A stretch of DNA of 64,000 bases from Dimorphilus gyrociliatus (lineage: Eukaryota > Animalia > Annelida), in contig CAJFCJ010000056.1 of assembly GCA_904063045.1 (NCBI GenBank), positions 6,110 to 70,109 on the forward strand, in the 5' to 3' direction. A model generated the notes under the pieces. It was not told the DNA's origin and made no database searches. It was given only the letters and a program-made list of their open reading frames with translations. The translations under genes were made by a program, and so were the position numbers. Below are positions 1 to 64,000 of this stretch, one piece after another; the first letter of the stretch is position 1, and the number at the start of each line of letters is the position of its first letter.

Positions 1-2953
1 TAGCAGGAGGTGTTTAGACAGAAGACAGATGGCGCTGAATTATACAAGTTATATAGATTTGACAGCAAACTGAACTTTTTTTATCTCAATAACCAATTAA
101 AATGTTCTATCATTTAGAGAAAATTTTTTGAGGATTTTCTTTGAAGATAGTCAATTTTTATATTTGTGCTCAATTATTACTATCCAAAAGATGAAAATCT
201 TCCAAATTAAATCCATTTTTGGTGAAAAATGAAACTGAAACTGAAACTGAAACTATAAAGTTCTAAATTGTTTAATTTAGAGGAAAGTATATATGCCATT
301 AATAATTGAACAGTTGTTAGCTTAGTTTTGTAACTAGTTGCTTTGAGGTGAAATTGCAATACAACAAATTACAAACATGGCAGAGTTGATAGCCCACCGA
401 AATGCCTCAATGAATGAACTATTGACCTTCAAAGAGAAAGCAGCAAAAGTTAAAGAAGTAGACAAGTATTTAACTAAAATTAATAAATTAATTAATAATT
501 AATTTTATTTTTTTTTCACTTTTTCAAATTTTGAAATAATTTAATTTCAGAAATACAAATGAATCAGTTGTTTTGTCAAACAAACAAACTTTTTATGAAG
601 TTTTGACTATTTTGGAGTGTAAATTGTGTTGTAATATTTTAGCTAATTCTCTGATTTTACCTTGTGGCCATCTGCTGGCTTGTACACAATGTCTATTGAG
701 TCTTCAAAAACCTGAGTGTCCATCCTGCAGAGCTTTCATCAGAGGCTATGTGATTATTAATACGGATTTGGATAGCATAAACCTCCATTATGGAAATCAT
801 CCATCACTGGACTATTGTTATTCAGAGTAACTACTTTTAATTGATGTATCTTTTACTGCAAATGTTCTTAAATAAAATGGCATAGAAATAATTCATGCAC
901 TTATTCTTTCTCTATCATGTATATTGATGTTGATATTGATGTTGATTTTTTACTGTCAAACAAAACAGCTGACAAGTTCTCATGAAATCTTGATTACAAC
1001 TCGCATAAAATTATTTATAAGTCATTATTTTATGATACTTTAGAAATATCGACCTTTGCTTTGTTCAAGAATTGTATATATTGAAAAATTATGTACTAAA
1101 ATGGTTAATTAAGAATATCATGGATATAGGTTCTAAGGTCAAAAATGTGTATAAATTCTAATATTTTCAATTACAAATGAAATTTATGATTAGGAATAGT
1201 TTTTTTCTGTAAGATAGATGACCTATCAAACACCAAGGAAAAATGATCCTACTGCAATTGAGCCTGCCTAAAATGACCATTTGAGACATAGCAGCAAAAA
1301 AAAAATTAATTGTAGACCAGTCATGGTGCAGAATATAAAATACAAATTCAAACAATTTAAAGAATAAATGATCTGCATTGGCTTGGTAGACTACATAACT
1401 CAAAATAGACAGTTGGAAAAGTTTAAATAGTATTGAGTTAAGTCTACAGTTTTCTAAAAGGCATCTTTATTGAACTTATATGCACAGTAGTGGTAGTGTC
1501 ATAGTTTCTGGATTTATAAAATATAATGGACAGAGAGAGAGAGAGAGGACATGTTTTTGCAATTTTGTTCAATGATAGCCCTTCTTTGTGTTTTTCAACA
1601 ACTAAACAATAAATTACTTTATCAATGACCACCATTTCTTTAATAACCAAAGATATAATTATAATATGATGATTTCCTATTTGATTTATGCAGCTTAGAC
1701 TACAATTTTGAGGAAATGATCAATACTAGAACAATTTTCAACAACCTTTTTGCAAAATACAATGAAAAAGATTAATTTTGACACTGTGTAGTTAATTCAC
1801 AACAAATTATAAAATGCTTGGTTAATTTTCATTAACAATAATTATTATTGCTATTTACAGCTTAAAAAGTATAGATAGTGTACAAAAATAAATTCCATAT
1901 TCAATTTTTCCAATAGCCTTTTCAGTTTTCAATCTATATATCTCTGTTCTAAAACTTTTACTCCCTTTGGGACAGTCTTTGTGAATCATAATAACCAAAG
2001 TTTAATAGTGAGATTAGGGGCAAGTTAAATGGTGATATTATATAAGTGAGCCTTTTCAAAAACTAGATAAGGAGACACAAATGGGGAGACAGACAGGTCT
2101 GTGAGAAAAATAATATAAGCTAACACAAAAAGCTTGTATTGTTCAATTTTGCAGAACTCTTGAAAGTAAAATTTATAATATCATTGAGTTGTTTGATAAA
2201 GTATGTTAATAACAAGAGTATGGTACGGCTTTGGTATTTGCTTAATAATAAGTGTATTTGGAATATTAATGCATATAAAGAAAAAACCCTATTTACTGAA
2301 AAAATATTTTTATGATAATGATATAGTTACTCAAGAAAAATTACAGAATAACAAGGTATTTAAAAATAAAATTTGAAATTTTCAATAATTATTCTCATTG
2401 CAGAGTTTATTTACTAATTTGGATAAAATGAAATTGTATGTGTTGTGTATACCAGAAAAAGGATTTGCTAATACTATAAGGGCAATAATAGCTTGTAAAA
2501 TTCTATCAGAAGTCTTAAATAGAACTACATTAATATATTCAAATATTCCAAAACAAGACTGCTCCATTAATACATATTTTAATCTTGACTCTTTTCAAGT
2601 TGTTGAGAATTATGAGTTAAGAAATTATACATTTTCTACATATAGAATTCTTTATTCTAATGTAACAATTATTCAAAAACTAATGGCTAATAAGGAGAAA
2701 ATTTTTGCTGTAAGAACCTATAGTTTCTTTTTAAGGAAAAAAACATTAAATAAACTTAGATTTTCAACAAAAAAATTCAAGAGAATAAAACGAAATCTAA
2801 GCCTGTTTTTAGAATATTTTGAGAAACTGTTTAAACCTAAGGGATTACTTTTAACTCAACTTCAAATGCATAAAAACAATTTGAACAAATACAAAAGGGT
2901 CAAATGTATTCAAATAAGAACTGGCTGGACTGAATATGATCACCCAAATAAAT
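1..2953 (+). repeat. Left arm of ~3-kb inverted duplication (fold-back palindrome)
   Basis: Bases 1-2953 are the reverse complement of 3089-6034: the window starts tagcaggaggtgtttagac and 6016-6034 reads gtctaaacacctcctgcta. The same RING ORF is translated on both strands. The differences I found are 1-nt indels. Confidence 0.97.
377..830 (+). CDS. Small RING-finger protein (IAP/MDM2-type C3HC4), 2 exons: 377-465 and 551-830
   Basis: Motif CKLCCNILANSLILPCGHLLACTQCLLSLQKPECPSCR. ATG at 377 and a phase-2 GT-AG intron (466-550) join in frame with the 573-830 ORF. No BIR domain seen. Confidence 0.8.
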
Positions 2954-2964
2954 TGGATATTTAG
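2203..2964 (+). pseudogene. NodZ/FUT8-like GT-B fucosyltransferase, 3'-truncated at the palindrome centre (exons 2203-2355, 2404-2964)
   Basis: Exon 1 encodes a type II membrane anchor (MLITRVWYGFGICLIISVFGILMHIKK). A 48-bp phase-0 intron joins it to the ORF with motifs KGFANTIR and CIQIRTG. Paralogous to 21498-22424 but stops after motif I. Confidence 0.7.
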
Positions 2965-3838
2965 TAATGCTCTTGATATAATGTTTCGGATATCACTGTC
3001 AAGTGTAATAATACAATTGATGATGTATCTTCTCCAGCGGATGTTATATTTTCAAGATTTAAGATATCTTGAATGCATTTTTGAATCCATTTATTTGGGT
3101 GATCATATTCAGTCCAGCCAGTTCTTATTTGAATACATTTGACCCTTTTGTATTTGTTCAAATTGTTTTTATGCATTTGAAGTTGAGTTAAAAGTAATCC
3201 CTTAGGTTTAAACAGTTTCTCAAAATATTCTAAAAACAGGCTTAGATTTCGTTTTATTCTCTTGAATTTTTTTGTTGAAAATCTAAGTTTATTTAATGTT
3301 TTTTTCCTTAAAAAGAAACTATAGGTTCTTACAGCAAAAATTTTCTCCTTATTAGCCATTAGTTTTTGAATAATTGTTACATTAGAATAAAGAATTCTAT
3401 ATGTAGAAAATGTATAATTTCTTAACTCATAATTCTCAACAACTTGAAAAGAGTCCAAGATTAAAATATGTATTAATGGAGCAGTCTTGTTTTGGAATAT
3501 TTGAATATATTAATGTAGTTCTATTTAAGACTTCTGATAGAATTTTACAAGCTATTATTGCCCTTATAGTATTAGCAAATCCTTTTTCTGGTATACACAA
3601 CACATACAATTTCATTTTATCCAAATTAGTAAATAAACTCTGCAATGAGAATAATTATTGAAAATTTCAAATTTTATTTTTAAAACCTTGTTATTCTGTA
3701 ATTTTTCTTGAGTAACTATATCATTATCATAAAAATATTTTTTCAGTAAATAGGGTTTTTCTTTATATGCATTAATATTCCAAATACACTTATTATTAAG
3801 CAAATACCAAAGCCGTACCATACTCTTGTTATTAACAT
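2961..3838 (-). pseudogene. Inverted copy of the fucosyltransferase gene, extending through the palindrome spacer
   Basis: Same sequence as 2203-2953 with an extra G near 3448. Continues HPNKWIQKCIQDILNL..SIVL, homologous to HPRSWSERCVKEALNI..STIL of the 21498 paralog, then is cut by the fold-back junction. Confidence 0.7.
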
Positions 3839-6034
3839 ACTTTATCAAACAACTCAATGATATTATAAATTTTACTTTCAAGAGTTCTGCAAATTGAACA
3901 ATACAAGCTTTTGTGTTAGCTTATATTATTTTTCTCACAGACCTGTCTGTCTCCCCATTTGTGTCTCCTTATCTAGTTTTTGAAAAGGCTCACTTATATA
4001 ATTCACCATTTAACTTGCCCCTAATCTCACTATTAAACTTTGGTTATTATGATTCACAAAGACTGTCCCAAAGGGAGTAAAAGTTTTAGAACAGAGATAT
4101 ATAGATTGAAAACTGAAAAGGCTATTGGAAAAATTGAATATGGAATTTATTTTTGTACACTATCTATACTTTTTAAGCTGTAAATAGCAATAATAATTAT
4201 TGTTAATGAAAATTAACCAAGCATTTTATAATTTGTTGTGAATTAACTACACCAGTGTCAAAATTAATCTTTTTCATTGTATTTTGCAAAAAGGTTGTTG
4301 AAAATTGTTCTAGTATTGATCATTTCCTCAAAATTGTAGTCTAAGCTGCATAAATCAAATAGGAAATCATCATATTATAATTATATCTTTGGTTATTTAA
4401 AGAAATGGTGGTCATTGATAAAGTAATTTATTGTTTAGTTGTTGAAAAACACAAAGAAGGGCTATCATTGAACAAAATTGCAAAAACATGTCCTCTCTCT
4501 CTCTCTCTGTCCATTAATTTTATAAATCCAGAAACTATGACACTACCACTACTGTGCATATAAGTTCAATAAAGATGCCTTTTAGAAAACTGTAGACTTA
4601 ACTCAATACTATTTAAACTTTTCCAACTGTCTATTTTGAGTTATGTAGTCTACCAAGCCAATGCAGATCATTTATTCTTTAAATGTTTGAATTTGTATTT
4701 TATATTCTGCACCATGACTGGTCTACAATTAATTTTTTTTTTGCTGCTATGTCTCAAATGTCATTTTAGGCAGGCTCAATTGCAGTAGGATCATTTTTCC
4801 TTGGTGTTTGATAGGTCATCTATCTTACAGAAAAAAACTATTCCTAATCATAAATTTCATTTGTAATTGAAAATATTAGAATTTATACACATTTTTGACC
4901 TTAGAACCTATATCCATGATATTCTTAATTAACCATTTTAGTACATAATTTTTCAATATATACAATTCTTGAACAAAGCAAAGGGTCGATATTTCTAAAG
5001 TATCATAAAATAATGACTTATAAATAATTTTATGCGAGTTGTAATCAAGATTTCATGAGAACTTGTCAGCTGTTTTGTTTGACAGTAAAAAAATCAACAT
5101 CAATATCAACATCAATATACATGATAGAGAAAGAATAAGTGCATGAATTATTTCTATGCCATTTTATTTAAGAACATTTGCAGTAAAAGATACATCAATT
5201 AAAAGTAGTTACTCTGAATAACAATAGTCCAGTGATGGATGATTTCCATAATGGAGGTTTATGCTATCCAAATCCGTATTAATAATCACATAGCCTCTGA
5301 TGAAAGCTCTGCAGGATGGACACTCAGGTTTTTGAAGACTCAATAGACATTGTGTACAAGCCAGCAGATGGCCACAAGGTAAAATCAGAGAATTAGCTAA
5401 AATATTACAACACAATTTACACTCCAAAATAGTCAAAACTTCATAAAAAGTTTGTTTGTTTGACAAAACAACTGATTCATTTGTATTTCTGAAATTAAAT
5501 TATTTCAAAATTTGAAAAAGTGAAAAAAAATAAAATTAATTATTAATTAATTTATTAATTTTAGTTAAATACTTGTCTACTTCTTTAACTTTTGCTGCTT
5601 TCTCTTGAAGGTCAATAGTTCATTCATTGAGGCATTTCGGTGGGCTATCAACTCTGCCATGTTTGTAATTTGTTGTATTGCAATTTCACCTCAAAGCAAC
5701 TAGTTACAAAACTAAGCTAACAACTGTTCAATTATTAATGGCATATATACTTTCCTCTAAATTAAACAATTTAGAACTTTATAGTTTCAGTTTCAGTTTC
5801 AGTTTCATTTTTCACCAAAAATGGATTTAATTTGGAAGATTTTCATCTTTTGGATAGTAATAATTGAGCACAAATATAAAAATTGACTATCTTCAAAGAA
5901 AATCCTCAAAAAATTTTCTCTAAATGATAGAACATTTTAATTGTTATTGAGATAAAAAAAGTTCAGTTTGCTGTCAAATCTATATAACTTGTATAATTCA
6001 GCGCATCTGTCTTCTGTCTAAACACCTCCTGCTA
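3089..6034 (-). repeat. Right arm of ~3-kb inverted duplication
   Basis: Reverse complement of 1-2953. The ~130-bp spacer (about 2954-3088) is unique and continues the fucosyltransferase coding sequence on the minus strand. Confidence 0.97.
5209..5660 (-). CDS. Inverted duplicate of the small RING-finger gene
   Basis: Translation identical to 573-830. Exon 1 carries a 1-nt indel (ctcttgaag vs ctctttgaag). Confidence 0.7.
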
Positions 6035-6459
6035 GAATTCATAGAATGTATATAAGGAAACCATAGACCCAAACATCCCAAAGAATTATTTTATATCAGA
6101 CATAAAGAATCTCATGGCAGTATTCCAGTTTTTCCACCTGGAAATATGTTAGGTATAAATAATGATTAATTTTTCTAAGATAACCTCAGAGTTGTTGTTA
6201 AAATGATTTTGAATGATCACAAATCATTCCTATACTTTTACCCTAAATCACCCTAATCTCTCCTTAACCTTTTTCATCACCCATAACCCTTAGACTAGAC
6301 TCTCCTAAGTGCATTTTATTTGCTATCTTGTTCTTTGTTACCAGTTTTCAATTGAAGTTTTCTGCAAAAAAATTGGTGACATTACTTAAAAATCACTTAT
6401 TTTTGAAAGTGTTAGAGTTTGAAGGAAATACTTTAATAGAATCTAAAGACTATGAATTT

Positions 6460-7300
6460 TGTACTTTGTTGTATTGTAATTGAGGAATTTCTGGTTTGTC
6501 ACAACTGTAATTGTCCTTTCCAATCATTTACCACTTGCCAAAGTACTCCAAATAGAACCTTTAAAGTTCGTCCACAAATAGTCTAACAAAGGCAATTTTG
6601 GTAGAAATTAATTAACAAAACACCAGTATTTCGTGCAAAGAATATGTATTGAGTAAAATGAGCTTCTAGTTCTAAACAAGCTAGTTTAAACAACTAGCTG
6701 ATGGTTAGAAAACTGAACTATCAACTGTTAATTTCGTAGGGTTTATATACTCTTTTAAGGGTTGATAGTTCACAAATTTCAATGTTCACAAAAACAAAAG
6801 TAACATTTGAAGACAAAGAAAAGTTGTAAATATGGTCACGTTTTTATTGTTTTCCTCTTCTAAATAATAGTTGAATTTCTCAGGTTGGAGAGTTGCATAA
6901 GATGTAACAATTTTAGTAGGACAAGTCCAACAATCAAGAAAACATGTAGATTGTATATTTGACCGTTTTTATATTCTACCTTAATAATGATATTGAATTG
7001 ATTGAGTTAGTAAATTTAGCATCAGCATATGCAGAGGAAGTATATCTGATTAATGCATGTTAAAAAGAACAGTATTGTGTATACAATACTGTTGAATAGT
7101 GAATATAATCTAAACTTAGAATTTAAGCATAATTGATAATTAATTGAACTAGTTTTAGTTCGAAATCATAAATGTATGGATTAATAAATTGTAATATTAA
7201 TGCTAGGTTGCAAATAGCAAATATTCTTTATATAATTCAATAGGTTTTATTGCTGCATAATGTGTATGCACTGCCCTATGTGAAACTAGGTCACTACTGC
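6460..7300. repeat. Unclassified interspersed repeat (parts recur at 20240, 20630, 26940, 54730 and inverted at about 35760-36210)
   Basis: Block gtactttgttgtattgtaattg...ccaatcattta...atagaacctt recurs at several loci. 6690-6965 is reverse-complementary to about 35860-36110. Internal 12-bp inverted repeat tgaactatcaac / gttgatagttca at 6714-6772. Confidence 0.65.
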
Positions 7301-8223
7301 TTATCTTTATCAGTGCTATCTGTATAGTACAATACTGGTTCAATACTACTTCTCTATTGTAGAATATAGCTGACGAATGTATGTGTACAAATTTATAAAA
7401 TATATCTTCAAACTGGATTCTCTAGAAAGACTAAAATTACCAAAAATAGATTTTTTTGATAATAAATTAGACTTGAATGATAAATAAATTAAGTTGAAAT
7501 TGAAATCTGTAGCATGTTCAAATAATGATCATAGTAATAATTTATTATCAATCAATCACAATACAAGGATTGAAAAAATCAATTCTCTTTTTTCAAATTT
7601 ACTTCAAAACTGGAATATTTTAAATTGTAAATTTTTAAATTTTTTTCTATTGTATCTTTTTCTAACAGTCCCGTTTACAAAAATCCTTGTAAGTTGCTAT
7701 TTCTAGTTTGTCTTCATTCATTCATTGTTTTGTTATTAAATATTTTAATTTCTACTTTATTATGAACTTTTGTTCTTGGAAATCTTTTAAATAGCCTGAA
7801 GTACATGAAATGGAGTCCAGGGCTGGGTTAGGATACAACCACAAAACTGTGGGCAATTTCAAAAATTTTTAAATATATATAGTGTGCAACTTTTGTGTTA
7901 TTTTACATCTTGATCTATATTACTCTATCCAACTCATCTGATTATCTAACCTAAATATGAAAACACACCAAGACTTCATCCCCCAATTATATTTCAATGA
8001 GTCATCCTAGAGGTTTAACTATTTGGAAAAGGTGTGGCAAAGCTATTTTTCAATTAGTCCATCAACCAACCAACCAAACTTTATCCCTGCTCATGGAAAA
8101 TGAATTACACAACTAATCTAAAAGTTAATGAGAAATAGAAACTGCAAAGTATGGCCAATAGAATATGTATTGAGTAAATGAGTTCAAACAACAAAGCTAG
8201 AATTAAGAGAAAAGATTCATACT

Positions 8224-10393
8224 CTATACTTTCTTCAGAAAATAATAAGTATATTTTGATATTGCCTTCACTTCATTACTGTTTATATAAGCAATATTTA
8301 CTTCTGAGAAATCATAGAATCGAATCAATTTCTTTTTATAGTTATAGAAAACAGCAGAAATAAGCCTATACACTTCCTGCTTGTCAGGAAACAAAGGATC
8401 ATCATTAAAAGAAATCTTATAGTTTTTACCTATAATGTAATAACCCAAATTATTGTGATAATCCACTCTATTGGTGAAAACATTAAATACTATAGATTGT
8501 GAATTCAAATCTCTGAGACAATAGAGATTGTTAAACTGTGTGTTGTCAATTTTTATATAACAGGCTAAATAAGTTTTATTTAGGAATGAAGTAGCATTTT
8601 CAATAAATTCCCTAGTGAATATCTCTATATTGAGTTGCTGTACAATAAAATTTCTCTCCTCCAGGTTTGGTATATCATAAGAGAGAAATCTAAAATCTTT
8701 ACTCTGAAGGGAGAGTAATTTTGTTATTTTATATTTTCCCATTTTATCACAGGATTGAATATGAAATCCAATTGGAAAATGATTACTAAACGTTATGGTG
8801 TAATCAACAAATCCGTCCAACTTGAAATATTTAATTAGTTCTCCTTTTAAAAAAAGCCTTTTAACAAATCCAAAAAAAAGTCATTAATAATTAAAAAAGA
8901 ATCTTTGAAAGTATTTTTTTAAGTGTAACTCACCTGTCGTACTCTTTGTTTTTTCCCTTATTTGTTCCAACTTTTGGAGTACATTGTATAATATTTGTGG
9001 TTTCTAACATATTGTCCAAGAGGGCTCTATCCTCTGCAGAACAGTAACTTGCTGACCAGTTTAAATCTCCACCAATAATAAAATCTGTATCATTCTGGTA
9101 AATTTAAAAATATAAAATTTTCAGAATATTTACAAGAAATTTCTACACAAAAAAAATTCTCTCTGTAAGAATTGAATTTTTAGTTAACCTCTGTTTCCTC
9201 TAATTCTTCAGGAATTTTTAAAAGTTTAGATAATTCTCCAAAAGTTGGGATATTTTCCTTTAGCCTCCTTATCTGGACGACTATGCAAAGGAATAAATGT
9301 GAATTTATCAACTTGACAATATTTTGTTTGAAAAGTAGCAATTAATGGTGGTCTAGAAAATTTTTCTTTTTCCTTATCCTCATATTCTTTACATTTAGAA
9401 CAAACAAGGTATTTTGTATTATAGAGAAGGAAATATCTTTCACAATTGTGGTATTCCTTGCCAAATAATGCGTAATATGGAGATTCTCCATTTGATACTA
9501 ATTCTGTATTTATAGACCTCAAAATCTCGGAAAAATTTGGAAGTTTCTTTTTGTCTTTTGCTACTTCTTGTAAGAGAAGGAGATCAAAACTTTTAACTGT
9601 CTGTTATCAATTTTACAGTTTGTAAATAAAACAAAAAAAGCACTTAATTTTAAAATTATAATTAATTATACTTTTTTAAATTGATTTTTAACTTCCTCAT
9701 TTTCACCCTTATGAGATAAATTATTTAAAATTAACTACTTTGAGAAAATGTTGAATTTATATATTAACCAAATCTTTTTTTTGTATGTTGAATGCTCCAA
9801 TTCTTAAAGAATGAATTCTATCATGTTTAACTTTGAATTTAATAACCACAGAACATTTTTTAAAATTTTCAACATTATTCAATGGAATTTCTTTTATTGA
9901 AAACAAGAAAAATTAATCAATTTTGAAATATTGAATGTTTCAACTCACTGTAAATACTACAGTTTTCTTCGTACTTAAAAACACAGGTTTCACGAACAAA
10001 TTGAACAGAACACAATATTTCTGGTTGAAATATCTTTAAAGTAAATTTTCCCTCTCCATTATGGGTTTCATGCCATTTTGAAAATAATTTTAAAGAGCTT
10101 TTTCTGTTTACATCCTACCAGTTTTAACAAAAAGAAAGTAATTGTAAAATTGTTTTTTTTTTAAATTATTTTCAATAGTTACATATTTAGCATCATGATA
10201 GAAAAATATTCCATTTGGAACATTTTCATCCATGAAATTAAAATCCCCATCCAAAGTAAAATCTAAAAAGAAGAAATTTTTTTCTCTGTGAAATAAATCA
10301 AAAGTGGAAAAGTTTACTTTGAAATTCCTGGTGAAGAAGGTATTTAATGTCTAAAACAATTTTGTGAGAATTTGGATCTATTGCCATTTCTAT
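8224..10393 (-). CDS. DNase I-like (EEP superfamily) endonuclease with N- and C-terminal extensions, multi-exon, several 1-nt frameshifts
   Basis: DNase I motifs occur in the correct order across exons: LRIGAFNIQ (about 9790), FDLLLLQEV (about 9575), ERYFLLY, FSRPP..FIPLHSRP (about 9280), IIGGDLN (about 9070), EYDR|LFLKG (spliced at about 8935/8857), FSNHFPI (about 8785). Start codon not located. Confidence 0.8.
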
Positions 10394-10862
10394 CTAAATA
10401 AAAAATGCTTAATAGAGTTGACAAGCAGCAATGGTCAAATAAGAATGTTGTAGACAACAATAAAATTTTCAATCAATAATTAGAAATTATAGTAGCTTAT
10501 TAATTGAAACTGTACCTGGGTGAAAATGTACCCAAGTGAAGCTGTACCCAGGTGAAATTGTACCACTTTTTTAGTAAAACTGTACCCATGAAATTCTAGA
10601 TGTTTAATTGGTAATATTAAAGAAAATAATACTAAATAAACATTTAATAATAAAAGAGAAAAAATATGAAAAAATTGAGAATAAAAAAAAAGAAAACTAT
10701 TGAGCATAAACATAAAATGTTTGAACTAATAATTCATTAGCCATTAGCCATCCAAGTTTATAATTTTTTTAAATTTCAAAAAAATTTATTTAAATTAACT
10801 GACATGTGAGTTTTTACTATATGAACATTAATGATTTGCAATAATCTATATTAAAACTCTAA

Positions 10863-11183
10863 ATGTTGACTATGAAAGAGTTCAAGTAAGAAAATAGTTA
10901 TTTTTTTATTCTTATTATTTTATCTTTTGTTTCTGATTTCAGGAATTCAGAAATATATTCAAATGAATATTGTCAATTAAAAGAGACTTTGGAGTGTAAA
11001 ATATGCTATAATAACATGGCTAATACTTTGTTTCTACCTTGTTGTCATTTACTAAGCTGTATAGACTGTACAATGAAACTTTCAAGATTAGAATGCCCAT
11101 ACTGTAAGAATATGATTCGAGGATATGTCATTACAAAAAGTGATACTGATATATTGAACTTGAATTCTTCAAGTGAGAAATAA
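10863..11183 (+). CDS. Small RING-finger protein paralog 2 (exons 10863-10885, 10943-11183)
   Basis: CKICYNNMANTLFLPCCHLLSCIDC..ECPYCK motif. Same phase-2 intron position (aa|gt...ag) as the 377-830 gene. Confidence 0.75.
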
Positions 11184-11271
11184 ACAGGAATATATGAAGT
11201 TGATGCCAGACTAGACTATAGCATTTGTAGGGTTTGGATAGTTTTCATTCTAGACTAAATTTAACTTTTTT

Positions 11272-13349
11272 GGGGTCGGGTGTGAACGTACCTGGGTGCG
11301 AACGTACCCGGGTGCGAACGTACCCTGGGCGGGTGCGAACGTACCCTGGGCGGGTGCGAACGTACCTGGGTACGTTCGCACCCTATTTTTATATTTATTT
11401 TATTTTTGAATTTTTGAATAAACATGTACATTGACACCCTTTTTTCCTTCTGTTCCTTCATTATATATTTGTTAATATATTGATTTGATAGAATGCAGAT
11501 ATTAAATAGAATACATATCCCATCAATATTAAATTACTACTTTAAAAGAAAATGTTGTTGAAAGTGAAATAGCAGCCATTTTAATAGTGATAGTTTTATT
11601 AAATAAACTTTCACTTGGAATATTTATCCTTGCAAAAGTAAAGCTATATTTACTGAATAAATTTGGACAAAGTTCTTCTTGGAAGCTTCAACAGAAGTGA
11701 GTATTTATATCTAATCATTGAGATTGTTGATTCATGATATTTTGATGTAATATACTATCTTCAATTGTGAAAAAGCTGAATATTTTTCATAAATAAAATT
11801 TCAGCCATTTTGAATATTTGGAAAGGAAATTTATTGATAACTGGAAATATTTTTAGATAACCATCTACATTTGATTGAAGATTAAAAAATGGCTTTCAAA
11901 TGTCACAATTGTCATTCAACAATTTATGGAAGGCAAAAATATTTGAAATGCAGCCTTTGTAAGAATCTTATTCATAGGAAATGCACAGGTATGTAACTCT
12001 TTAATCAGCTTTCATGTAATTATATTTTTTAACATATTCTTATAGAAACACATAACATACCAATTTGCAAACCTTGTAACAAAAGAAAATGTACTGTCAT
12101 GCTCAAGAAGTTAACTAATCTGGAAATTCATCAATTCAAAGTAAATTCTGAAGAAAGCTTTATTGATGAAAGAAATAAGATTGCTGCAGTTGAGGAATCA
12201 ATATTGGAGGATGAAAATCATGTTCTTTCAGAATGCCAATCAATGGACCTAGACTCTTTGGAGGAAGTTGAAGAGAATGCTGAAGAATATTGTGAATCAT
12301 CCACAAAAAGTGATTTTGAGATTGTAAAAGGAGGAAGTAGAAAGGGACATGACATTTTACTGAATGATGGATATTCTTTTGTTGTTAAACATAAAACACC
12401 ATCAAGTACTATTTGGGTGTGCAGTGTGAGAAGTAAGAAGAAAAGATGTGTGGCCAGAATAAGACAAAATGGAAATTTATTTCTCAAAGGCAATTTGGAA
12501 CATAATCACAACAGAAAAAAGAATTTAGAAGTGGATATTAAAGTGAAAACAGATTTGAAAATTGTTTGCAGAAGTGATAATCAAACATCTGGAAGAAGCA
12601 TTGCTGAAAAAGTTCTTCTATCCTATGAACCCAATGCAACTTGTCTTCCTGATATCAACTATTTGAAGAGAATGGCAAACTCAAATAGACAAAAGTTTAG
12701 GCCAGTGGAACCTAAAGTGTACAACTTTAATTTAGATGAAACATTTTTGCCTGATGAATTTTTGCAGAAAGATATTTGTGAAAATGGAGAAAGAATTTTA
12801 ATCTTTGCAACAAACCATCAGCTGAATTTATTATCAAAATCCAACTGTTGTCTATTGTCTATTAGGACCAATAATGATTGTGAAGGATGGCATCAAAGAA
12901 TGAATAGTAAGCTGCCTGCTAAAGGTTCTTTTTACATGCTGGTTGATGAGCTAAAAAAAGAGTCTGAGTTGATTGCAGTTTATGAGAAATTACTGTCAGA
13001 AAAAAGGATTTACAAACATCAAAAGAAAAAGTATATTGACATCCAAAAGAAAATTTTTGATTTATGGGATGATTTCAAGTTGAACAAATTGACATCAATT
13101 GATCTATTAATGCAGACATCCCATATCTACTCTCCAGCATAAATATCATTTGTCAAGCTTTATTGTTTTTTAGTATAATATTTAGTCTTTTAAATACATA
13201 CTTTTAGATTTATAGCTAAATCTTTTATTCAAAAATTCAAAAATAAAATAAATATAAAAATAGGGTGCGAACGTACCCAGGTACGTTCGCACCCGCCCAG
13301 GGTACGTTCGCACCCGGGTACGTTCACACCCAGGTACGTTCGCACCCCA
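11272..13349 (+). mobile_element. Mutator-like (MULE) DNA transposon, internally deleted, with ~150-bp TIRs built of gggtgcgaacgtacc subrepeats
   Basis: 11272-11420 and about 13205-13349 are inverted copies and enclose a FLYWCH/MULE-type ORF. No clean TSD found. Confidence 0.85.
11889..13142 (+). CDS. MULE transposase derivative: PHD-like finger + FLYWCH + C-terminal region, catalytic DDE core absent (exons 11889-11988, 12046-13142)
   Basis: Exon 1 MAFKCHNCHSTIYGRQKYLKCSLCKNLIHRKC splices in frame to ...ICKPC. FLYWCH-type GYSF..WVCSVR..RCVARI..EHNH. LLSKSN is joined directly to IRTNNDCEGWH, with no DGTF or C-x-FH motifs. Confidence 0.7.
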
Positions 13350-13838
13350 ACTCGAAATAGTCAAATTACTGGTGTTTTGTTGATCGAATTTCTACAATAT
13401 TACATTAATTGAGATGATTTTGTGTAGGAATGCAAAATGGTTCTATTTGCTTGAGTACTTTGTGATTTGGTAAATGATCGGAAAGGACAATTACAACGAT
13501 GATTAGTAACAGGATGTTATTTTCACATTGAAAATGTCTGTTAAATATCACATAAAAAGGTTTTAATGTAGATTCATCTACTGTGTTGTTTAAATGATAT
13601 AAGACAATCTATAAATCAAAATGGTCTATTCATGATTGAATGTACAGTCTATAAATTTTCTAATATTTTATGTAGAAACTTGATTAGACCTATTATTTTT
13701 TAAAACGCCTATAAACCATTTGATAACAGCCACAATTGATTTTGATTGACAGAATAAGATATGTGATAAACAAAATGAGAATAGAAACTTCAATATCTTT
13801 AATTTCAGTTTTATTTTATTGTTTAAATATTTATTTAT

Positions 13839-15075
13839 GGGTCAGAGAAAAGTTGTCCCCTTCTTGGGAAAACTTGTCCCTTTTTTTGGGAAAAGTTGTC
13901 TCCTTTTTGTAACAGCAAGTTTTATCATTACTAAAAGAAATAAGAAAAAGTATATAAAATATATATACTGTAAAATGAGAAACTCTTTTTTGTAGTTACA
14001 TTACTTAGCAAACTAAAGCTCAGTTTTTGAAAAAACTGGTAGATATCAAACTCTGCATTACCAGGTGTTAGGAAAGTAGTCCCTTACTTCCTGTTTACAG
14101 GATTTGAAAGTGTAAAGGTAAAATTTAATATTTTTATATTTGCTTAGCCTTTTAAGGACATAATCCTGTGAGTATAATTTTAATGTTAAAAAAATGTTTA
14201 TTTCTTATATAGGTTATTACATTTGTTTTCCAGTGAAATCTTAAATTCAAAGATGGCTTCACTTTGTCCTAATTGTGACATTTGATTTTATGGCAGACAA
14301 AAGAAGATAAGACACCAAAAGTGTCTCAAAGTAGGTGTCTTTTCATAAATATATCTATATTTATATTTATATTTAATAAGCTCTTTTTTAAAGATCCAAC
14401 TCCTCACATTTGCAATCTTTGTGAACCATTCCCCAAAGGGGCTGACAGAAAATGTCCACAAATGAAAAATTTCAAGACAAAAATTTGGATTGAGAAATGG
14501 TTAGGCAGAAGAAAACAGCAACTGATTTGTACTTAGGAGGGTCTCCTTTAGGGTTACAGGTAATGGAAAAGGTTAGGTACAGCTAAGGGCTGGGTTAGGA
14601 TTAGGGTAAAATCACTCATTTGTGGACATTTTCTGTCACATCCTTCCCCAAAATGACATTGAAATGCTTATATTGCAATCATACATGTATAGGTAATTAT
14701 TCAATTGATTTTAAGATATTTTATTTATTTCTTTAATTAAAGTAGAAATGAGTGAAGACTTGCTAGAATCTTGCAATATCATCACCAAGAAAACATGTTT
14801 TATTAGACTAAAGAGATTGGATGGAAATGTCAATTTAGATGCCACAAATAATGGTAATGTTTCTGAAATCAAAAAGTGGAAGGTGATACAACTATTGTAA
14901 ATAGCATGGATTGTAATAATTTTATAGAGGACTCATTTGAAATGAATGAAGAAGAAAAAGCAGATCAAAATGAATCCAGTTTACATAACTACCTGAATTA
15001 TTTTTGTATTATCTTTGATAAATGTCATAATTCTCTCTTTTTTAGGGCTCAACAGCAAAACAGACACAAATGAGT
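13839..15075 (+). mobile_element. Degenerate MULE remnant (left-end subrepeats plus decayed PHD-like exon)
   Basis: Tandem gaaaagttgtccc units at 13839-13890. MASLCPNCDI*FYGRQKK at 14253 resembles the N-termini at 11889 and 56018. Confidence 0.45.
14438..14643 (+). mobile_element. ~206-bp MITE (Mutator-type) with 9-bp TSD ttccccaaa
   Basis: TIRs ggggctgacagaaaatgtccacaaatga / tcatttgtggacattttctgtcacatcc. ttccccaaa flanks both sides. Internal ggttaggattagggt. Confidence 0.85.
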
Positions 15076-15393
15076 ATATTCAAGACTAGCCTTGGCTTGT
15101 AAACAACTAAGGAGGAGAGATGTAGTAACTGATTTCTAGTTAGGAAGGTTTCATCTAAGGGTTAGGTATAATGGGAAAGGCTAGGTATAGGAAAAGGCTG
15201 AGTTAAGGTTAGGACAAAATTATTGTCTTGTGGACATTTTTTGTTGCATCCTTATTTTTATTGTTATCCTATATCTAATTGTAAGAGTATAGTGGTATCG
15301 TTTACTATCTGTAAATTCAGGTTTTCGCTTAAAATTCTAAAGAGAAAAATATGATATAAATATATTACAATTTCAGGACATTTTGCCGCTCAA

Positions 15394-15870
15394 TAATTTG
15401 TAATAGCAGGTTGCAAAGTTAGCAAACTAATGTCAAATGTTAAAAGGGTAGAGTGCTGTCTAAGAAGGGTTGTTTCCAGTTGATCTTTCCAGTTTAAGGT
15501 AATAGAGTTAGACTATAAGAGCAAGGATGTATATACTTGTGGGTTTGTCTCCAATATACAATCACTACTTTACTGTTGGTGGTCTAGGAACAATATGTTA
15601 CAAAGTTCAACACTTGAGAAAATTAATTAATCATACTTTGGCCAAATCCTTAAAATTACACAGTATTGAGTTATTGAAGCCCTAAACTGTTTTTTTTGCT
15701 ATTCGTTTTATGATTGTACTTTCCTGCTGGGGTTATAGGTAAGTACTGGTCCAAATAGAACCAAATCATCAAATTTCGTAGGGGTTTGGTAATTCTTGCA
15801 AAGTCTTTAATAAACCTTCTATAATATCCACAAAATGCAACAAAAACTGAGTAAAATATTTGCAAATACA
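15394..15870 (-). mobile_element. Old fragments of a Gypsy relative (diverged LTR piece plus RT-connection piece)
   Basis: 15394-15650 aligns by eye with the LTR at 36990-37270. 15780-15850 encodes VAFCGYYRRFIKDFARITKPL, similar to the pol at about 42950. Confidence 0.6.
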
Positions 15871-15978
15871 GGCTTGTTTGCTTCTTTGATCCTAGCAATT
15901 TTCTCTATTCTGTGTCCAAGGAATTGAATTGTTTCCTGGAGAAAGTTACATTTGCTCAGCTTGATTCTAAAAAGTTTA

Positions 15979-16254
15979 AAATACCTTTATTCTTTAATGT
16001 TGTTACACTGTTGTCAATCATTCTTGTTATAATGCTTGTTTTTACTTAATCAATATATTAATATTTAAATATTTGTAATTCTTATTATTCATTTTTTCCT
16101 GTCAAATTATTCTAAAAACTCCATCTATCAAATATCTTATATCTTACTTTGAAGTTCTATAGTGGATGTTTTCTCCAGTGGACGTTTTCTCCAAGCACTG
16201 GACGTTTTCTCCAAACAGTGGACGTTTTCTCCAGTGGACATTTTCTCCTGTACC
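15979..16254 (+). mobile_element. Solo 3' end of the MULE family found at 55483-57296
   Basis: Near-identical to 57019-57296, ending in tandem agtggacgttttctcc units and ctcctgtaccc. Confidence 0.85.
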
Positions 16255-16823
16255 CGGAAGATAGCAACTGCTTTCTAGTTATGGGAGTCTCATCTAAGGC
16301 TTAGGGATAATGGGAAAGGCTAAGTATAGCCAAGGGCTTGGTTAGGGTAAAAGCAATGTTTTGTGGATGTTTTTTGTGTGCATTCTTATTTTTATTGTTA
16401 CTATATAAAAAAATCTTTCATGTAATTCTTTATTCATCTAATTATAGTAATATAGCAAAATAGTTTAGGACCTTTTAAGCCTTATCTCAAGACAGTTTTT
16501 TATAATTGAAAAGTTCAAGTCTGTCTACCCTTGATTGGCAAAGTCTATCTATTTTCTGAAAAAAGGGAAAAAGGACTTTTTAAAACATTCTCTGTCACAT
16601 GAAGCTGGTAAGAGATTTTAGTTCTGTAAAACTGCTTTGATAGCCAAAATAGCTATGATCAATAACATTTCTACAAATTGTGTAGGCTGACAATGGCAAC
16701 TTCATTTGAATAATTTTTATGCAATTTAGTGTTCTACATAATCAAATAAAATTTTATTAGACATTGTTCACAATTTTTAAATATGTAGTGCTATTCCTCA
16801 ATTTTCTTATAAGTGACCAGGAC

Positions 16824-17030
16824 GGATACGACAGAAAACATCCCCAAATTTATGGTTTAACCCTAACCCTAACCTAGCCCTTGTCTCTCTCTAACGTTTT
16901 TGATTACTCCTAACCCTTAGATGGAACCCTCCTAACTACAAATCAAAAGCTACTTTACTCCTGCTAACCATTTTTCAAACTGAAATCTTGCTTTCAAAAA
17001 TCTCACTTGGGGACATTTTCTGTTGGCCCC
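16824..17030 (-). mobile_element. 207-bp MITE with 9-bp TSD gaccaggac
   Basis: Same family as 14438-14643 in the opposite orientation. gaccaggac at 16815-16823 and 17031-17039. Internal aaccctaaccctaacc. Confidence 0.85.
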
Positions 17031-17454
17031 GACCAGGACAATGACTGTGTCTATGGCTAGTTATAAAAGTGCCTAAAATTTAATATCATAAAAATTTGCT
17101 TTTTAAAACTTTAAATATCGTAGTAAGATTCTAAATATAGGTGTCATTGTTATCAATTGTTGCATATTAAAATTTTGAGTTCAGAATCTGTTCCTCAGTG
17201 AATAATCATTATAATATATTTACTCCGTATATATTAAGAGTTATTGAAATATAAATTATACAAGAAACATACAGTTGTTAGTTTGCTTTGCCGTGACTGG
17301 CAATCAAATTTGAATATAAAGCATAACAAAAAAATCCTTTATAATAGATATTATTAGTCACTCTGAACATAGATATATCTATTTTAAGTAATTTTTCAGC
17401 TACCAACTCAGTCTAAAATATTTTTGTTCACTTTTTGTTTACTTTTGAAAAAGG

Positions 17455-18085
17455 ATGTTTTTAGCAAGAAGATATTGTATTTTTGTTGCTTGTATAATAG
17501 TTAGTCTATATGGAATAATAACACATATCAAGAAAGAACACTGTGATAAATGTATTTATTGGAATGATTTTAATGATAAAAGAGAATTAAAGACTAGTCA
17601 GGTATTTAAAACAATTTCAGAAATTAATCAGTAATTGTTAAGAATAATTTTCTAAGCAGAAAAAATATATTAATTTGGATTCAACAGAATTATATATCTT
17701 ATGTATACCTGAAAAAGGATTTGCTAATACAATAAGGACAATAGCATCTTGTAAAATTCTATCTGAAGTCTTGAATAGAACTGCACTAATATATTCAAAT
17801 ATTCCAAATGAAGACTGCCCCATTAATACATATTTTACTCTCGAATCTATTAAAGTTGTTAACAAGTATGAATTGGGAAATCATACATTTCCTATTCATA
17901 AACTTCTTTATTCTAATGTAAAAACTATTAAAAAACTAATGGCTAAAAAGGAAAAAATTTTTGGTATAAGAAGCCATAATTTTTTTTTGAGGTTAAACAC
18001 ATTGTCAGAACTTCTTCTAACTCATGCTTCAACATACGGAATGTATGGAGTTGCAAGAAGTGTTGCTATGAGAGGGTTTCAGTAA
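17455..18085 (+). pseudogene. Fucosyltransferase paralog with a large internal deletion (exons 17455-17601, 17660-18085)
   Basis: TM anchor exon MFLARRYCIFVACIIVSLYGIITHIKK, 58-bp intron, KGFANTIR motif. The ORF jumps from HNFFLR to SELLLTHASTYGMYG (C-terminal motif), skipping the IQIRTG and central motifs. Confidence 0.7.
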
Positions 18086-18389
18086 TGAAATGTTTGAATG
18101 GTAGTTATATCCAGAAACATAGTAGAATAGGAATTTAAAGATATGAATTGATTTTCTTTTCATTAATTTTTAATTGTCTCACATATCATAGGACTAATAT
18201 TTTGATATTTAAATATACTATTATTGTTTCTTTTAAATTTACAGACATCACATAATAAATAAATTTTATCATTTTTATTTTTTACCATTGACCAGTTTTC
18301 AGTTCTTTAATTGTCAGTTGGAAATATTTTATATAGATATGAATTATTATGATGTTATACTGTAATTCTACTATAGGCCAATATGTTAT

Positions 18390-18586
18390 GGATGTGGTAG
18401 AAAACAGCCATAAATGTATGGTTTTACCCTAACCCTAATCCAGGCCTTGTTTTTGCCTAACCTTTTTGAATACCCCTAACCCTTAGATGGGACCCTCCTA
18501 AGAACATGTCAACAGTTATCTTATTCCTCCTAACCATTTCCCAGGCTGAAATCTAACTTTCAAATATTTCATTTATGGCCGTTTTC
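18390..18586 (-). mobile_element. MITE of the same superfamily (one end truncated)
   Basis: ggatgtggtagaaaacagccataaat start. Reverse complement of 32697-32903. Flanks atatgttat / atatgctat (8 of 9 match). Confidence 0.75.
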
Positions 18587-18778
18587 ATATGCTATACTAT
18601 TCAGAAATGACTAATTTTGCTATTATTTAATGAATAGAAATCAAACAACTTGGCTTTTTAGTTTTCTATTGAAATATTTTTAAGCCATTTCTTAGAAATT
18701 TCTTAGAATTGTAACTTAGAATTCAACATTTTATAGCACATTAAACCTTGATCAGTGCAATATATGTAGTCCTATAAA

Positions 18779-19112
18779 GAACTGTATAATTTGATATTAA
18801 AAAGATTAACCCTAAACTTTGACTAGAAGAAGATTGATTTTATATCCTAATTTAGAGATTTTATGATTTACACATCAGTAGATTTACAGGAACAGATACA
18901 CAAGCTTCACAAGATACAGAGTGTATACAAAATAAATCCAAAAAATAAATGACCATCTTTGTGGACAAATATTCGAAAATGATGATGAATTAAAAACAGT
19001 AGTAAGGGCATTTTTTAAGTTCAAGCCACCTGAATATTGTGCCAAAGAAATTGATATGCTTCCCGCCAGGTGGCAAACATGCACTGACAACAATGGGAAA
19101 TTTGAAGTTAAA
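18779..19112 (+). mobile_element. Mariner-type transposase 3' fragment (copy 1)
   Basis: Plus frame encodes DHLCGQIFENDDELKTVVRAFFKFKPPEYCAKEIDMLPARWQTCTDNNG, matching the mariner C-terminal LP.RW.KC...NG motif. Duplicated at 21102. Confidence 0.75.
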
Positions 19113-21101
19113 TAGACACACCTAAGACATTACTTAAAATTTATGAATAAGGATATTTTGCCTTTTTTTTTCTTTTATCTGTTAGATAAAAATGGCAAGA
19201 ATTTTTGGGTGAACCAAATATACAGTATAAGCCAAAAGTCCCCAGCCACCTTGTAAAATTGTTTATTTAGATATTGAGCTATACAGAATAACTACTTTGA
19301 ATTAGTAATAGTAATTATTACCATGTAGAGGGGTCGGATGCGAATGTATCTGTTAGCAAATATTTCCAAGCCTGAAAACATTTTAGGAAAGGGTTAGTTT
19401 GAATATTTGGATGAATTTATTGTTAGAGGGACTCCAATTTAGGGTTAGGGGATATAAAAAACACAGATATTACTCTGAATTTCAGATATATTAAGCTAGG
19501 CTTCAACCCTCCATAGTTATGGGTTAGGGTTAGGTCTGTTTTGCTGTTCTTTTTTCCTAAAGTAAGGGAGAGAATTATGGCATTTATCAAAAATAATAGG
19601 AAATTACCACCCATAGTAATGTAAACTAGATCTTCAATGCAAATTTTACAGTAGATGTGGTATTCATTGTGGCTACTTTAAACTGTTTTTTCCTTCCCTG
19701 TCTTACTTTAAAGGAAAAGAGGTGTTTTATCAATAAAAAATATTTTCTAAAGAAACTACTTGGCCTATTTTTAAATGTCAGAGCATGATAAGTATTTTTT
19801 ATTGAATTCCAAACAAAATGTTTACAAATGTGTAGTTGTACCCTAACCTGATTCCCAATTATATTTGTTCTTAATTATGCTCATTAGTAGCATGTTTTTA
19901 TCAGTATAACTCAATCTAAATTATAAATTGAACATTTATCTAGATATTGATCCTTAAGTTTGATCTTCACTACAAGTCTATATTTAAATATTATTCATAT
20001 AAGCTCATTTTGTGTAAAAATATGTAGATATAAATATGTTCTTGGCTAGAAAACATAAAAAAGTCTTTTTTGATAGAGAAAAACATTCCTAATGAGTGAA
20101 AGTTCTGCAAAATGTTAGAGATTTGGCTAGCAACCCATTGTGTATTTTTAAGTGTTAAACAGAAAACAATTCTTCCTTTTTTTTCAAATTCTTTCATTGT
20201 TAAAGGATATTTTATATTAATTAATATTAATCTAATTGTACTTTGTTGTATTGTAATTGTACGAGTTTCCTGCTCTACACCTTAATATTTATCCTTTTGA
20301 ATTATTTACCAATTTGCCAAAGAATATGTATTGAGTAAATAAATTCTAATCTAATAGAGTTTAAGTTTAATCATAAAGTGTATACTATTACTTCATAGAT
20401 ATATTACTTTGTGAGCCACAAATATCCATATGAAAAATCTAAAGATATATAAAAAGTCATCATAAAACCAGACATTGTGAATTCTGATATGACAAATATT
20501 AAAAAATTTTCTTCATGTTAAAAAAGATTCTTTTTTAGCTAAATGCATTTCTTTGAATAAATTAAAGAGATTGCCAACAGTAACAAAATAAATAATTGTT
20601 TCTAAAAAAAAATTGTAAACTTGGTCAGTGTACTTTGTTGTATCATAATTATAGAAATTTCTGACAAACCCCCTGTTTTAACATTGTTTTTTTTTTGAAA
20701 TTTCTTAAAGAGGTTAAAAAGTAGGGGATATGTAGTTTAAAAAAAAGAATAATACTATGTTTTTGACAATTGCCCACACATTTAGCCTAATGTAGGCCTA
20801 ACCAATACTGTTCTTAGAAATTCTAGATTAGTCATATAATTATAAATTTCGCTTAGCATTCTAACATAATATTAATAGCGTGAGAAAGATATTTTAGGTA
20901 AACTAAAAGAATGTTTAGACTATATGTTATTGCTTTGTCAGGTTTATTAATCATACATTTTAGAAATATATATTTTTAACTATTATTTCATATGTAAAAA
21001 AAAATCTTATTGCTTTAATCTTATTGCGTAAAAGCATAAAAACTTGAAATTGGGAAATAGCAAACTATGACCTATTGATAGGGTGCTTCAATAGCTCACA
21101 T

Positions 21102-21433
21102 GAACTGTATAATTTGATATTAAAAAGATTAACCCTAAACTTTGACTAGAAGAAGATTGATTTTATATCCTAATTTAGAGATTTTATGATTTACACATCA
21201 GTAGATTTACAGGAACAGATACACAAGCTTCACAAGATACAGAGTGTATACAAAATAAATCCAAAAAATAAATGACCATCTTTGTGGACAAATATTCGAA
21301 AATGATGATGAATTAAAAACAGTAGTAAGGGCATTTTTTAAGTTCAAGCCACCTGAATATTGTGCCAAAGAAATTGATATGCTTCCCGCCAGGTGGCAAA
21401 CATGCACTGACAACAATGGGAAATATGAAGTTA
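21102..21433 (+). mobile_element. Mariner-type transposase 3' fragment (copy 2)
   Basis: Near-identical to 18779-19112. Confidence 0.75.
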
Positions 21434-21497
21434 AATATTGCTTCATAAACATTTTACATAATAATATAGGACTATGTTTGTCTTTTTGTTCTTTAAG

Positions 21498-22424
21498 GAA
21501 CCATATGGAATTGAGAATTTAGATGATGAAACATTCTATTTGTTTTGTGATATAAAATCAGGATTTGGTAATACTATAAGAGAATTAATATCTTGTAAAA
21601 TTTTAGCGGAAATCTTAAATAGAACACTTCTACTCTCTTCAAATAATCCAAATGTCAATTGTCCTCTAAATAAATTTTTTTCTCTTGACTCAGTTCAAAT
21701 GATTGACAATCATAAATTGAAGAATCATAAATATGTTACTTATTCTTGTAAACCAAATGCTCCAAGAGCTTTTAATCCAAATATGACATTCAATGAAAAA
21801 ATTATTGGTATATATAGCTGTTCTTTCTTTTTTAAACAACAATATTTAGTTCAATTTCCAAATATAAAATTCATAAGACAAAATAAAACGGACACTGAGA
21901 TATTTTTACGCTACTTCGACAAATTATTTAAACCGAAAGGCAGCTTGTTAAAGGAGATTGAAAAGCACAAGAAAATTTTCAACAGATATAAGAACATAAT
22001 ATGCATTCAGATAAGAACTGGTTGGATTGAATATAATCATCCGAGGTCATGGTCGGAGAGATGTGTTAAGGAAGCTTTAAACATTGAACCTATGATACCT
22101 AAAGGAGATGAAAAGTCAACAATTTTATATTTTGCATTAGATAGTGAATTAGTACAAAATTATCTAAAGACTGATAAAAAATATTCAACATATATGATTG
22201 AAGGTACACCAAAACACTATCGGGACAATAGTGTATCCTGTCAGGGAATCTTAAAAATATATACGGAATTTTTTCTCCTGAGTAAATGTACTCGGGCCTT
22301 AGTAAGCCACTATTCAACTTTTGGAAGTTATGGAATTTTAAGAAGTAATGCTAGAAATAGTTGCCTAACGATGAAATGTAACTTTAATGGTCTATCAAAG
22401 AGGCGAAAGACAATTTCAGCGTAG
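21498..22424 (+). CDS. NodZ/FUT8-like alpha-fucosyltransferase (GT-B), intact catalytic exon; exon 1 probably upstream (candidate 20911-20993)
   Basis: Motifs SGFGNTIR, ICIQIRTG, LYFALDSE and EFFLLSKC..LVSHYSTFG correspond to the GDP-fucose-binding motifs of alpha-1,2/1,6/O-fucosyltransferases. Acceptor tttaag at 21492-21497. The candidate TM exon MFRLYVIALSGLLIIHF needs a 1-nt correction. Confidence 0.75.
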   Translation, partial: EPYGIENLDDETFYLFCDIKSGFGNTIRELISCKILAEILNRTLLLSSNNPNVNCPLNKFFSLDSVQMIDNHKLKNHKYVTYSCKPNAPRAFNPNMTFNEKIIGIYSCSFFFKQQYLVQFPNIKFIRQNKTDTEIFLRYFDKLFKPKGSLLKEIEKHKKIFNRYKNIICIQIRTGWIEYNHPRSWSERCVKEALNIEPMIPKGDEKSTILYFALDSELVQNYLKTDKKYSTYMIEGTPKHYRDNSVSCQGILKIYTEFFLLSKCTRALVSHYSTFGSYGILRSNARNSCLTMKCNFNGLSKRRKTISA

Positions 22425-23902
22425 GAAATGTCTCCAAAAAAGCTTCTCATTGTGTTCAAGTTCTCAACAAAGTGTCCTTCAAAAATATATATATATATAA
22501 AGATCAGCTATTATTCACAGTGAAAAATACTTTTTTATGGTTTATTACAATTCTGAGTATTCTTTATAATGTGAGCCTATTTAAAAGTCACCCAAATATT
22601 CTTAGAATGTAGTCTAATCAGATATTTCAGATAAACAGTGGATAATATCGAAATGATATTTGACATTGCAGAAACTAAAAATTTTATTGTCTTGTTTCAT
22701 TTTTGTTATACCCCAATTCCCATTTAGTTGTTACAGCTTTCCACCTGCTCCAGTTATTACACTGTTGGATCTATACTGCTTACCTAAAAGCAAAAAAGAT
22801 TTTCGGGGTCAGGAAAAAATGTCCTATGCCTGGCTAAATATATACTTGGCATAATTATTGATACTTATAATCAGAAACATTTTTCTCTTGCTGTTTACTT
22901 TATTTATAGAATAAAATATTAATATTTTTGAAAGATATATATATTGTAATGTTTTTACCATTTTTCTCTAAGTTATGTAATGCTATTACATTGAAACATT
23001 TGTATTGAATTGGATTATTGAATATTACAAGATTATACAATTTTTTTGAGAACCCTTCTCTCCTGTGAGTTATTATTTATAATTTTTGTATTGTTTGTTT
23101 GGGTTAGGTTACACAGCCTGGCTCCAATGAAATGCACACCCCTCTTATGAATACTGCTGGATAAATAGATTTCAGAGCTTTCCAGAGTCTTTTTTCAAAA
23201 TCAACAACTATCTCCTCTGGCTTTGAATCATCAGTCATTCTTTTAATTTCCTGCAGACAGAAAAAGCAAGCATAGAAAATGAGAATTGTATTTTATGTAC
23301 TCTTGGTCTCTCACACCATTCTATTACATTCACTCCCTTTTATACCTTGTTAGTGTCATTTAACTGGGTGTTTGACTGTGCTCATCTGTGTTGCCACATT
23401 CATGCCATGTTGTGCCATGTCATTATTTACCTGGTGATATAACATTAAGTTAACTAGACTGTCCCGGCTTTGGGCTAAGTCAAACTCCCTTCTTAAGTGA
23501 TGCTCACATACTGACATACATTTACTGACTCACATTCACTCATAACATGTAATGTGAACAGAACGTTAATGAACAAAACATTGTTTAGTGTCATTGTGTG
23601 TGTGTCAGTGAATGCTGCTGCATCTGGCAGGTGACCTAAAGTCAGACTCCTAAATCTGGTCTGACTTGATATCAAGTCAGATCGCAAACATAACAAAGTC
23701 AACAGCCAGATGAGTAGAATCAAACGCACACTTAAATGACAAGAGTAACTGTGTGAGGTATAAAAAAGAAAATATGTGACAGTACAGTGTGAGAGCCAAA
23801 CAAACATTTAAAAATAAATTGTAACGAAATTATTACTTAATTTCGTGATACAAGTAACCATAAATCTTGTAAAGTTACAAGAAAAAAAAACAGTTATTTG
23901 CC

Positions 23903-26660
23903 ATGGAAAAGAAAGTACAAAGCATGACCGCAGCACAAAGACTGGAGACTATTAATAGATTCATGGGGCACACTAAAACGGGCCTGGATGATGGAGGATA
24001 TACTATGGGACTTATCAAATTGAGATGGCTACTCACCAAGGATCAACGATCCACAAGGGAAGAACATTGATGACGATGTGAGAAAGGAGAATATTGAAGC
24101 AGATATAAATAATATCTATATTGGGGCAGCAAAGGGCCAAGCCAACAGACATGGCTTGACACGAAGCAGCAGCCGTTCCTGTGAAAGAGGGATGTCTTCA
24201 GGAAAAAGGAAGAGAAACAGTGCAGTAACTGCAAACGAAAGTGATGATGATGACCTATCAATGATGCAAGTCGATACAGGCAGGCTAAAAAATACAATGT
24301 CTGGCAAGCAATGCCAGACTGCACGAAAAGAGGGATGCACCTTTCATAGGATGGAAGATAGCATTGATGATGAAATAGAGGACACCCCAAAGATGGAAGA
24401 ATACCCACCTTCCAAAGACCTAACAGATTGGATGGTGAAAGGAGAAGAATGGTGGACTGACAAAAAGGAAGAAATAATGGATGAAATTGGCGAGGCCATG
24501 GAGTTGGAGAAGGAGAGACAGAGAGAGGAAAGAGCCCAAGACCAAGCCATGATAAAAAATAACCAGCAAATGCTAAGTGCAATGATAAGATCCACTATAA
24601 CCACTGCCGTGGGTGAGGCCACAGAAAGGGAAAGAAAAAGACATGAAGAAGAGAAAGCCCAGGATGATGATGATAGGATAAGAAGAGAAGAATTTTTAGC
24701 TATGTCATTAAGGTCATCGGTGGTCAGTGCAGTGGAAGAGGCTATGCATAAGGGAAGAGCCAACCCAATAAGACCTGATTTGGAAAAGGAGGCAAGTAAT
24801 GATTGCCCAGAATCAGGAATAATAGAATTGAGGGAAAGATTGGAGAGAATGGAAGCCAAACTTAGTGGGCATAAGGTAAAGGAAGAGAGTAGCATGGGAA
24901 GAGGCAGCTTACAGACGAGAGCAATGCTGCCAGACATGTTAATAAAATTTAATGGAGAAACAGACATGTGCGAGAATTTTGTGGAGAGGCATGAAAGCAT
25001 CATGTCTCAGTACCAACAAGCTCCACAATGGGCAAAGTTTGAGATCCTGCATACGCACTTGGGCATCGAGTTACAAGAAGAGGTAGAAAGATTCAGATCA
25101 TCATCAAAGGATGGTTACAATAGTGCAATGAAATTCCTACGCTCAGAATACGGGGAAATAAAAACAAAAAGTGGCACAGCTTTTGCTAGATTAGAAAAAT
25201 TGGGCAGAGTGGCAGATGGTAACATTCGAAAACATGACGAACTAAGCCAAATACTGAGGGAGGTTTATGAGGATTATAAAGATAGAGATGATCTAGGAAG
25301 TGAACAGTTGGAAGCGATCCAAGTTGTGGCCAGCAAGTTCAACATGACCACACAACTAAGAACAAGATGGAAAGATGAGCAGTTAACAGCTGAATCGAAA
25401 CTCACAGTGAATGACATGGCAAGGTTCATGCAAGCCCAAAGCTGTGGGTTAAAAAATGTAATTATCCAGCAGCAAGCAATGAAGACTGACAGCCTTCGGG
25501 AAGGGCAGCAATAAAAGAAAGGGAATAGATTGTTATATATGTGGGAAGCCACACCCTTTAAGGAACTGCCTACAATTCATAACGATGAGTATCAAAGACC
25601 ATAGCAAAGCAGTTAGAAGGTTGAACTTATGTGAAAACTGTATGGCAAGTAGCCATAGCACATCCGACTGTTGGGGACCAGGATGTAGGATATGTAAAAC
25701 CACAAAGAGCAACATGCTGCATCAGTGCGAAAAAAGAAATGGCAGTAAAAAGAAAATACTGATGATGAAAGCCCCAATAATTGAAAGAGAGAATGGGATG
25801 ACAGCATTAAAGGTGGAAACTGAGAATGGAAACCTCATTGCAATTCAAGATACCAGAGCCGATATGACAATAATTACAAAAAGGGCAGCCAAAAGAATCA
25901 ATGCGAAGCCTATAGATACAGTAGAAGTCAACCTTGCAATGATGGGAAGAGTGGAGAGACACAAAGCAGTGAGATATCAGATAAGCATCAAACAAAGGAA
26001 TTTGGTAGCCCTTGAATATCCAGAGATTACCACAATTGATCAAAGATCCATAACAGATGAGGAGAGAGCAAAATGGCCATATCTAAGAAACTTAGACATA
26101 CCGGAATTGATGAATTATAAGGTGGATTTTTTAATAGGTTGCGACTACATTGACCTAATAGCCCCAAGAACGATTCTGGAAGGGACAGTTGATGAGTCCA
26201 CTGCTATGCATTCTAAATTGGGATGGTCAATTGTTGGTCGGAAGGACAGAAAAAAGGCAACCAACAAAAATTGCCTTGATATTAAAGAATAGGAATGAGA
26301 CAAAGGAACAGAAACTGACAACAAATGATGAACTTTGGGTCAAACAGTTAGAAAACAGAATACACTTTAAAGATGGAAAGGTGTATGCACCTATTCTTTT
26401 TAATGGGAAACAAATGGAACTACAGTGTAACAGACGCATGGCTTACAGCAGGCTACAAGGTCTAAAGAAGAAGTTTACAAGAGACATAGAATACGGGAAG
26501 CAATACAACGAAGGGATAAAGGAGTACCTTGAAAAGGGTTATGCAAAGAAAAATGCAAAAAATGGAACAACAAAGTGGTTCATACCACATCATGGCGTGC
26601 TGAACCCAAATAAAGAAAACATGAGAATTGTTTATGACTGCCCAGCAAAAGGCCAGTGGG
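23903..26660 (+). pseudogene. BEL/Pao gag-pro-partial RT
   Basis: LIKFNGETDMCENF (Gag); CYICGKPH..C / CENC..H..C / CRIC knuckles at 25530-25730; IQDTRADMTII protease-like motif; EYLEKGY..WFIPHHGV..RIVYDCPAK is the Pao RT N-terminus. Several frameshifts; the rest of RT, RNase H and IN are missing. Confidence 0.85.
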
Positions 26661-27179
26661 TGAAATTTTGTTCATGGGAGAATGAACAAAACATTGTTTA
26701 GTGTCAGTGTGTGTGTGTCAGTGTGTGCGTGTGAGTCAACAAGTGTCTGTCAGTGAATGCTGCTGCATCTGGAAATATGTGACACTAGATATTGCCTCTG
26801 GGGTAAATGGCACCAAACTCCTAATATGGTTACCTACAACCCCAGCAGGAGAGTACAATAAGTAATATAATATAGTAATTTCAGATATGTAAAAGAATTA
26901 TTATAAAATTCCAAATATTTTCAGAGTAAGAGATACCAGTGTACTTTGTTGTATTGTAATTGTAGGAATTTCTGCTTCTTCAGAACAGTATTCGTCCTTT
27001 CCAATCATTTATCAACTCACCAAAGTACTCAAATAAATGGAATCTTTCAAGTTCCTACACAAATAGTCTCAAGAAATGTAATTTCAGTAGAAATTAATCA
27101 ACAAAAGGCTGGTATTTCATTTAAAGAAAATGTATTGAGTAAATGAGTTTCTAGTTCTAAACAACTAAGTTTAAACAAG

Positions 27180-27752
27180 CTCCTTGTCCTGCATACATAT
27201 TACAAAAAGGATCAAAGTTTGTTGTAAGAAATGAAAATCATCTTCATAAGTTGCATTAAAATCTGGAAAATGTTCTTCAATCAAGAATGGACTTGAAAGA
27301 AATGGCAACTGGTGACAATGGAAAAACTGTTAAAAGATGATATTATCCTAAAATTTAAAGAAGACTTGCCAGAACTAGAATCATTAAGATGAAAATCTTC
27401 TTGATATAAAGAGATAAAAGACCAAAGCATCCTAGAGATTTTGATTTTGAAATCAATCTGAATGAAATTCCAATGGATTTCTTATTAAGAGATATATGTA
27501 AAATTTGGTTCATTGATGCAACATTTAAAGTTGTTAGAGATCCATTTTATCAAATCTTTTCAATTCAGGATTCTTGAAAAAATATGATTAATATCAACAA
27601 GTTCCATTGGTCTATGTTCTGATGAGTAGCAAGAAGAAAAACTTTTAACCTATCTTCAAGTGAGACACAATGCCTTTGGCATGATTGCCTCGAATGGGAC
27701 GAAATGTCCTAAAATGGGCCAAAAATGTCCTGGCGCCGAAAGTCCTGACCCC
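27180..27752 (+). mobile_element. MULE transposase remnant with right terminal subrepeats, inserted in the BEL 3' LTR
   Basis: Encodes WFIDATFKVVRDPFYQIFSI and QVPLVYVLMS (MULE first-D region). aaatgtcct subrepeats end in gacccc. Flanks gtgacacta (26779-26787) / gtgacagta (27753-27761) resemble a 9-bp TSD. Confidence 0.7.
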
Positions 27753-29411
27753 GTGACAGTACAGGTGAGAGCCAAACGAAGTTATAAATAAATTGTAACA
27801 AAATTATTATAATAATTCGTGATACGAGTAAAATATAAATCTTATAAATTCTTTTTCTATACTTTGGTTCAATGTTATTGTCTGCTTGAACTTCTGGGTA
27901 AACCTAATGTTGGTAATCATCTTTTAGCTGTCCATAAATTTGAATTCCCATTGAACTAAAGCCAACAATATGTAAATAATCTTCAGGTGAACCAGAAACA
28001 TCATGACATATTGATTTAGTCATTAGACTTGGATAATCCAGAACAATTGTCTAAAAATGTGGATTGCCCTGATGCAGAGACCATGGATCAGCATTATTGG
28101 AACATCAAGACTTAATGTTATAGCATCAAAAATTGTACAATTTACTATGAATAGTGTTGACTTTAGGGAATCAAGTTTTTCAGCTGTAAGATAAGTATCT
28201 TGATCATAGAAGGTGATTTGTTTTCAATTTATGAGTACTTCATCAGGATTATGAACTGAATAACTAAACAAGGCAAAAAAATTTTACATTAATTTTTTGA
28301 GGTGATATTATTTTTAGTAAGAATTTTTAAAATATTCAAAGTCTCCACTTACCTGCAATATAATTCAAAACATTGATGAAAGAATGCAGTAGCTCTTGTA
28401 TTGTTTCAATACTTGAAATTGGTAAGGCAATTTTTAACACTTCTTTAAATCCTTGCTGGCCAATCAATTGGCTTGATTTCATTCCTTTAAAAGACCTTTT
28501 TTGTTCTTTAACAAAACGTTTAAAAAAATAACAAAAAATTGACTAATTGCTCATACAAACAAAATTAGGAATAAGAAGCAACTGGTTCTTGAAGCCAATT
28601 ATTCTTTAGCCTATATTAAGCCTTATCGAGATTTTTATAAGGCTATAAAGACTGTAGGGATATTGTACATTTAGCTTTTATCATACAAACAAAAAAAACG
28701 TCTTATTCATGAGCCAGATAATGAACTTGACCATAGAATATTTTCTACTGTCAAAACACTGGCTGTTGAAATTCCATCTGGCAGTAAAAAATCCAACTTG
28801 TGTTATTAATAATGTTTACAGTTGTTAAGAAGGTTTTAAAAATAGCTGAGACCAAGTTGTAGCATGTCCTGGTGGTGTTTTCAACAAAACATTTTAATAC
28901 ATCCAGACAAGGATATTTTTGTCTAGCCCCTTTTTTTTGTATCCTACCATAATGGGAAATTGTTGAATAAGTCTGCATATTTACCTTTAGGTTTAATTTA
29001 CAATATTGTGTGAAAGAGAAAATTATTAAACATACTATAATCCCTCAAAACAGAAATAGAATACTTAGTTAAAGATTACAGTTACACCTAAAAGTTATTT
29101 TTTTGTCTCTCTCCCTACAAGACACTGTTCATCAGTATTTAAATTGGAAATATGGGAATTTGTTTCTGAAAACAAAATGTTATCATTCATGCAATATATA
29201 ATCCAGGTTATATTTAAATTTTTAAATTCAAATTAACTTTAGTCTTGTTATTTAAAAAAAAAAGATATTGAAAAACAACTCGCTGATGTTCATAATGCTC
29301 TTAAAGGAGAGTTTATGAGTATGGGTTTTCCAACTAATATCACTCTACGTATAGCAAATACGGAATGGTATGAATTGGTTAAATACAGACAAAAAACAAA
29401 GAAAAACTTAC

Positions 29412-30096
29412 CACATCCATATAATTCAAAAGCTGTTGCTGCATAGAAACCAGACATTGGGGTTAATCTTAATGTATCAGCTTGAATTTTCTTGTTGAAA
29501 TTAATTTTATTAATTATATTCCATGTTGTTATTGTATTTCCATTAAAGATCTGTTTCAAAAAAAAATAATAATAACCTAATTATTAATCCTTAAAATTAC
29601 TTTTAAAATTTAAATTTTTAAAACAACTTTATCTACTCCGTTTTCATCTGCATAATTAAATATTTGACCTCCATTCAATGAATATGATAATTTGAAAGTT
29701 GATGTATAATATGGTTCGTAGTTTCCATCACTGCACCAACAATCTCCTCTAATTTCAAGGCTGTGAATATCATAGATCTCACCTGAAAAGCAATTAAATG
29801 TTCTATTGTGAAATATTTTTTATTTCATATTGACCTAGATATATTTGTACCCATCCATTTCCATAATGAACAGTCATCCATGATGTTAATCTACCATCTG
29901 AAATTCTTACATGATATGGTTCTCTATCTCCATAAGGCAAATGATCAGAAAATTGTGAAACTGGAAACTTGGTTTCATTGTAAATTCCAATTTTTTTTTC
30001 TACACAATAATTCGATGACAGACAATAAATACAACTATTTAACACAACAATTGTTACATGTAGCCATCTTGAACTGAGTAGTATTGAATTTCTCAT
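29412..30096 (-). CDS. Secreted F5/8 type C (discoidin) domain protein, exons 30096-29835, 29782-29628, 29550-29412; 3' part unresolved
   Basis: Spliced translation WVQIYLG-EIYDIHSLEIRG..YYTSTFKLSYSLNG..IFNGN..LRLTP..AFELYGC, with 52- and 77-bp GT-AG introns. Hydrophobic N-terminus. Confidence 0.8.
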
Positions 30097-32210
30097 ATTA
30101 TGAAGTTTTGTTTTCTTGAGTTTGTTTTTTTACAGTTATTATGTTTAAAACAATTTTGAAATTGTTGTATGAAAGTAGCTACTATAATTATGAAACTTGA
30201 CAATTTTCATAAATGGCTTCACATAAAAAAAAGATTGACTAATTGAAAATGAAAAATATAAAGAGGACAAAACCTCTAAAAAATTAATTTAATTATTGTT
30301 CTAATAATGACTATCACTAATATATTCAAATAATCAATTCTCGAATCTTCTATACTTCATATTAAATTATAATTTATTCAAACAATGTGTATTTGTTCTG
30401 GAAATAGGATTTTACATGAAAAATTGAGTAAAGGAATCTTGTTTTCAACCAATTAAAAGACACCAGAATGTATTCTTTTATTATAGAAATATTTTTATAA
30501 TTTGGACTGTTGTTTTCATATATACTTTCTTAAATTTTAAATATAGGATTAGGTAAGGAGAAAAGTGTAGAAATGGAATAATTCCCACTGTTTTAGAAAT
30601 ATTTTTCTCTTCTTACCTCTGAAAGAAGTCTTTCAAAGTTGATAGATTTTTTAAAAAACTGTTGATTTTGATGGCAAATTTTAAATATGTTAAAAACTAT
30701 TTTAGCATCAGTAACAATTGAATGAATTGAATAATTTAAATTGTTGATAGTGATTGACTTTTCAAATGACAAATATTTCCAATAGATAGAATAATTCCAG
30801 TAATTAGTCCACTTAATGGTGCTTTATCACTAGTATCATTTAGAATATTTGAAATTCCTTGGAAAGTTTGTTATATTAAAAATATTTTTCAATTTTTTAT
30901 TATAATTGTACTCAACCAATATAGACAAGTGGTGTCCAAGCCATCATATTCAAATATGATGATGATAATGCAATTAAGAGTTATTGTAAAATTGAAAATT
31001 TGATGAATTATCTAAATGAATTTGATCTCTTTATGAAGCAATTTCTCTGACAAGTAAAATGTATACTATAGCTATGGTTTGCCTTCCAGCACATTCCTTG
31101 TGAAAAGTTCCAGAGCAAAGATAATCAATTAATGGTGTCTTATGAACTTTTTATATAATTGATAATCAATTGATAGAGATAAATCACAATTATTATTCCC
31201 ATACAGATTAAAATGTATACATCCTTTGGTTTCCAAAAGCATATATCATTTCGGATTACTGTCTCTATTCTTAAAGTAGATATTCCCATAGTGTAAGTTG
31301 ATTTTTTGATGAGTTGTATCCAAGCAATAATGTATTTTATTCATTCTAAATAAATTTCACTGACTTGCTATTTAAAATGTCTGACAAATAAAGAATTATA
31401 AAATGGTTTAGTAGTGGTTTTTAATATTCAGAACTTAGAATCTCCAGAGAATGGAAATCCTCATATATTTCTTTAGAATTAATTAATAAAAAACAATAAT
31501 CCTCTGTGGGTAGACTTTCCAAAAAGTCATTTTTGCAAACATTATTTTGATTTCTTTTATATGTCAATACTCACATATATACATTGAAAACACACTGATC
31601 ACACTTTATAGTTGAAACATGAATTTTTTTGCCAACTCCCTAAACAATAACATTTAATATTTAAAATTTAGTCACTGTACACTTATGAACTATAGTTTAT
31701 AGATATTTTATGAATGATACTTACTATATGGTAGAAGTGTTGAAGTAGATGTTGCCTCCAGCGTAAAGGGTACCCAACTGCCAGAATCAACCCCTTTTAT
31801 AGGCAAAGAATAAAATGTTACATAACAAACATGTTACAAGTGTTTATTTACATAAATATGATGTAAGAATTGACCCTTGAAACCTACACAAAGTTGTTGT
31901 TGTTTACATCACTATTGCATAATATGATAACCCTTAACCCTGTTTGTTGTGAACAATCCTTATCTGGGGTTAGACCCTTGTTATTGACAGCCAAGGCATA
32001 AACAACTGATAAGTAATTGTATAAAAGCAGGGCATAGGCAGTAACAGGCATTCAGTCCTGAATCAACTCCCTTAGTGAACAGGTCTAGTATTACTTTAGA
32101 ATACAGTTATATTATTCTTATGTTTTGGTTCTATATTCATCCTTCATCAATTCTAATCTCCCTTCTAAGTGGCTTACTCCTGGTTCGGTTCTATTTGGAC
32201 CAGTACTTAC

Positions 32211-32462
32211 CTACAACCTCAGCAGGAAAGTACAGTCACCAAAGTCAATATCCTCTAAATCACTCAAAATAGGCACATAACCTCTTATAAATGACCTACA
32301 AGATGGACAATTAGGTTTTGGTAGATTTAATATACAGTTTTTACAGCTTACAACATGACAACAAGGCATTAACAAGACATTAGCAATGTTGCAGTAACAT
32401 AGTTTGCACAGAAGATGTTTTGTCTCTTGAAAAGTTTTAATGCCATTTGTCATTGTCAACAA
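32211..32462 (-). CDS. Small RING-finger protein paralog 3
   Basis: CKLCYCNIANVLLMPCCHVVSCKNC..NCPSCRSFIRGY, homologous to the genes at 377 and 10863. Confidence 0.7.
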   Translation of the reverse strand: MLTMTNGIKTFQETKHLLCKLCYCNIANVLLMPCCHVVSCKNCILNLPKPNCPSCRSFIRGYVPILSDLEDIDFGDCTFLLRL

Positions 32463-32696
32463 TGAGTTGAGAAATGTATATTTAAAAAATACTTTTTAAA
32501 ACATTTATAAACAATACTATTGAAAAATTGTCCAATTAGAATCCATTCTAAACTATTGATATTTTTGGAGAAACCAACTGTTTTAAATTAGAAAGTAAAG
32601 AAGTCCCAAAAAAAGATTTTATTAATAAATAACACTTTATTGCGTAATTTTTGTTAAAGAGACTTTTTCTCAGAAATTACATAATACTAAAAAAAT

Positions 32697-32903
32697 GGGA
32701 CTGGTCGAAAACAGCCATAAATGAAATATTTGAAAGTTAGATTTCAGCCTGGGAAATGGTCAGGAGGAATAAGATAACTGTTGATATGTTCTTAGGAGGG
32801 TCCCATCTAAGGGTTAGGGGTATTCAAAAAAATTAGCCAAAAACAAGGGCTGGGTTAGGGTTAGGGTAAAACCATACATTTATGGCCGTTTTCTACCACA
32901 TCC
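32697..32903 (+). mobile_element. 207-bp MITE with 9-bp TSD taaaaaaat
   Basis: TIRs gggactggtcgaaaacagccataaatg / catttatggccgttttctaccacatcc. taaaaaaat on both flanks. Internal gggttagggttagggt. Confidence 0.85.
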
Positions 32904-32949
32904 TAAAAAAATCTACATTCATTTAACCATTTTGTAAAATAATAGTTTT

Positions 32950-35355
32950 CAAAAAACCTGTTGCATGCAAATGGTGTACTGACTACATTATTAAATACAC
33001 AAAAAGAGATAATATATATATTCCTCCATTTCCAAACACAAATCTATCTGAACTTGGACCAAATTATATAGCTAGAAAATGCAATTTTACAAAAATGTTC
33101 CCTGTACTTGGTATGTATACTTCATGAAATAAAAATTATACAGAGATTCATTTTAATGGAGATGATAATGAATATGAGTTTTCTGTGGAAATTACAAGTA
33201 TTAAGTATTCTTCTTCTTTTCTGCAACAATATTGCATCTCAATATTTGAAAATGGTCTAGGACCTATAAGATTCTTTTTTCCATCTGAAGGAGAATATGG
33301 TATAAATATTTGTGGACAAAAACGAAAAATTGAACATAATTGTAATTGTTTATGTTTTAAATTTTTTGAAAAAGTACCAGAAAAAAGTTTTCCTACTATT
33401 ACTTCACATATTGTTAAAAGTGAAGAAAAAGCAAATTATACTTTAAAATTTCCAGATAATGGAACTAGAACTATTGGCAAACAAACACATTTCTTTAGGT
33501 TAAAATTAAGGATGGAAGATAATTTCCAATCTTATCAAGAATGTTCTAAAAATATACATTTTAAGATATTTAAAAAGATATCATGTCAATTTAAAATTGA
33601 ATTAAAATGGTATGATGAAAACAATGAAGGACATGATTTATCTATGTATTCATTCTTTGTAAATAGTTATGAAGATGTTACATTCTACATCAATTTTCCA
33701 TTACCAGGAATGTATAAATTTGAAATTGAAGGAAAAGAATTAAATTCCAGAAAAAATTATGAATTGATCTATAATTCTAATTTTTATGCAATTGAATCTA
33801 ATACAAATTCATTTCAATTTCCAATTGTTACTGATAAATGGAGAATTAGTGAAACTCATAAAATTCTTCAACCATTTAGAAAACTCTACTCAAATGAAAA
33901 AGTATTAATACAGATTGAAGGTTTTAAAGCTGATGAAATGATTGCCTGTTGTGTAAATGAAATTTTTCATTTTGACCTCTTTAATGATATATGGGAATGT
34001 GAAATTGACACTGGTGAAAATTTTGGAGATTTAGTTATTAGAGCAAAAATTTATAAAAATGCAAAAATTTTTACTGAAATTTTAATTTATAAAAATTTTT
34101 AAAAATCCAATTATGAAAATGGATAAACCTGCAGTAGAGAATAGTGAAACCACTAGTGAACTGGCTGAACCTGTAATAGGGAATAGTGAAATTAACAGTA
34201 AACTGGATAAACCTGCAATTGAGAATAGTCAAGCTATTAGTAAAAATGAAAATATAGAGGAGATAAATGCTTCACAAACAATTGATATTTCTAAAAATGA
34301 AGTATCTGATGAAAATGATTTTATTAAAGTAATGAAATATGTGCCAAATGTTCAATTTGAGACAATTGAAAATGCTACTAATATAGAAGAAATTGGTGAA
34401 ATAGATTGGTCATTAAAAATAGAAGAAGTTATCTATATCAGTGAATTTCTACCAGCTGATGACTCTGATGTTGGAGAGGATGAAACTCTTAAAATAAATG
34501 TAAGATATTTGTAAATAATGATTTATTCTCTTTTGTAAAAGGATTATTTCTTTCTAAAGGAGAATGAAAATGAAGAAGGTAAAGAAATGTCAAAAAAAAT
34601 TGTAAATAATTCAGAAGAAACTGCAGGAAAGCCAGGTAATAGAAATGATGAAAAGGAAGAGAAATCACAGCAACAACATACTAATCAGGAAGATGTAGCA
34701 AAGAAGGCATTAGGTAATTAAAATTTCACATCTAGATACTGAAATTGTTAGAAATATCATTAAAAATATTGTAGATTTGAAAAAGGCATATGAAGAAAAA
34801 GATTATAAAAAGTTAAAAGTAGCTATAGACAAAGCTTCTGTTAAACCAATAAATCCTTTATTAATTAAAGATTTATCAAAAGCTAATGAATTAAAAGCAA
34901 ATTTAGAAAAAATTTGTGGTTTGCAAAACAGGATTTTAAAACTTGATGCAAAATGTATTGCAGAATTAAATCAGTATAATCAACCACCTGCTGTTGTACA
35001 TCTGGTTATAAAATCAACATTATTGATTTTATCAATTGATGAAGGACAAACTGATGAATGGAAAGAATGTCAAGTTTTTATTAAATATGCATGCTCTTAT
35101 TCTATTTTAAAGAAAATTAAAGCTCTTAAAATCTTAACTGTAGATCCAGCAATCATTCTCAGAGCTGAACAAATAATTTGTGAATTAAATCTGCAAGAAG
35201 TCAAGGAGGCAAGTGCAGGTGCAGCAGCATTCTATTTATGGTGTAAAGGTAACATTGACATCTATAAAAAGATTAACAAAGAAGAAATAGGAAAATCACA
35301 GCCAGCAACCAGAAAAATACAAAAAAATATCTTTCTATCATCTTTTCATCATTAA
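32950..35355 (+). pseudogene. KY/hillarin-like protein, C-terminal part (Ig-like repeats, acidic linker, helical C-terminal domain); 5' part missing
   Basis: VTFYINFPLPGMYKFEIEG-type repeats; terminal exon YNQPPAVVH..W..SAGAAAFYLWC. In-frame TGA at 33125 and a frame break at 34102-34113. No transglutaminase core seen. Family call from memory of motifs. Confidence 0.5.
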
Positions 35356-36834
35356 GCTGTTAAGAAGACACTGAGCATGATTGCTTTCTTCATGATAGAA
35401 ACAATAATATCTGTTGAAAAATAAAAGGAGAAGAAATATAGCAGATGAGCTCCACAACAATGTGAGATATTGTACACATCCATTCATCAGTATTATTCTG
35501 AAACAGATAGTATTGAACTAGTATTGGAGAGTGCTGATAAAACTGCTATAGATTAGCTGGCTTCACCTACTTTCGCCCAAGGCTATGCTTTTACAATATG
35601 CAGCCACATGTTTTATTAAATTACAAAATAACTTTAATATTACAATTGGATTAATATATCAATCTATTAGCTTAAATTGATATTACTTTAATTATGGTTT
35701 TATTTGGAATTTTAGATTTTAAATCACTATTCAATAGTGTTGTATACACAATACTATTAATATGGATTATTTAGACATGCTTCCTCTGCATACACTGATG
35801 CTAAGTTTTTTAAACAGGATAGTTGATTAGATTTATTAAAGTAGAATACAAAATGGGTCAAATATATAATCCACATGTTTTCTTGATTGTTGGACTTGCT
35901 GTATTAAAATTGTTACATCTTATGCAACTGTCCAACCTGTGAAATTCAATTATTATTTAGAAGAGGAAAACAATAAACAGCATGACCATATTTACAACTT
36001 TACTTTGTCTTAAAATGTTACTTTTCTTTATGTGAACATTGAAATTTGTGAACTATCAACCCTTTGAAGAATATATAAACCTTAAATTAACAGTTAATAC
36101 TTCAGTTTTCTAACTAGCTTAAACAACCAGCTGACAGATAGAGAACTGAACTATCAACTGTTAATTTTGTGGGTTTATATACCCTTTTAAAGGTTGATAG
36201 TTCACAATTTGTAAATCTAAATATGATAAACATTTTTTTTATCTAATAGAATTCAATTCATGTACATTTGTTTTGATAAGAACATGTTCTGGAATAAATC
36301 CCCTACATGATGAATATTTCTGGTTTAGAAGACTAGAAATGCACTCTTAACAACTGATAACATGATTGAAGGGATGTATTGAAGGGTCTGTTAACTTATT
36401 GAAGTAAATTTTGCACTTTTAACATGTTTAACATTTTGAAATTCTCTTAATTCAGCATCTGATCAGTTGCCCAAATCTGTATTTAGCTAAGAAATTTTAT
36501 GAAATGTGTGGACAAAATTTTATTTATCAATAAAATAGGCATAGGAGAATAATTATTTTTAATGCAATAAATGAGTTATTAGTAATGATTACTAAAGTTA
36601 TTAACTTACTACTATACAGGTCTACATAATTTGAGTGTTTTTGATAATTGTCAATCAAATAGCTATAATTAGTTCTATAAATAGTTCTTTCACTAGTTTG
36701 CCAATGATTTAGTATAGAAAATAAGAATACATACTTAGGTTAGTTCTATACAATAACACCAATTAATGATTATTTATAAAGATAAATTAATTATCCAATC
36801 ATCAAATTTTTCCATGTTTCACATTTGAGTATAT

Positions 36835-37469
36835 TGTACTGCTCTTGCTGGCAAAATCTATGCGTTTGCAAGTTATAACAATACTGGTTCTACTCGAACC
36901 TTTAAACAAATGTTTAAATTAAAATGGTTTATTCGCAATAATAATACTTAAGCAAGTAACAATATGAGAGTTCAATAGCAGAGTAGATAGTTTGTAATAG
37001 CAGGTTGCCAAATTACCAAACTGTCTTCCAATGTTGAGGAGTAGATGGATGGTTCCAGTGGAGGTTGTTTCCAGATGATTTTCCCAGGTCCTTGGGTCCA
37101 GATGGAAGCTGCATGCCAAATGAGAATAATGAGGATTTATATACTTTGAGGTTTGTCTCTGACATCCAATCATCACTTTACAGTTGCCAAAATGTGTAGT
37201 TCATATTTATCTTTAGTAACAGGATGTTACAAGGTTCAACATTTAGGAAGGTTAATTGAATTATAACTTGGCCACACCCTAGGCAAGTTAATTAAATTAT
37301 AACTTGGCCAAACCTTTATTGGTAATTAAAGATGAGCCTTCAAGCTGACTAATCAGACTTATGTTTGGCCAATGTTATAGCATTTTCTTGCGTAGGTTTT
37401 AAGATGTACATGTATATGTTGCATAAAATAATAGAGTTCAAGGATGTAAAATATAACCAAAGTTGTACA
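36835..37469 (-). repeat. 3' LTR
   Basis: Direct repeat of 45516-46150; begins tgtac and ends gtaca. Confidence 0.97.
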
Positions 37470-37484
37470 ACTTCCCCCTTCTTT
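37470..37484 (-). promoter_or_regulatory. Polypurine tract
   Basis: Minus strand aaagaagggggaagt lies immediately before the 3' LTR. Confidence 0.85.
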
Positions 37485-37500
37485 GTGAAGATGAGTCCCT

Positions 37501-39921
37501 TCATCTTGATTTAATGAGAATTACAGGTGGTTGTTCTTCTTCATTAGTTTGATGTTGACTAAAGCTACAACTTTGTTTCATTAGTTTTGGGTTTTCAGGA
37601 GAGTTATCTGTGCTCTCACTTGGGGTAGCAATTTCTTCTCTTTGTTTTCTTCTTCCAATAATATAGTTGAAAATGATGATACATACCATTGACACTACAA
37701 TACTCAAACAAATATTTCGTATGATAACATAAAGTGTTTTCCCAGGTTTATAGTACCAACTATGGAAAAACTGTTTAATTCCAGATAAATTGGGTACAAT
37801 GCCATTTTTCTCTGCAACAGTGACCATGTTATCATACCTTGCCTGCTTCTGTTCCAGTGAACTGATAACTTGCTTAATTTTTGAGTGCTGGTATGCAATA
37901 TCCTTCTTTACCCCATGGTGGAGTAGATCAGCTAATCTGGCAATTTCAATTTTTGGTTCAGAAAGGTGATTGTGGATATGTAACTGCATGGATTTTGCAG
38001 ACACAGTGTGAAATCTGCATCCTCTTTCTGAATAATACACATATGTTTTGTCTTTCATTGGTTGGTTTCTTATAGGATTTAATGGGTTGTGAGTTGTTTT
38101 GTAGAATAACTTGTTAGACTTACACTCATTATAGGTAATCTCTTCAGGATTGACTTGCTGTAAAACATGAGTAACTGGTTCTACTTGGAAAAGCAGGTTG
38201 TTCATGGTGACAAGTAAAAATTGAGAACATTTGTTATTCTTTTTTATCATGCTTAAGTCACAAACTACTTCTGTTGAGGCTATTGGTGAACATTGTTTAA
38301 TTATAGCTAATTCTCCCATCTGACTACTGTGCATTCCCAACTCATTTGTTAACACTGTGGTCAATTGAGGATCCAAATTTGCTAGTAATGCCATCATTCT
38401 GCTTCTTTGAACAAATTGATTGCAGAGAAGACTTGACAGCTGTTGGGTAAACTTTTTTAAATTCTTAAAATTTGAATCAATACCATGTAGTAAGGTAGAT
38501 GTTTGGGCAGCTTCTCTCATTTCCAATGGGAATTTGTGGTATGGGTTTTTACTTATCTTATGTTTCAGTTTTGCTTCCTTCTTCATCTGCTTTTTAGCCA
38601 TTCTCATGTGTAGAGTAAAATAAATTCCTTCATAGGTAATCTTAAATTCTCTGGCTGGTGGTCCTTTATACCATATGCCCAATGTTGGTAATACCTTCTT
38701 TTTGATTCTTTTCTCACTGTATACATATTTTGAAATCGTGACAGATTGTCTTGTTGCCCTTGTCCAATTGACTGCTTGCAGCATTTCTTGGATATAATAG
38801 TTATCCAGCTCCCAGTAAGATGGACTAATGGGTTGTTGTAGATGATATATCACAACTTCCTTGAGTGTGCCTTTATTTCTCATTAGTTTATACTTTGTGT
38901 TTGTTTCTCTGTACCATTGGTTAAGACTTGGTAAGGGGTTGTTTCGCTTGTATAGTATAATTTGTTCTTTAACTTTATTGGGATAGTTTAATAGTCGTTT
39001 TTCTTCATTTTTGCCAATCTTCTGATATTGTAGCAAATTGTATAGGTGTTCCTTGCTTGTTTCCTGTATTAAACTCTGTTCCTCCAGTGGTACTAGTACT
39101 TTTGTTCCAGGACCACCAATTCCATCAATAAACTTATCTTGATAAGGGATGTCCAGAATAGAATACCCTGGACAAGAATAGTGACCAGCAAATTTGATAC
39201 AACTAATTCTGTTGCTAATTTTTATCCATGGTGATTGTTGCCCAAGTGTGTAATTATTCTTGAGGTTCCTAAAGACAATAATTGCTCTTCTGTTTCACAA
39301 TAGGACTGCCCTGGTAAACAATCTTCCAGGTAGTCCAGATTAGTTGTAATTTTCATATTAGGAGGTTGCCAATATGCTTTGCCAAACTGGATAATTGTGG
39401 TGTATTCCAGCACCTTGGTCGTTGTTGGCCATGTGTAGGCAGCAGGAAACTGATCTTGGTGGATCCAAGTGTTTCTTTTCACCATTAAAGGTTTTCCTTG
39501 AAAAGATCGTTTGTCTTTTATCATCTGTCTGCATTGATCATGAGTTACTTTGATAACTGAGTTAACAATCCTCCTCTTCTTTGCTCCAAAGAAATAGTAA
39601 GTGTAAAAATTAGTTCTTAGATACACTTGACATTTTACTGCTCTTGTTTCAATTTCTTCCAAGTTCAATTCATAGATATCAGCTGTAATTGTCTTGGTTT
39701 CTTGTGATTCTATATTACAAGTTGGCTCATCTGCTAGATCAAATGCCTGGCTTGGTAGTTGGTTAGAACAAAAGTATAACGGTGGTTTAAATGTTAAGGT
39801 AATGTTTTGCACTTGTAACATGGGCACCTTGGTAGGATGGTTTTGGGACTGTTATTGAGTGGATGCAGCCACAGATCACCATTACAGTCATCACTAGTGG
39901 AAGCCACAACATCTGTTTCAT
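37501..39921 (-). CDS. env: Envelope glycoprotein, class III (herpes gB / chuvirus G-like) fusogen; two 1-nt frameshifts (about 39806 and 39280)
   Basis: Signal peptide MKQMLWLPLVMTVMVICGCIHS; Cys pattern with YYFFG and YTWP putative fusion loops; LCNQ..LANLDP..MGELAIIKQCSPI resembles the gB domain III/IV junction; C-terminal TM ICLSIVVSMVCIIIFNYIIG plus a cytoplasmic tail. Confidence 0.8.
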
Positions 39922-40540
39922 GTTAGCTCTTCCTGTGTTGGCTATAGTTGAATGGTTGAAAATTTTGTGTTGTTGTTCCACTCTGATAGTTATTCCATCT
40001 TCTAACTCTATATATTGTGGTTCCACTTCTTGTTGGGAATCTAATTGTTCAGAGATGATTTAGTCTCATCTAAAAATATGACTGACTCATTGTCTGTGTC
40101 ACTTGTATTTTCTTTCTCATCTTGGGATGAATCTACCACTATGAGGGACTCATTATCTGAATGGGTTATGTCAATAATTTCACCTTCAATAATTATTGAC
40201 TCATTATCCGAATGGGTTATATCAATAATTTCGCTTTCAATAATTATTGACTCATCGTCTGAACTAGATATTTCATCTTCTCTATCAGAGATAATGTTTG
40301 CCTCTGAATCTGTATTTTGATCCAGTTCATTATTTGTTTCTGTGTCATCACTTTCAGATGAGCTTGAAGGTTCATTGAGACTGTAATTACTGTCTGTTTT
40401 GAAAGTATTGCTTGTGTCATAACCAGTATCAGAATTAGTAACTTCCATCTCTGAGTCATCACTATCTGAACTTTCTGATGAAGAGTCATGCTGTCCCATC
40501 ATGGCTATAGTGACTTTGTTTAGTTGAGGTTGCCTTATTC
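39922..40540 (-). CDS. Asp/Ser/Glu-rich linker between protease 2 and Env
   Basis: ORF 40041-40502 with SSSESSDSDDSE and tandem DNESIIIE(S/G)EIIDITHS units. In frame with Env in the second copy. Confidence 0.7.
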
Positions 40541-41175
40541 TTTCAGCCAGGTTCCTTTCCTTCTATCAAATTTGAGAGAACACTGTTTAGCTTCAAAATT
40601 GAGGTTTGCTCCCACAGTTTGTAGGAAATCACAACCAAGTATTATTGCTATGTCTAGATTTTCCATAACTATAAATTCTTGTTCCATACTTTCTCCAGCA
40701 AATTGGATATTCAGCTTTACGCTTCCTTTTTGCTTTAAAGCTTTCCCATCAGCTGAAGTTATAATTGGTAAGCCAATTGTTTCTTTATCCATAATTGTAA
40801 CATCCATTAACTTGATTTCTTTTTCAGTAATAAAGGATCTCAATGCTCCTGTGTCACACAAGGCAATGACTTCTTGGCCTTTTTGATTCTTCAAACGGAA
40901 TTGGAAGTCATTTCTTCCTTCTACCTGAGAAAGATATTGGAGGTGTGTTATTTCCTTCTCCACAAGGTGAAAGATTGTTGTTGCTTCTTTCCCTGTTTCC
41001 AACTTATTAGATTCATTGGCTAGTCTTAATCTGCTACCATGTACCAACTTGCATGTATTATCATCCATTTGTATTTCATATATCCACTTTTGATGATTGA
41101 CTTTTGTTATTCGGTATGGGCCTAACCATTTTAAAGAAGGGATTTTTGTTATTGCAATTCTTGCAGCATCATTTC
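40541..41175 (-). CDS. Integrase C-terminus (GPY motif) plus second retropepsin-type aspartic protease
   Basis: KWLGPYRI then ALCDTGALRSFI ... AIILGCDFLQ. Continuous with integrase in copy 2 (ORF 62030-63310). Confidence 0.85.
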
Positions 41176-44100
41176 TTAAGAATACTTCATCATCAACCTC
41201 AAATATTTTGGAAGATTGAGATTTCTATTCTTTCTTTCCCTATATTGTTCTTTTGCCATGATGGATTTACAGAAGGCTGTAGCTCTTAACTGTACTAATT
41301 GCTGCTGGTGATTGAATACAAATAGTACATTTGTTTCAGGAGAGGTAGTATGCATTGTTACATCAATCAGTGTTCTTGTGCTGGTGCCAAAAAGAAGTTC
41401 CTGGGGTGGTAGTCTTGTACTTCCTACAGGTGATTGATTCAAAAATGCTTGAATCAAGGGTAGGTTTGCAACCCAGTTATGCTGATTTTCTTCCACCACT
41501 AATTTATTGATTTCCTTCCTCACTTCTCTATTTCTTCGTTCAACTAGTCCATTGCTCTGGCTTCTATAAGCTGTTGTTTGGATTTTCTCAATACCTAATA
41601 CCTTCATAAACTCTTTAAAAGCTTTACCAACAAAGTTTCTTCCTTGATCTGTCAACATTTGTTTTGGAATTCCAAAAATGGGAAAAAATCTGTTGAAAAG
41701 AAGGTTTGCAATTTCTTTACTGGTTTGCTGTTTGAGTGCATATAAAACTGTGTATCTACTGAAATGATCCACTATCACAAGTATGAATCTGTATGACTTA
41801 ACCATGGGTAAGGGTCCCATTATATCCATGGCTACCAACTCCATTGGTGATGCAGGGTGAAAGGTTTCTACCAAAGGGTATACTCTACTCCTACCATTCA
41901 TTTGTTCACACAAAGTGCAATCCTTTATTGAATTCTCAATCATAATCTTTAATTTTGGGTGCCAAAAGGTCTTTGTAATTATTTGTAATGTCATTCTGGG
42001 TCCATGGTGATTGTGAATTTTATTTTTATGGAATTTAGGGAGCAGAGTTAGCATCAAATGGTCAGGTAAAACCAGAATGTTTCTTTCTTCAAGGATAATC
42101 CAGATCATTTCCTTGTGAACAAACATCTCCATTATGAAAGGTGTAAAAGTTCCAAAATAAGGAATAGGTAGCTGACCATCCAATGTTAAATATTCTTTAA
42201 TTGATTTTAAATTCACATCTTTTTCTTGCTCTGACTGTAAGTCAACAGAAGACAAATCAATTTTCTCTTCACTGTTATCACTGGTAGCTACAAAAGTTAA
42301 CTCTGGTGTATGTTCATACTGTTCCATTTTAACTGAAATAGAGGGAGAATTCTCCTTTTTGATCTTTCCATGAATTAGCTCTTCAAATGTTACTTTCCTT
42401 GGGGGTGTATATTCTTCTAATCTTGTTAATGCATCTGCTCTATTTTTTCGTCCTGTCACATAGTTAATTGTAAATTTTAAATCCATTAAAGCCATGACCC
42501 ATTTTGCTGTGCTGACATTCAATTTGTTTTGCTTAAATGTTTGTACTAGACTCTGATGGTCAGTATATAAAAAGAATGGCTTGTCTTGAAGGTAATGTAA
42601 AAATTTCTTTACAACCCAGTAAACACCAAATGCTTCCTTTTGATAGGCTGCATATTTCATTTGATTATTGTTGAATTGTTTTGAAGCATAGGCAATGGGT
42701 TTCATTGTTTTCTTCCCATTCTCATCTACATAAACTTGTTCAAGAACTCCTCCTACAGCTACATTCGATGCATCTGTTGTTAAGTGAAAATCTTTAGCAA
42801 AATCAGGTAGTTGTAATACAGGAGGGTTAACTACTGCATCTCTCAACTTGAAAAATGATTGCTTGGCTTCCTCAGTCCATTGCAATTTATCCTTTTTCCC
42901 ATGTAGTTTCATTAACATATACAGAGGTTTAGCTACTCTTGCAAAATCTTGTATAAATTTTCTGTAATAGCCACAAAATGCAACAAAGCTTAGTAGTGAA
43001 TTTGCAAACACTGGTGGCTGTAAATTATATAATTTATCTGTCTTGGACTTATCTGTTTCAATCCCCTTTTCTGATACAATGTGTCCCAAGAATTGAACTT
43101 GTTCTTTCAAAAACACACATTTACTTAGTTTAATCTTAAAATTGTACTTTTGAATCTGTTGAAGAATGGTCTCCAATGCTTCCCAATGTTGGTCCAGCGA
43201 CTTGGTAAATATTATTATGTCATCAAGGTAGTTTAGGCACAAATGCTTTACATCCTTTAGCACAAATGAATTCATTACATAACTAAAATGAGGAGGGGCA
43301 TTGGTTAATCCAAAAGGCATCTTAATAAATTCAAACAAGCCAAAAGGTGTAATAAATGCTGTTTTAGACCTATCTTCTTTCTTGATGTTAATGTGGTGGT
43401 ATGCACTTGTCAAATCCATTGTAGAAAAGAATTTATTTCCTCCTCCCAAATGGTCAAAAAGATCATCTTGATTTGGCAGTGGATACTTGTTTTTAACTGT
43501 CATTTTGTTTAGTTTTCTATAATCTACACACATTCGTAGACTACCTTCCTTCTTTCTTACGAAAACAATTGGTGAAGCCCAATTGCTCTTGCTTGGTTGA
43601 ATAACTTTGCTTTTTACCAATTCAGCTATCTGTTGCTTACATTCTTCTTGTTTTTGAGGAGGCATTCTATATGGCCTTTGTCTATATGGTGTTGAACCTG
43701 GTTCAAGAGTTATTTCCAAGGGTGGTACCTCTGGATTGCCAATATCAAATCTGTCTTCTGCAATAGTTTCTTTATATTTTGCCAGAATTTGGGTAACTTT
43801 GTTCTTCATCTCGGGATTTTCTTGTTCAATTGTTGTCTGAAGGGTATGTATTTGACTCTCATTCTTTTTCATAATAAGAGGAACTGGGTAAAACCCTTTG
43901 AAAGATAAGTGTTGTGTTCCAACAGGGTAATTCTTTTCTGTACCTGGCTGGAGTATAATCTGTCTCTTGCCAAAGTCAAGGGTAGCTCCATTTTGTTGTA
44001 GAAAGTCACACCCAATAATACATTGTTGTGTAATGATTTTGTTGATCAGAAAGCGTTGTTTAATAATCTTTTCATTAAAATAAAGTCTGAGAATGATTTC

Positions 44101-44385
44101 TCCACATATCTCGATGCTATTTCCTGAAGCATCTCTAGCATTTTTCACAGTTTGTTCTGGGAAGGATGCTTTTCCTTGAACTTGTCTTAATACCTTTTTT
44201 GAAATGAAAGATCTGTCACTACCAGAGTCTATCAAGGCATCAAACTTAAAACCAGTATTAGTTTCAAATTGTCCAATAAATGTTGAAGCATTTCGCTCAG
44301 ATTGTTTGCTTTGTAACAGCTGACAAGTGGATTCGTCACTATCTGAAAAACAGAGAATATCTTGAACTTCGTCGTTTTCTGACAT
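41176..44385 (-). CDS. pol: Pol: protease 1, reverse transcriptase, RNase H, integrase
   Basis: LIDSGS protease; WASP..RMCVDYR, YLDDIIIF RT; LTTDAS..DALTR RNase H; H-H-C-C and MDIMG / TDQGRNF / SNGLVER integrase motifs. No internal stops. Confidence 0.97.
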   Translation of the reverse strand: MSENDEVQDILCFSDSDESTCQLLQSKQSERNASTFIGQFETNTGFKFDALIDSGSDRSFISKKVLRQVQGKASFPEQTVKNARDASGNSIEICGEIILRLYFNEKIIKQRFLINKIITQQCIIGCDFLQQNGATLDFGKRQIILQPGTEKNYPVGTQHLSFKGFYPVPLIMKKNESQIHTLQTTIEQENPEMKNKVTQILAKYKETIAEDRFDIGNPEVPPLEITLEPGSTPYRQRPYRMPPQKQEECKQQIAELVKSKVIQPSKSNWASPIVFVRKKEGSLRMCVDYRKLNKMTVKNKYPLPNQDDLFDHLGGGNKFFSTMDLTSAYHHINIKKEDRSKTAFITPFGLFEFIKMPFGLTNAPPHFSYVMNSFVLKDVKHLCLNYLDDIIIFTKSLDQHWEALETILQQIQKYNFKIKLSKCVFLKEQVQFLGHIVSEKGIETDKSKTDKLYNLQPPVFANSLLSFVAFCGYYRKFIQDFARVAKPLYMLMKLHGKKDKLQWTEEAKQSFFKLRDAVVNPPVLQLPDFAKDFHLTTDASNVAVGGVLEQVYVDENGKKTMKPIAYASKQFNNNQMKYAAYQKEAFGVYWVVKKFLHYLQDKPFFLYTDHQSLVQTFKQNKLNVSTAKWVMALMDLKFTINYVTGRKNRADALTRLEEYTPPRKVTFEELIHGKIKKENSPSISVKMEQYEHTPELTFVATSDNSEEKIDLSSVDLQSEQEKDVNLKSIKEYLTLDGQLPIPYFGTFTPFIMEMFVHKEMIWIILEERNILVLPDHLMLTLLPKFHKNKIHNHHGPRMTLQIITKTFWHPKLKIMIENSIKDCTLCEQMNGRSRVYPLVETFHPASPMELVAMDIMGPLPMVKSYRFILVIVDHFSRYTVLYALKQQTSKEIANLLFNRFFPIFGIPKQMLTDQGRNFVGKAFKEFMKVLGIEKIQTTAYRSQSNGLVERRNREVRKEINKLVVEENQHNWVANLPLIQAFLNQSPVGSTRLPPQELLFGTSTRTLIDVTMHTTSPETNVLFVFNHQQQLVQLRATAFCKSIMAKEQYRERKNRNLNLPKYLRLMMKYS

Positions 44386-45455
44386 GCTTTCATTGTCTAA
44401 TGTTTCTAATTTTTGTAGCTTAGGTTCCTCTTTCAGTATCGTCTTTGCTGGTTGATTTTTCTTATAATACCTATTTGTTGTAGTTGGTGCATACTTTTGG
44501 ACTTTTGGCTTGAAAACTTTTCTTTAGTAGCATTTTTGTTGTCAGGTACATGCTTTCTATTCCAGAAATTTGGGGTTTCTGTAGAAGCATCTTTTCTGAT
44601 TACCTGGGTCTTTTTGGTCTCTTTTCTTTGTTGAGTTTCCAATTTTGACACCATTGTGATCGGTTTTCTTTGAGTTAGTTTTAATGAAGTTTCTGCTTGC
44701 TTAGCAGCCTCATATAGTTCTGCCAATGTTTGACATTTAGGATGTAAGGTGTACACTAAATGTAGAATATCCTGTTGTAATCCTCTTTGTAAAACTTCCA
44801 TCAGTTTTATTTCTTTCATAGTTGCAAGCAATTGTGGTTCCATTGGTCTAGGTGGAGAAAACCTCTTTATCAATTTCTTTGCTCTATTAACAAACTGAAC
44901 CACACTTTCGCCATTCATTTGCTTTAAGTTAAGCAATTTCTCCTGATACTCCAAAGGATCTAGATCAAATTCGTCATGGAGGGCTTTCCATATTTCCTCC
45001 ACAGTAGGCTCTCCATCCAGAGCCAACACCAAATCCTTTGCAGGACCAGTTAAATAATCTAAAAGATTTGCTTTCACAACATCTTCTCCTATCCAACCAT
45101 AAGCATAACATGCCTGATTAAAGTCTTCTTTGAATTTTGAACACTCCTTGCTTCCATCATACAACTTGAGAATAGTTCTTTGAGGGCGGTCCCAAGCAGC
45201 CCTTAATGCTTGAATTACTGTTGTGATATCAACATTTGGGTTCTGTGCTGGGTGATGTGTTCCATCTCCATGATCTGTTGGAATTGTGATTCGATTTCTT
45301 TTCATTTCACTCACCAATCTATCATAGTCTTCAATTAGTCTTTGTTGCCTTTCTGACATTCCTGCTGGCTGAATTGTAATTGTTGGAGTTGCTGGGGTTG
45401 AAGGGTTAGAGTCTGTAACTGCCCCAGTGGCGTTTCCATTTCCTCCTTCTGCCAT
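44386..45455 (-). CDS. gag: Gag (retrotransposon capsid; no CCHC knuckle seen)
   Basis: ATG at 45455 (MAEGGNG); LKLYDG..F..W..NLLDYLTGPAK capsid motif. In frame with pol in copy 2. Confidence 0.9.
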
Positions 45456-45493
45456 ATTTACTTTCTCAAAACTTTTGAATAAACCAAAAGAAT

Positions 45494-45511
45494 ATCCTGT
45501 CGACTGCGCCA
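45494..45511 (-). promoter_or_regulatory. Primer binding site, tRNA-Ser type
   Basis: Minus strand tggcgcagtcgacaggat, 4 nt downstream of the 5' LTR. Resembles the TGGCGCAGTCG tRNA-Ser PBS of 17.6/297-type gypsy elements. Confidence 0.8.
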
Positions 45512-45515
45512 AATT

Positions 45516-46150
45516 TGTACTGCTCTTGCTGGCAAAATCTATGCGTTTGCAAGTTATAACAATACTGGTTCTACTCGAACCTTTAAACAAATGTTTAAAT
45601 TAAAATGGTTTATTCGCAATAATAATACTTAAGCAAGTAACAATATGAGAGTTCGATAGCAGAGTAGATAGTTTGTAAAAGCAGGTTGCCAAATTACCAA
45701 ACTGTCTTCTAATGTTGAGGAGTAGATGGATGGTTCCAGTGGAGGTTGTTTCCAGATGATTTTCCCAGGTCCTTGGGTCCAGATGGAAGCTGCATGCCAA
45801 ATGAGAATAATGAGGATTTATATACTTTGAGGTTTGTCTCTGACATCCAATCATCACTTTACAGTTGCCGAAATGTGTAGTTCATATTTATCTTTAGTAA
45901 CAGGATGTTACAAGGTTCAACATTTAGGAAGGTTAATTGAATTATAACTTGGCCACACCCTAGGCAAGTTAATTAAATTATAACTTGGCCAAACCTTTAT
46001 TGGTAATTAAAGATGAGCCTTCAAGCTGACTAATCAGACTTATGTTTGGCCAATGTTATAGCATTTTCTTGCGTAGGTTTTAAGATGTACATGTATATGT
46101 TGCATAAAATAATAGAGTTCAAGCATGTAAAATATAACCAAAGTTGTACA
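45516..46150 (-). repeat. 5' LTR
   Basis: Direct repeat of 36835-37469, adjacent to the PBS. Confidence 0.97.
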
Positions 46151-47589
46151 ATAGGAGCGGCCATTTTTTTATATTCAATTTATGGTCTAATTTATAGTTA
46201 TCCTTCTAAGAAGTTTAAAATTAAGAAAAAACAAGATCAGCGACAATGGAAACATTTTAAAAGATTCTAAAACGCTTGGTAAGAATATTAGAACTGAAAG
46301 TATGCTGTTTGGTGTTACAACAATATATCTACTCAGTTGGTTTCCAGCTTCATTTTCAATTGCTGATAATTTGTCTTCAAATATTATACTCTTTCACATA
46401 TATCTTGTTAATAATTCTACAAATTTTTTTATATATTTTCTATTTCAAAAGACATTTTGTGAAAATTTGGCAAAGTTTTTTTTTTGTAAAAATTTCAGGC
46501 ATTCATCATCATCATTATCATCATCATCCTAAAACTTAAGCCTAACTAACTGTAAATAAAAGTAAGTAAACATCAAAAATTTGGTATTTGGCAATATTTT
46601 TAAAGTTTTAACCCATCTCTCTCATTTCTGGAAAGAGTAAGAATTCATTTCTCGTTGTATTCTTTGTAAAAATCTTAGATTCTAATAAACTAAATGTTGT
46701 TAATATATTTTTTTTTATAAGCTTAATTATTTTAATTAGCCTCCATTAACTAAATTGTCTATTTGGCAGTTTCCATGGAAATATCTACTAATTTCCAAAA
46801 TGGGTCTTCTTCCTCACTCATTTACCAATTCAGTAAGATCTCTTTCAATGTGTTTGATGACTTAAACTAATCCATTGCAAAATGTCAACAAATACACTTT
46901 CCATTTGTGTATTTAAGCATAAATTTTTAGTTTCAATTTTGGAACAATTTTTAAGCATATTTCCAAGTTTCTTTGATTGAATATCATTTAGACTTTAATA
47001 ACTGAAATCAATATCTTTTACAGTTTACTTTTTATGTAAAGATTTATGAAGGCAAACAGTTAGATGATACTTTAAAAGATGATTGTTATGCCTGAATCCA
47101 TTGTTTACTGGAGGAGAATTCTTAAAAAATCTGACCTATAAAAAATTAATCAGAAAGGTTAAAAAATTTTTCACTTTTGTTTTTATTCATTTTTGAAAAA
47201 TGTTTTTGCAATTCAACAAATAAGATCTGATGACCCTATTAGATGGTTTGTATTGGGGTCTGCCATATTTGTATGTTGGGTAAGGGTTAGGTAAAAATCC
47301 CGAGTTACACACTCAATGAGCACTACCCCAGAAAGTTTTGTTCTCACTCTAAGATCTTTACTGTATGATTCTAGGAGCAGATACTCCTCTTGTCTCTTTT
47401 CACTAGGAAGTCAATTTTCCCAGTAGAATTGCTAGGAGGTTGACTGCACTATGACTGTCTCTCCATATTTCGAGGTCTTATTACCTCTTTGTTAGGCAAT
47501 TTGGTTGCTTGATCTTAGGACAATTTTTTGCTACAATCTGACAATTAATTCACAATTTTAACTTCAGTTGGGGGTTGGTAAGGGCTTAA

Positions 47590-47816
47590 CTTAAATTAAC
47601 TTTTTTTCAACATTTTGGATGAATTGAAAGTATATTGAACAGGTTGTATATCTGGATGATAGATAAGACGATTTCGATGTCCTCCACAAGCAAACATTCA
47701 ATAGCAATACCAATAGCTCCAATGGCATCTAATCTATTTGCATCTTGTACAATTTGACATTCTAAACTTGGCTTTTCCAGGCCATTTTCAGACAGTAAAA
47801 TTATCATAGATACCAT
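47590..47816 (-). pseudogene. HD-domain phosphohydrolase fragment (YedJ-like)
   Basis: IVQDANRLDAIGAIGIA, followed in another frame by GGHRNRLIYHPDIQP, matching the IVQDADRLDAIGAIGIAR..GG..R..YDP motif. Confidence 0.6.
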
Positions 47817-48833
47817 TCAAGTGTGATAAAACACATATGGGAAAGAGAGGCAAGTTTTTAGGATAGCATTTTAAATGTGCAACCTTTTTATACATAAGAA
47901 TGTATAAGAAACCAAAAAGCGCCCTCTAGTAGATTTTTATAAATATTATATAGTATAGTTCCAAAAATCTTTTCATAGTAGTAATCAACTTTTTTAAATT
48001 CAAGTAAACCCAAACACTAAAAGCAAGAGTTAGAGATTGTGATAGAGATAGATGATTGGAATGAAAATACAGGAGCTTATATACTCTTTGGTGAGTTGAT
48101 GATATCCAATCATTGGTTTGAAGTTGGTGAATGCTCTAGTTCATGTTTATATTTAGTAATAGGATGTTACAAAGTCCACTAGACATAGTCCTTATCTTTT
48201 TTGGAAGCAAATTGAATTATAACTAGTCTAAAAGTGACTGTGTTGTGATTTGTGATGGGATGTATCTATCTTACTTAAAATCAATTACTGTTTTTTAAGT
48301 GTTGAACAATCAAGGTGTCCAAGAGAAACATTTGAGAATTTGAGTAAAATGACTTTCTGGAGAAGAATGTCCTGATTTTGTAGAATATGAATATTAGATA
48401 AGAAATTTCTTGGGTTACTACTTGTACGGGATAATAGAAGAGTAAAAACCTGACATACAGTTTAAACTGAACTATATATTCACACAGAATGTGGGCGTGG
48501 CAATATAGTAAAGAACTCTTATCATTCGAAGCGTATATTTATTTTGTATCAATTTTTAAACTTTCTTACACTTGCTTCCCTCTGTAGGCATTTTCTAAGA
48601 ATATTTCCAAAGTTTACTATGCTATTACTTGTTTGGTCTGTTTGCGAAGCAGTAAGACAATTGGCTTCAATGTAAAATTTCTTATTCTGAAAGAAAAACA
48701 AAAACAACGAAAGTAGTCTTTTTTGTCAGATAATTAAAAAAAAAAAATCTAAAGCAAAGCTTAAAAAATTCACTTTAAGAAAGATATTTTTAATACCAAA
48801 ATCTTCAACTAGAATTAGAGAGAATTTGTTTGC

Positions 48834-51800
48834 CTATGCAACAGCCGTAATAACATGTCTATATAGACAATATATTGATATTATTGACTCGGCAACTTTT
48901 TCAACGCACAAACTACTCAAGTTCTCCAGCAGACAATTCGGTAGAATAAAATTTTCCTTAAAGTTATTAGAAAATAAAATTACTAAGAGAATATAGAAAA
49001 GAAAACTGGTATTGAGTTGTTGTTGATGTTCCAAGGACACTTACTATTGCTTGTTAATTTAAATGTCATATTTTCTAGATGTTTTTTCCTGAAATAATAC
49101 AATTAATAGCATTTATAGTAAAAAAAAAAAAAACCTTGTTAATTTGTTCATACTCAGCTTCTCGAATTTTGATTTGTTGTTTTTTATAAAACATAATTAT
49201 TTCGGAAAAAGTATAAACAATTGGATTACACAGAGAGTTCAATGGCAGAAAAATAACAACAATTAAACTATAAATATCTTGATTGATATTCATATTAAAT
49301 ACAACTGATGAAAAACCTATAATATGGTATAAACGTCAGAAGTGACGTCATTTTATTGTTGTAGATATTATATGTAGTCGATGAATGAGTAGCGAGCGTA
49401 GGTTATGGCTAAATTCACCAACTTTACTCGATATACGTGTTAAAGATTTAAGGTATATACTAGTAAATATAGCAGTAATAATAAGTAATAACGTGTCAAG
49501 ATAATAAGAGGTAGTGAAAATACGGTTAGGTTTTAAATATGTGTAATGTAAAGTAATTATAAAATAACATAAAGGGAATTTGGCTGACCGCCAAATTTAG
49601 GCGATGTACCCGTCGACTACATTATATAATACCTAGAAAAGAAATTGGAAGCCAACAAGAAATATTTGTTAGAACTATAACCAATGCAGTTGTCTGGACT
49701 TTTTTTGTTACTTTTCCAGAACAGTTATTCTTTATCATTTTACTACTTTTATACAATGATAAGAGTAGTATTAAATAAATAATTAATATTAATATCGATA
49801 TCAGAAACATTAATATGCTATAAAGAAAAAATGACCATTGCCAGCCCCTAGTCTTTATAATTCCTATTTGAATATTTATACAGATTGGTAACAACTGGTA
49901 ATAATTCTAGAAAATAGGCAACAAAATTATTTTTAATTGTTTAGGGTTCATTTCAGTTTTGTTTGTTTTATCTTGTTAAGTTTTTACCTTGAATGTATAG
50001 AGTGGTATCAATGAGAATAATAGAGCAAAGGATAGTATTATAATGGATGTCATTGTGGTTATTTTGTTTGTAAAGTACAAACTCATTGGAAACTTAACGA
50101 CTAAATATCTTTCAATTGTTATTATTAATAGATTGAACGATGAAAAAAACTATTAGATCTGAACAGGAAGTAAACTTGGTTGATTTTGGTTGGCAACTTT
50201 TAATGTAGGACTGAAATTTCCATACAAAACAGCATAGATTAAAATATTCACTTTTCACAATTTCAATTGATTTAATATGTTTTGATAAATGGATTAAATA
50301 CTTTTCAGGTAAAATACTATTCAAAAAGTATAAATATTTCAAATTTGTCGCGTGTAGAAAAACATCTTGTTCAATTTTTATAAAATTACAATCATTTATT
50401 GTCAAATTTATCAAATTTTTTAAATTTGAAAAATACTGTCTCTTCAAAATATTTAATGAAACATTTTTCAGTGTTAAAGAGACTAATTTTGGAAAAATAG
50501 TAAACTCTAGATTAGCTACATCAATAATTTTGATATGCTCAAGTTGAAAATACTGTAACAGAGAAAAGCAACGTTTTTTATCGAAATGATAAGAGAAATT
50601 TAAAAACATTTGAGAAAGATGAATATCGAATAAATTTGGAAATTCTTCACTTATTGGAAAGTTGAGTATACAATTTATAAAAGATATTGATTGTATTTGA
50701 TAAAATTTCTTCGATGATTTTGACTTTTCTTTTGATATGATTGCGGAATTTGACAATAACCTTTTAAATAAGGGATTATTTTGATTCTTTAGAGTTATAT
50801 CTTTGGAACAATATATTGAAAAATTCTCAATGACAGGTTCGCAGTTAAGAAATTTATTTTCATAAGGACAATTCATTTCGTCGCTACCATCTAAACAGTC
50901 GAGTTCACCATCGCAGATCTTATTTATTTCAACAATGCCTTTTGTTTCTTTACACCTGAAGAAACTTTCCAATGAATGTTGACCTAAATTGAAAAAGAGT
51001 GAATAAACTAGGATTGATAGGATTTCACACTCTAGCAATTTACTGCAATTATCTTCATCATCACCCTTTCTGCAATGGAATACACGGTCGCAAACTAATA
51101 CAATGGAAATACAGTAATTGTCATCATTGCACAAATACTCTCCATGAGCACACATTCTCTTTCTGCAATTTGAAAGATATTTGAATGGAGGGTGTAGATT
51201 TGGTTTGTATTGATTTTTGATGTTTTTAAAAAGTTTACATTTAGTATTGAAAGATCTTATAAGTAAAACTCTACAAAAGTCTTCATTGATTGGTTGATTA
51301 GAAAATTCAAATTAATCATTAAACAAAAAATTGTACTGTTAATTCTCGACTGATTTCCAAATGATTGAGTTGATTTTCTAACTGCATAGGCCAAATCTGA
51401 ACATTTATCAGTTTCATCACTCCCATCTTCACAATGTCTAAATCCATCACAAATTTCATTAAAATTAATATTCTTATTCTTATCACAAATCATAATGCAA
51501 TCTGTTTTTTATTTTGATAAACGTTTCATTTTATTATCAAAATACTTTTTGAAAAATTTTTGACAAACTCGAATGAGATTGCAAATCAGATTTGTCAATA
51601 CAATGTATTTTACCAACATGGGTTTGTACGCATTGTTTACTTTTGCATTTACTATAAATCTCAAAAATTCAAAATTTTAAAAAACAATAAATGACAAATG
51701 TTTGATTTTGATATTTAATAGTTACAAGTTTGACTGATCACTACAATCTGGATAATCTGCTTTATAAAAATATTCAATTAATTCCTATAGTTCACGATTT

Positions 51801-53152
51801 TGTGGAGTTGTTTCATTAAAAAAAAAAAAAAAATTTTTCACCGCAATTTTCTTTGTCTAATCCATTTTTACAATCATTTTTAAAATTACAGAGAAAACGA
51901 TATAGAATCGTTTCGTTATGGTCGCAATAGAATAATTTTTCTTGTCTACAATTTTCCTCATCTTCACCAGAATTGCAATCGTTATCTCTGTCGCACTTGT
52001 AAATGATATTTATTTTCAGTTGGTTTTTGCAGGTAAATACTTGAACAGTATTAATCAAGATATGAGGAAGTATTTTATAAATCTTTCTTGTGTTTATTTA
52101 TAATTGTTAGCGATGTTTACAATTAATTATTTGTTTTAGTGAGATTTGAATATAATAGAGAGAAGCAGTATCTCTTCTCCTTCTCCTTTATAGACTAACC
52201 TAAATTCTTTTGGCACATACCGCTAAATATTGAGGATGAACACGATCTCCAGTGCATTTTAGTTCTATCAAGTGACAGTGATGTTTTTAAGAGAATACAA
52301 TCACGATCTTTTCTAGTTAACTCCTCATTGAGAAGATCCTTTAGTGATTGGCAAACATCTTTATTGTAAAAGTTTATTAACCAGATAAAATCATAGGGAT
52401 AGGGAAAATATTTTGAAGACGTTTTTTCATATATGCCATTTGCCGTTGTGATGTTACCTGGTTCTGAATTATATAAACACTGGAGGAAAATGTGAAAACG
52501 TAGTGGCAAAAATATACAAACTACTCAATAAGCTTCTTAAATGTTGATTTTTTTCTATTATTGGCACAATTAAATTGTTTATTTGAGTAAATGATAAATC
52601 AACTGGTTTCATGTTCAATTGTTCACATTGTTGTTCAATCCAAGAGTAATTTTTGGCTATATCACTTCGAGGTATAACTTGTAAACATGTATCTTCTACA
52701 TTGTAAGATGATTTGGTGGGACAGTAATGAAGACTCTTCTTTTCAATATCAAATGCTTTTAAATTCAAATTGTTCTCCACAGTTATTTTCGTACCTTCTT
52801 CAGTAACATTAAAACATACTACTAATGGACAAACAAACGTTTCCATAAAATCAGTTTTTTTCAAATCAGATAACACATTTATTTTTCGAATATTATAAGG
52901 ATTTTCTACTCGTTTCTTGAACAGTCCATTCTCCACGTGATAGTTGTAGCATTCCGTTAAATTGTTATAATTATAGCAGTTCATGTATTGACTCTTGAAA
53001 AGTCTTGTTCGTACTCTTTTAAATTTTAACGTTCCGTAATTAGATTTATAATGTTTACATATAAGACGGATCAGCCAATCGGTCAAAAAGTCTATATGAA
53101 TAGATCCAAATCCAAAATTCAAACTTTGTAAAACAGGCATTCCATATACCAT
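48834..53152 (-). pseudogene. GRL101/RXFP-like GPCR (Cys-rich N-terminus, at least 5 LDLa repeats, LRRs, partial 7TM); TM1-TM3a deleted. Possible further 5' exons to about 54647
   Basis: LDLa motifs (CDRDNDCNSGEDEENC, CDGFRHCEDGSDE, CDGELDCLDGSDEMNC); LRRs; hinge LCC..C..CSDLI; ERYLVVKFP; TM6 TNISCWLPI; TM7 PLNSLCNPIVYT. Confidence 0.8.
49374..49620. mobile_element. Small intronic element with short TIRs
   Basis: gtagtcga ... tcgactac ends, attatat on both flanks, internal hairpin aatttggc-tgacc-gccaaatt. Lies in the TM6/TM7 intron. Confidence 0.45.
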
Positions 53153-55482
53153 TGAAATTGAGTCAACATAACCTTCTTCTTCTGGTTTAACAAGGGTAAT
53201 AAAATCTTTTAAGGCAGAGTCAGTTTATTGTATTTCTCTATACGCAAGATAATAAAATACCCCTTTCATCGCCCAATCCATCACTTAAACAGGGGAATGA
53301 ATAGGTGTCGTAGGATTTTGATTCTTTCAAAACTAATTTACACCCTATAAAGATATCACCTCTCCTCTTATTCTCTACACAATACTGGAGTATTGGCTTC
53401 TGACTACTGTTCTCAATAAAATAACGGCTATAAATAGATCCATTATTTTCAGCCTATATATGGTACAAAGCTCTTTACTTGACAAACACTTGACAAAAAA
53501 TATTTTCTTACATAATTCCAGTCATTTGTGAACTGTAATATCCTCTTTCTGGAATCAAATCTGCTTTGTCCTGGACATAAATTGTGTTTAAGCTTCAAAA
53601 AATTTGCCACGCCAATTGGAAAAAGTGCTGGAAGATGGCCATAAGTCTTTGAGTGAATATTCAAAGTTCAATACTCTCTTGTCTGATGTTTTGTCAATTT
53701 TGATGAATAAAATAAAATAAACTCATTCATAAAACTCATAGTGAAATCTATATTAAGTTAAAAGAGAGAGTGAGAGAGAGAATTGCGCCAAACCTACTCT
53801 TTACCTTGAATATCACTGTACAAACAATTTATGGCTGTTCCATTCTTAACAGTGCGATACATTACTGAATCGACAAGGATAGCATAGGTTAAATTTTTGA
53901 ATATTTCCTTACTGGAAATAATATAAAATTATGTTAAAGGGCAAATATATTTTTGAATATTCCTTGTTTGTGATAAAATATAACTAATTCCTCTAATCCT
54001 CAACATTGGTAAAAAAGTATTCAAATTGCCATCCAAACTATAGGTAAAGAAATCTGTATAAAATTAAATGAATAATACAAATATCATAATTAATTATTCA
54101 TTCTCTACTTTACATTGTTTAGTCTTGAAAAAACATTTCATACAATGAACTATTCTTGGTTTATCATTCCTTGTTTTGAAACTAAAATCATGAATTTATG
54201 AGACAGATAAACAATACTAAAATATTTGTATTTACCTATAATTGTTTAATTTATGATTATATGGCTATATTTGGCAAATTGAAAAAATCGTGTTCATACT
54301 CCTTAAACATCTCTCCAACAGATAATGAATTGTATCATATTTCATCTTTCCACAAAGACCTTTACTAATCTATTGTTTTGTTTAGAAAATGGTATTATCA
54401 CATATGAATAATGTATAGATCCTTTATTTTCTTCCAAAATGTCATTTATAACTAATGGACCAAATACAAAATTTGGATTATTGTTTAGAGGTTGAATGGA
54501 AAATTTTGGGTTAATAGTTTTAATCCTATCAATTGTACTTTTTTCTTTGTCTCCATTCAGAACAAAATGAACACTAAGACTAATAAATGTAAGTAGTCTT
54601 AAAAAAAAATTCAAGCAAACAATCATATTAAACTCAACAAAATGCATCTTCTTCTTATTTAAATAGTCGTATTTTTACTTTTCATTTTATGCTCTTTGTG
54701 ACTATTTTCTCAAATTTATTAAACTAATATGTACTTTGTTGTATTGTAATTGTAGGAATTTCTTCTTCTTCAGAACAGTATCCCTCCTTTCCAATCATTT
54801 ATTAACTTAACAAAGTACTCACGCCACATAGAACCTTTCAAGTTCCTACACAAATAGCCTTAAGCTAATTTTATCCTGTGGGATCTGTTCTTGCATGAGC
54901 TACTGGAAACTTGAAAAATATCGACCATTATGGGTAATAATCTTATAAAATAGGGTTATTTCTAGAACTCAATAGCTTTGTTTCATGCTTTAATTTTTTC
55001 TTGATACAATCTGCTAATTAAATATTTTACTCTTCAAAATCAACAATAGAACTCTCTTTAATTGTCTGAACTTAAAGAAAAAATTTAAATATTTTTGTCT
55101 ATATACACAATGATCTAACAAAAAATTGAGGTGGAAGAATGTTTGAAGCATAATGGTATAATTTCATTTTCAATATGAACACTTGAATAAAAAAATTCTT
55201 GAAGATGTTTAATTCTTATTTGAGCAAAATTAAACATGTTTTCAATAGATATAAATCAAACCTTTTCAGCAATGTATTGAAAAGGTGATTCTAATTTTTT
55301 TCATTCTTTATCTAAAATGATATTGCCTAATTAATATTCAATTTGGCAAAAAAATATCTTTGCCCTTTAAATTTGAATTTTTAAATTTTCTTCTCACTTC
55401 TAATGAGTTCAATAAATTCGCTAATAAATCTATTCACCAGGTAGGTTACAGCCTTTATTACACAAAAAAAAATTTTGAATTA

Positions 55483-57296
55483 TGGAGAAAACGTCCACTG
55501 GAGAAAACGTCCACTGGAGAAAACGTCCACTGATTGGAGAAAACGTCCACTGGTCGGAGAAAACGTCCACTGGAGAAAACGTCCACTGGTTGGAGAAAAC
55601 GTCCACTATGTGAAGAATATATTAAAAAATACTTTTTCAAATTTAAATTTTTATTATTGATTTTGAGATATATCCAATACATTCCCATAATGCAATCACT
55701 TTTGGTAGCCATTTTGAAATCCAGACAGGAAACAGTTCTGGGATCTTCTATGTTTTTCATGGAAAGTGAATATTGTGCATATTTCATCTACAATTTTTCA
55801 GAATTTTTTGCAGTTTGAAATATATTTCACTATTGAAAACCATCAGACAAAACACAAACTTTAGAATTGATATCAGTAAGTTATAGAATATTGTGTTGAA
55901 ATGATTTATTTATAAATTAGCTTTATTTTTATAGCAGCCATTTTGTTTATCATTATTGTTAATTGTTTAATTTTTAAATTTACACAGTTGGTTATTGATA
56001 GAGATTCCAAATTGAACATGGCACCAATTTGTTACATTTGTGAAGAGAGAATATATGGAAGACAAAATCAAGAGAAATGTCAGCTTTGCTGTCATTTATT
56101 TAAAATACATAAAAAATGTTTGGATTATAAAGGTTTGTTTAAGTTTTTTGTCACTATCCTTCCTTACAAATATGTTTTTATATTTTTTCACAGATCAATG
56201 GCTTTTGCTTTTATGGGATCTAAGAGAAAGACAGCCTACAAGAAATTATTTAAGGTACAATAATTTTGCATTTTAAATTGAATAATCTAATTTGTTAAAT
56301 TAACAGGCAATACAAGATTTAACAAATGGGCATAGCCCCAAAAAAGTTGTTGTAGACTTTGAAAAAGCTATTTGGAAAGCACTATCATTCACTTATCCTG
56401 AAGCAAACATTAAACGGTGTGTTTTTCACTGGACACAGGCAATATACAGAAAGATTCAAGTAATACTTTAATTTAGTATTTGAGGTCTAGATTTGAACTG
56501 ACATATTTATTTCCAGGAATTAGGATTATGTAAGATGTACAAGGAGAAAAAAGCTGAATATAGAATCATGAAGAAATTAATGGCATTACCATTCCTGCCC
56601 TCTGATCTGATAGAACCAACATTTAAGACTATTAAAGAAATAAGTCCTATTGAAATGAAGTCTCTATTGGAGTACATTGAGACACAATGGATAAATGGAT
56701 TTTATAAACCAGAGGTATGGTCTGTTTATGGTGAGGCTATAAGGACAAAAAATGATCTTGAAGGATGGCATCACAGGCTTAACAAGAATCTTTGCTCTAA
56801 CACTGCATTCTATTTGCTTTTAGATGAACTGAAAAGAGAAGCTGATCTGATAAAGCTATATAAAAAATTACTGAGTGAAAAGAAAATTTGTAGACAGCAA
56901 AGAAAAGCATATCAGAATATTCAGAGCAAAATATTCAGCTTATGGGAACAATTTGAAATTGCCTCAATTACCTCCCTGGACTTACTTGATAAACCTTCTG
57001 ACATTTATTCACCAGTTTAAAATACCTTTATTCTTTAATGTTGTTACACTGTTGTCAATCATTCTTGTTATAATGCTTGTTTTTACTTAATCAATATATT
57101 AATATTTAAATATTTGTAATTCTTATTATTCATTTTTTCCTGTCAAATTGCTCTAAAAACTCCATCTATCAAATATCTTATATCTTACTTTGAAGTTTTA
57201 TAGTGGACGTTTTCTCCAGTGGACGTTTTCTCCAAGCAGTGGACATTTTCTCCAAACAGTGGACGTTTTCTCCAGTGGACGTTTTCTCCTGTACCC
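55483..57296 (+). mobile_element. MULE transposon remnant with TIRs of tandem ggagaaaacgtccact units
   Basis: Left array 55483-55607 and inverted right array 57202-57296. MAPICYICEERIYGRQ exon at 56018; VVDFEKAI..CVFHWTQAI (56340-56460); LMALPFLP..EGWHHRLN (56535-57020). Confidence 0.85.
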
Positions 57297-58109
57297 TAAT
57301 TTTTTAAAGTTATTCTTAATTTATATAGCCAATTTAAGCCTATAACTGACATTATGATTCATTCTCTCCCTTTTTGTTAAACCACTCAACTTGAATTGAC
57401 AATTTCAGATATACAGGTTGTGTATAGACATTTATGATATTTATATACTAATAGGTGTCCCATAAATGTGTGGCAACAAAATCAACAAAAAAAAGAAGAG
57501 TATTGAAATTCAAGTAGGATTATGTGATTATCCAATCATCATTGTAAGTAAGATATTTTGTATAATTTTGTTTATTAGCTAACAAGCAATTATAGGCCTA
57601 TTAGCTTTTTCAATATTTTTTAATCAATAAACATTAAATTCATATTTAATTTCTAAATTATCACAATTTTTCAACACTTCATTATAAAGATGATAATTTC
57701 ATTTTTTTAAATATTTATTAAAGTTCATATTATATATATTTCATATAGAGAATTTATAAACAGTTCCAAACTTTTGCTTGAATGAAATAATAGGCCAATT
57801 GATAAGAATTCTTCAAGTTCTCTTTCTCCCCAATATTTCCATATAAACTGAATTTTTTAGGTTGAAAACTTTTTATAATATGCAACTTTAGTAAATATCT
57901 TTTACAGATAGTATTTTAACAAAACTATTTTTTTTGAAAGGAACCAAAAACAGGAAAACATAAACAAGAAATAGTTCCTCAACAAAATGGCGGATCTATC
58001 ATTGCATAATTTTTATAATCTCAATAACAATATTTAAACCTGTTTATCTATACCAAATATTAATCTGTAAACCATTGTTCATATAAAAAATTACTGTTGA
58101 TGCTTTTTC

Positions 58110-58790
58110 CTAAGTTATGGACGTTTTCTGCTGTGGACCTTTTCTCTTGTGGACGTTTTCTCCTGCACCCATTCAGAAGTCTTAGATATTTGTTCCAAGT
58201 TATACTTTTCAAATTGACATAAATTTAATCAACAAATTTTCATTTACCTTATCAGTTTGAAACAAAATAAATTATTACAAATTAGCCATTTGTTATCTTT
58301 TTCATTTCTTTTCTTTTTTTATGATTTCATAAGAAAAAAACATTTTCAAGTCTTTTTATTTTTCTTGCAGACCCTTTCAATCAGCCTGTGGATCCTTTCA
58401 ATTGACTTGCAGGCCCTTTCAATCAGCTTGGGGACCATTTCAACTGCGGACCCTTTCAATTGCCAACCCTTTCAACTATATTCAACATTTAAGACTATTA
58501 AAGAATTAAATCCCATTGAAATGAAGTCTCTATTGGAGTATGTTGAGACACAATGGATAAATGGATTTTATAAACCAGAGGTATGGTCTGTATATGGTGA
58601 GGCTATAAGGACAAATAATGATCTTGAAGGCTGACATCACAGGCTTAACAAGAATCTTTGCTTTAAAACTCCATTCTATTCCCTAACAGCTGACATCATT
58701 AAAGCTTTTGAAGTAGAGAGAGCAAAATGGCCATATGTAAAAGATATCTCAATAAAAGAATTAAAACACTAGCCAGTTGACCTATTGATA
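58110..58790 (+). mobile_element. Mosaic of short MULE and BEL fragments
   Basis: tggacgttttct units at 58118-58170; gaccctttcaat units at 58368-58475; 58480-58665 copies 56600-56790; 58700-58790 resembles the BEL protease region near 26060. Confidence 0.6.
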
Positions 58791-58839
58791 GTGATATGTG
58801 TTGTGTTCAATATTTAATGCATATTGTTTTGTATCCTAT

Positions 58840-61800
58840 GTATGATGCTGCTAAGCAAGCAGAAACCTCATTAAAACTAACTCAAAGAAAACCAATCACA
58901 ATGGTGTCAAAATTGGAAACTCAACAAAGAAAAGAGCCCAAAAAGACCCAGGTGATTAGAAAAGATGCTGCTACAGAAACCCCAAATTTTTGGAATAGAA
59001 AGCATGTTACTGACAACAAAAATGCTACTAAAGAAAAGTTTTCAAGCCAAAAAGTCCAAAAGTATGCACCACCTCCAACAAACAGGTATTATAAGAAAAA
59101 TCAACCAGCAAAGATGATACAGAAAGAGGAACCTAAGCTACAAAAATTAGAAACATTAGACAATGAAAGCATGTCAGAAAATGATGAAGTTCAAGATATT
59201 CTCTGTTTTTCAGATAGTGAAGAATCCATTTGTCAGCTGTATCAAAGCAAACAATCTGAGCGAAATTCAACATTTATTGGACAATTTGAAACTAATACTG
59301 GTTTTAAGTTTGATGCCTTGATAGACTCTGGTAGTGACAGATCTTTCATTTCAAAAAAGGTATTAAGACAAGTTCAAGGAAAAGAGTCCTTCCCAGAACA
59401 AACTGTGAAAAATGCTAGAGATGCTTCAGGTAATAGGATAGAGATATGTGGAGAAATCATTCTCAGACTTTATTTTAATGGAAAAATTATTAAACAATGC
59501 TTTCTGATCAACAAAATCATTACACAACAATGTATCATTGGGTGTGACTTTCTACAACAAAATGTAGCTACCCTTGACTTTGGCAAGAGGCAAATTATAC
59601 TCCAGCCAGTTACGGAAAAGAATTACTCTATTGGAACACAGCACTTATCTTTCAAGGGACTTTACCCAGTTCCTCTTACTATGAAAAAGAATGAGAGTCA
59701 AATACATACCCTTCAGACAACAATTGAACAAGAAAGTCCTGAGATGAAGGAAAAAGTTACCCAAATTCTGGCAAAATATAAAGAAACTATTGCAGAAGAC
59801 ACATTTGATATTGGCAATCCAGAGGTACCACCCTTGGAAATTACTCTTGAACCAGGTTCAATGCCATAAAGACAAAAGCCATATAGAATGCCACCTCAAA
59901 AACAAGAAGAATGTAAACAACAGATAGCTGAGTTGGTAAAAAGGAAAGTTATTCAACCAAGCAAAAGCAATTGGGCTTCACCAATTGTTTTCGTAAGAAA
60001 GAAGGAAGGTAGTCTACAAATGTGTGTAGATTATAGAAAACTAAACAAAATGACAGTTAAAAACAAGTATCCACTGCCAAATCAAGATGATCTTTTTGAT
60101 CATTTGGGAGGAGGAAATAAATTCTTTTCTACAATGGATTTGACAAGTGCATACCACCACATTAACATCAAGAAAGAAGACAGGTCTAAAACAGCATTTA
60201 TTACACCTTTTGGCTTGTTTGAATTTATTAAGATGCCTTTTGGATTAACTAATGCCCCTCCTCATTTTAGTTATGTAATGAACTAATTTGTGCTAAAAGA
60301 TGTAAAGCATTTGTGCCTTAACTACCTTGATAACATAATAATATTTACCAAGTCACTGGACCAACATTGGGAAGCATTTGAAACCATTCTTCGACAGATT
60401 CAAAATTACAATTTTAAGATTAAACTAAGTATATGTGTGTTTTTGAAAGAACAAGTTCAATTTTTCGGACACATTCTATCAGAAAAGGTGATTGAAACAG
60501 ATAAGTCCAAGACAGATAAATTATATAATTTACAGCCACCAGTGTTTGCAAATTCACTGCTAAGCTTTGTTGCATTTTGTGGCTATTACAGAAAATTTAT
60601 ACAAGATTTTGCAAGAGTAGCTAAACCTCTGTATACGTTAATGAAACTACATGGGAAAAAGGATAAATTGCAATTGACTGAGGAAGCCAAACAATCATTC
60701 TTCAAGTTAAGAGATGCAGTAGTTGAGCCTCCTGTATTACAACTACCTGATTTCACTAAAGATTTTCACTTAACAACTGATGCAGCAAATACAGCAGTAG
60801 GAGGACTGTTTGAACAACTTTATGTAGATGATAATGGAAAGAAAACAATGAAACCCATTGCCTACACATCTAAACAATTCAACAATAATCAAATGAAATA
60901 TGCAGCCTATCAAAAGGAAGCTTTTGCTGTTTATTGGGTTGTAAAGAAATTTTTACATTATCTTCAAGACAAACCATTCTTTTTACATACTGACCATCAA
61001 AGTCTGGTAAAAACATTCAAGCAAACAAAGTTAAATGTCAGCACAGCAAAATGGGTCATCACTTGAATGGATTTAAAATTTACAAACAAGTATGTGCCAG
61101 GACAGAAAAACAGAGCAGATGCTTTAACAAGATTAGAAGAATATACACCCCCAAGGAAAGTGACATTTGAAGAGCTAATTCATGGAAGCATCAAGGAGGA
61201 GAATTCTCCCTCTATTTCAGTTAAAATGGAACAGTATGAACATACACCAGATCTGTCTTTTATAGCTACAAGTGATAACAGGGAAGAGAAAATTGATTTG
61301 TCTTCTGTTGACTTACAGTCAGAGCAAGAAAAAGATATGAATTTGAAATCAATTAAAGAATATTTAACACTGGATGGTCCGCTACCTATTCCTTATTTTG
61401 GAACTTTTACACCTTTCATAATGGAGATGTTTGTTCACAAGGAAATGATCTGGATTATCCTTGAAAAAAGAAACATTCTGGTTTTACCTGACCATCTGAT
61501 GCTAACTCTGCTCCCTAAATTCCATAAAAATAAAATTCACAATCACCATGGACCCAGAATGACATTACAAATAATTACAAAGACCTTTTGGCACCCAAAA
61601 TTAAAGATTATGATTGAGAATTCAATAAAGGATTGCACTTTGTGTGAACAAATGAATGGTAGGAGTAGAGTATACCCTTTGGTAGAAACCTTTCACCCTG
61701 CATCACCAATGGAGTTGGTGGCCATGGATATAATTGGACCCCTACCCATGGTTAAGTCATACTGATTCATACTTGTGATAGTGGATCATTTCAGTAGATA

Positions 61801-64000
61801 CACAGTTTTATACTCACTCAAACAGCAAACCAGTAAAGAAATTGCAAATCTTCTTTTCAACAGATTCTTTCCCATTTTTGGAATTCCAAAACAAATGTTG
61901 ACAGATCAAGGAAGAAACTTTGTTGGTAAAGCTTTCCAAGAGTTTATGGAGGTATTAGGTATTGAGAAAATCCAAACAACAGCTTATAGAAGCCAGAGCA
62001 ATGGACTAGTTGAATGAAGAAATAGAGAGGTGAGGAAGGAAATCAATAAATTAGTGGTGGAAGAAAATCAGCATAACTGGGTTGCAAACCTACCCTTGAT
62101 TCAAGCATTTTTGAATCAATCACCTGTAGGAAGTACAAGACTACCACCCCAGGAACTTCTTTTTGGCACCAGCACAAGAACACTGATTGATGTAACAATG
62201 CATACTACCTCTCCTGAAACAAATGTACTATTTGTATTCAATCACCAGCAGCAATTGGTACAGTTAAGAGCTACAGCCTTCTGTAAATCCATCATGGCAA
62301 AAGAACAATATAGGGAAAGAAAGAATAGAAATCTCAATCTTCCAAAATATTTTGAGGTTGATGATGAAGTATTCTTAAGAAATGATGGTGCAAGAATTGC
62401 AATAACAAAAATCCCTTCTTTAAAATGGTTAGGCCCATACCGAATAACAAAAGTCAATCATCAAAAGTGGATATATGAAATACAAATGGATGATAATACA
62501 TGCAAGTTGGTACATGGTAGCAGATTAAGACTAGCCAATGAATCTAATATGTTGGAAACAGGGAAAGAAGCAACAACAATCTTTCACCTTGTGGAGAAGG
62601 AAATAACACACCTCCAATATCTTTCTCAGGTAGAAGGAAGAAATGACTTCCAATTCCGTTTGAAGAATCAAACAGGCCAAGAAGTCATTGCCTTGTGTGA
62701 CACAGGAGCATTGAGATCCTTTATTACTGAAAAAGAAATCAAGTTAATGGATGTTACAATTATGGATAAAGAAACAATTGGCTTACCAATTATAACTTCA
62801 GCTGATGGGAAAGCTTTAAAGCAAAAAGGAAGCATAAAGCTGAATATCCAATTTGCTGGAGAAAGTATGGAACAAGAATTTATCGTTATGGAAAATCTAG
62901 ACATAGCAATAATACTTGGTTGTGATTTCCTACAAACTGTGGGAGCAAACCTCAATTTTGAAGCTAAACAGTGTTCTCTCAAATTTGATAGAAGGAAAGG
63001 GAACCTGGCTGAAAGAATAAGGCAACCTCAACTAAACAAAGTCACTATAGCCATGATGGGACAGCATGACTCTTCATCAGAAAGTTCAGATAGTGATGAC
63101 TCAGAGATGGAAGTTACTAATTCTGATACTGGTTATGACCAAGCAATACTTTCGAAACAGACAGTAATTACAGTCTCAATGAACCTTCAAGCTCATCTGA
63201 AAGTGATGACACAGAAACAAATAATGAACTGGATCAAAATACAGATTCAGAGGCAAACATTATCTCTGATAGACAAGATGAAATACCTAGTTCAGACAAT
63301 GAGTCAATAATTATTGAAAGTGAAATTATTGATATAACCCATTCTGATAATGAGTCAACAATTATTGAAGGTGAAATTATTGACATAACCCATTCAGATA
63401 ATGAGTCCCTCATAGTGGTAGATTCATCCCAAGATGAGAAAGAAAATACAAGTGACACAGACAATGAGTCAGTCATATTTTTAGATGAGACTAAAATCAT
63501 CTCTGAACAATTAGATTCCCAACAAGAAGTGGAACCACAATATATAGAGTTAGAAGATGGAATAACTATCAGAGTGGAACAACAACACAAAATTTTCAAC
63601 CATTCAACTATAGCCAACACAGGAAGAGCTAACATGAAACAGATGTTGTGGCTTCCACTAGTGATGACTGTAATGGTGATCTGTGGCTGCATCCACTCAA
63701 TAACAGTTCCAAAACCATCCTACCAAGGTGCACATGTTACAAGTGCAAACATTACCTTAACATTTAAACCACCGTTATACTTTTGTTCTAACCAACTACC
63801 AAGCCAGGCATTTGATCTAGCAGATGAGCCAACTTGTAATATAGAATCACAAGAAACCAAGACAATTACAGCTGATATCTATGAATTGAACTTGGAAGAA
63901 ATTGAAACAAGAGCAGTAAAATGTCAAGTGTATCTAAGAACTAATTTTTACACTTACTATTTCTTTGGAGCAAAGAAGAGGAGAATTGTTACTCAGTTAT
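58840..64000 (+). mobile_element. Second copy of the env-bearing Gypsy element: 5'-truncated, inactivated, runs off the window end
   Basis: Closely matches 44740 down to 39570 in inverted orientation. One reading frame from Gag through PR2 is broken only by 5 nonsense codons (59867, 60284, 61064, 61763, 62015). YLDD is mutated to YLDN. After a 1-nt loss near 63140 the linker-Env frame is open to 64000. Confidence 0.95.

Follow-up and report, generated by a model that had tools for sequence, protein, structure and literature searches.

Contigs of four independent public runs confirmed that the element on the minus strand of the window (i.e., the whole 64,000-nt stretch of Dimorphilus gyrociliatus DNA analysed here) belongs to a family whose coding sequence forms a single frame of some 2,650 codons, in the order Gag, protease 1 (PR1), reverse transcriptase (RT), RNase H, integrase (IN), protease 2 (PR2), acidic linker, signal peptide, and a class III (gB-type) Env. 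Both proteases retain intact catalytic motifs, and the frame also encodes a hydrophobic signal in its interior and a membrane anchor at its C-terminal end. Such a chain of ~2,650 aa had been proposed in a first-pass annotation, and was borne out at all six of the breaks that interrupt it in the window. The features are as follows:

45516-46150, minus strand: 5′ LTR (TG...CA, 635 bp), with a TATA box near 45824 and a poly(A) signal near 45614
45500-45511, minus strand: first 12 nt of the primer-binding site, identical to the site listed for Dgyr_errantivirus_1
44510-45455, minus strand: Gag region from the first ATG, with a weak, sub-cut-off PNMA (Gag-derived) match
43930-44286, minus strand: PR1, with DSG (catalytic Asp at 44229) and above-cut-off matches to RVP and RVP_2
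43075-43560, minus strand: RT, with YLDD at 43230; RVT_1 E 1.7e-33
42484-42879, minus strand: RNase H of the Ty3/gypsy type; RT_RNaseH E 7e-29
41563-42066, minus strand: IN zinc finger and core; Integrase_H2C2 E 1.2e-8, rve E 7.5e-13
40950-41195, minus strand: IN C-terminal region with GPY motif; Integrase_p58_C E 0.018, below cut-off
40559-40942, minus strand: PR2, with DTG and ILGCDF intact; catalytic Asp at 40855 (about residue 1535)
40065-40500, minus strand: acidic Ser/Thr-rich linker, with 46 Asp/Glu vs. 6 Lys/Arg in its 162-aa piece
39856-39921, minus strand: in-frame Met (about residue 1847) and hydrophobic signal-like stretch (19-residue hydropathy of 2.07 from 39903)
37714-39855, minus strand: Env ectodomain, class III fusogen (herpesvirus gB/rhabdovirus G type), assigned via relatives and the fold of P0005
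37501-37713, minus strand: Env transmembrane helix (hydropathy of 2.69 from 37713), cytoplasmic tail, and sole stop of the inferred frame
37471-37484, minus strand: polypurine tract
36835-37469, minus strand: 3′ LTR
58841-64000, plus strand: copy 2, 5′-truncated and decayed, running past the window end; 96.4% identical overall

The two 635-bp LTRs show 5 differences over 637 aligned sites and are flanked by an imperfect target-site duplication (3/4), and five X5 contigs exit the element at 46150 into unlike flanks. The PNMA match of Gag (E 1e-4) scored 22.2 bits against a Pfam cut-off of 25; neither a CCHC knuckle, which was looked for, nor a glycine at position 2 for myristoylation was found in Gag. 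The acidic linker contains a 51-nt tandem repeat, and a T-[IFML]-[AV] motif at both of its ends was rejected as a candidate cleavage site, as it was not enriched (6 seen vs. 4.1 in shuffles).

The reading frame and its six breaks

In the window, the frame is split into seven stop-free pieces, which follow one another along the minus strand from 45599 to 37501. The breaks between them (near 44500, 41200, 40550, 40060, 39805, and 39285) are single-base length differences between the window and the contigs of all four runs, i.e., X1, X2, and X3 (study P1) and X5 (study P2). Neighbouring stop-free frames overlap at each break site (by 307 of 7,955 nt in sum, or 3.9%), and the size of the difference explains the frame change at 6/6 sites. 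Because the single-base differences at all six breaks fall in these overlaps and account for the frame change, the family reads as one frame, the recomputed total of which (2,653 codons including the stop) equals the length calculated earlier. For five breaks, alignment of the two copies upheld the earlier view that they are single-base differences from copy 2 within short homopolymer runs. The sixth (~39280), for which the window holds no second copy, is likewise a single-base difference in the contigs of all four runs, but unlike the other five it lies outside any homopolymer run; the natural relative P0004 has a single frame across its position.

One X2 contig of 5,579 nt bridged five breaks with one other letter, a second X2 contig bridged the gag/PR break, and overlapping contigs of X1 and X2 jointly bridged every junction. 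Among the in-frame substitutions listed (n = 32), 19 were silent, 13 missense, and none nonsense, with 18 further rows standing outside this set. No frame-changing gap or stop elsewhere in the element was common to the four runs; X3, a very small run, carried six extra private single-base gaps that were absent from the other three. The contigs of such a multi-copy family follow the majority path, and show the frame of the family rather than the absence of private indels in this particular insertion.

It could still be argued that some of the breaks are real and conserved (e.g., a programmed gag/pol frameshift or a stop before env), in which case there would be no single polyprotein. The six breaks are present in the window itself, the published catalogue copy is labelled GAG-POL with Env separate, and no single contig spans the whole element. 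At the family level, however, this reading is largely refuted and very improbable, since all four runs contradict the window at all six sites, every junction is bridged as described above, and the contigs (which provide the check by family consensus that the first-pass annotation had suggested) reveal no conserved stop or frameshift at gag/pol or at IN/PR2/env. Of 23 slippery heptamers scattered over the element, none sits at the gag/PR break; the signal/Env overlap holds one (39847), and another follows shortly after the break (39791), where the frame change is already explained by the contigs. A 2A/StopGo motif was not found in the element. Single-base assembly errors in repeats can thus conceal such frames in genome-wide surveys.

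Copy 2 begins late in gag and is without a 5′ LTR. Position 63140 had been taken for its sole frame defect, which proved incorrect: pol holds five in-frame stops, and alignment shows a second single-base gap ~10 nt from the window end, a gap of 3 nt, and two gaps separated by 7 nt that cancel each other and could stem from the alignment itself. Between the copies, gag to IN is under purifying selection (pN/pS of 0.17–0.34), and PR2 shows 3 differences in 112 codons, too few for a selection estimate. The stretch from PR2 to the env ATG comprises 209 codons without a stop (naive chance from base composition of 8e-8); for its last 44 codons alone, the chance of staying stop-free is 0.05.

Family identity, Env, and related elements

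The element very probably corresponds to Dingle (Dingle-1, PMC7854359), or Annelida_Polychaeta_Dgyr_errantivirus_1 (PMC13524379), of D. gyrociliatus. The catalogue row of the latter agrees with the element in its 12-nt primer site, and lists LTRs of 631/636 bp at a spacing of 8,679–8,684 (here 635 bp and 8,681), and seven copies (PMC13524379), while Dingle is described in the text of PMC7854359 as a Ty3/gypsy element with a gB-type Env after the integrase, as here. Both sources place the matching family within Ty3/gypsy, and the Metaviridae (Ty3/gypsy) hallmarks (PMC7879559) are present, i.e., two LTRs, a primer-binding site, a polypurine tract, the pol order PR-RT-RH-IN, and a gypsy-type RNase H. 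The catalogue row lists a GAG-POL with chromodomain (PMC13524379), whereas no Pfam chromodomain family matched the post-integrase pieces here. Named Dimorphilus proteins were up to 79% identical to the window pieces, the gene models P0008 and P0009 being the related ones compared.

Env was assigned to the class III viral fusogens on its relative P0005 (24–26% identical to the window pieces), the model of which shows the fusion-loop domain fold and a gB-like core helix. Residues 16–150 of P0005 were modelled at a pLDDT of about 63–88; its best VIA match was HSV-1 gB (Z 8.9, rmsd 4.2, 135 aligned), the seven best rows were all class III, Foldseek returned HCMV gB at E 2e-6, and the fold matches gB, GP64, and rhabdovirus G. 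Another relative, P0006, matched Rhabdo_glycop_FD above cut-off. A sequence search of the Env piece against solved structures gave no matches, and the best hit of its profile was only EBV gB (E 0.28). The called Env proteins of P0004 and P0006 start at their own signal-like N-terminus, so that env may form a separate frame in those relatives. Long relatives with the Env piece were absent among 4,164 candidates of a word-indexed search, and locus scans found no Env relatives in viral or metagenome contigs and no pol relatives in viral contigs; the metagenome scan yielded three distant pol loci among 193 candidates. Run X6, from another organism, contributed short near-identical scraps at a depth of 2–8, and no relative.

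Fusion of Env into the polyprotein is already known from the Atlas belpaoviruses, Burro, and locus L001. According to the text of PMC9094657, Atlas has a single Gag-Pol-Env polyprotein of 2,828 residues without stops or introns, and like the present element it and related nematode belpaoviruses carry Env last, with internal membrane helices; its bunyavirus-like Env has the same internal-signal layout as proposed here. However, Atlas belongs to the Belpaoviridae, its RT motif is YVDN, and its phlebovirus-like Env is class II (vs. YLDD, a gypsy-type RNase H, and class III here); that text describes no second protease. Burro/GYPSM1 and flatworm-type Gag-Env-Pol gypsy elements share a class III Env that follows an internal hydrophobic stretch within one long frame, but place it between Gag and a single protease rather than after the integrase (text of PMC6431247); L001 is a natural 3,184-codon Gag-Env-PR-RT-IN frame in which one protease stretch was detected. 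The catalogue labels of Saqu_1, Bcal_1, Pmet_4, and Dcar_3 (GAG-POL-ENV) and Llat_2 (POL-ENV) suggest fused frames of the same order (PMC13524379). Cer1 of C. elegans is, in the text of PMC10309623, likewise a Ty3/gypsy element with one 2,272-residue frame and a domain after the integrase, but this domain, translated from a spliced mRNA, is a factor for RNA export and not a fusogen. The insect errantiviruses (gypsy, ZAM, Idefix) have a separate env frame and an F-type protein, in contrast to the class III Env in frame with pol here. Given these precedents, the first-pass annotation overstated the surprise of an Env fusion, although the single frame, internal hydrophobic signal, and intact-looking second protease on which it built its interpretation were all recovered.

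The second protease

The unusual part of the element is its second protease. To our knowledge, descriptions of retroviruses and LTR elements give them a single protease, with frameshifting and splicing setting the levels of Gag, Pol, and Env. PR2 contains D[ST]G, a C-terminal ILG.DF, and a profile match, as in retropepsins (family A2-like), and passes the cut-off of four Pfam protease families (best E 1.4e-7) where PR1 passes two; it is probably active. PR1 and PR2, each lying within one unbroken piece of the frame, are 31% identical over 98 aa, and each is 25–26% identical to the distant L001 protease.

Retropepsins need to dimerise for activity. The PR1+PR2 pairing scored 0.60 (vs. 0.00 for the best control), rated as weak support for a dimer: the mark was reached by 51/78 solved and 2/108 mismatched pairs, but passes at ≤0.60 comprised only 5/78 solved pairs and all four passing mismatches (of 180). 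The pairing runs agreed on at least 90% of contacts, with a partner pLDDT of at least 68. This pass probably reflects resemblance to solved retropepsin dimers, and is silent on which protease pairs with which. A single-sequence model of the integrase tail with PR2 (pLDDT 34) was too poor for a fold search.

The main X5 contig is missing 60 nt (20–21 codons) just past the PR2 catalytic motif. On the antisense strand the gap is bounded by GT..AG, and its size is that of host introns; we read it as antisense splicing, but if X5 is DNA, it would instead be a deletion crippling PR2 in a dominant variant.

In the literature listings and texts searched, no retroelement was described with a second retroviral protease, motifs intact, placed between its integrase and Env. 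Although the Dingle family was catalogued twice, word search of the texts of PMC13524379 and PMC7854359 (with the preprints of both) and of PMC8556966 found no mention of a Gag-to-Env frame or of a second protease; both might be visible in Extended Data Fig. 3d of PMC7854359, the legend of which describes a drawing of the domains and the six frames. Word-indexed searches yielded none among 82 candidates for long relatives with the PR2 piece, and one among 2,483 for the integrase end plus PR2, i.e., an unrelated integrase protein. None of the three distant metagenome pol loci had a second protease by tblastn.

Proposed expression and processing of a single precursor

Overall, the best explanation, which we hold to be somewhat better than an even bet, is that this young Dingle-family Ty3/gypsy element makes one precursor, in which an internal signal would direct Env to the ER and PR2 would release the cytosolic portion. 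Genomic RNA would, at least partly, be translated through to Env, which seems likely. If such read-through holds, it follows that the signal near residue 1850 would be used internally, with the Env ectodomain freed in the lumen by host signal peptidase and anchored by the helix near residue 2583. The cleaved signal would then leave Gag-Pol-PR2-linker tethered to the membrane and in need of a cytosolic cut, for which PR2 is tentatively the likeliest enzyme because it immediately precedes the linker. PR2 would dimerise with another PR2 or with PR1, and the tether could also draw capsid assembly to the Env-bearing membrane. Both the co-linear synthesis of Env and the part of PR2 in it are inferred from sequence. 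A similar layout occurs in the structural polyprotein of the alphaviruses (unrelated RNA viruses), where a viral protease directly precedes the envelope signal sequence in one chain; that protease is a monomeric serine enzyme cutting itself in cis, while PR2 is an aspartic protease that needs a dimer. Against the model, one frame yields Gag:Pol:Env at 1:1:1, whereas particles need Gag in excess, and PR1 alone could perform the same cut.

The continuous frame would also fit a functional Env made mainly from a spliced or internally started RNA. PR2 and the linker would then extend the C terminus of Pol, and translation onward into Env would be incidental or minor. Env indeed has its own ATG, as noted in the first-pass annotation: the in-frame Met at 39921 lies exactly at the start of the signal, and its –3 position is an A. 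Splicing from a donor-like site at 45461, immediately 5′ of the gag ATG, would remove that ATG, the sole ATG between the TATA box and 45461 is at 45795, near the likely start site, and an acceptor-like site at 39942 (~20 nt before the Met) follows the last upstream ATG (39998). Moreover, env of insect elements is spliced from an exon upstream of or within gag (text of PMC12992720), and Cer1 combines its single frame with a spliced mRNA (PMC10309623). However, such motifs are frequent here (6.6 per kb for donor-like and 4.8 per kb for acceptor-like sites), strong donors number 1 vs. 2.0 expected, and such a route to Env would leave unexplained why the 44 codons preceding the Met are open and in frame (chance of about 0.05 × 1/3). 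We consider this reading unlikely. A further donor-like site lies inside gag (45314), and 11 AGs would join the gag frame to env from gag's one strong donor, only two being YAG, with poor pyrimidine tracts (0.33 and 0.40). Sense-strand splice ends occurred at 0/12 of the contig joints listed, where X5 is a run of unrecorded kind and contigs show presence, not absence; accordingly, neither this nor the X5 contig 45130-45543, which crosses both donor-like sites unjoined, was counted as evidence.

Env might also be co-linear with PR2 a mere passenger, recombined in with an env cassette or left by an old duplication, while PR1 or host enzymes do the cutting. The identity between PR1 and PR2 is little above that of either to the L001 protease, a single protease suffices in other Env-fused elements, the main X5 contig is without part of PR2, and word-indexed searches found no conserved IN-PR2 relative. 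Against this, the catalytic and C-terminal motifs of PR2 are intact, it outscores PR1 against Pfam, a passenger that old would be expected to have decayed, and the X5 gap is intron-like; a passenger role seems quite improbable.

This one-frame, two-protease, young multi-copy element offers a testable case for how an envelope is wired into retroelement expression, and for the timing of protease activation. It is conceivable, if doubtful, that PR1 and PR2 of the same chain form a single-chain two-lobed aspartic protease, with PR2 as a second protease dedicated to the envelope; this enzyme would need no particle assembly for activity and would cut Pol from the membrane-bound Env signal during synthesis. 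If true, this would be a present-day counterpart of the duplication from which pepsins are thought to have arisen.

Single reading frame of the element

As assembled in the window, the coding part of the full-length element (copy 1) consists of seven stop-free pieces, and its two LTRs align without gaps over 637 sites, 5 of which differ. A protease (PR1), RT, RNase H and integrase are present in gypsy order (Pfam).

Features of copy 1
46150 to 36835, minus strand: full-length LTR element with 635-bp LTRs, primer-binding site and polypurine tract
45511, minus strand: primer-binding site
directly ahead of the 3′ LTR, minus strand: polypurine tract

The first-pass annotation had proposed that Gag, Pol, a second protease (PR2) and Env form one frame of ca. 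2,650 aa, with five of the six frame breaks being one-base differences from the related partial copy (copy 2). The latter coincidence was recovered at five of six breaks, and the sixth is read through in one frame by a natural relative. Moreover, all six sites differed by one base from the window in four of four public runs (X1, X2, X3 and X5, from two studies), and each of these differences explains the change of frame, yielding a corrected length of 2,653 codons (including the stop). Every break falls within the overlap of adjacent open frames (i.e., 3.9% of the region, by frame arithmetic), and none of the 32 listed substitutions is nonsense. A 5,579-nt X2 contig spans five breaks with one other letter different, and across 7,048 nt the two long X2 contigs combined show 6 gaps and 3 letter differences relative to the window; such a pattern is typical of uncorrected long-read errors. 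Six additional gaps were found in X3 alone. No contig covers the whole element and contigs of repeat families represent the majority path, so that the single reading frame, of which we are nearly certain, holds for the family and is not proof for the copy 1 insertion.

A second protease and the proposed route to Env

PR2 is a retroviral-type aspartic protease located behind the integrase tail, and scores above four curated Pfam cut-offs (vs. two for PR1). Both proteases have intact catalytic motifs and share 31% identity over 98 residues. PR2 is followed by an acidic linker, a hydrophobic, signal-like stretch (around residue 1850) with an in-frame Met, and Env with a C-terminal membrane helix (anchor around residue 2583). 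The 209 codons from PR2 to the env Met lack a stop (chance from base composition 8e-8, a naive estimate; 0.05 for the last 44 codons).

The single frame, internal signal-like stretch and second protease of the earlier interpretation were thus observed, whereas co-linear Env synthesis and the role of PR2 belong to the following model. Genomic RNA would be translated through to the end of Env, and the internal signal would allow signal peptidase to free the Env ectodomain into the ER lumen. Gag-Pol-PR2-linker would then stay tethered to the membrane and therefore need a cytosolic cut, which PR2 is positioned to make; a role of PR2 in detaching Pol from the Env signal is conceivable, at slightly less than even chances. 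Retropepsins work as dimers, so PR2 would need a partner. A modelled PR1-PR2 dimer scored 0.60, whereas none of three controls exceeded 0.00 (rated weak), with a contact agreement of at least 90% and a partner pLDDT of at least 68. Of 78 solved pairs, 51 attained the dimer mark, as against 2 of 108 mismatched pairs; at ≤0.60, however, it was passed by 5 of 78 solved pairs and by all 4 passing mismatches of 180. This score probably mirrors likeness to solved protease dimers and does not separate heterodimer from homodimer, and a single-chain PR1-PR2 dimer seems improbable.

Alternatively, Env may come mainly from spliced RNA. The env Met stands right where the signal begins, two donor-like sites (45461, 45314) and one acceptor-like site (39942) are present, insect elements make Env from spliced RNA (PMC12992720, in excerpt), and Cer1 splices although it is single-frame (PMC10309623, in excerpt). 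However, such motifs are not more frequent than background, and production of Env at least in part from the single frame appears reasonably probable.

PR2 may also be a passenger. One protease suffices in other Env-fused elements, the 3 differences in 112 PR2 codons between the copies are too few to gauge selection, protein searches found no IN-PR2 relative, and the X5 main contig is without 60 nt of PR2. Read on the strand opposite to the element genes, this gap is bounded by GT..AG, as are two more gaps of 59 and 66 nt.

Pieces of 59–66 nt skipped in X5 (one in the main contig)
37148–37215, plus strand: GT..AG ends
38088–38148, plus strand: GT..AG ends
40766–40827, plus strand: GT..AG ends

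Such ends occur in 3 of 12 joints, far more than expected by chance (3e-5), and a 61-nt GT..AG piece of a neighbouring host gene, near in length to the median intron of Dimorphilus gyrociliatus (66 bp), is also skipped in X5. The gaps are probably introns of abundant antisense transcripts, which are possibly a silencing precursor, although X5 is not on record as RNA. PR2 itself is likely active.

Family identity and precedents

With the last Env piece as query, a search of 1.84 billion proteins yielded 8 relatives, two of which are Dimorphilus gyrociliatus gene models (one 79% identical to the window pol). The catalogue row of Dgyr_errantivirus_1 lists LTRs of 631/636 bp, a spacing of 8,679–8,684, a gB-type Env and 7 copies, and its 12-nt primer site is identical to that of copy 1 (PMC13524379, in excerpt). 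In the genome paper of the species, elements of this kind are called Dingle and form the most abundant transposon class, with a gB-like Env (PMC7854359, in excerpt). The element is taken to be Dingle, as matched through catalogue features and gene models rather than the published element sequence. Env class was assessed on a relative (P0005) instead of the window Env; its confidently predicted fusion domain structurally matches herpesvirus gB, rhabdovirus G and GP64-type proteins. A database gene model (P0009), joining pol, env and LTR pieces of the Dingle family to TSP1 and C1q domains, is probably a chimeric prediction.

The family is thus already known, and Env fusion has precedents. Env shares a single frame with Gag and Pol in Atlas and a further eight belpaoviruses of hookworms (PMC9094657, in excerpt), in Burro (PMC6431247, in excerpt), and in a natural 3,184-codon Gag-Env-Pol frame (locus L001). 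Four catalogue entries tagged GAG-POL-ENV probably carry fused frames as well, going by their labels (PMC13524379, in excerpt). The L001 frame (403–11781) reads Gag-Env-PR-RT-RH-IN and ends in a second membrane protein (a flatworm-type architecture); one stop further, a 607-codon frame without Pfam match follows.

The new part is the second protease ahead of Env. The catalogue tags Dingle GAG-POL, and the word "protease" occurs once in its main text and never in its supplements (PMC13524379); in the genome paper's text, the sole "protease" is a lab reagent (PMC7854359). No retroelement with two proteases was found in the searched, partly excerpted literature, and Extended Data Fig. 3d of PMC7854359, which depicts the element's domains and frames, might already include both PR2 and the long frame.

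Copy 2 and neighbouring features

The earlier view of copy 2 as having only one frame break did not hold, since this copy is more decayed, with five stops in pol, further gaps and a missing 5′ end. It diverges from copy 1 by ca. 3–9% from gag to early integrase (pN/pS ca. 0.25) and by <2% from mid-integrase on, suggesting a mosaic created by recombination or conversion between subfamilies. Upstream, it adjoins two transposase-like, possibly MULE-like fragments and may be nested inside one of them.

Other features of the window
94–5943: near-perfect 5.8-kb inverted repeat (centre ca. 3020; arms differ by small gaps), interpretable as a foldback element or as an assembly artefact
12033–13142, plus strand: host or transposon gene, FLYWCH finger
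24024–26701, plus strand: broken frames matching DUF1759 (Bel/Pao Gag-like) weakly (E 1e-4) and probably left by a second, unrelated retroelement
33128–35355, plus strand: host or transposon gene, KY-like Ig domain, 61-nt intron visible in X5
46191–46532, plus strand: open frame 40 nt from the 5′ LTR of copy 1, resembling by eye the final helices of a seven-helix receptor (no Pfam match)
50112–51311, minus strand: host or transposon gene, LDL-receptor class A and leucine-rich repeat
56502–57020 and 58218–58634: transposase-like fragments with a common 211-nt repeat (91%), no Pfam match
58841–64000, plus strand: copy 2

Insertion of copy 1 next to the receptor-like frame may have disrupted a host gene. 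Finally, another run (X7) showed 646 C>T and 622 G>A places on window 31500–51400, suggesting a bisulfite-type library; its depth was ca. 28–63 on long flank contigs and ca. 2,500–14,000 in element bins (summed depth, not copy number).

Follow-up and report, generated by a model that had tools for sequence, protein, structure and literature searches.

A second retropepsin downstream of integrase in a gB-type Ty3/Gypsy element of Dimorphilus gyrociliatus

Retroviruses and LTR retrotransposons carry one protease, whose dimerization times maturation, and elements of the Ty3/Gypsy kind normally follow this rule. In this study, we asked whether an element of the annelid Dimorphilus gyrociliatus encodes a second protease behind its integrase, where such a domain might have come from, and what it might do there. 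The window, that is, the whole 64,000-nucleotide stretch of contig CAJFCJ010000056.1 that was analyzed and to which all positions refer, is AT-rich eukaryotic DNA with a GC content of 26 to 33% outside the elements. Comparison of the window with itself delimits one full LTR element on the minus strand, here called copy 1 (36835-46150; 9,316 bp, or ~9.3 kb), whose two 635-bp LTRs have TG..CA ends and show 5 differences between the 5′ and the 3′ member. The 5′ LTR (45516-46150, minus strand) is followed, 4 nt further on, by a primer-binding site (45500-45511, minus), and the other end is formed by a polypurine tract and the 3′ LTR (36835-37484, minus), recognized by self-comparison and sequence features. 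Between them lie, all on the minus strand, Gag (44500-45452; a weak PNMA match); PR1, the standard Gag-adjacent protease (43921-44301; DSG at 44229-44221); reverse transcriptase and RNase H (42484-43560; Pfam RVT_1 and RT_RNaseH); and an integrase with zinc finger, core, and C-terminal GPY domain (41020-42066, with GPY at 41122; Pfam Integrase_H2C2 and rve, and weakly Integrase_p58_C). The LTRs, primer site, polypurine tract, and the order Gag-PR-RT-RH-IN are hallmarks of Ty3/Gypsy elements (Metaviridae). No clean target-site duplication frames the element, since its flanks, TATAT and ATAGG, agree in at best 3 of 4 bases.

The original prediction was that a complete second retropepsin follows the integrase in both copies of the element in the window, and profile and fold comparisons bear this out. 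This domain, PR2 (about 40556-40936, minus), lies directly after the integrase C-terminal domain and ahead of the envelope region; the interval first proposed for it, 40541-41175, does hold PR2 but takes in the integrase C-terminal domain as well. Its catalytic DTG is found at 40855-40847 in copy 1 and at 62699 in copy 2 (PR2 at 62618-62998, plus strand), and the GCDF at 40636 represents the downstream hydrophobic-G-x-D motif. In both copies, PR2 scores above the Pfam curated cutoffs; the retropepsin profile search suggested as a check gave, for copy 1, 25.9 with RVP (cutoff, 20.7), 30.2 with RVP_2 (20.3), and 28.6 with gag-asp_proteas (28.2), higher than PR1, which stays slightly under the cutoffs (RVP, 18.7; RVP_2, 19.4). 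An AlphaFold2 model based on an alignment of 37 sequences, in which D28, G30, G71, and G101 are nearly invariant, reached a mean pLDDT of 90.1 and a pTM of 0.82, and its top matches in the PDB were the retroviral-type protease domains of Ddi1 (TM 0.66 to 0.74), followed by the HIV-1 and EIAV proteases. By its motifs, its profile scores, and its single-lobe retroviral protease fold, PR2 thus belongs to the retropepsins (clan AA, family A2-like). Ddi1 and ASPRV1 are host enzymes, and their retroviral-type proteases are the closest solved folds and sequences to PR2; identity between Ddi1 and PR2 is 13 to 18%, with no sign that PR2 descends from either enzyme. We are close to certain that the element really contains PR2 as an intact domain, and we consider it highly probable that this domain is active and under selection.

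As it stands in the window, copy 1 is divided into seven ORF pieces by six frame breaks, with breaks near 41200 (integrase), 40555 and 40060 (spacer), and 39800 and 39285 (Env). At all six, contigs from runs X1, X3, and X5 show a length other than that of the window, and at the two breaks flanking PR2, runs X2 and X4 also differ in length, each in one contig with zero other letter changes (the contigs with altered lengths come from five runs of two studies, some of which may be the window's own source). A single X1 contig of 5,579 bp spans integrase to Env with 1 other letter changed, and an X3 contig of 3,230 bp spans integrase, PR2, and spacer. Five of the six junctions are naturally in frame in copy 2. 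Because the run contigs differ in length at these positions and copy 2 is in frame, the six breaks are most probably errors of assembly, which makes it likely that the natural product comes from a single ORF of about 2,650 codons that reads Gag-PR1-RT-RH-IN-PR2-acidic spacer-signal-Env. Coverage in the RNA run, X6, was limited to 258 bases of integrase, and run X7, which consisted only of short, C-to-T-rich pieces, was left out.

Copy 2 (58841-64000, plus) is 5′-truncated, has stops in pol, and continues beyond the end of the window; it is 96.4% identical to copy 1 over 5,166 bp. A single ORF (62018-63310) extends from the end of its integrase through PR2 into the beginning of the spacer, confirming the expectation that PR2 is in frame with integrase in this copy. 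The differences between the copies are unevenly spread: 10 to 25 of every 100 codons have changed in PR1, reverse transcriptase, and RNase H; 2.5 to 5.5 per 100 from integrase through spacer; and 3 of 122 in PR2. Copy 2 belongs to the same family as copy 1, either as a mosaic or as a partly collapsed copy, the product of recombination or of assembly collapse. With only 3 of 122 PR2 codons changed and with stops in pol, it is a weak second witness for PR2, and the near identity of the window copies over this domain means that their comparison adds nothing on selection.

One run departs from the others within PR2 itself. The main X5 contig lacks 60 nt, or 20 codons of PR2, at 40768-40827; runs X1 to X4 keep this stretch, which rules out its absence as a general genomic state. 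It is one of three X5 skips (37148-37215, 38088-38148, and 40766-40827, plus strand; 66, 59, and 60 nt) that read GT..AG opposite to the element genes, whereas such ends are expected by chance in 0.46% of random 55- to 70-nt deletions; the median intron of D. gyrociliatus measures 66 bp (PMC7854359). Because its ends are of intron type on the strand opposite to PR2, as in the two other skips, we read the 60-nt gap as antisense splicing; the X5 skips may represent spliced antisense transcripts, perhaps silencing precursors, the type of run X5 not being on record. The same run holds one contig from a diverged relative in which the start of reverse transcriptase is fused in frame to the acidic spacer (40490/43507), so that 3,016 nt from the RT core to PR2 are skipped, likely a nonautonomous Gag-PR1-Env derivative.

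Diverged relatives are more informative about selection on PR2. Among 1.84 billion representative sequences, the top match to PR2 is P0001, a protein of D. gyrociliatus named DgyrCDS14462, which is 65% identical over 82 columns and retains the motif K(V/I)T(I/V)AMM about 25 residues beyond the PR2 domain. In diverged contigs from runs X2, X4, and X5, 17 of the 27 PR2 differences counted fall on third codon positions (P = 0.0015), in a count that was confined to short contigs chosen for at least 80% DNA identity, excluded the rows of other contigs, and dropped 3 rows in an indel zone, with 40 of 43 rows listed; the DTG is unaffected by the differences listed for these contigs. Since relatives at this distance keep PR2, the domain is likely under selection, as judged from sequence comparison. 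The public gene model of P0001 comprises the C-terminal two-thirds of a PR2-type protease followed by a TIR-domain protein, and it may be mis-joined or a true exonized piece.

What PR2 might do is constrained by the region behind it. An acidic, Ser/Thr-rich spacer (39925-40490, minus; 26% D+E and 3.6% K+R in the 165 aa of copy 2 that were measured), for which a Pfam search matched no family, leads into a predicted internal signal peptide (39856-39921, minus), the first hydrophobic segment in the entire coding region, and then into a class III fusion-type Env (37501-39855, minus) with a transmembrane segment near its C terminus (~37657-37713). In the ESM Atlas, Env scores 0.93, with 195 of 256 features in common, against the Monjiviricetes/rhabdovirus G/gp64/gB families, and its ten best matches having a family all fall in one clan; the N-terminal Env piece alone scores only 0.86. 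An 85-aa stretch of Env also shares 25% identity with the P0149 Env, a Monjiviricetes fusion protein by Pfam; a single-sequence structure model was unusable (pLDDT 38), and the R-x-K/R-R motif is absent from the Env sequence. Signal peptide, class III ectodomain, and transmembrane segment after pol are thus all present, as in env-bearing Ty3/Gypsy elements of gB type (errantiviruses in the wide sense of PMC13524379). Because no hydrophobic segment precedes the signal, PR2 is expected to be cytosolic, and because the signal peptide separates the spacer from the Env ectodomain, PR2 would be unable to mature that ectodomain. Of the earlier suggestion that PR2 may release Env or the linker, a role at the junction of integrase and linker survives as the best reading, whereas the intervening signal peptide argues against release of Env itself by PR2 and rules out an Env-maturing protease.

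Signal peptidase is generally able to release proteins at internal signals. On the best reading, the internal signal would direct Env into the endoplasmic reticulum, host signal peptidase would release it, and the cytosolic Gag-Pol part would stay tethered to the membrane via spacer and signal. A PR2 homodimer would then cut its own flanks, near TIF/HL and TIAM/MG, and so detach integrase from the acidic spacer and from the signal peptide in the membrane, leaving the usual Gag and Pol sites to PR1. Each predicted cut site is based on one relative: upstream, TIFHL (40964-40978, minus) is as far from the catalytic motif as AVYNI is in P0002; downstream, KVTIAMM (40497-40517, minus) corresponds to KITVAMM in P0001, across intervening residues that have diverged. 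We take TIAM/MG to resemble a cut site of HIV Gag. PR1 could make identical cuts, which counts against this reading, and the one-ORF Gag-Pol-Env proteins P0140 and P0152 are without a protease before Env, so the one-ORF layout does not need PR2. We give self-release by PR2 an even chance of being right.

The origin of PR2 bears on the alternatives. The original prediction saw in PR2 a diverged duplicate of PR1. The two are 30% identical and have in common motifs seldom seen in 167 other protease domains (GCDFLQ in 1 and RSFI in 4). However, protease trees place PR1 outside a well-supported clade of PR2, P0001, and P0002, and PR1 ranks only 85th among the BLAST rows of PR2. Beyond P0001, the nearest relative of PR2 is the protease of P0002 (41% identity; clade support, 100/98), which directly follows a Gag that is 26% identical over 247 aa to the Gag of copy 1. 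Trees with PR1 held beside the PR2 clade were accepted by the AU test (p-AU 0.66 and 0.27), but so were those with each of five unrelated proteases in that place (five of five; p-AU 0.056 to 0.38); in one taxon set, the tree with PR1 beside the PR2 clade lay 5 log-likelihood units above the free tree. PR2 may therefore stem from an old duplication of PR1 or from capture together with env, and P0002 may represent the donor type or a deletion derivative.

If PR2 arrived with an env captured from a donor element, it could be a redundant maturation protease, retained solely for the need to fold and be excised cleanly. Its kinship with the Gag-adjacent protease of P0002 fits such a history, as does the neighborhood of env in other elements, which lies beside the sole protease in P0138, P0149, and P0187 and has a second protease right behind it in P0112. 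Yet the catalytic motifs and both flanks of PR2 have been retained over long divergence, and P0002 may itself have arisen by deletion of the stretch from PR1 to integrase; we regard a mere passenger as unlikely. A single-chain, pepsin-like enzyme formed by the pairing of PR1 with PR2 within the same chain is suggested by the presence of two complete halves in one likely ORF, by the rare C-terminal motif that they have in common, and by the one taxon set that favors PR1 beside the PR2 clade. Such an enzyme would cut in cis, independently of concentration and possibly before the signal peptide exits the ribosome. But the halves share 30% identity and are separated by about 1,100 residues, the tree result failed against its controls, and HIV Gag-Pol with two tethered protease copies underwent premature processing and yielded no infectious particles (PMC8537868). 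The pairing is accordingly improbable, and we are just as skeptical of the wider proposal that, in a natural two-protease polyprotein, it sets the moment at which Gag-Pol is released from an Env precursor bound to the ER; were it true, the single-chain PR1-PR2 design would occur naturally although it blocks particle formation when engineered into HIV.

PR2 might also have become the main maturation protease, with PR1 drifting or narrowed in its role, given that PR2 passes the Pfam cutoffs missed by PR1 and that PR2, on a short branch, groups with a Gag-adjacent protease, while the branch of PR1 is long. PR1 nevertheless retains DSG and GCDF, and its 7 synonymous to 6 nonsynonymous changes between the copies are like those of reverse transcriptase (12 to 11), and we hold out little prospect for this exchange of roles. 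A cytosolic protease with predicted cut sites on both sides could instead be released to attack a host protein, such as a defense or trafficking factor, with no special role in the precursor, and in the lineage of P0057 and P0261 a second protease stands beside a domain that is OTU-like by motif only; the substrate is purely conjectural, and we think this very doubtful. There remains an artifact, a nested insertion or misassembly that brought in the protease of another element, for which the assembly-type frame errors in the window and the mosaic copy 2 might be cited. It was rejected: there is no Gag before PR2, no RT after it, and no internal LTR, single short-read contigs (the X1 and X3 contigs above) span the region, and the length of copy 1 equals that of the published element, all of which makes this explanation exceedingly improbable.

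How unusual is this layout? Queried with the end of integrase joined to PR2, none of 111 matches had its best stretch across both domains. Of the 308 proteins fetched, 182 contain a single integrase and no more than one reverse transcriptase, 142 of them in plain order, and a protease after integrase occurs in two, P0006 and P0112 of one cluster, where it stands behind Env; P0003, P0026, P0111, P0171, and P0198 were set aside as host-element or two-element fusion gene models. As the set was picked by query similarity and its closest member is only about 42% identical in RT/RNase H, these counts show rarity, not absence. A word search among 346 candidates yielded no long protein with the integrase-PR2 region, which is weak evidence, and searches with the locus found no relative in viral contigs, JGI metagenomes (for PR2 and P0002), or prokaryote genomes.

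Other Gypsy lineages have second proteases in other places. Like copy 1, P0006 and P0112 combine two retropepsins and an Env-like region in one ORF, but their second protease lies past Env and is followed by a further membrane segment, a chromodomain follows their integrase, their place in the RT tree is separate, and their second protease falls outside the PR2 clade. The Pol of P0057 and P0261, like that of copy 1, has two retropepsin regions (P0057 shows two RVP stretches; P0261 begins inside the first), yet here the second protease is placed after RNase H and before integrase, behind a motif that we presume to be OTU-like and for which Pfam gave no OTU match, and P0057 and P0261 form an RT clade of their own. 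When 47 rows were placed in a quick RT/RNase H tree, the three layouts with two proteases stood apart, with one-protease elements between them. Tandem retropepsins of two or three domains also occur in P0087, P0007, P0008, and P0012, in P0087 ahead of RT. The Gag-Env-Pol elements of nematodes, bryozoans, and flatworms (PMC13524379), including P0138, P0149, and P0187, share with copy 1 a class III Env that adjoins a protease, but it is their sole protease and lies downstream of Env.

The element family itself has been cataloged. Martin-Duran et al. described the Dingle family of D. gyrociliatus, Ty3/Gypsy elements whose Env is gB-like (PMC7854359), and Chary and Hayashi listed Annelida_Polychaeta_Dgyr_errantivirus_1, for which they gave 7 copies and called a chromodomain where POL ends (PMC13524379). 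In both, as in copy 1, a Ty3/Gypsy element carries a gB-like Env of class III behind integrase, and Dgyr_errantivirus_1 has the identical 12-nt primer site, a span of 9,315 bp compared to 9,316 bp, and LTRs of 631/636 bp compared to 635 bp (PMC13524379). The chromodomain reported at its POL C terminus marks a difference, as Pfam gave no Chromo match at E values up to 2 in the integrase C-terminal part and spacer pieces of copy 1, where a remote match is possible. Copy 1 is likely Dingle/Dgyr_errantivirus_1, an identification based on primer site, length, LTR size, and Env type. Neither the text nor the searched supplements of the two papers mention a second protease, although the domain diagrams in their figures, the bioRxiv supplements, or the GitHub files may show PR2: the word "protease" occurs once in the text of PMC7854359, as a laboratory reagent, and once in PMC13524379, in a generic legend, and is absent from 7 supplement files. 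A literature search that covered few subscription journals, and none of Repbase, Dfam, or GyDB, returned no relevant paper on Gypsy elements with any protease beyond the usual one. The earlier view that the layout is undescribed thus holds for the second protease in these texts and supplements, but not for the family, cataloged twice, and second proteases exist in other Gypsy lineages; PR2 is apparently an undescribed feature of a known element family.

A recently copied element with two proteases that are 30% identical is a natural system in which to ask how two enzymes can divide specificity and timing between them, and how an element whose capsid, enzymes, and envelope come from one ORF keeps cytosolic and membrane products apart. 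Second proteases at two other positions in separate lineages suggest a recurrent feature that standard annotation has missed; if they were gained independently in at least three Gypsy lineages, they would constitute a recurring, undescribed solution to polyprotein timing. The window also holds a broken Bel/Pao-type element (24024-26701, plus) with a DUF1759 Gag, a zinc knuckle, a protease-like stretch, and the start of a reverse transcriptase. A 120-bp stretch at 48060-48178, 74% like the LTR, is a remnant of a related family. Three ORFs (12033-13142, 33128-34102, and 50112-51311) encode FLYWCH, KY-like Ig, and LDL-receptor/LRR domains, and many short dispersed repeats are present, for example, at 2192-2747, 3295-3849, and 17444-18003.
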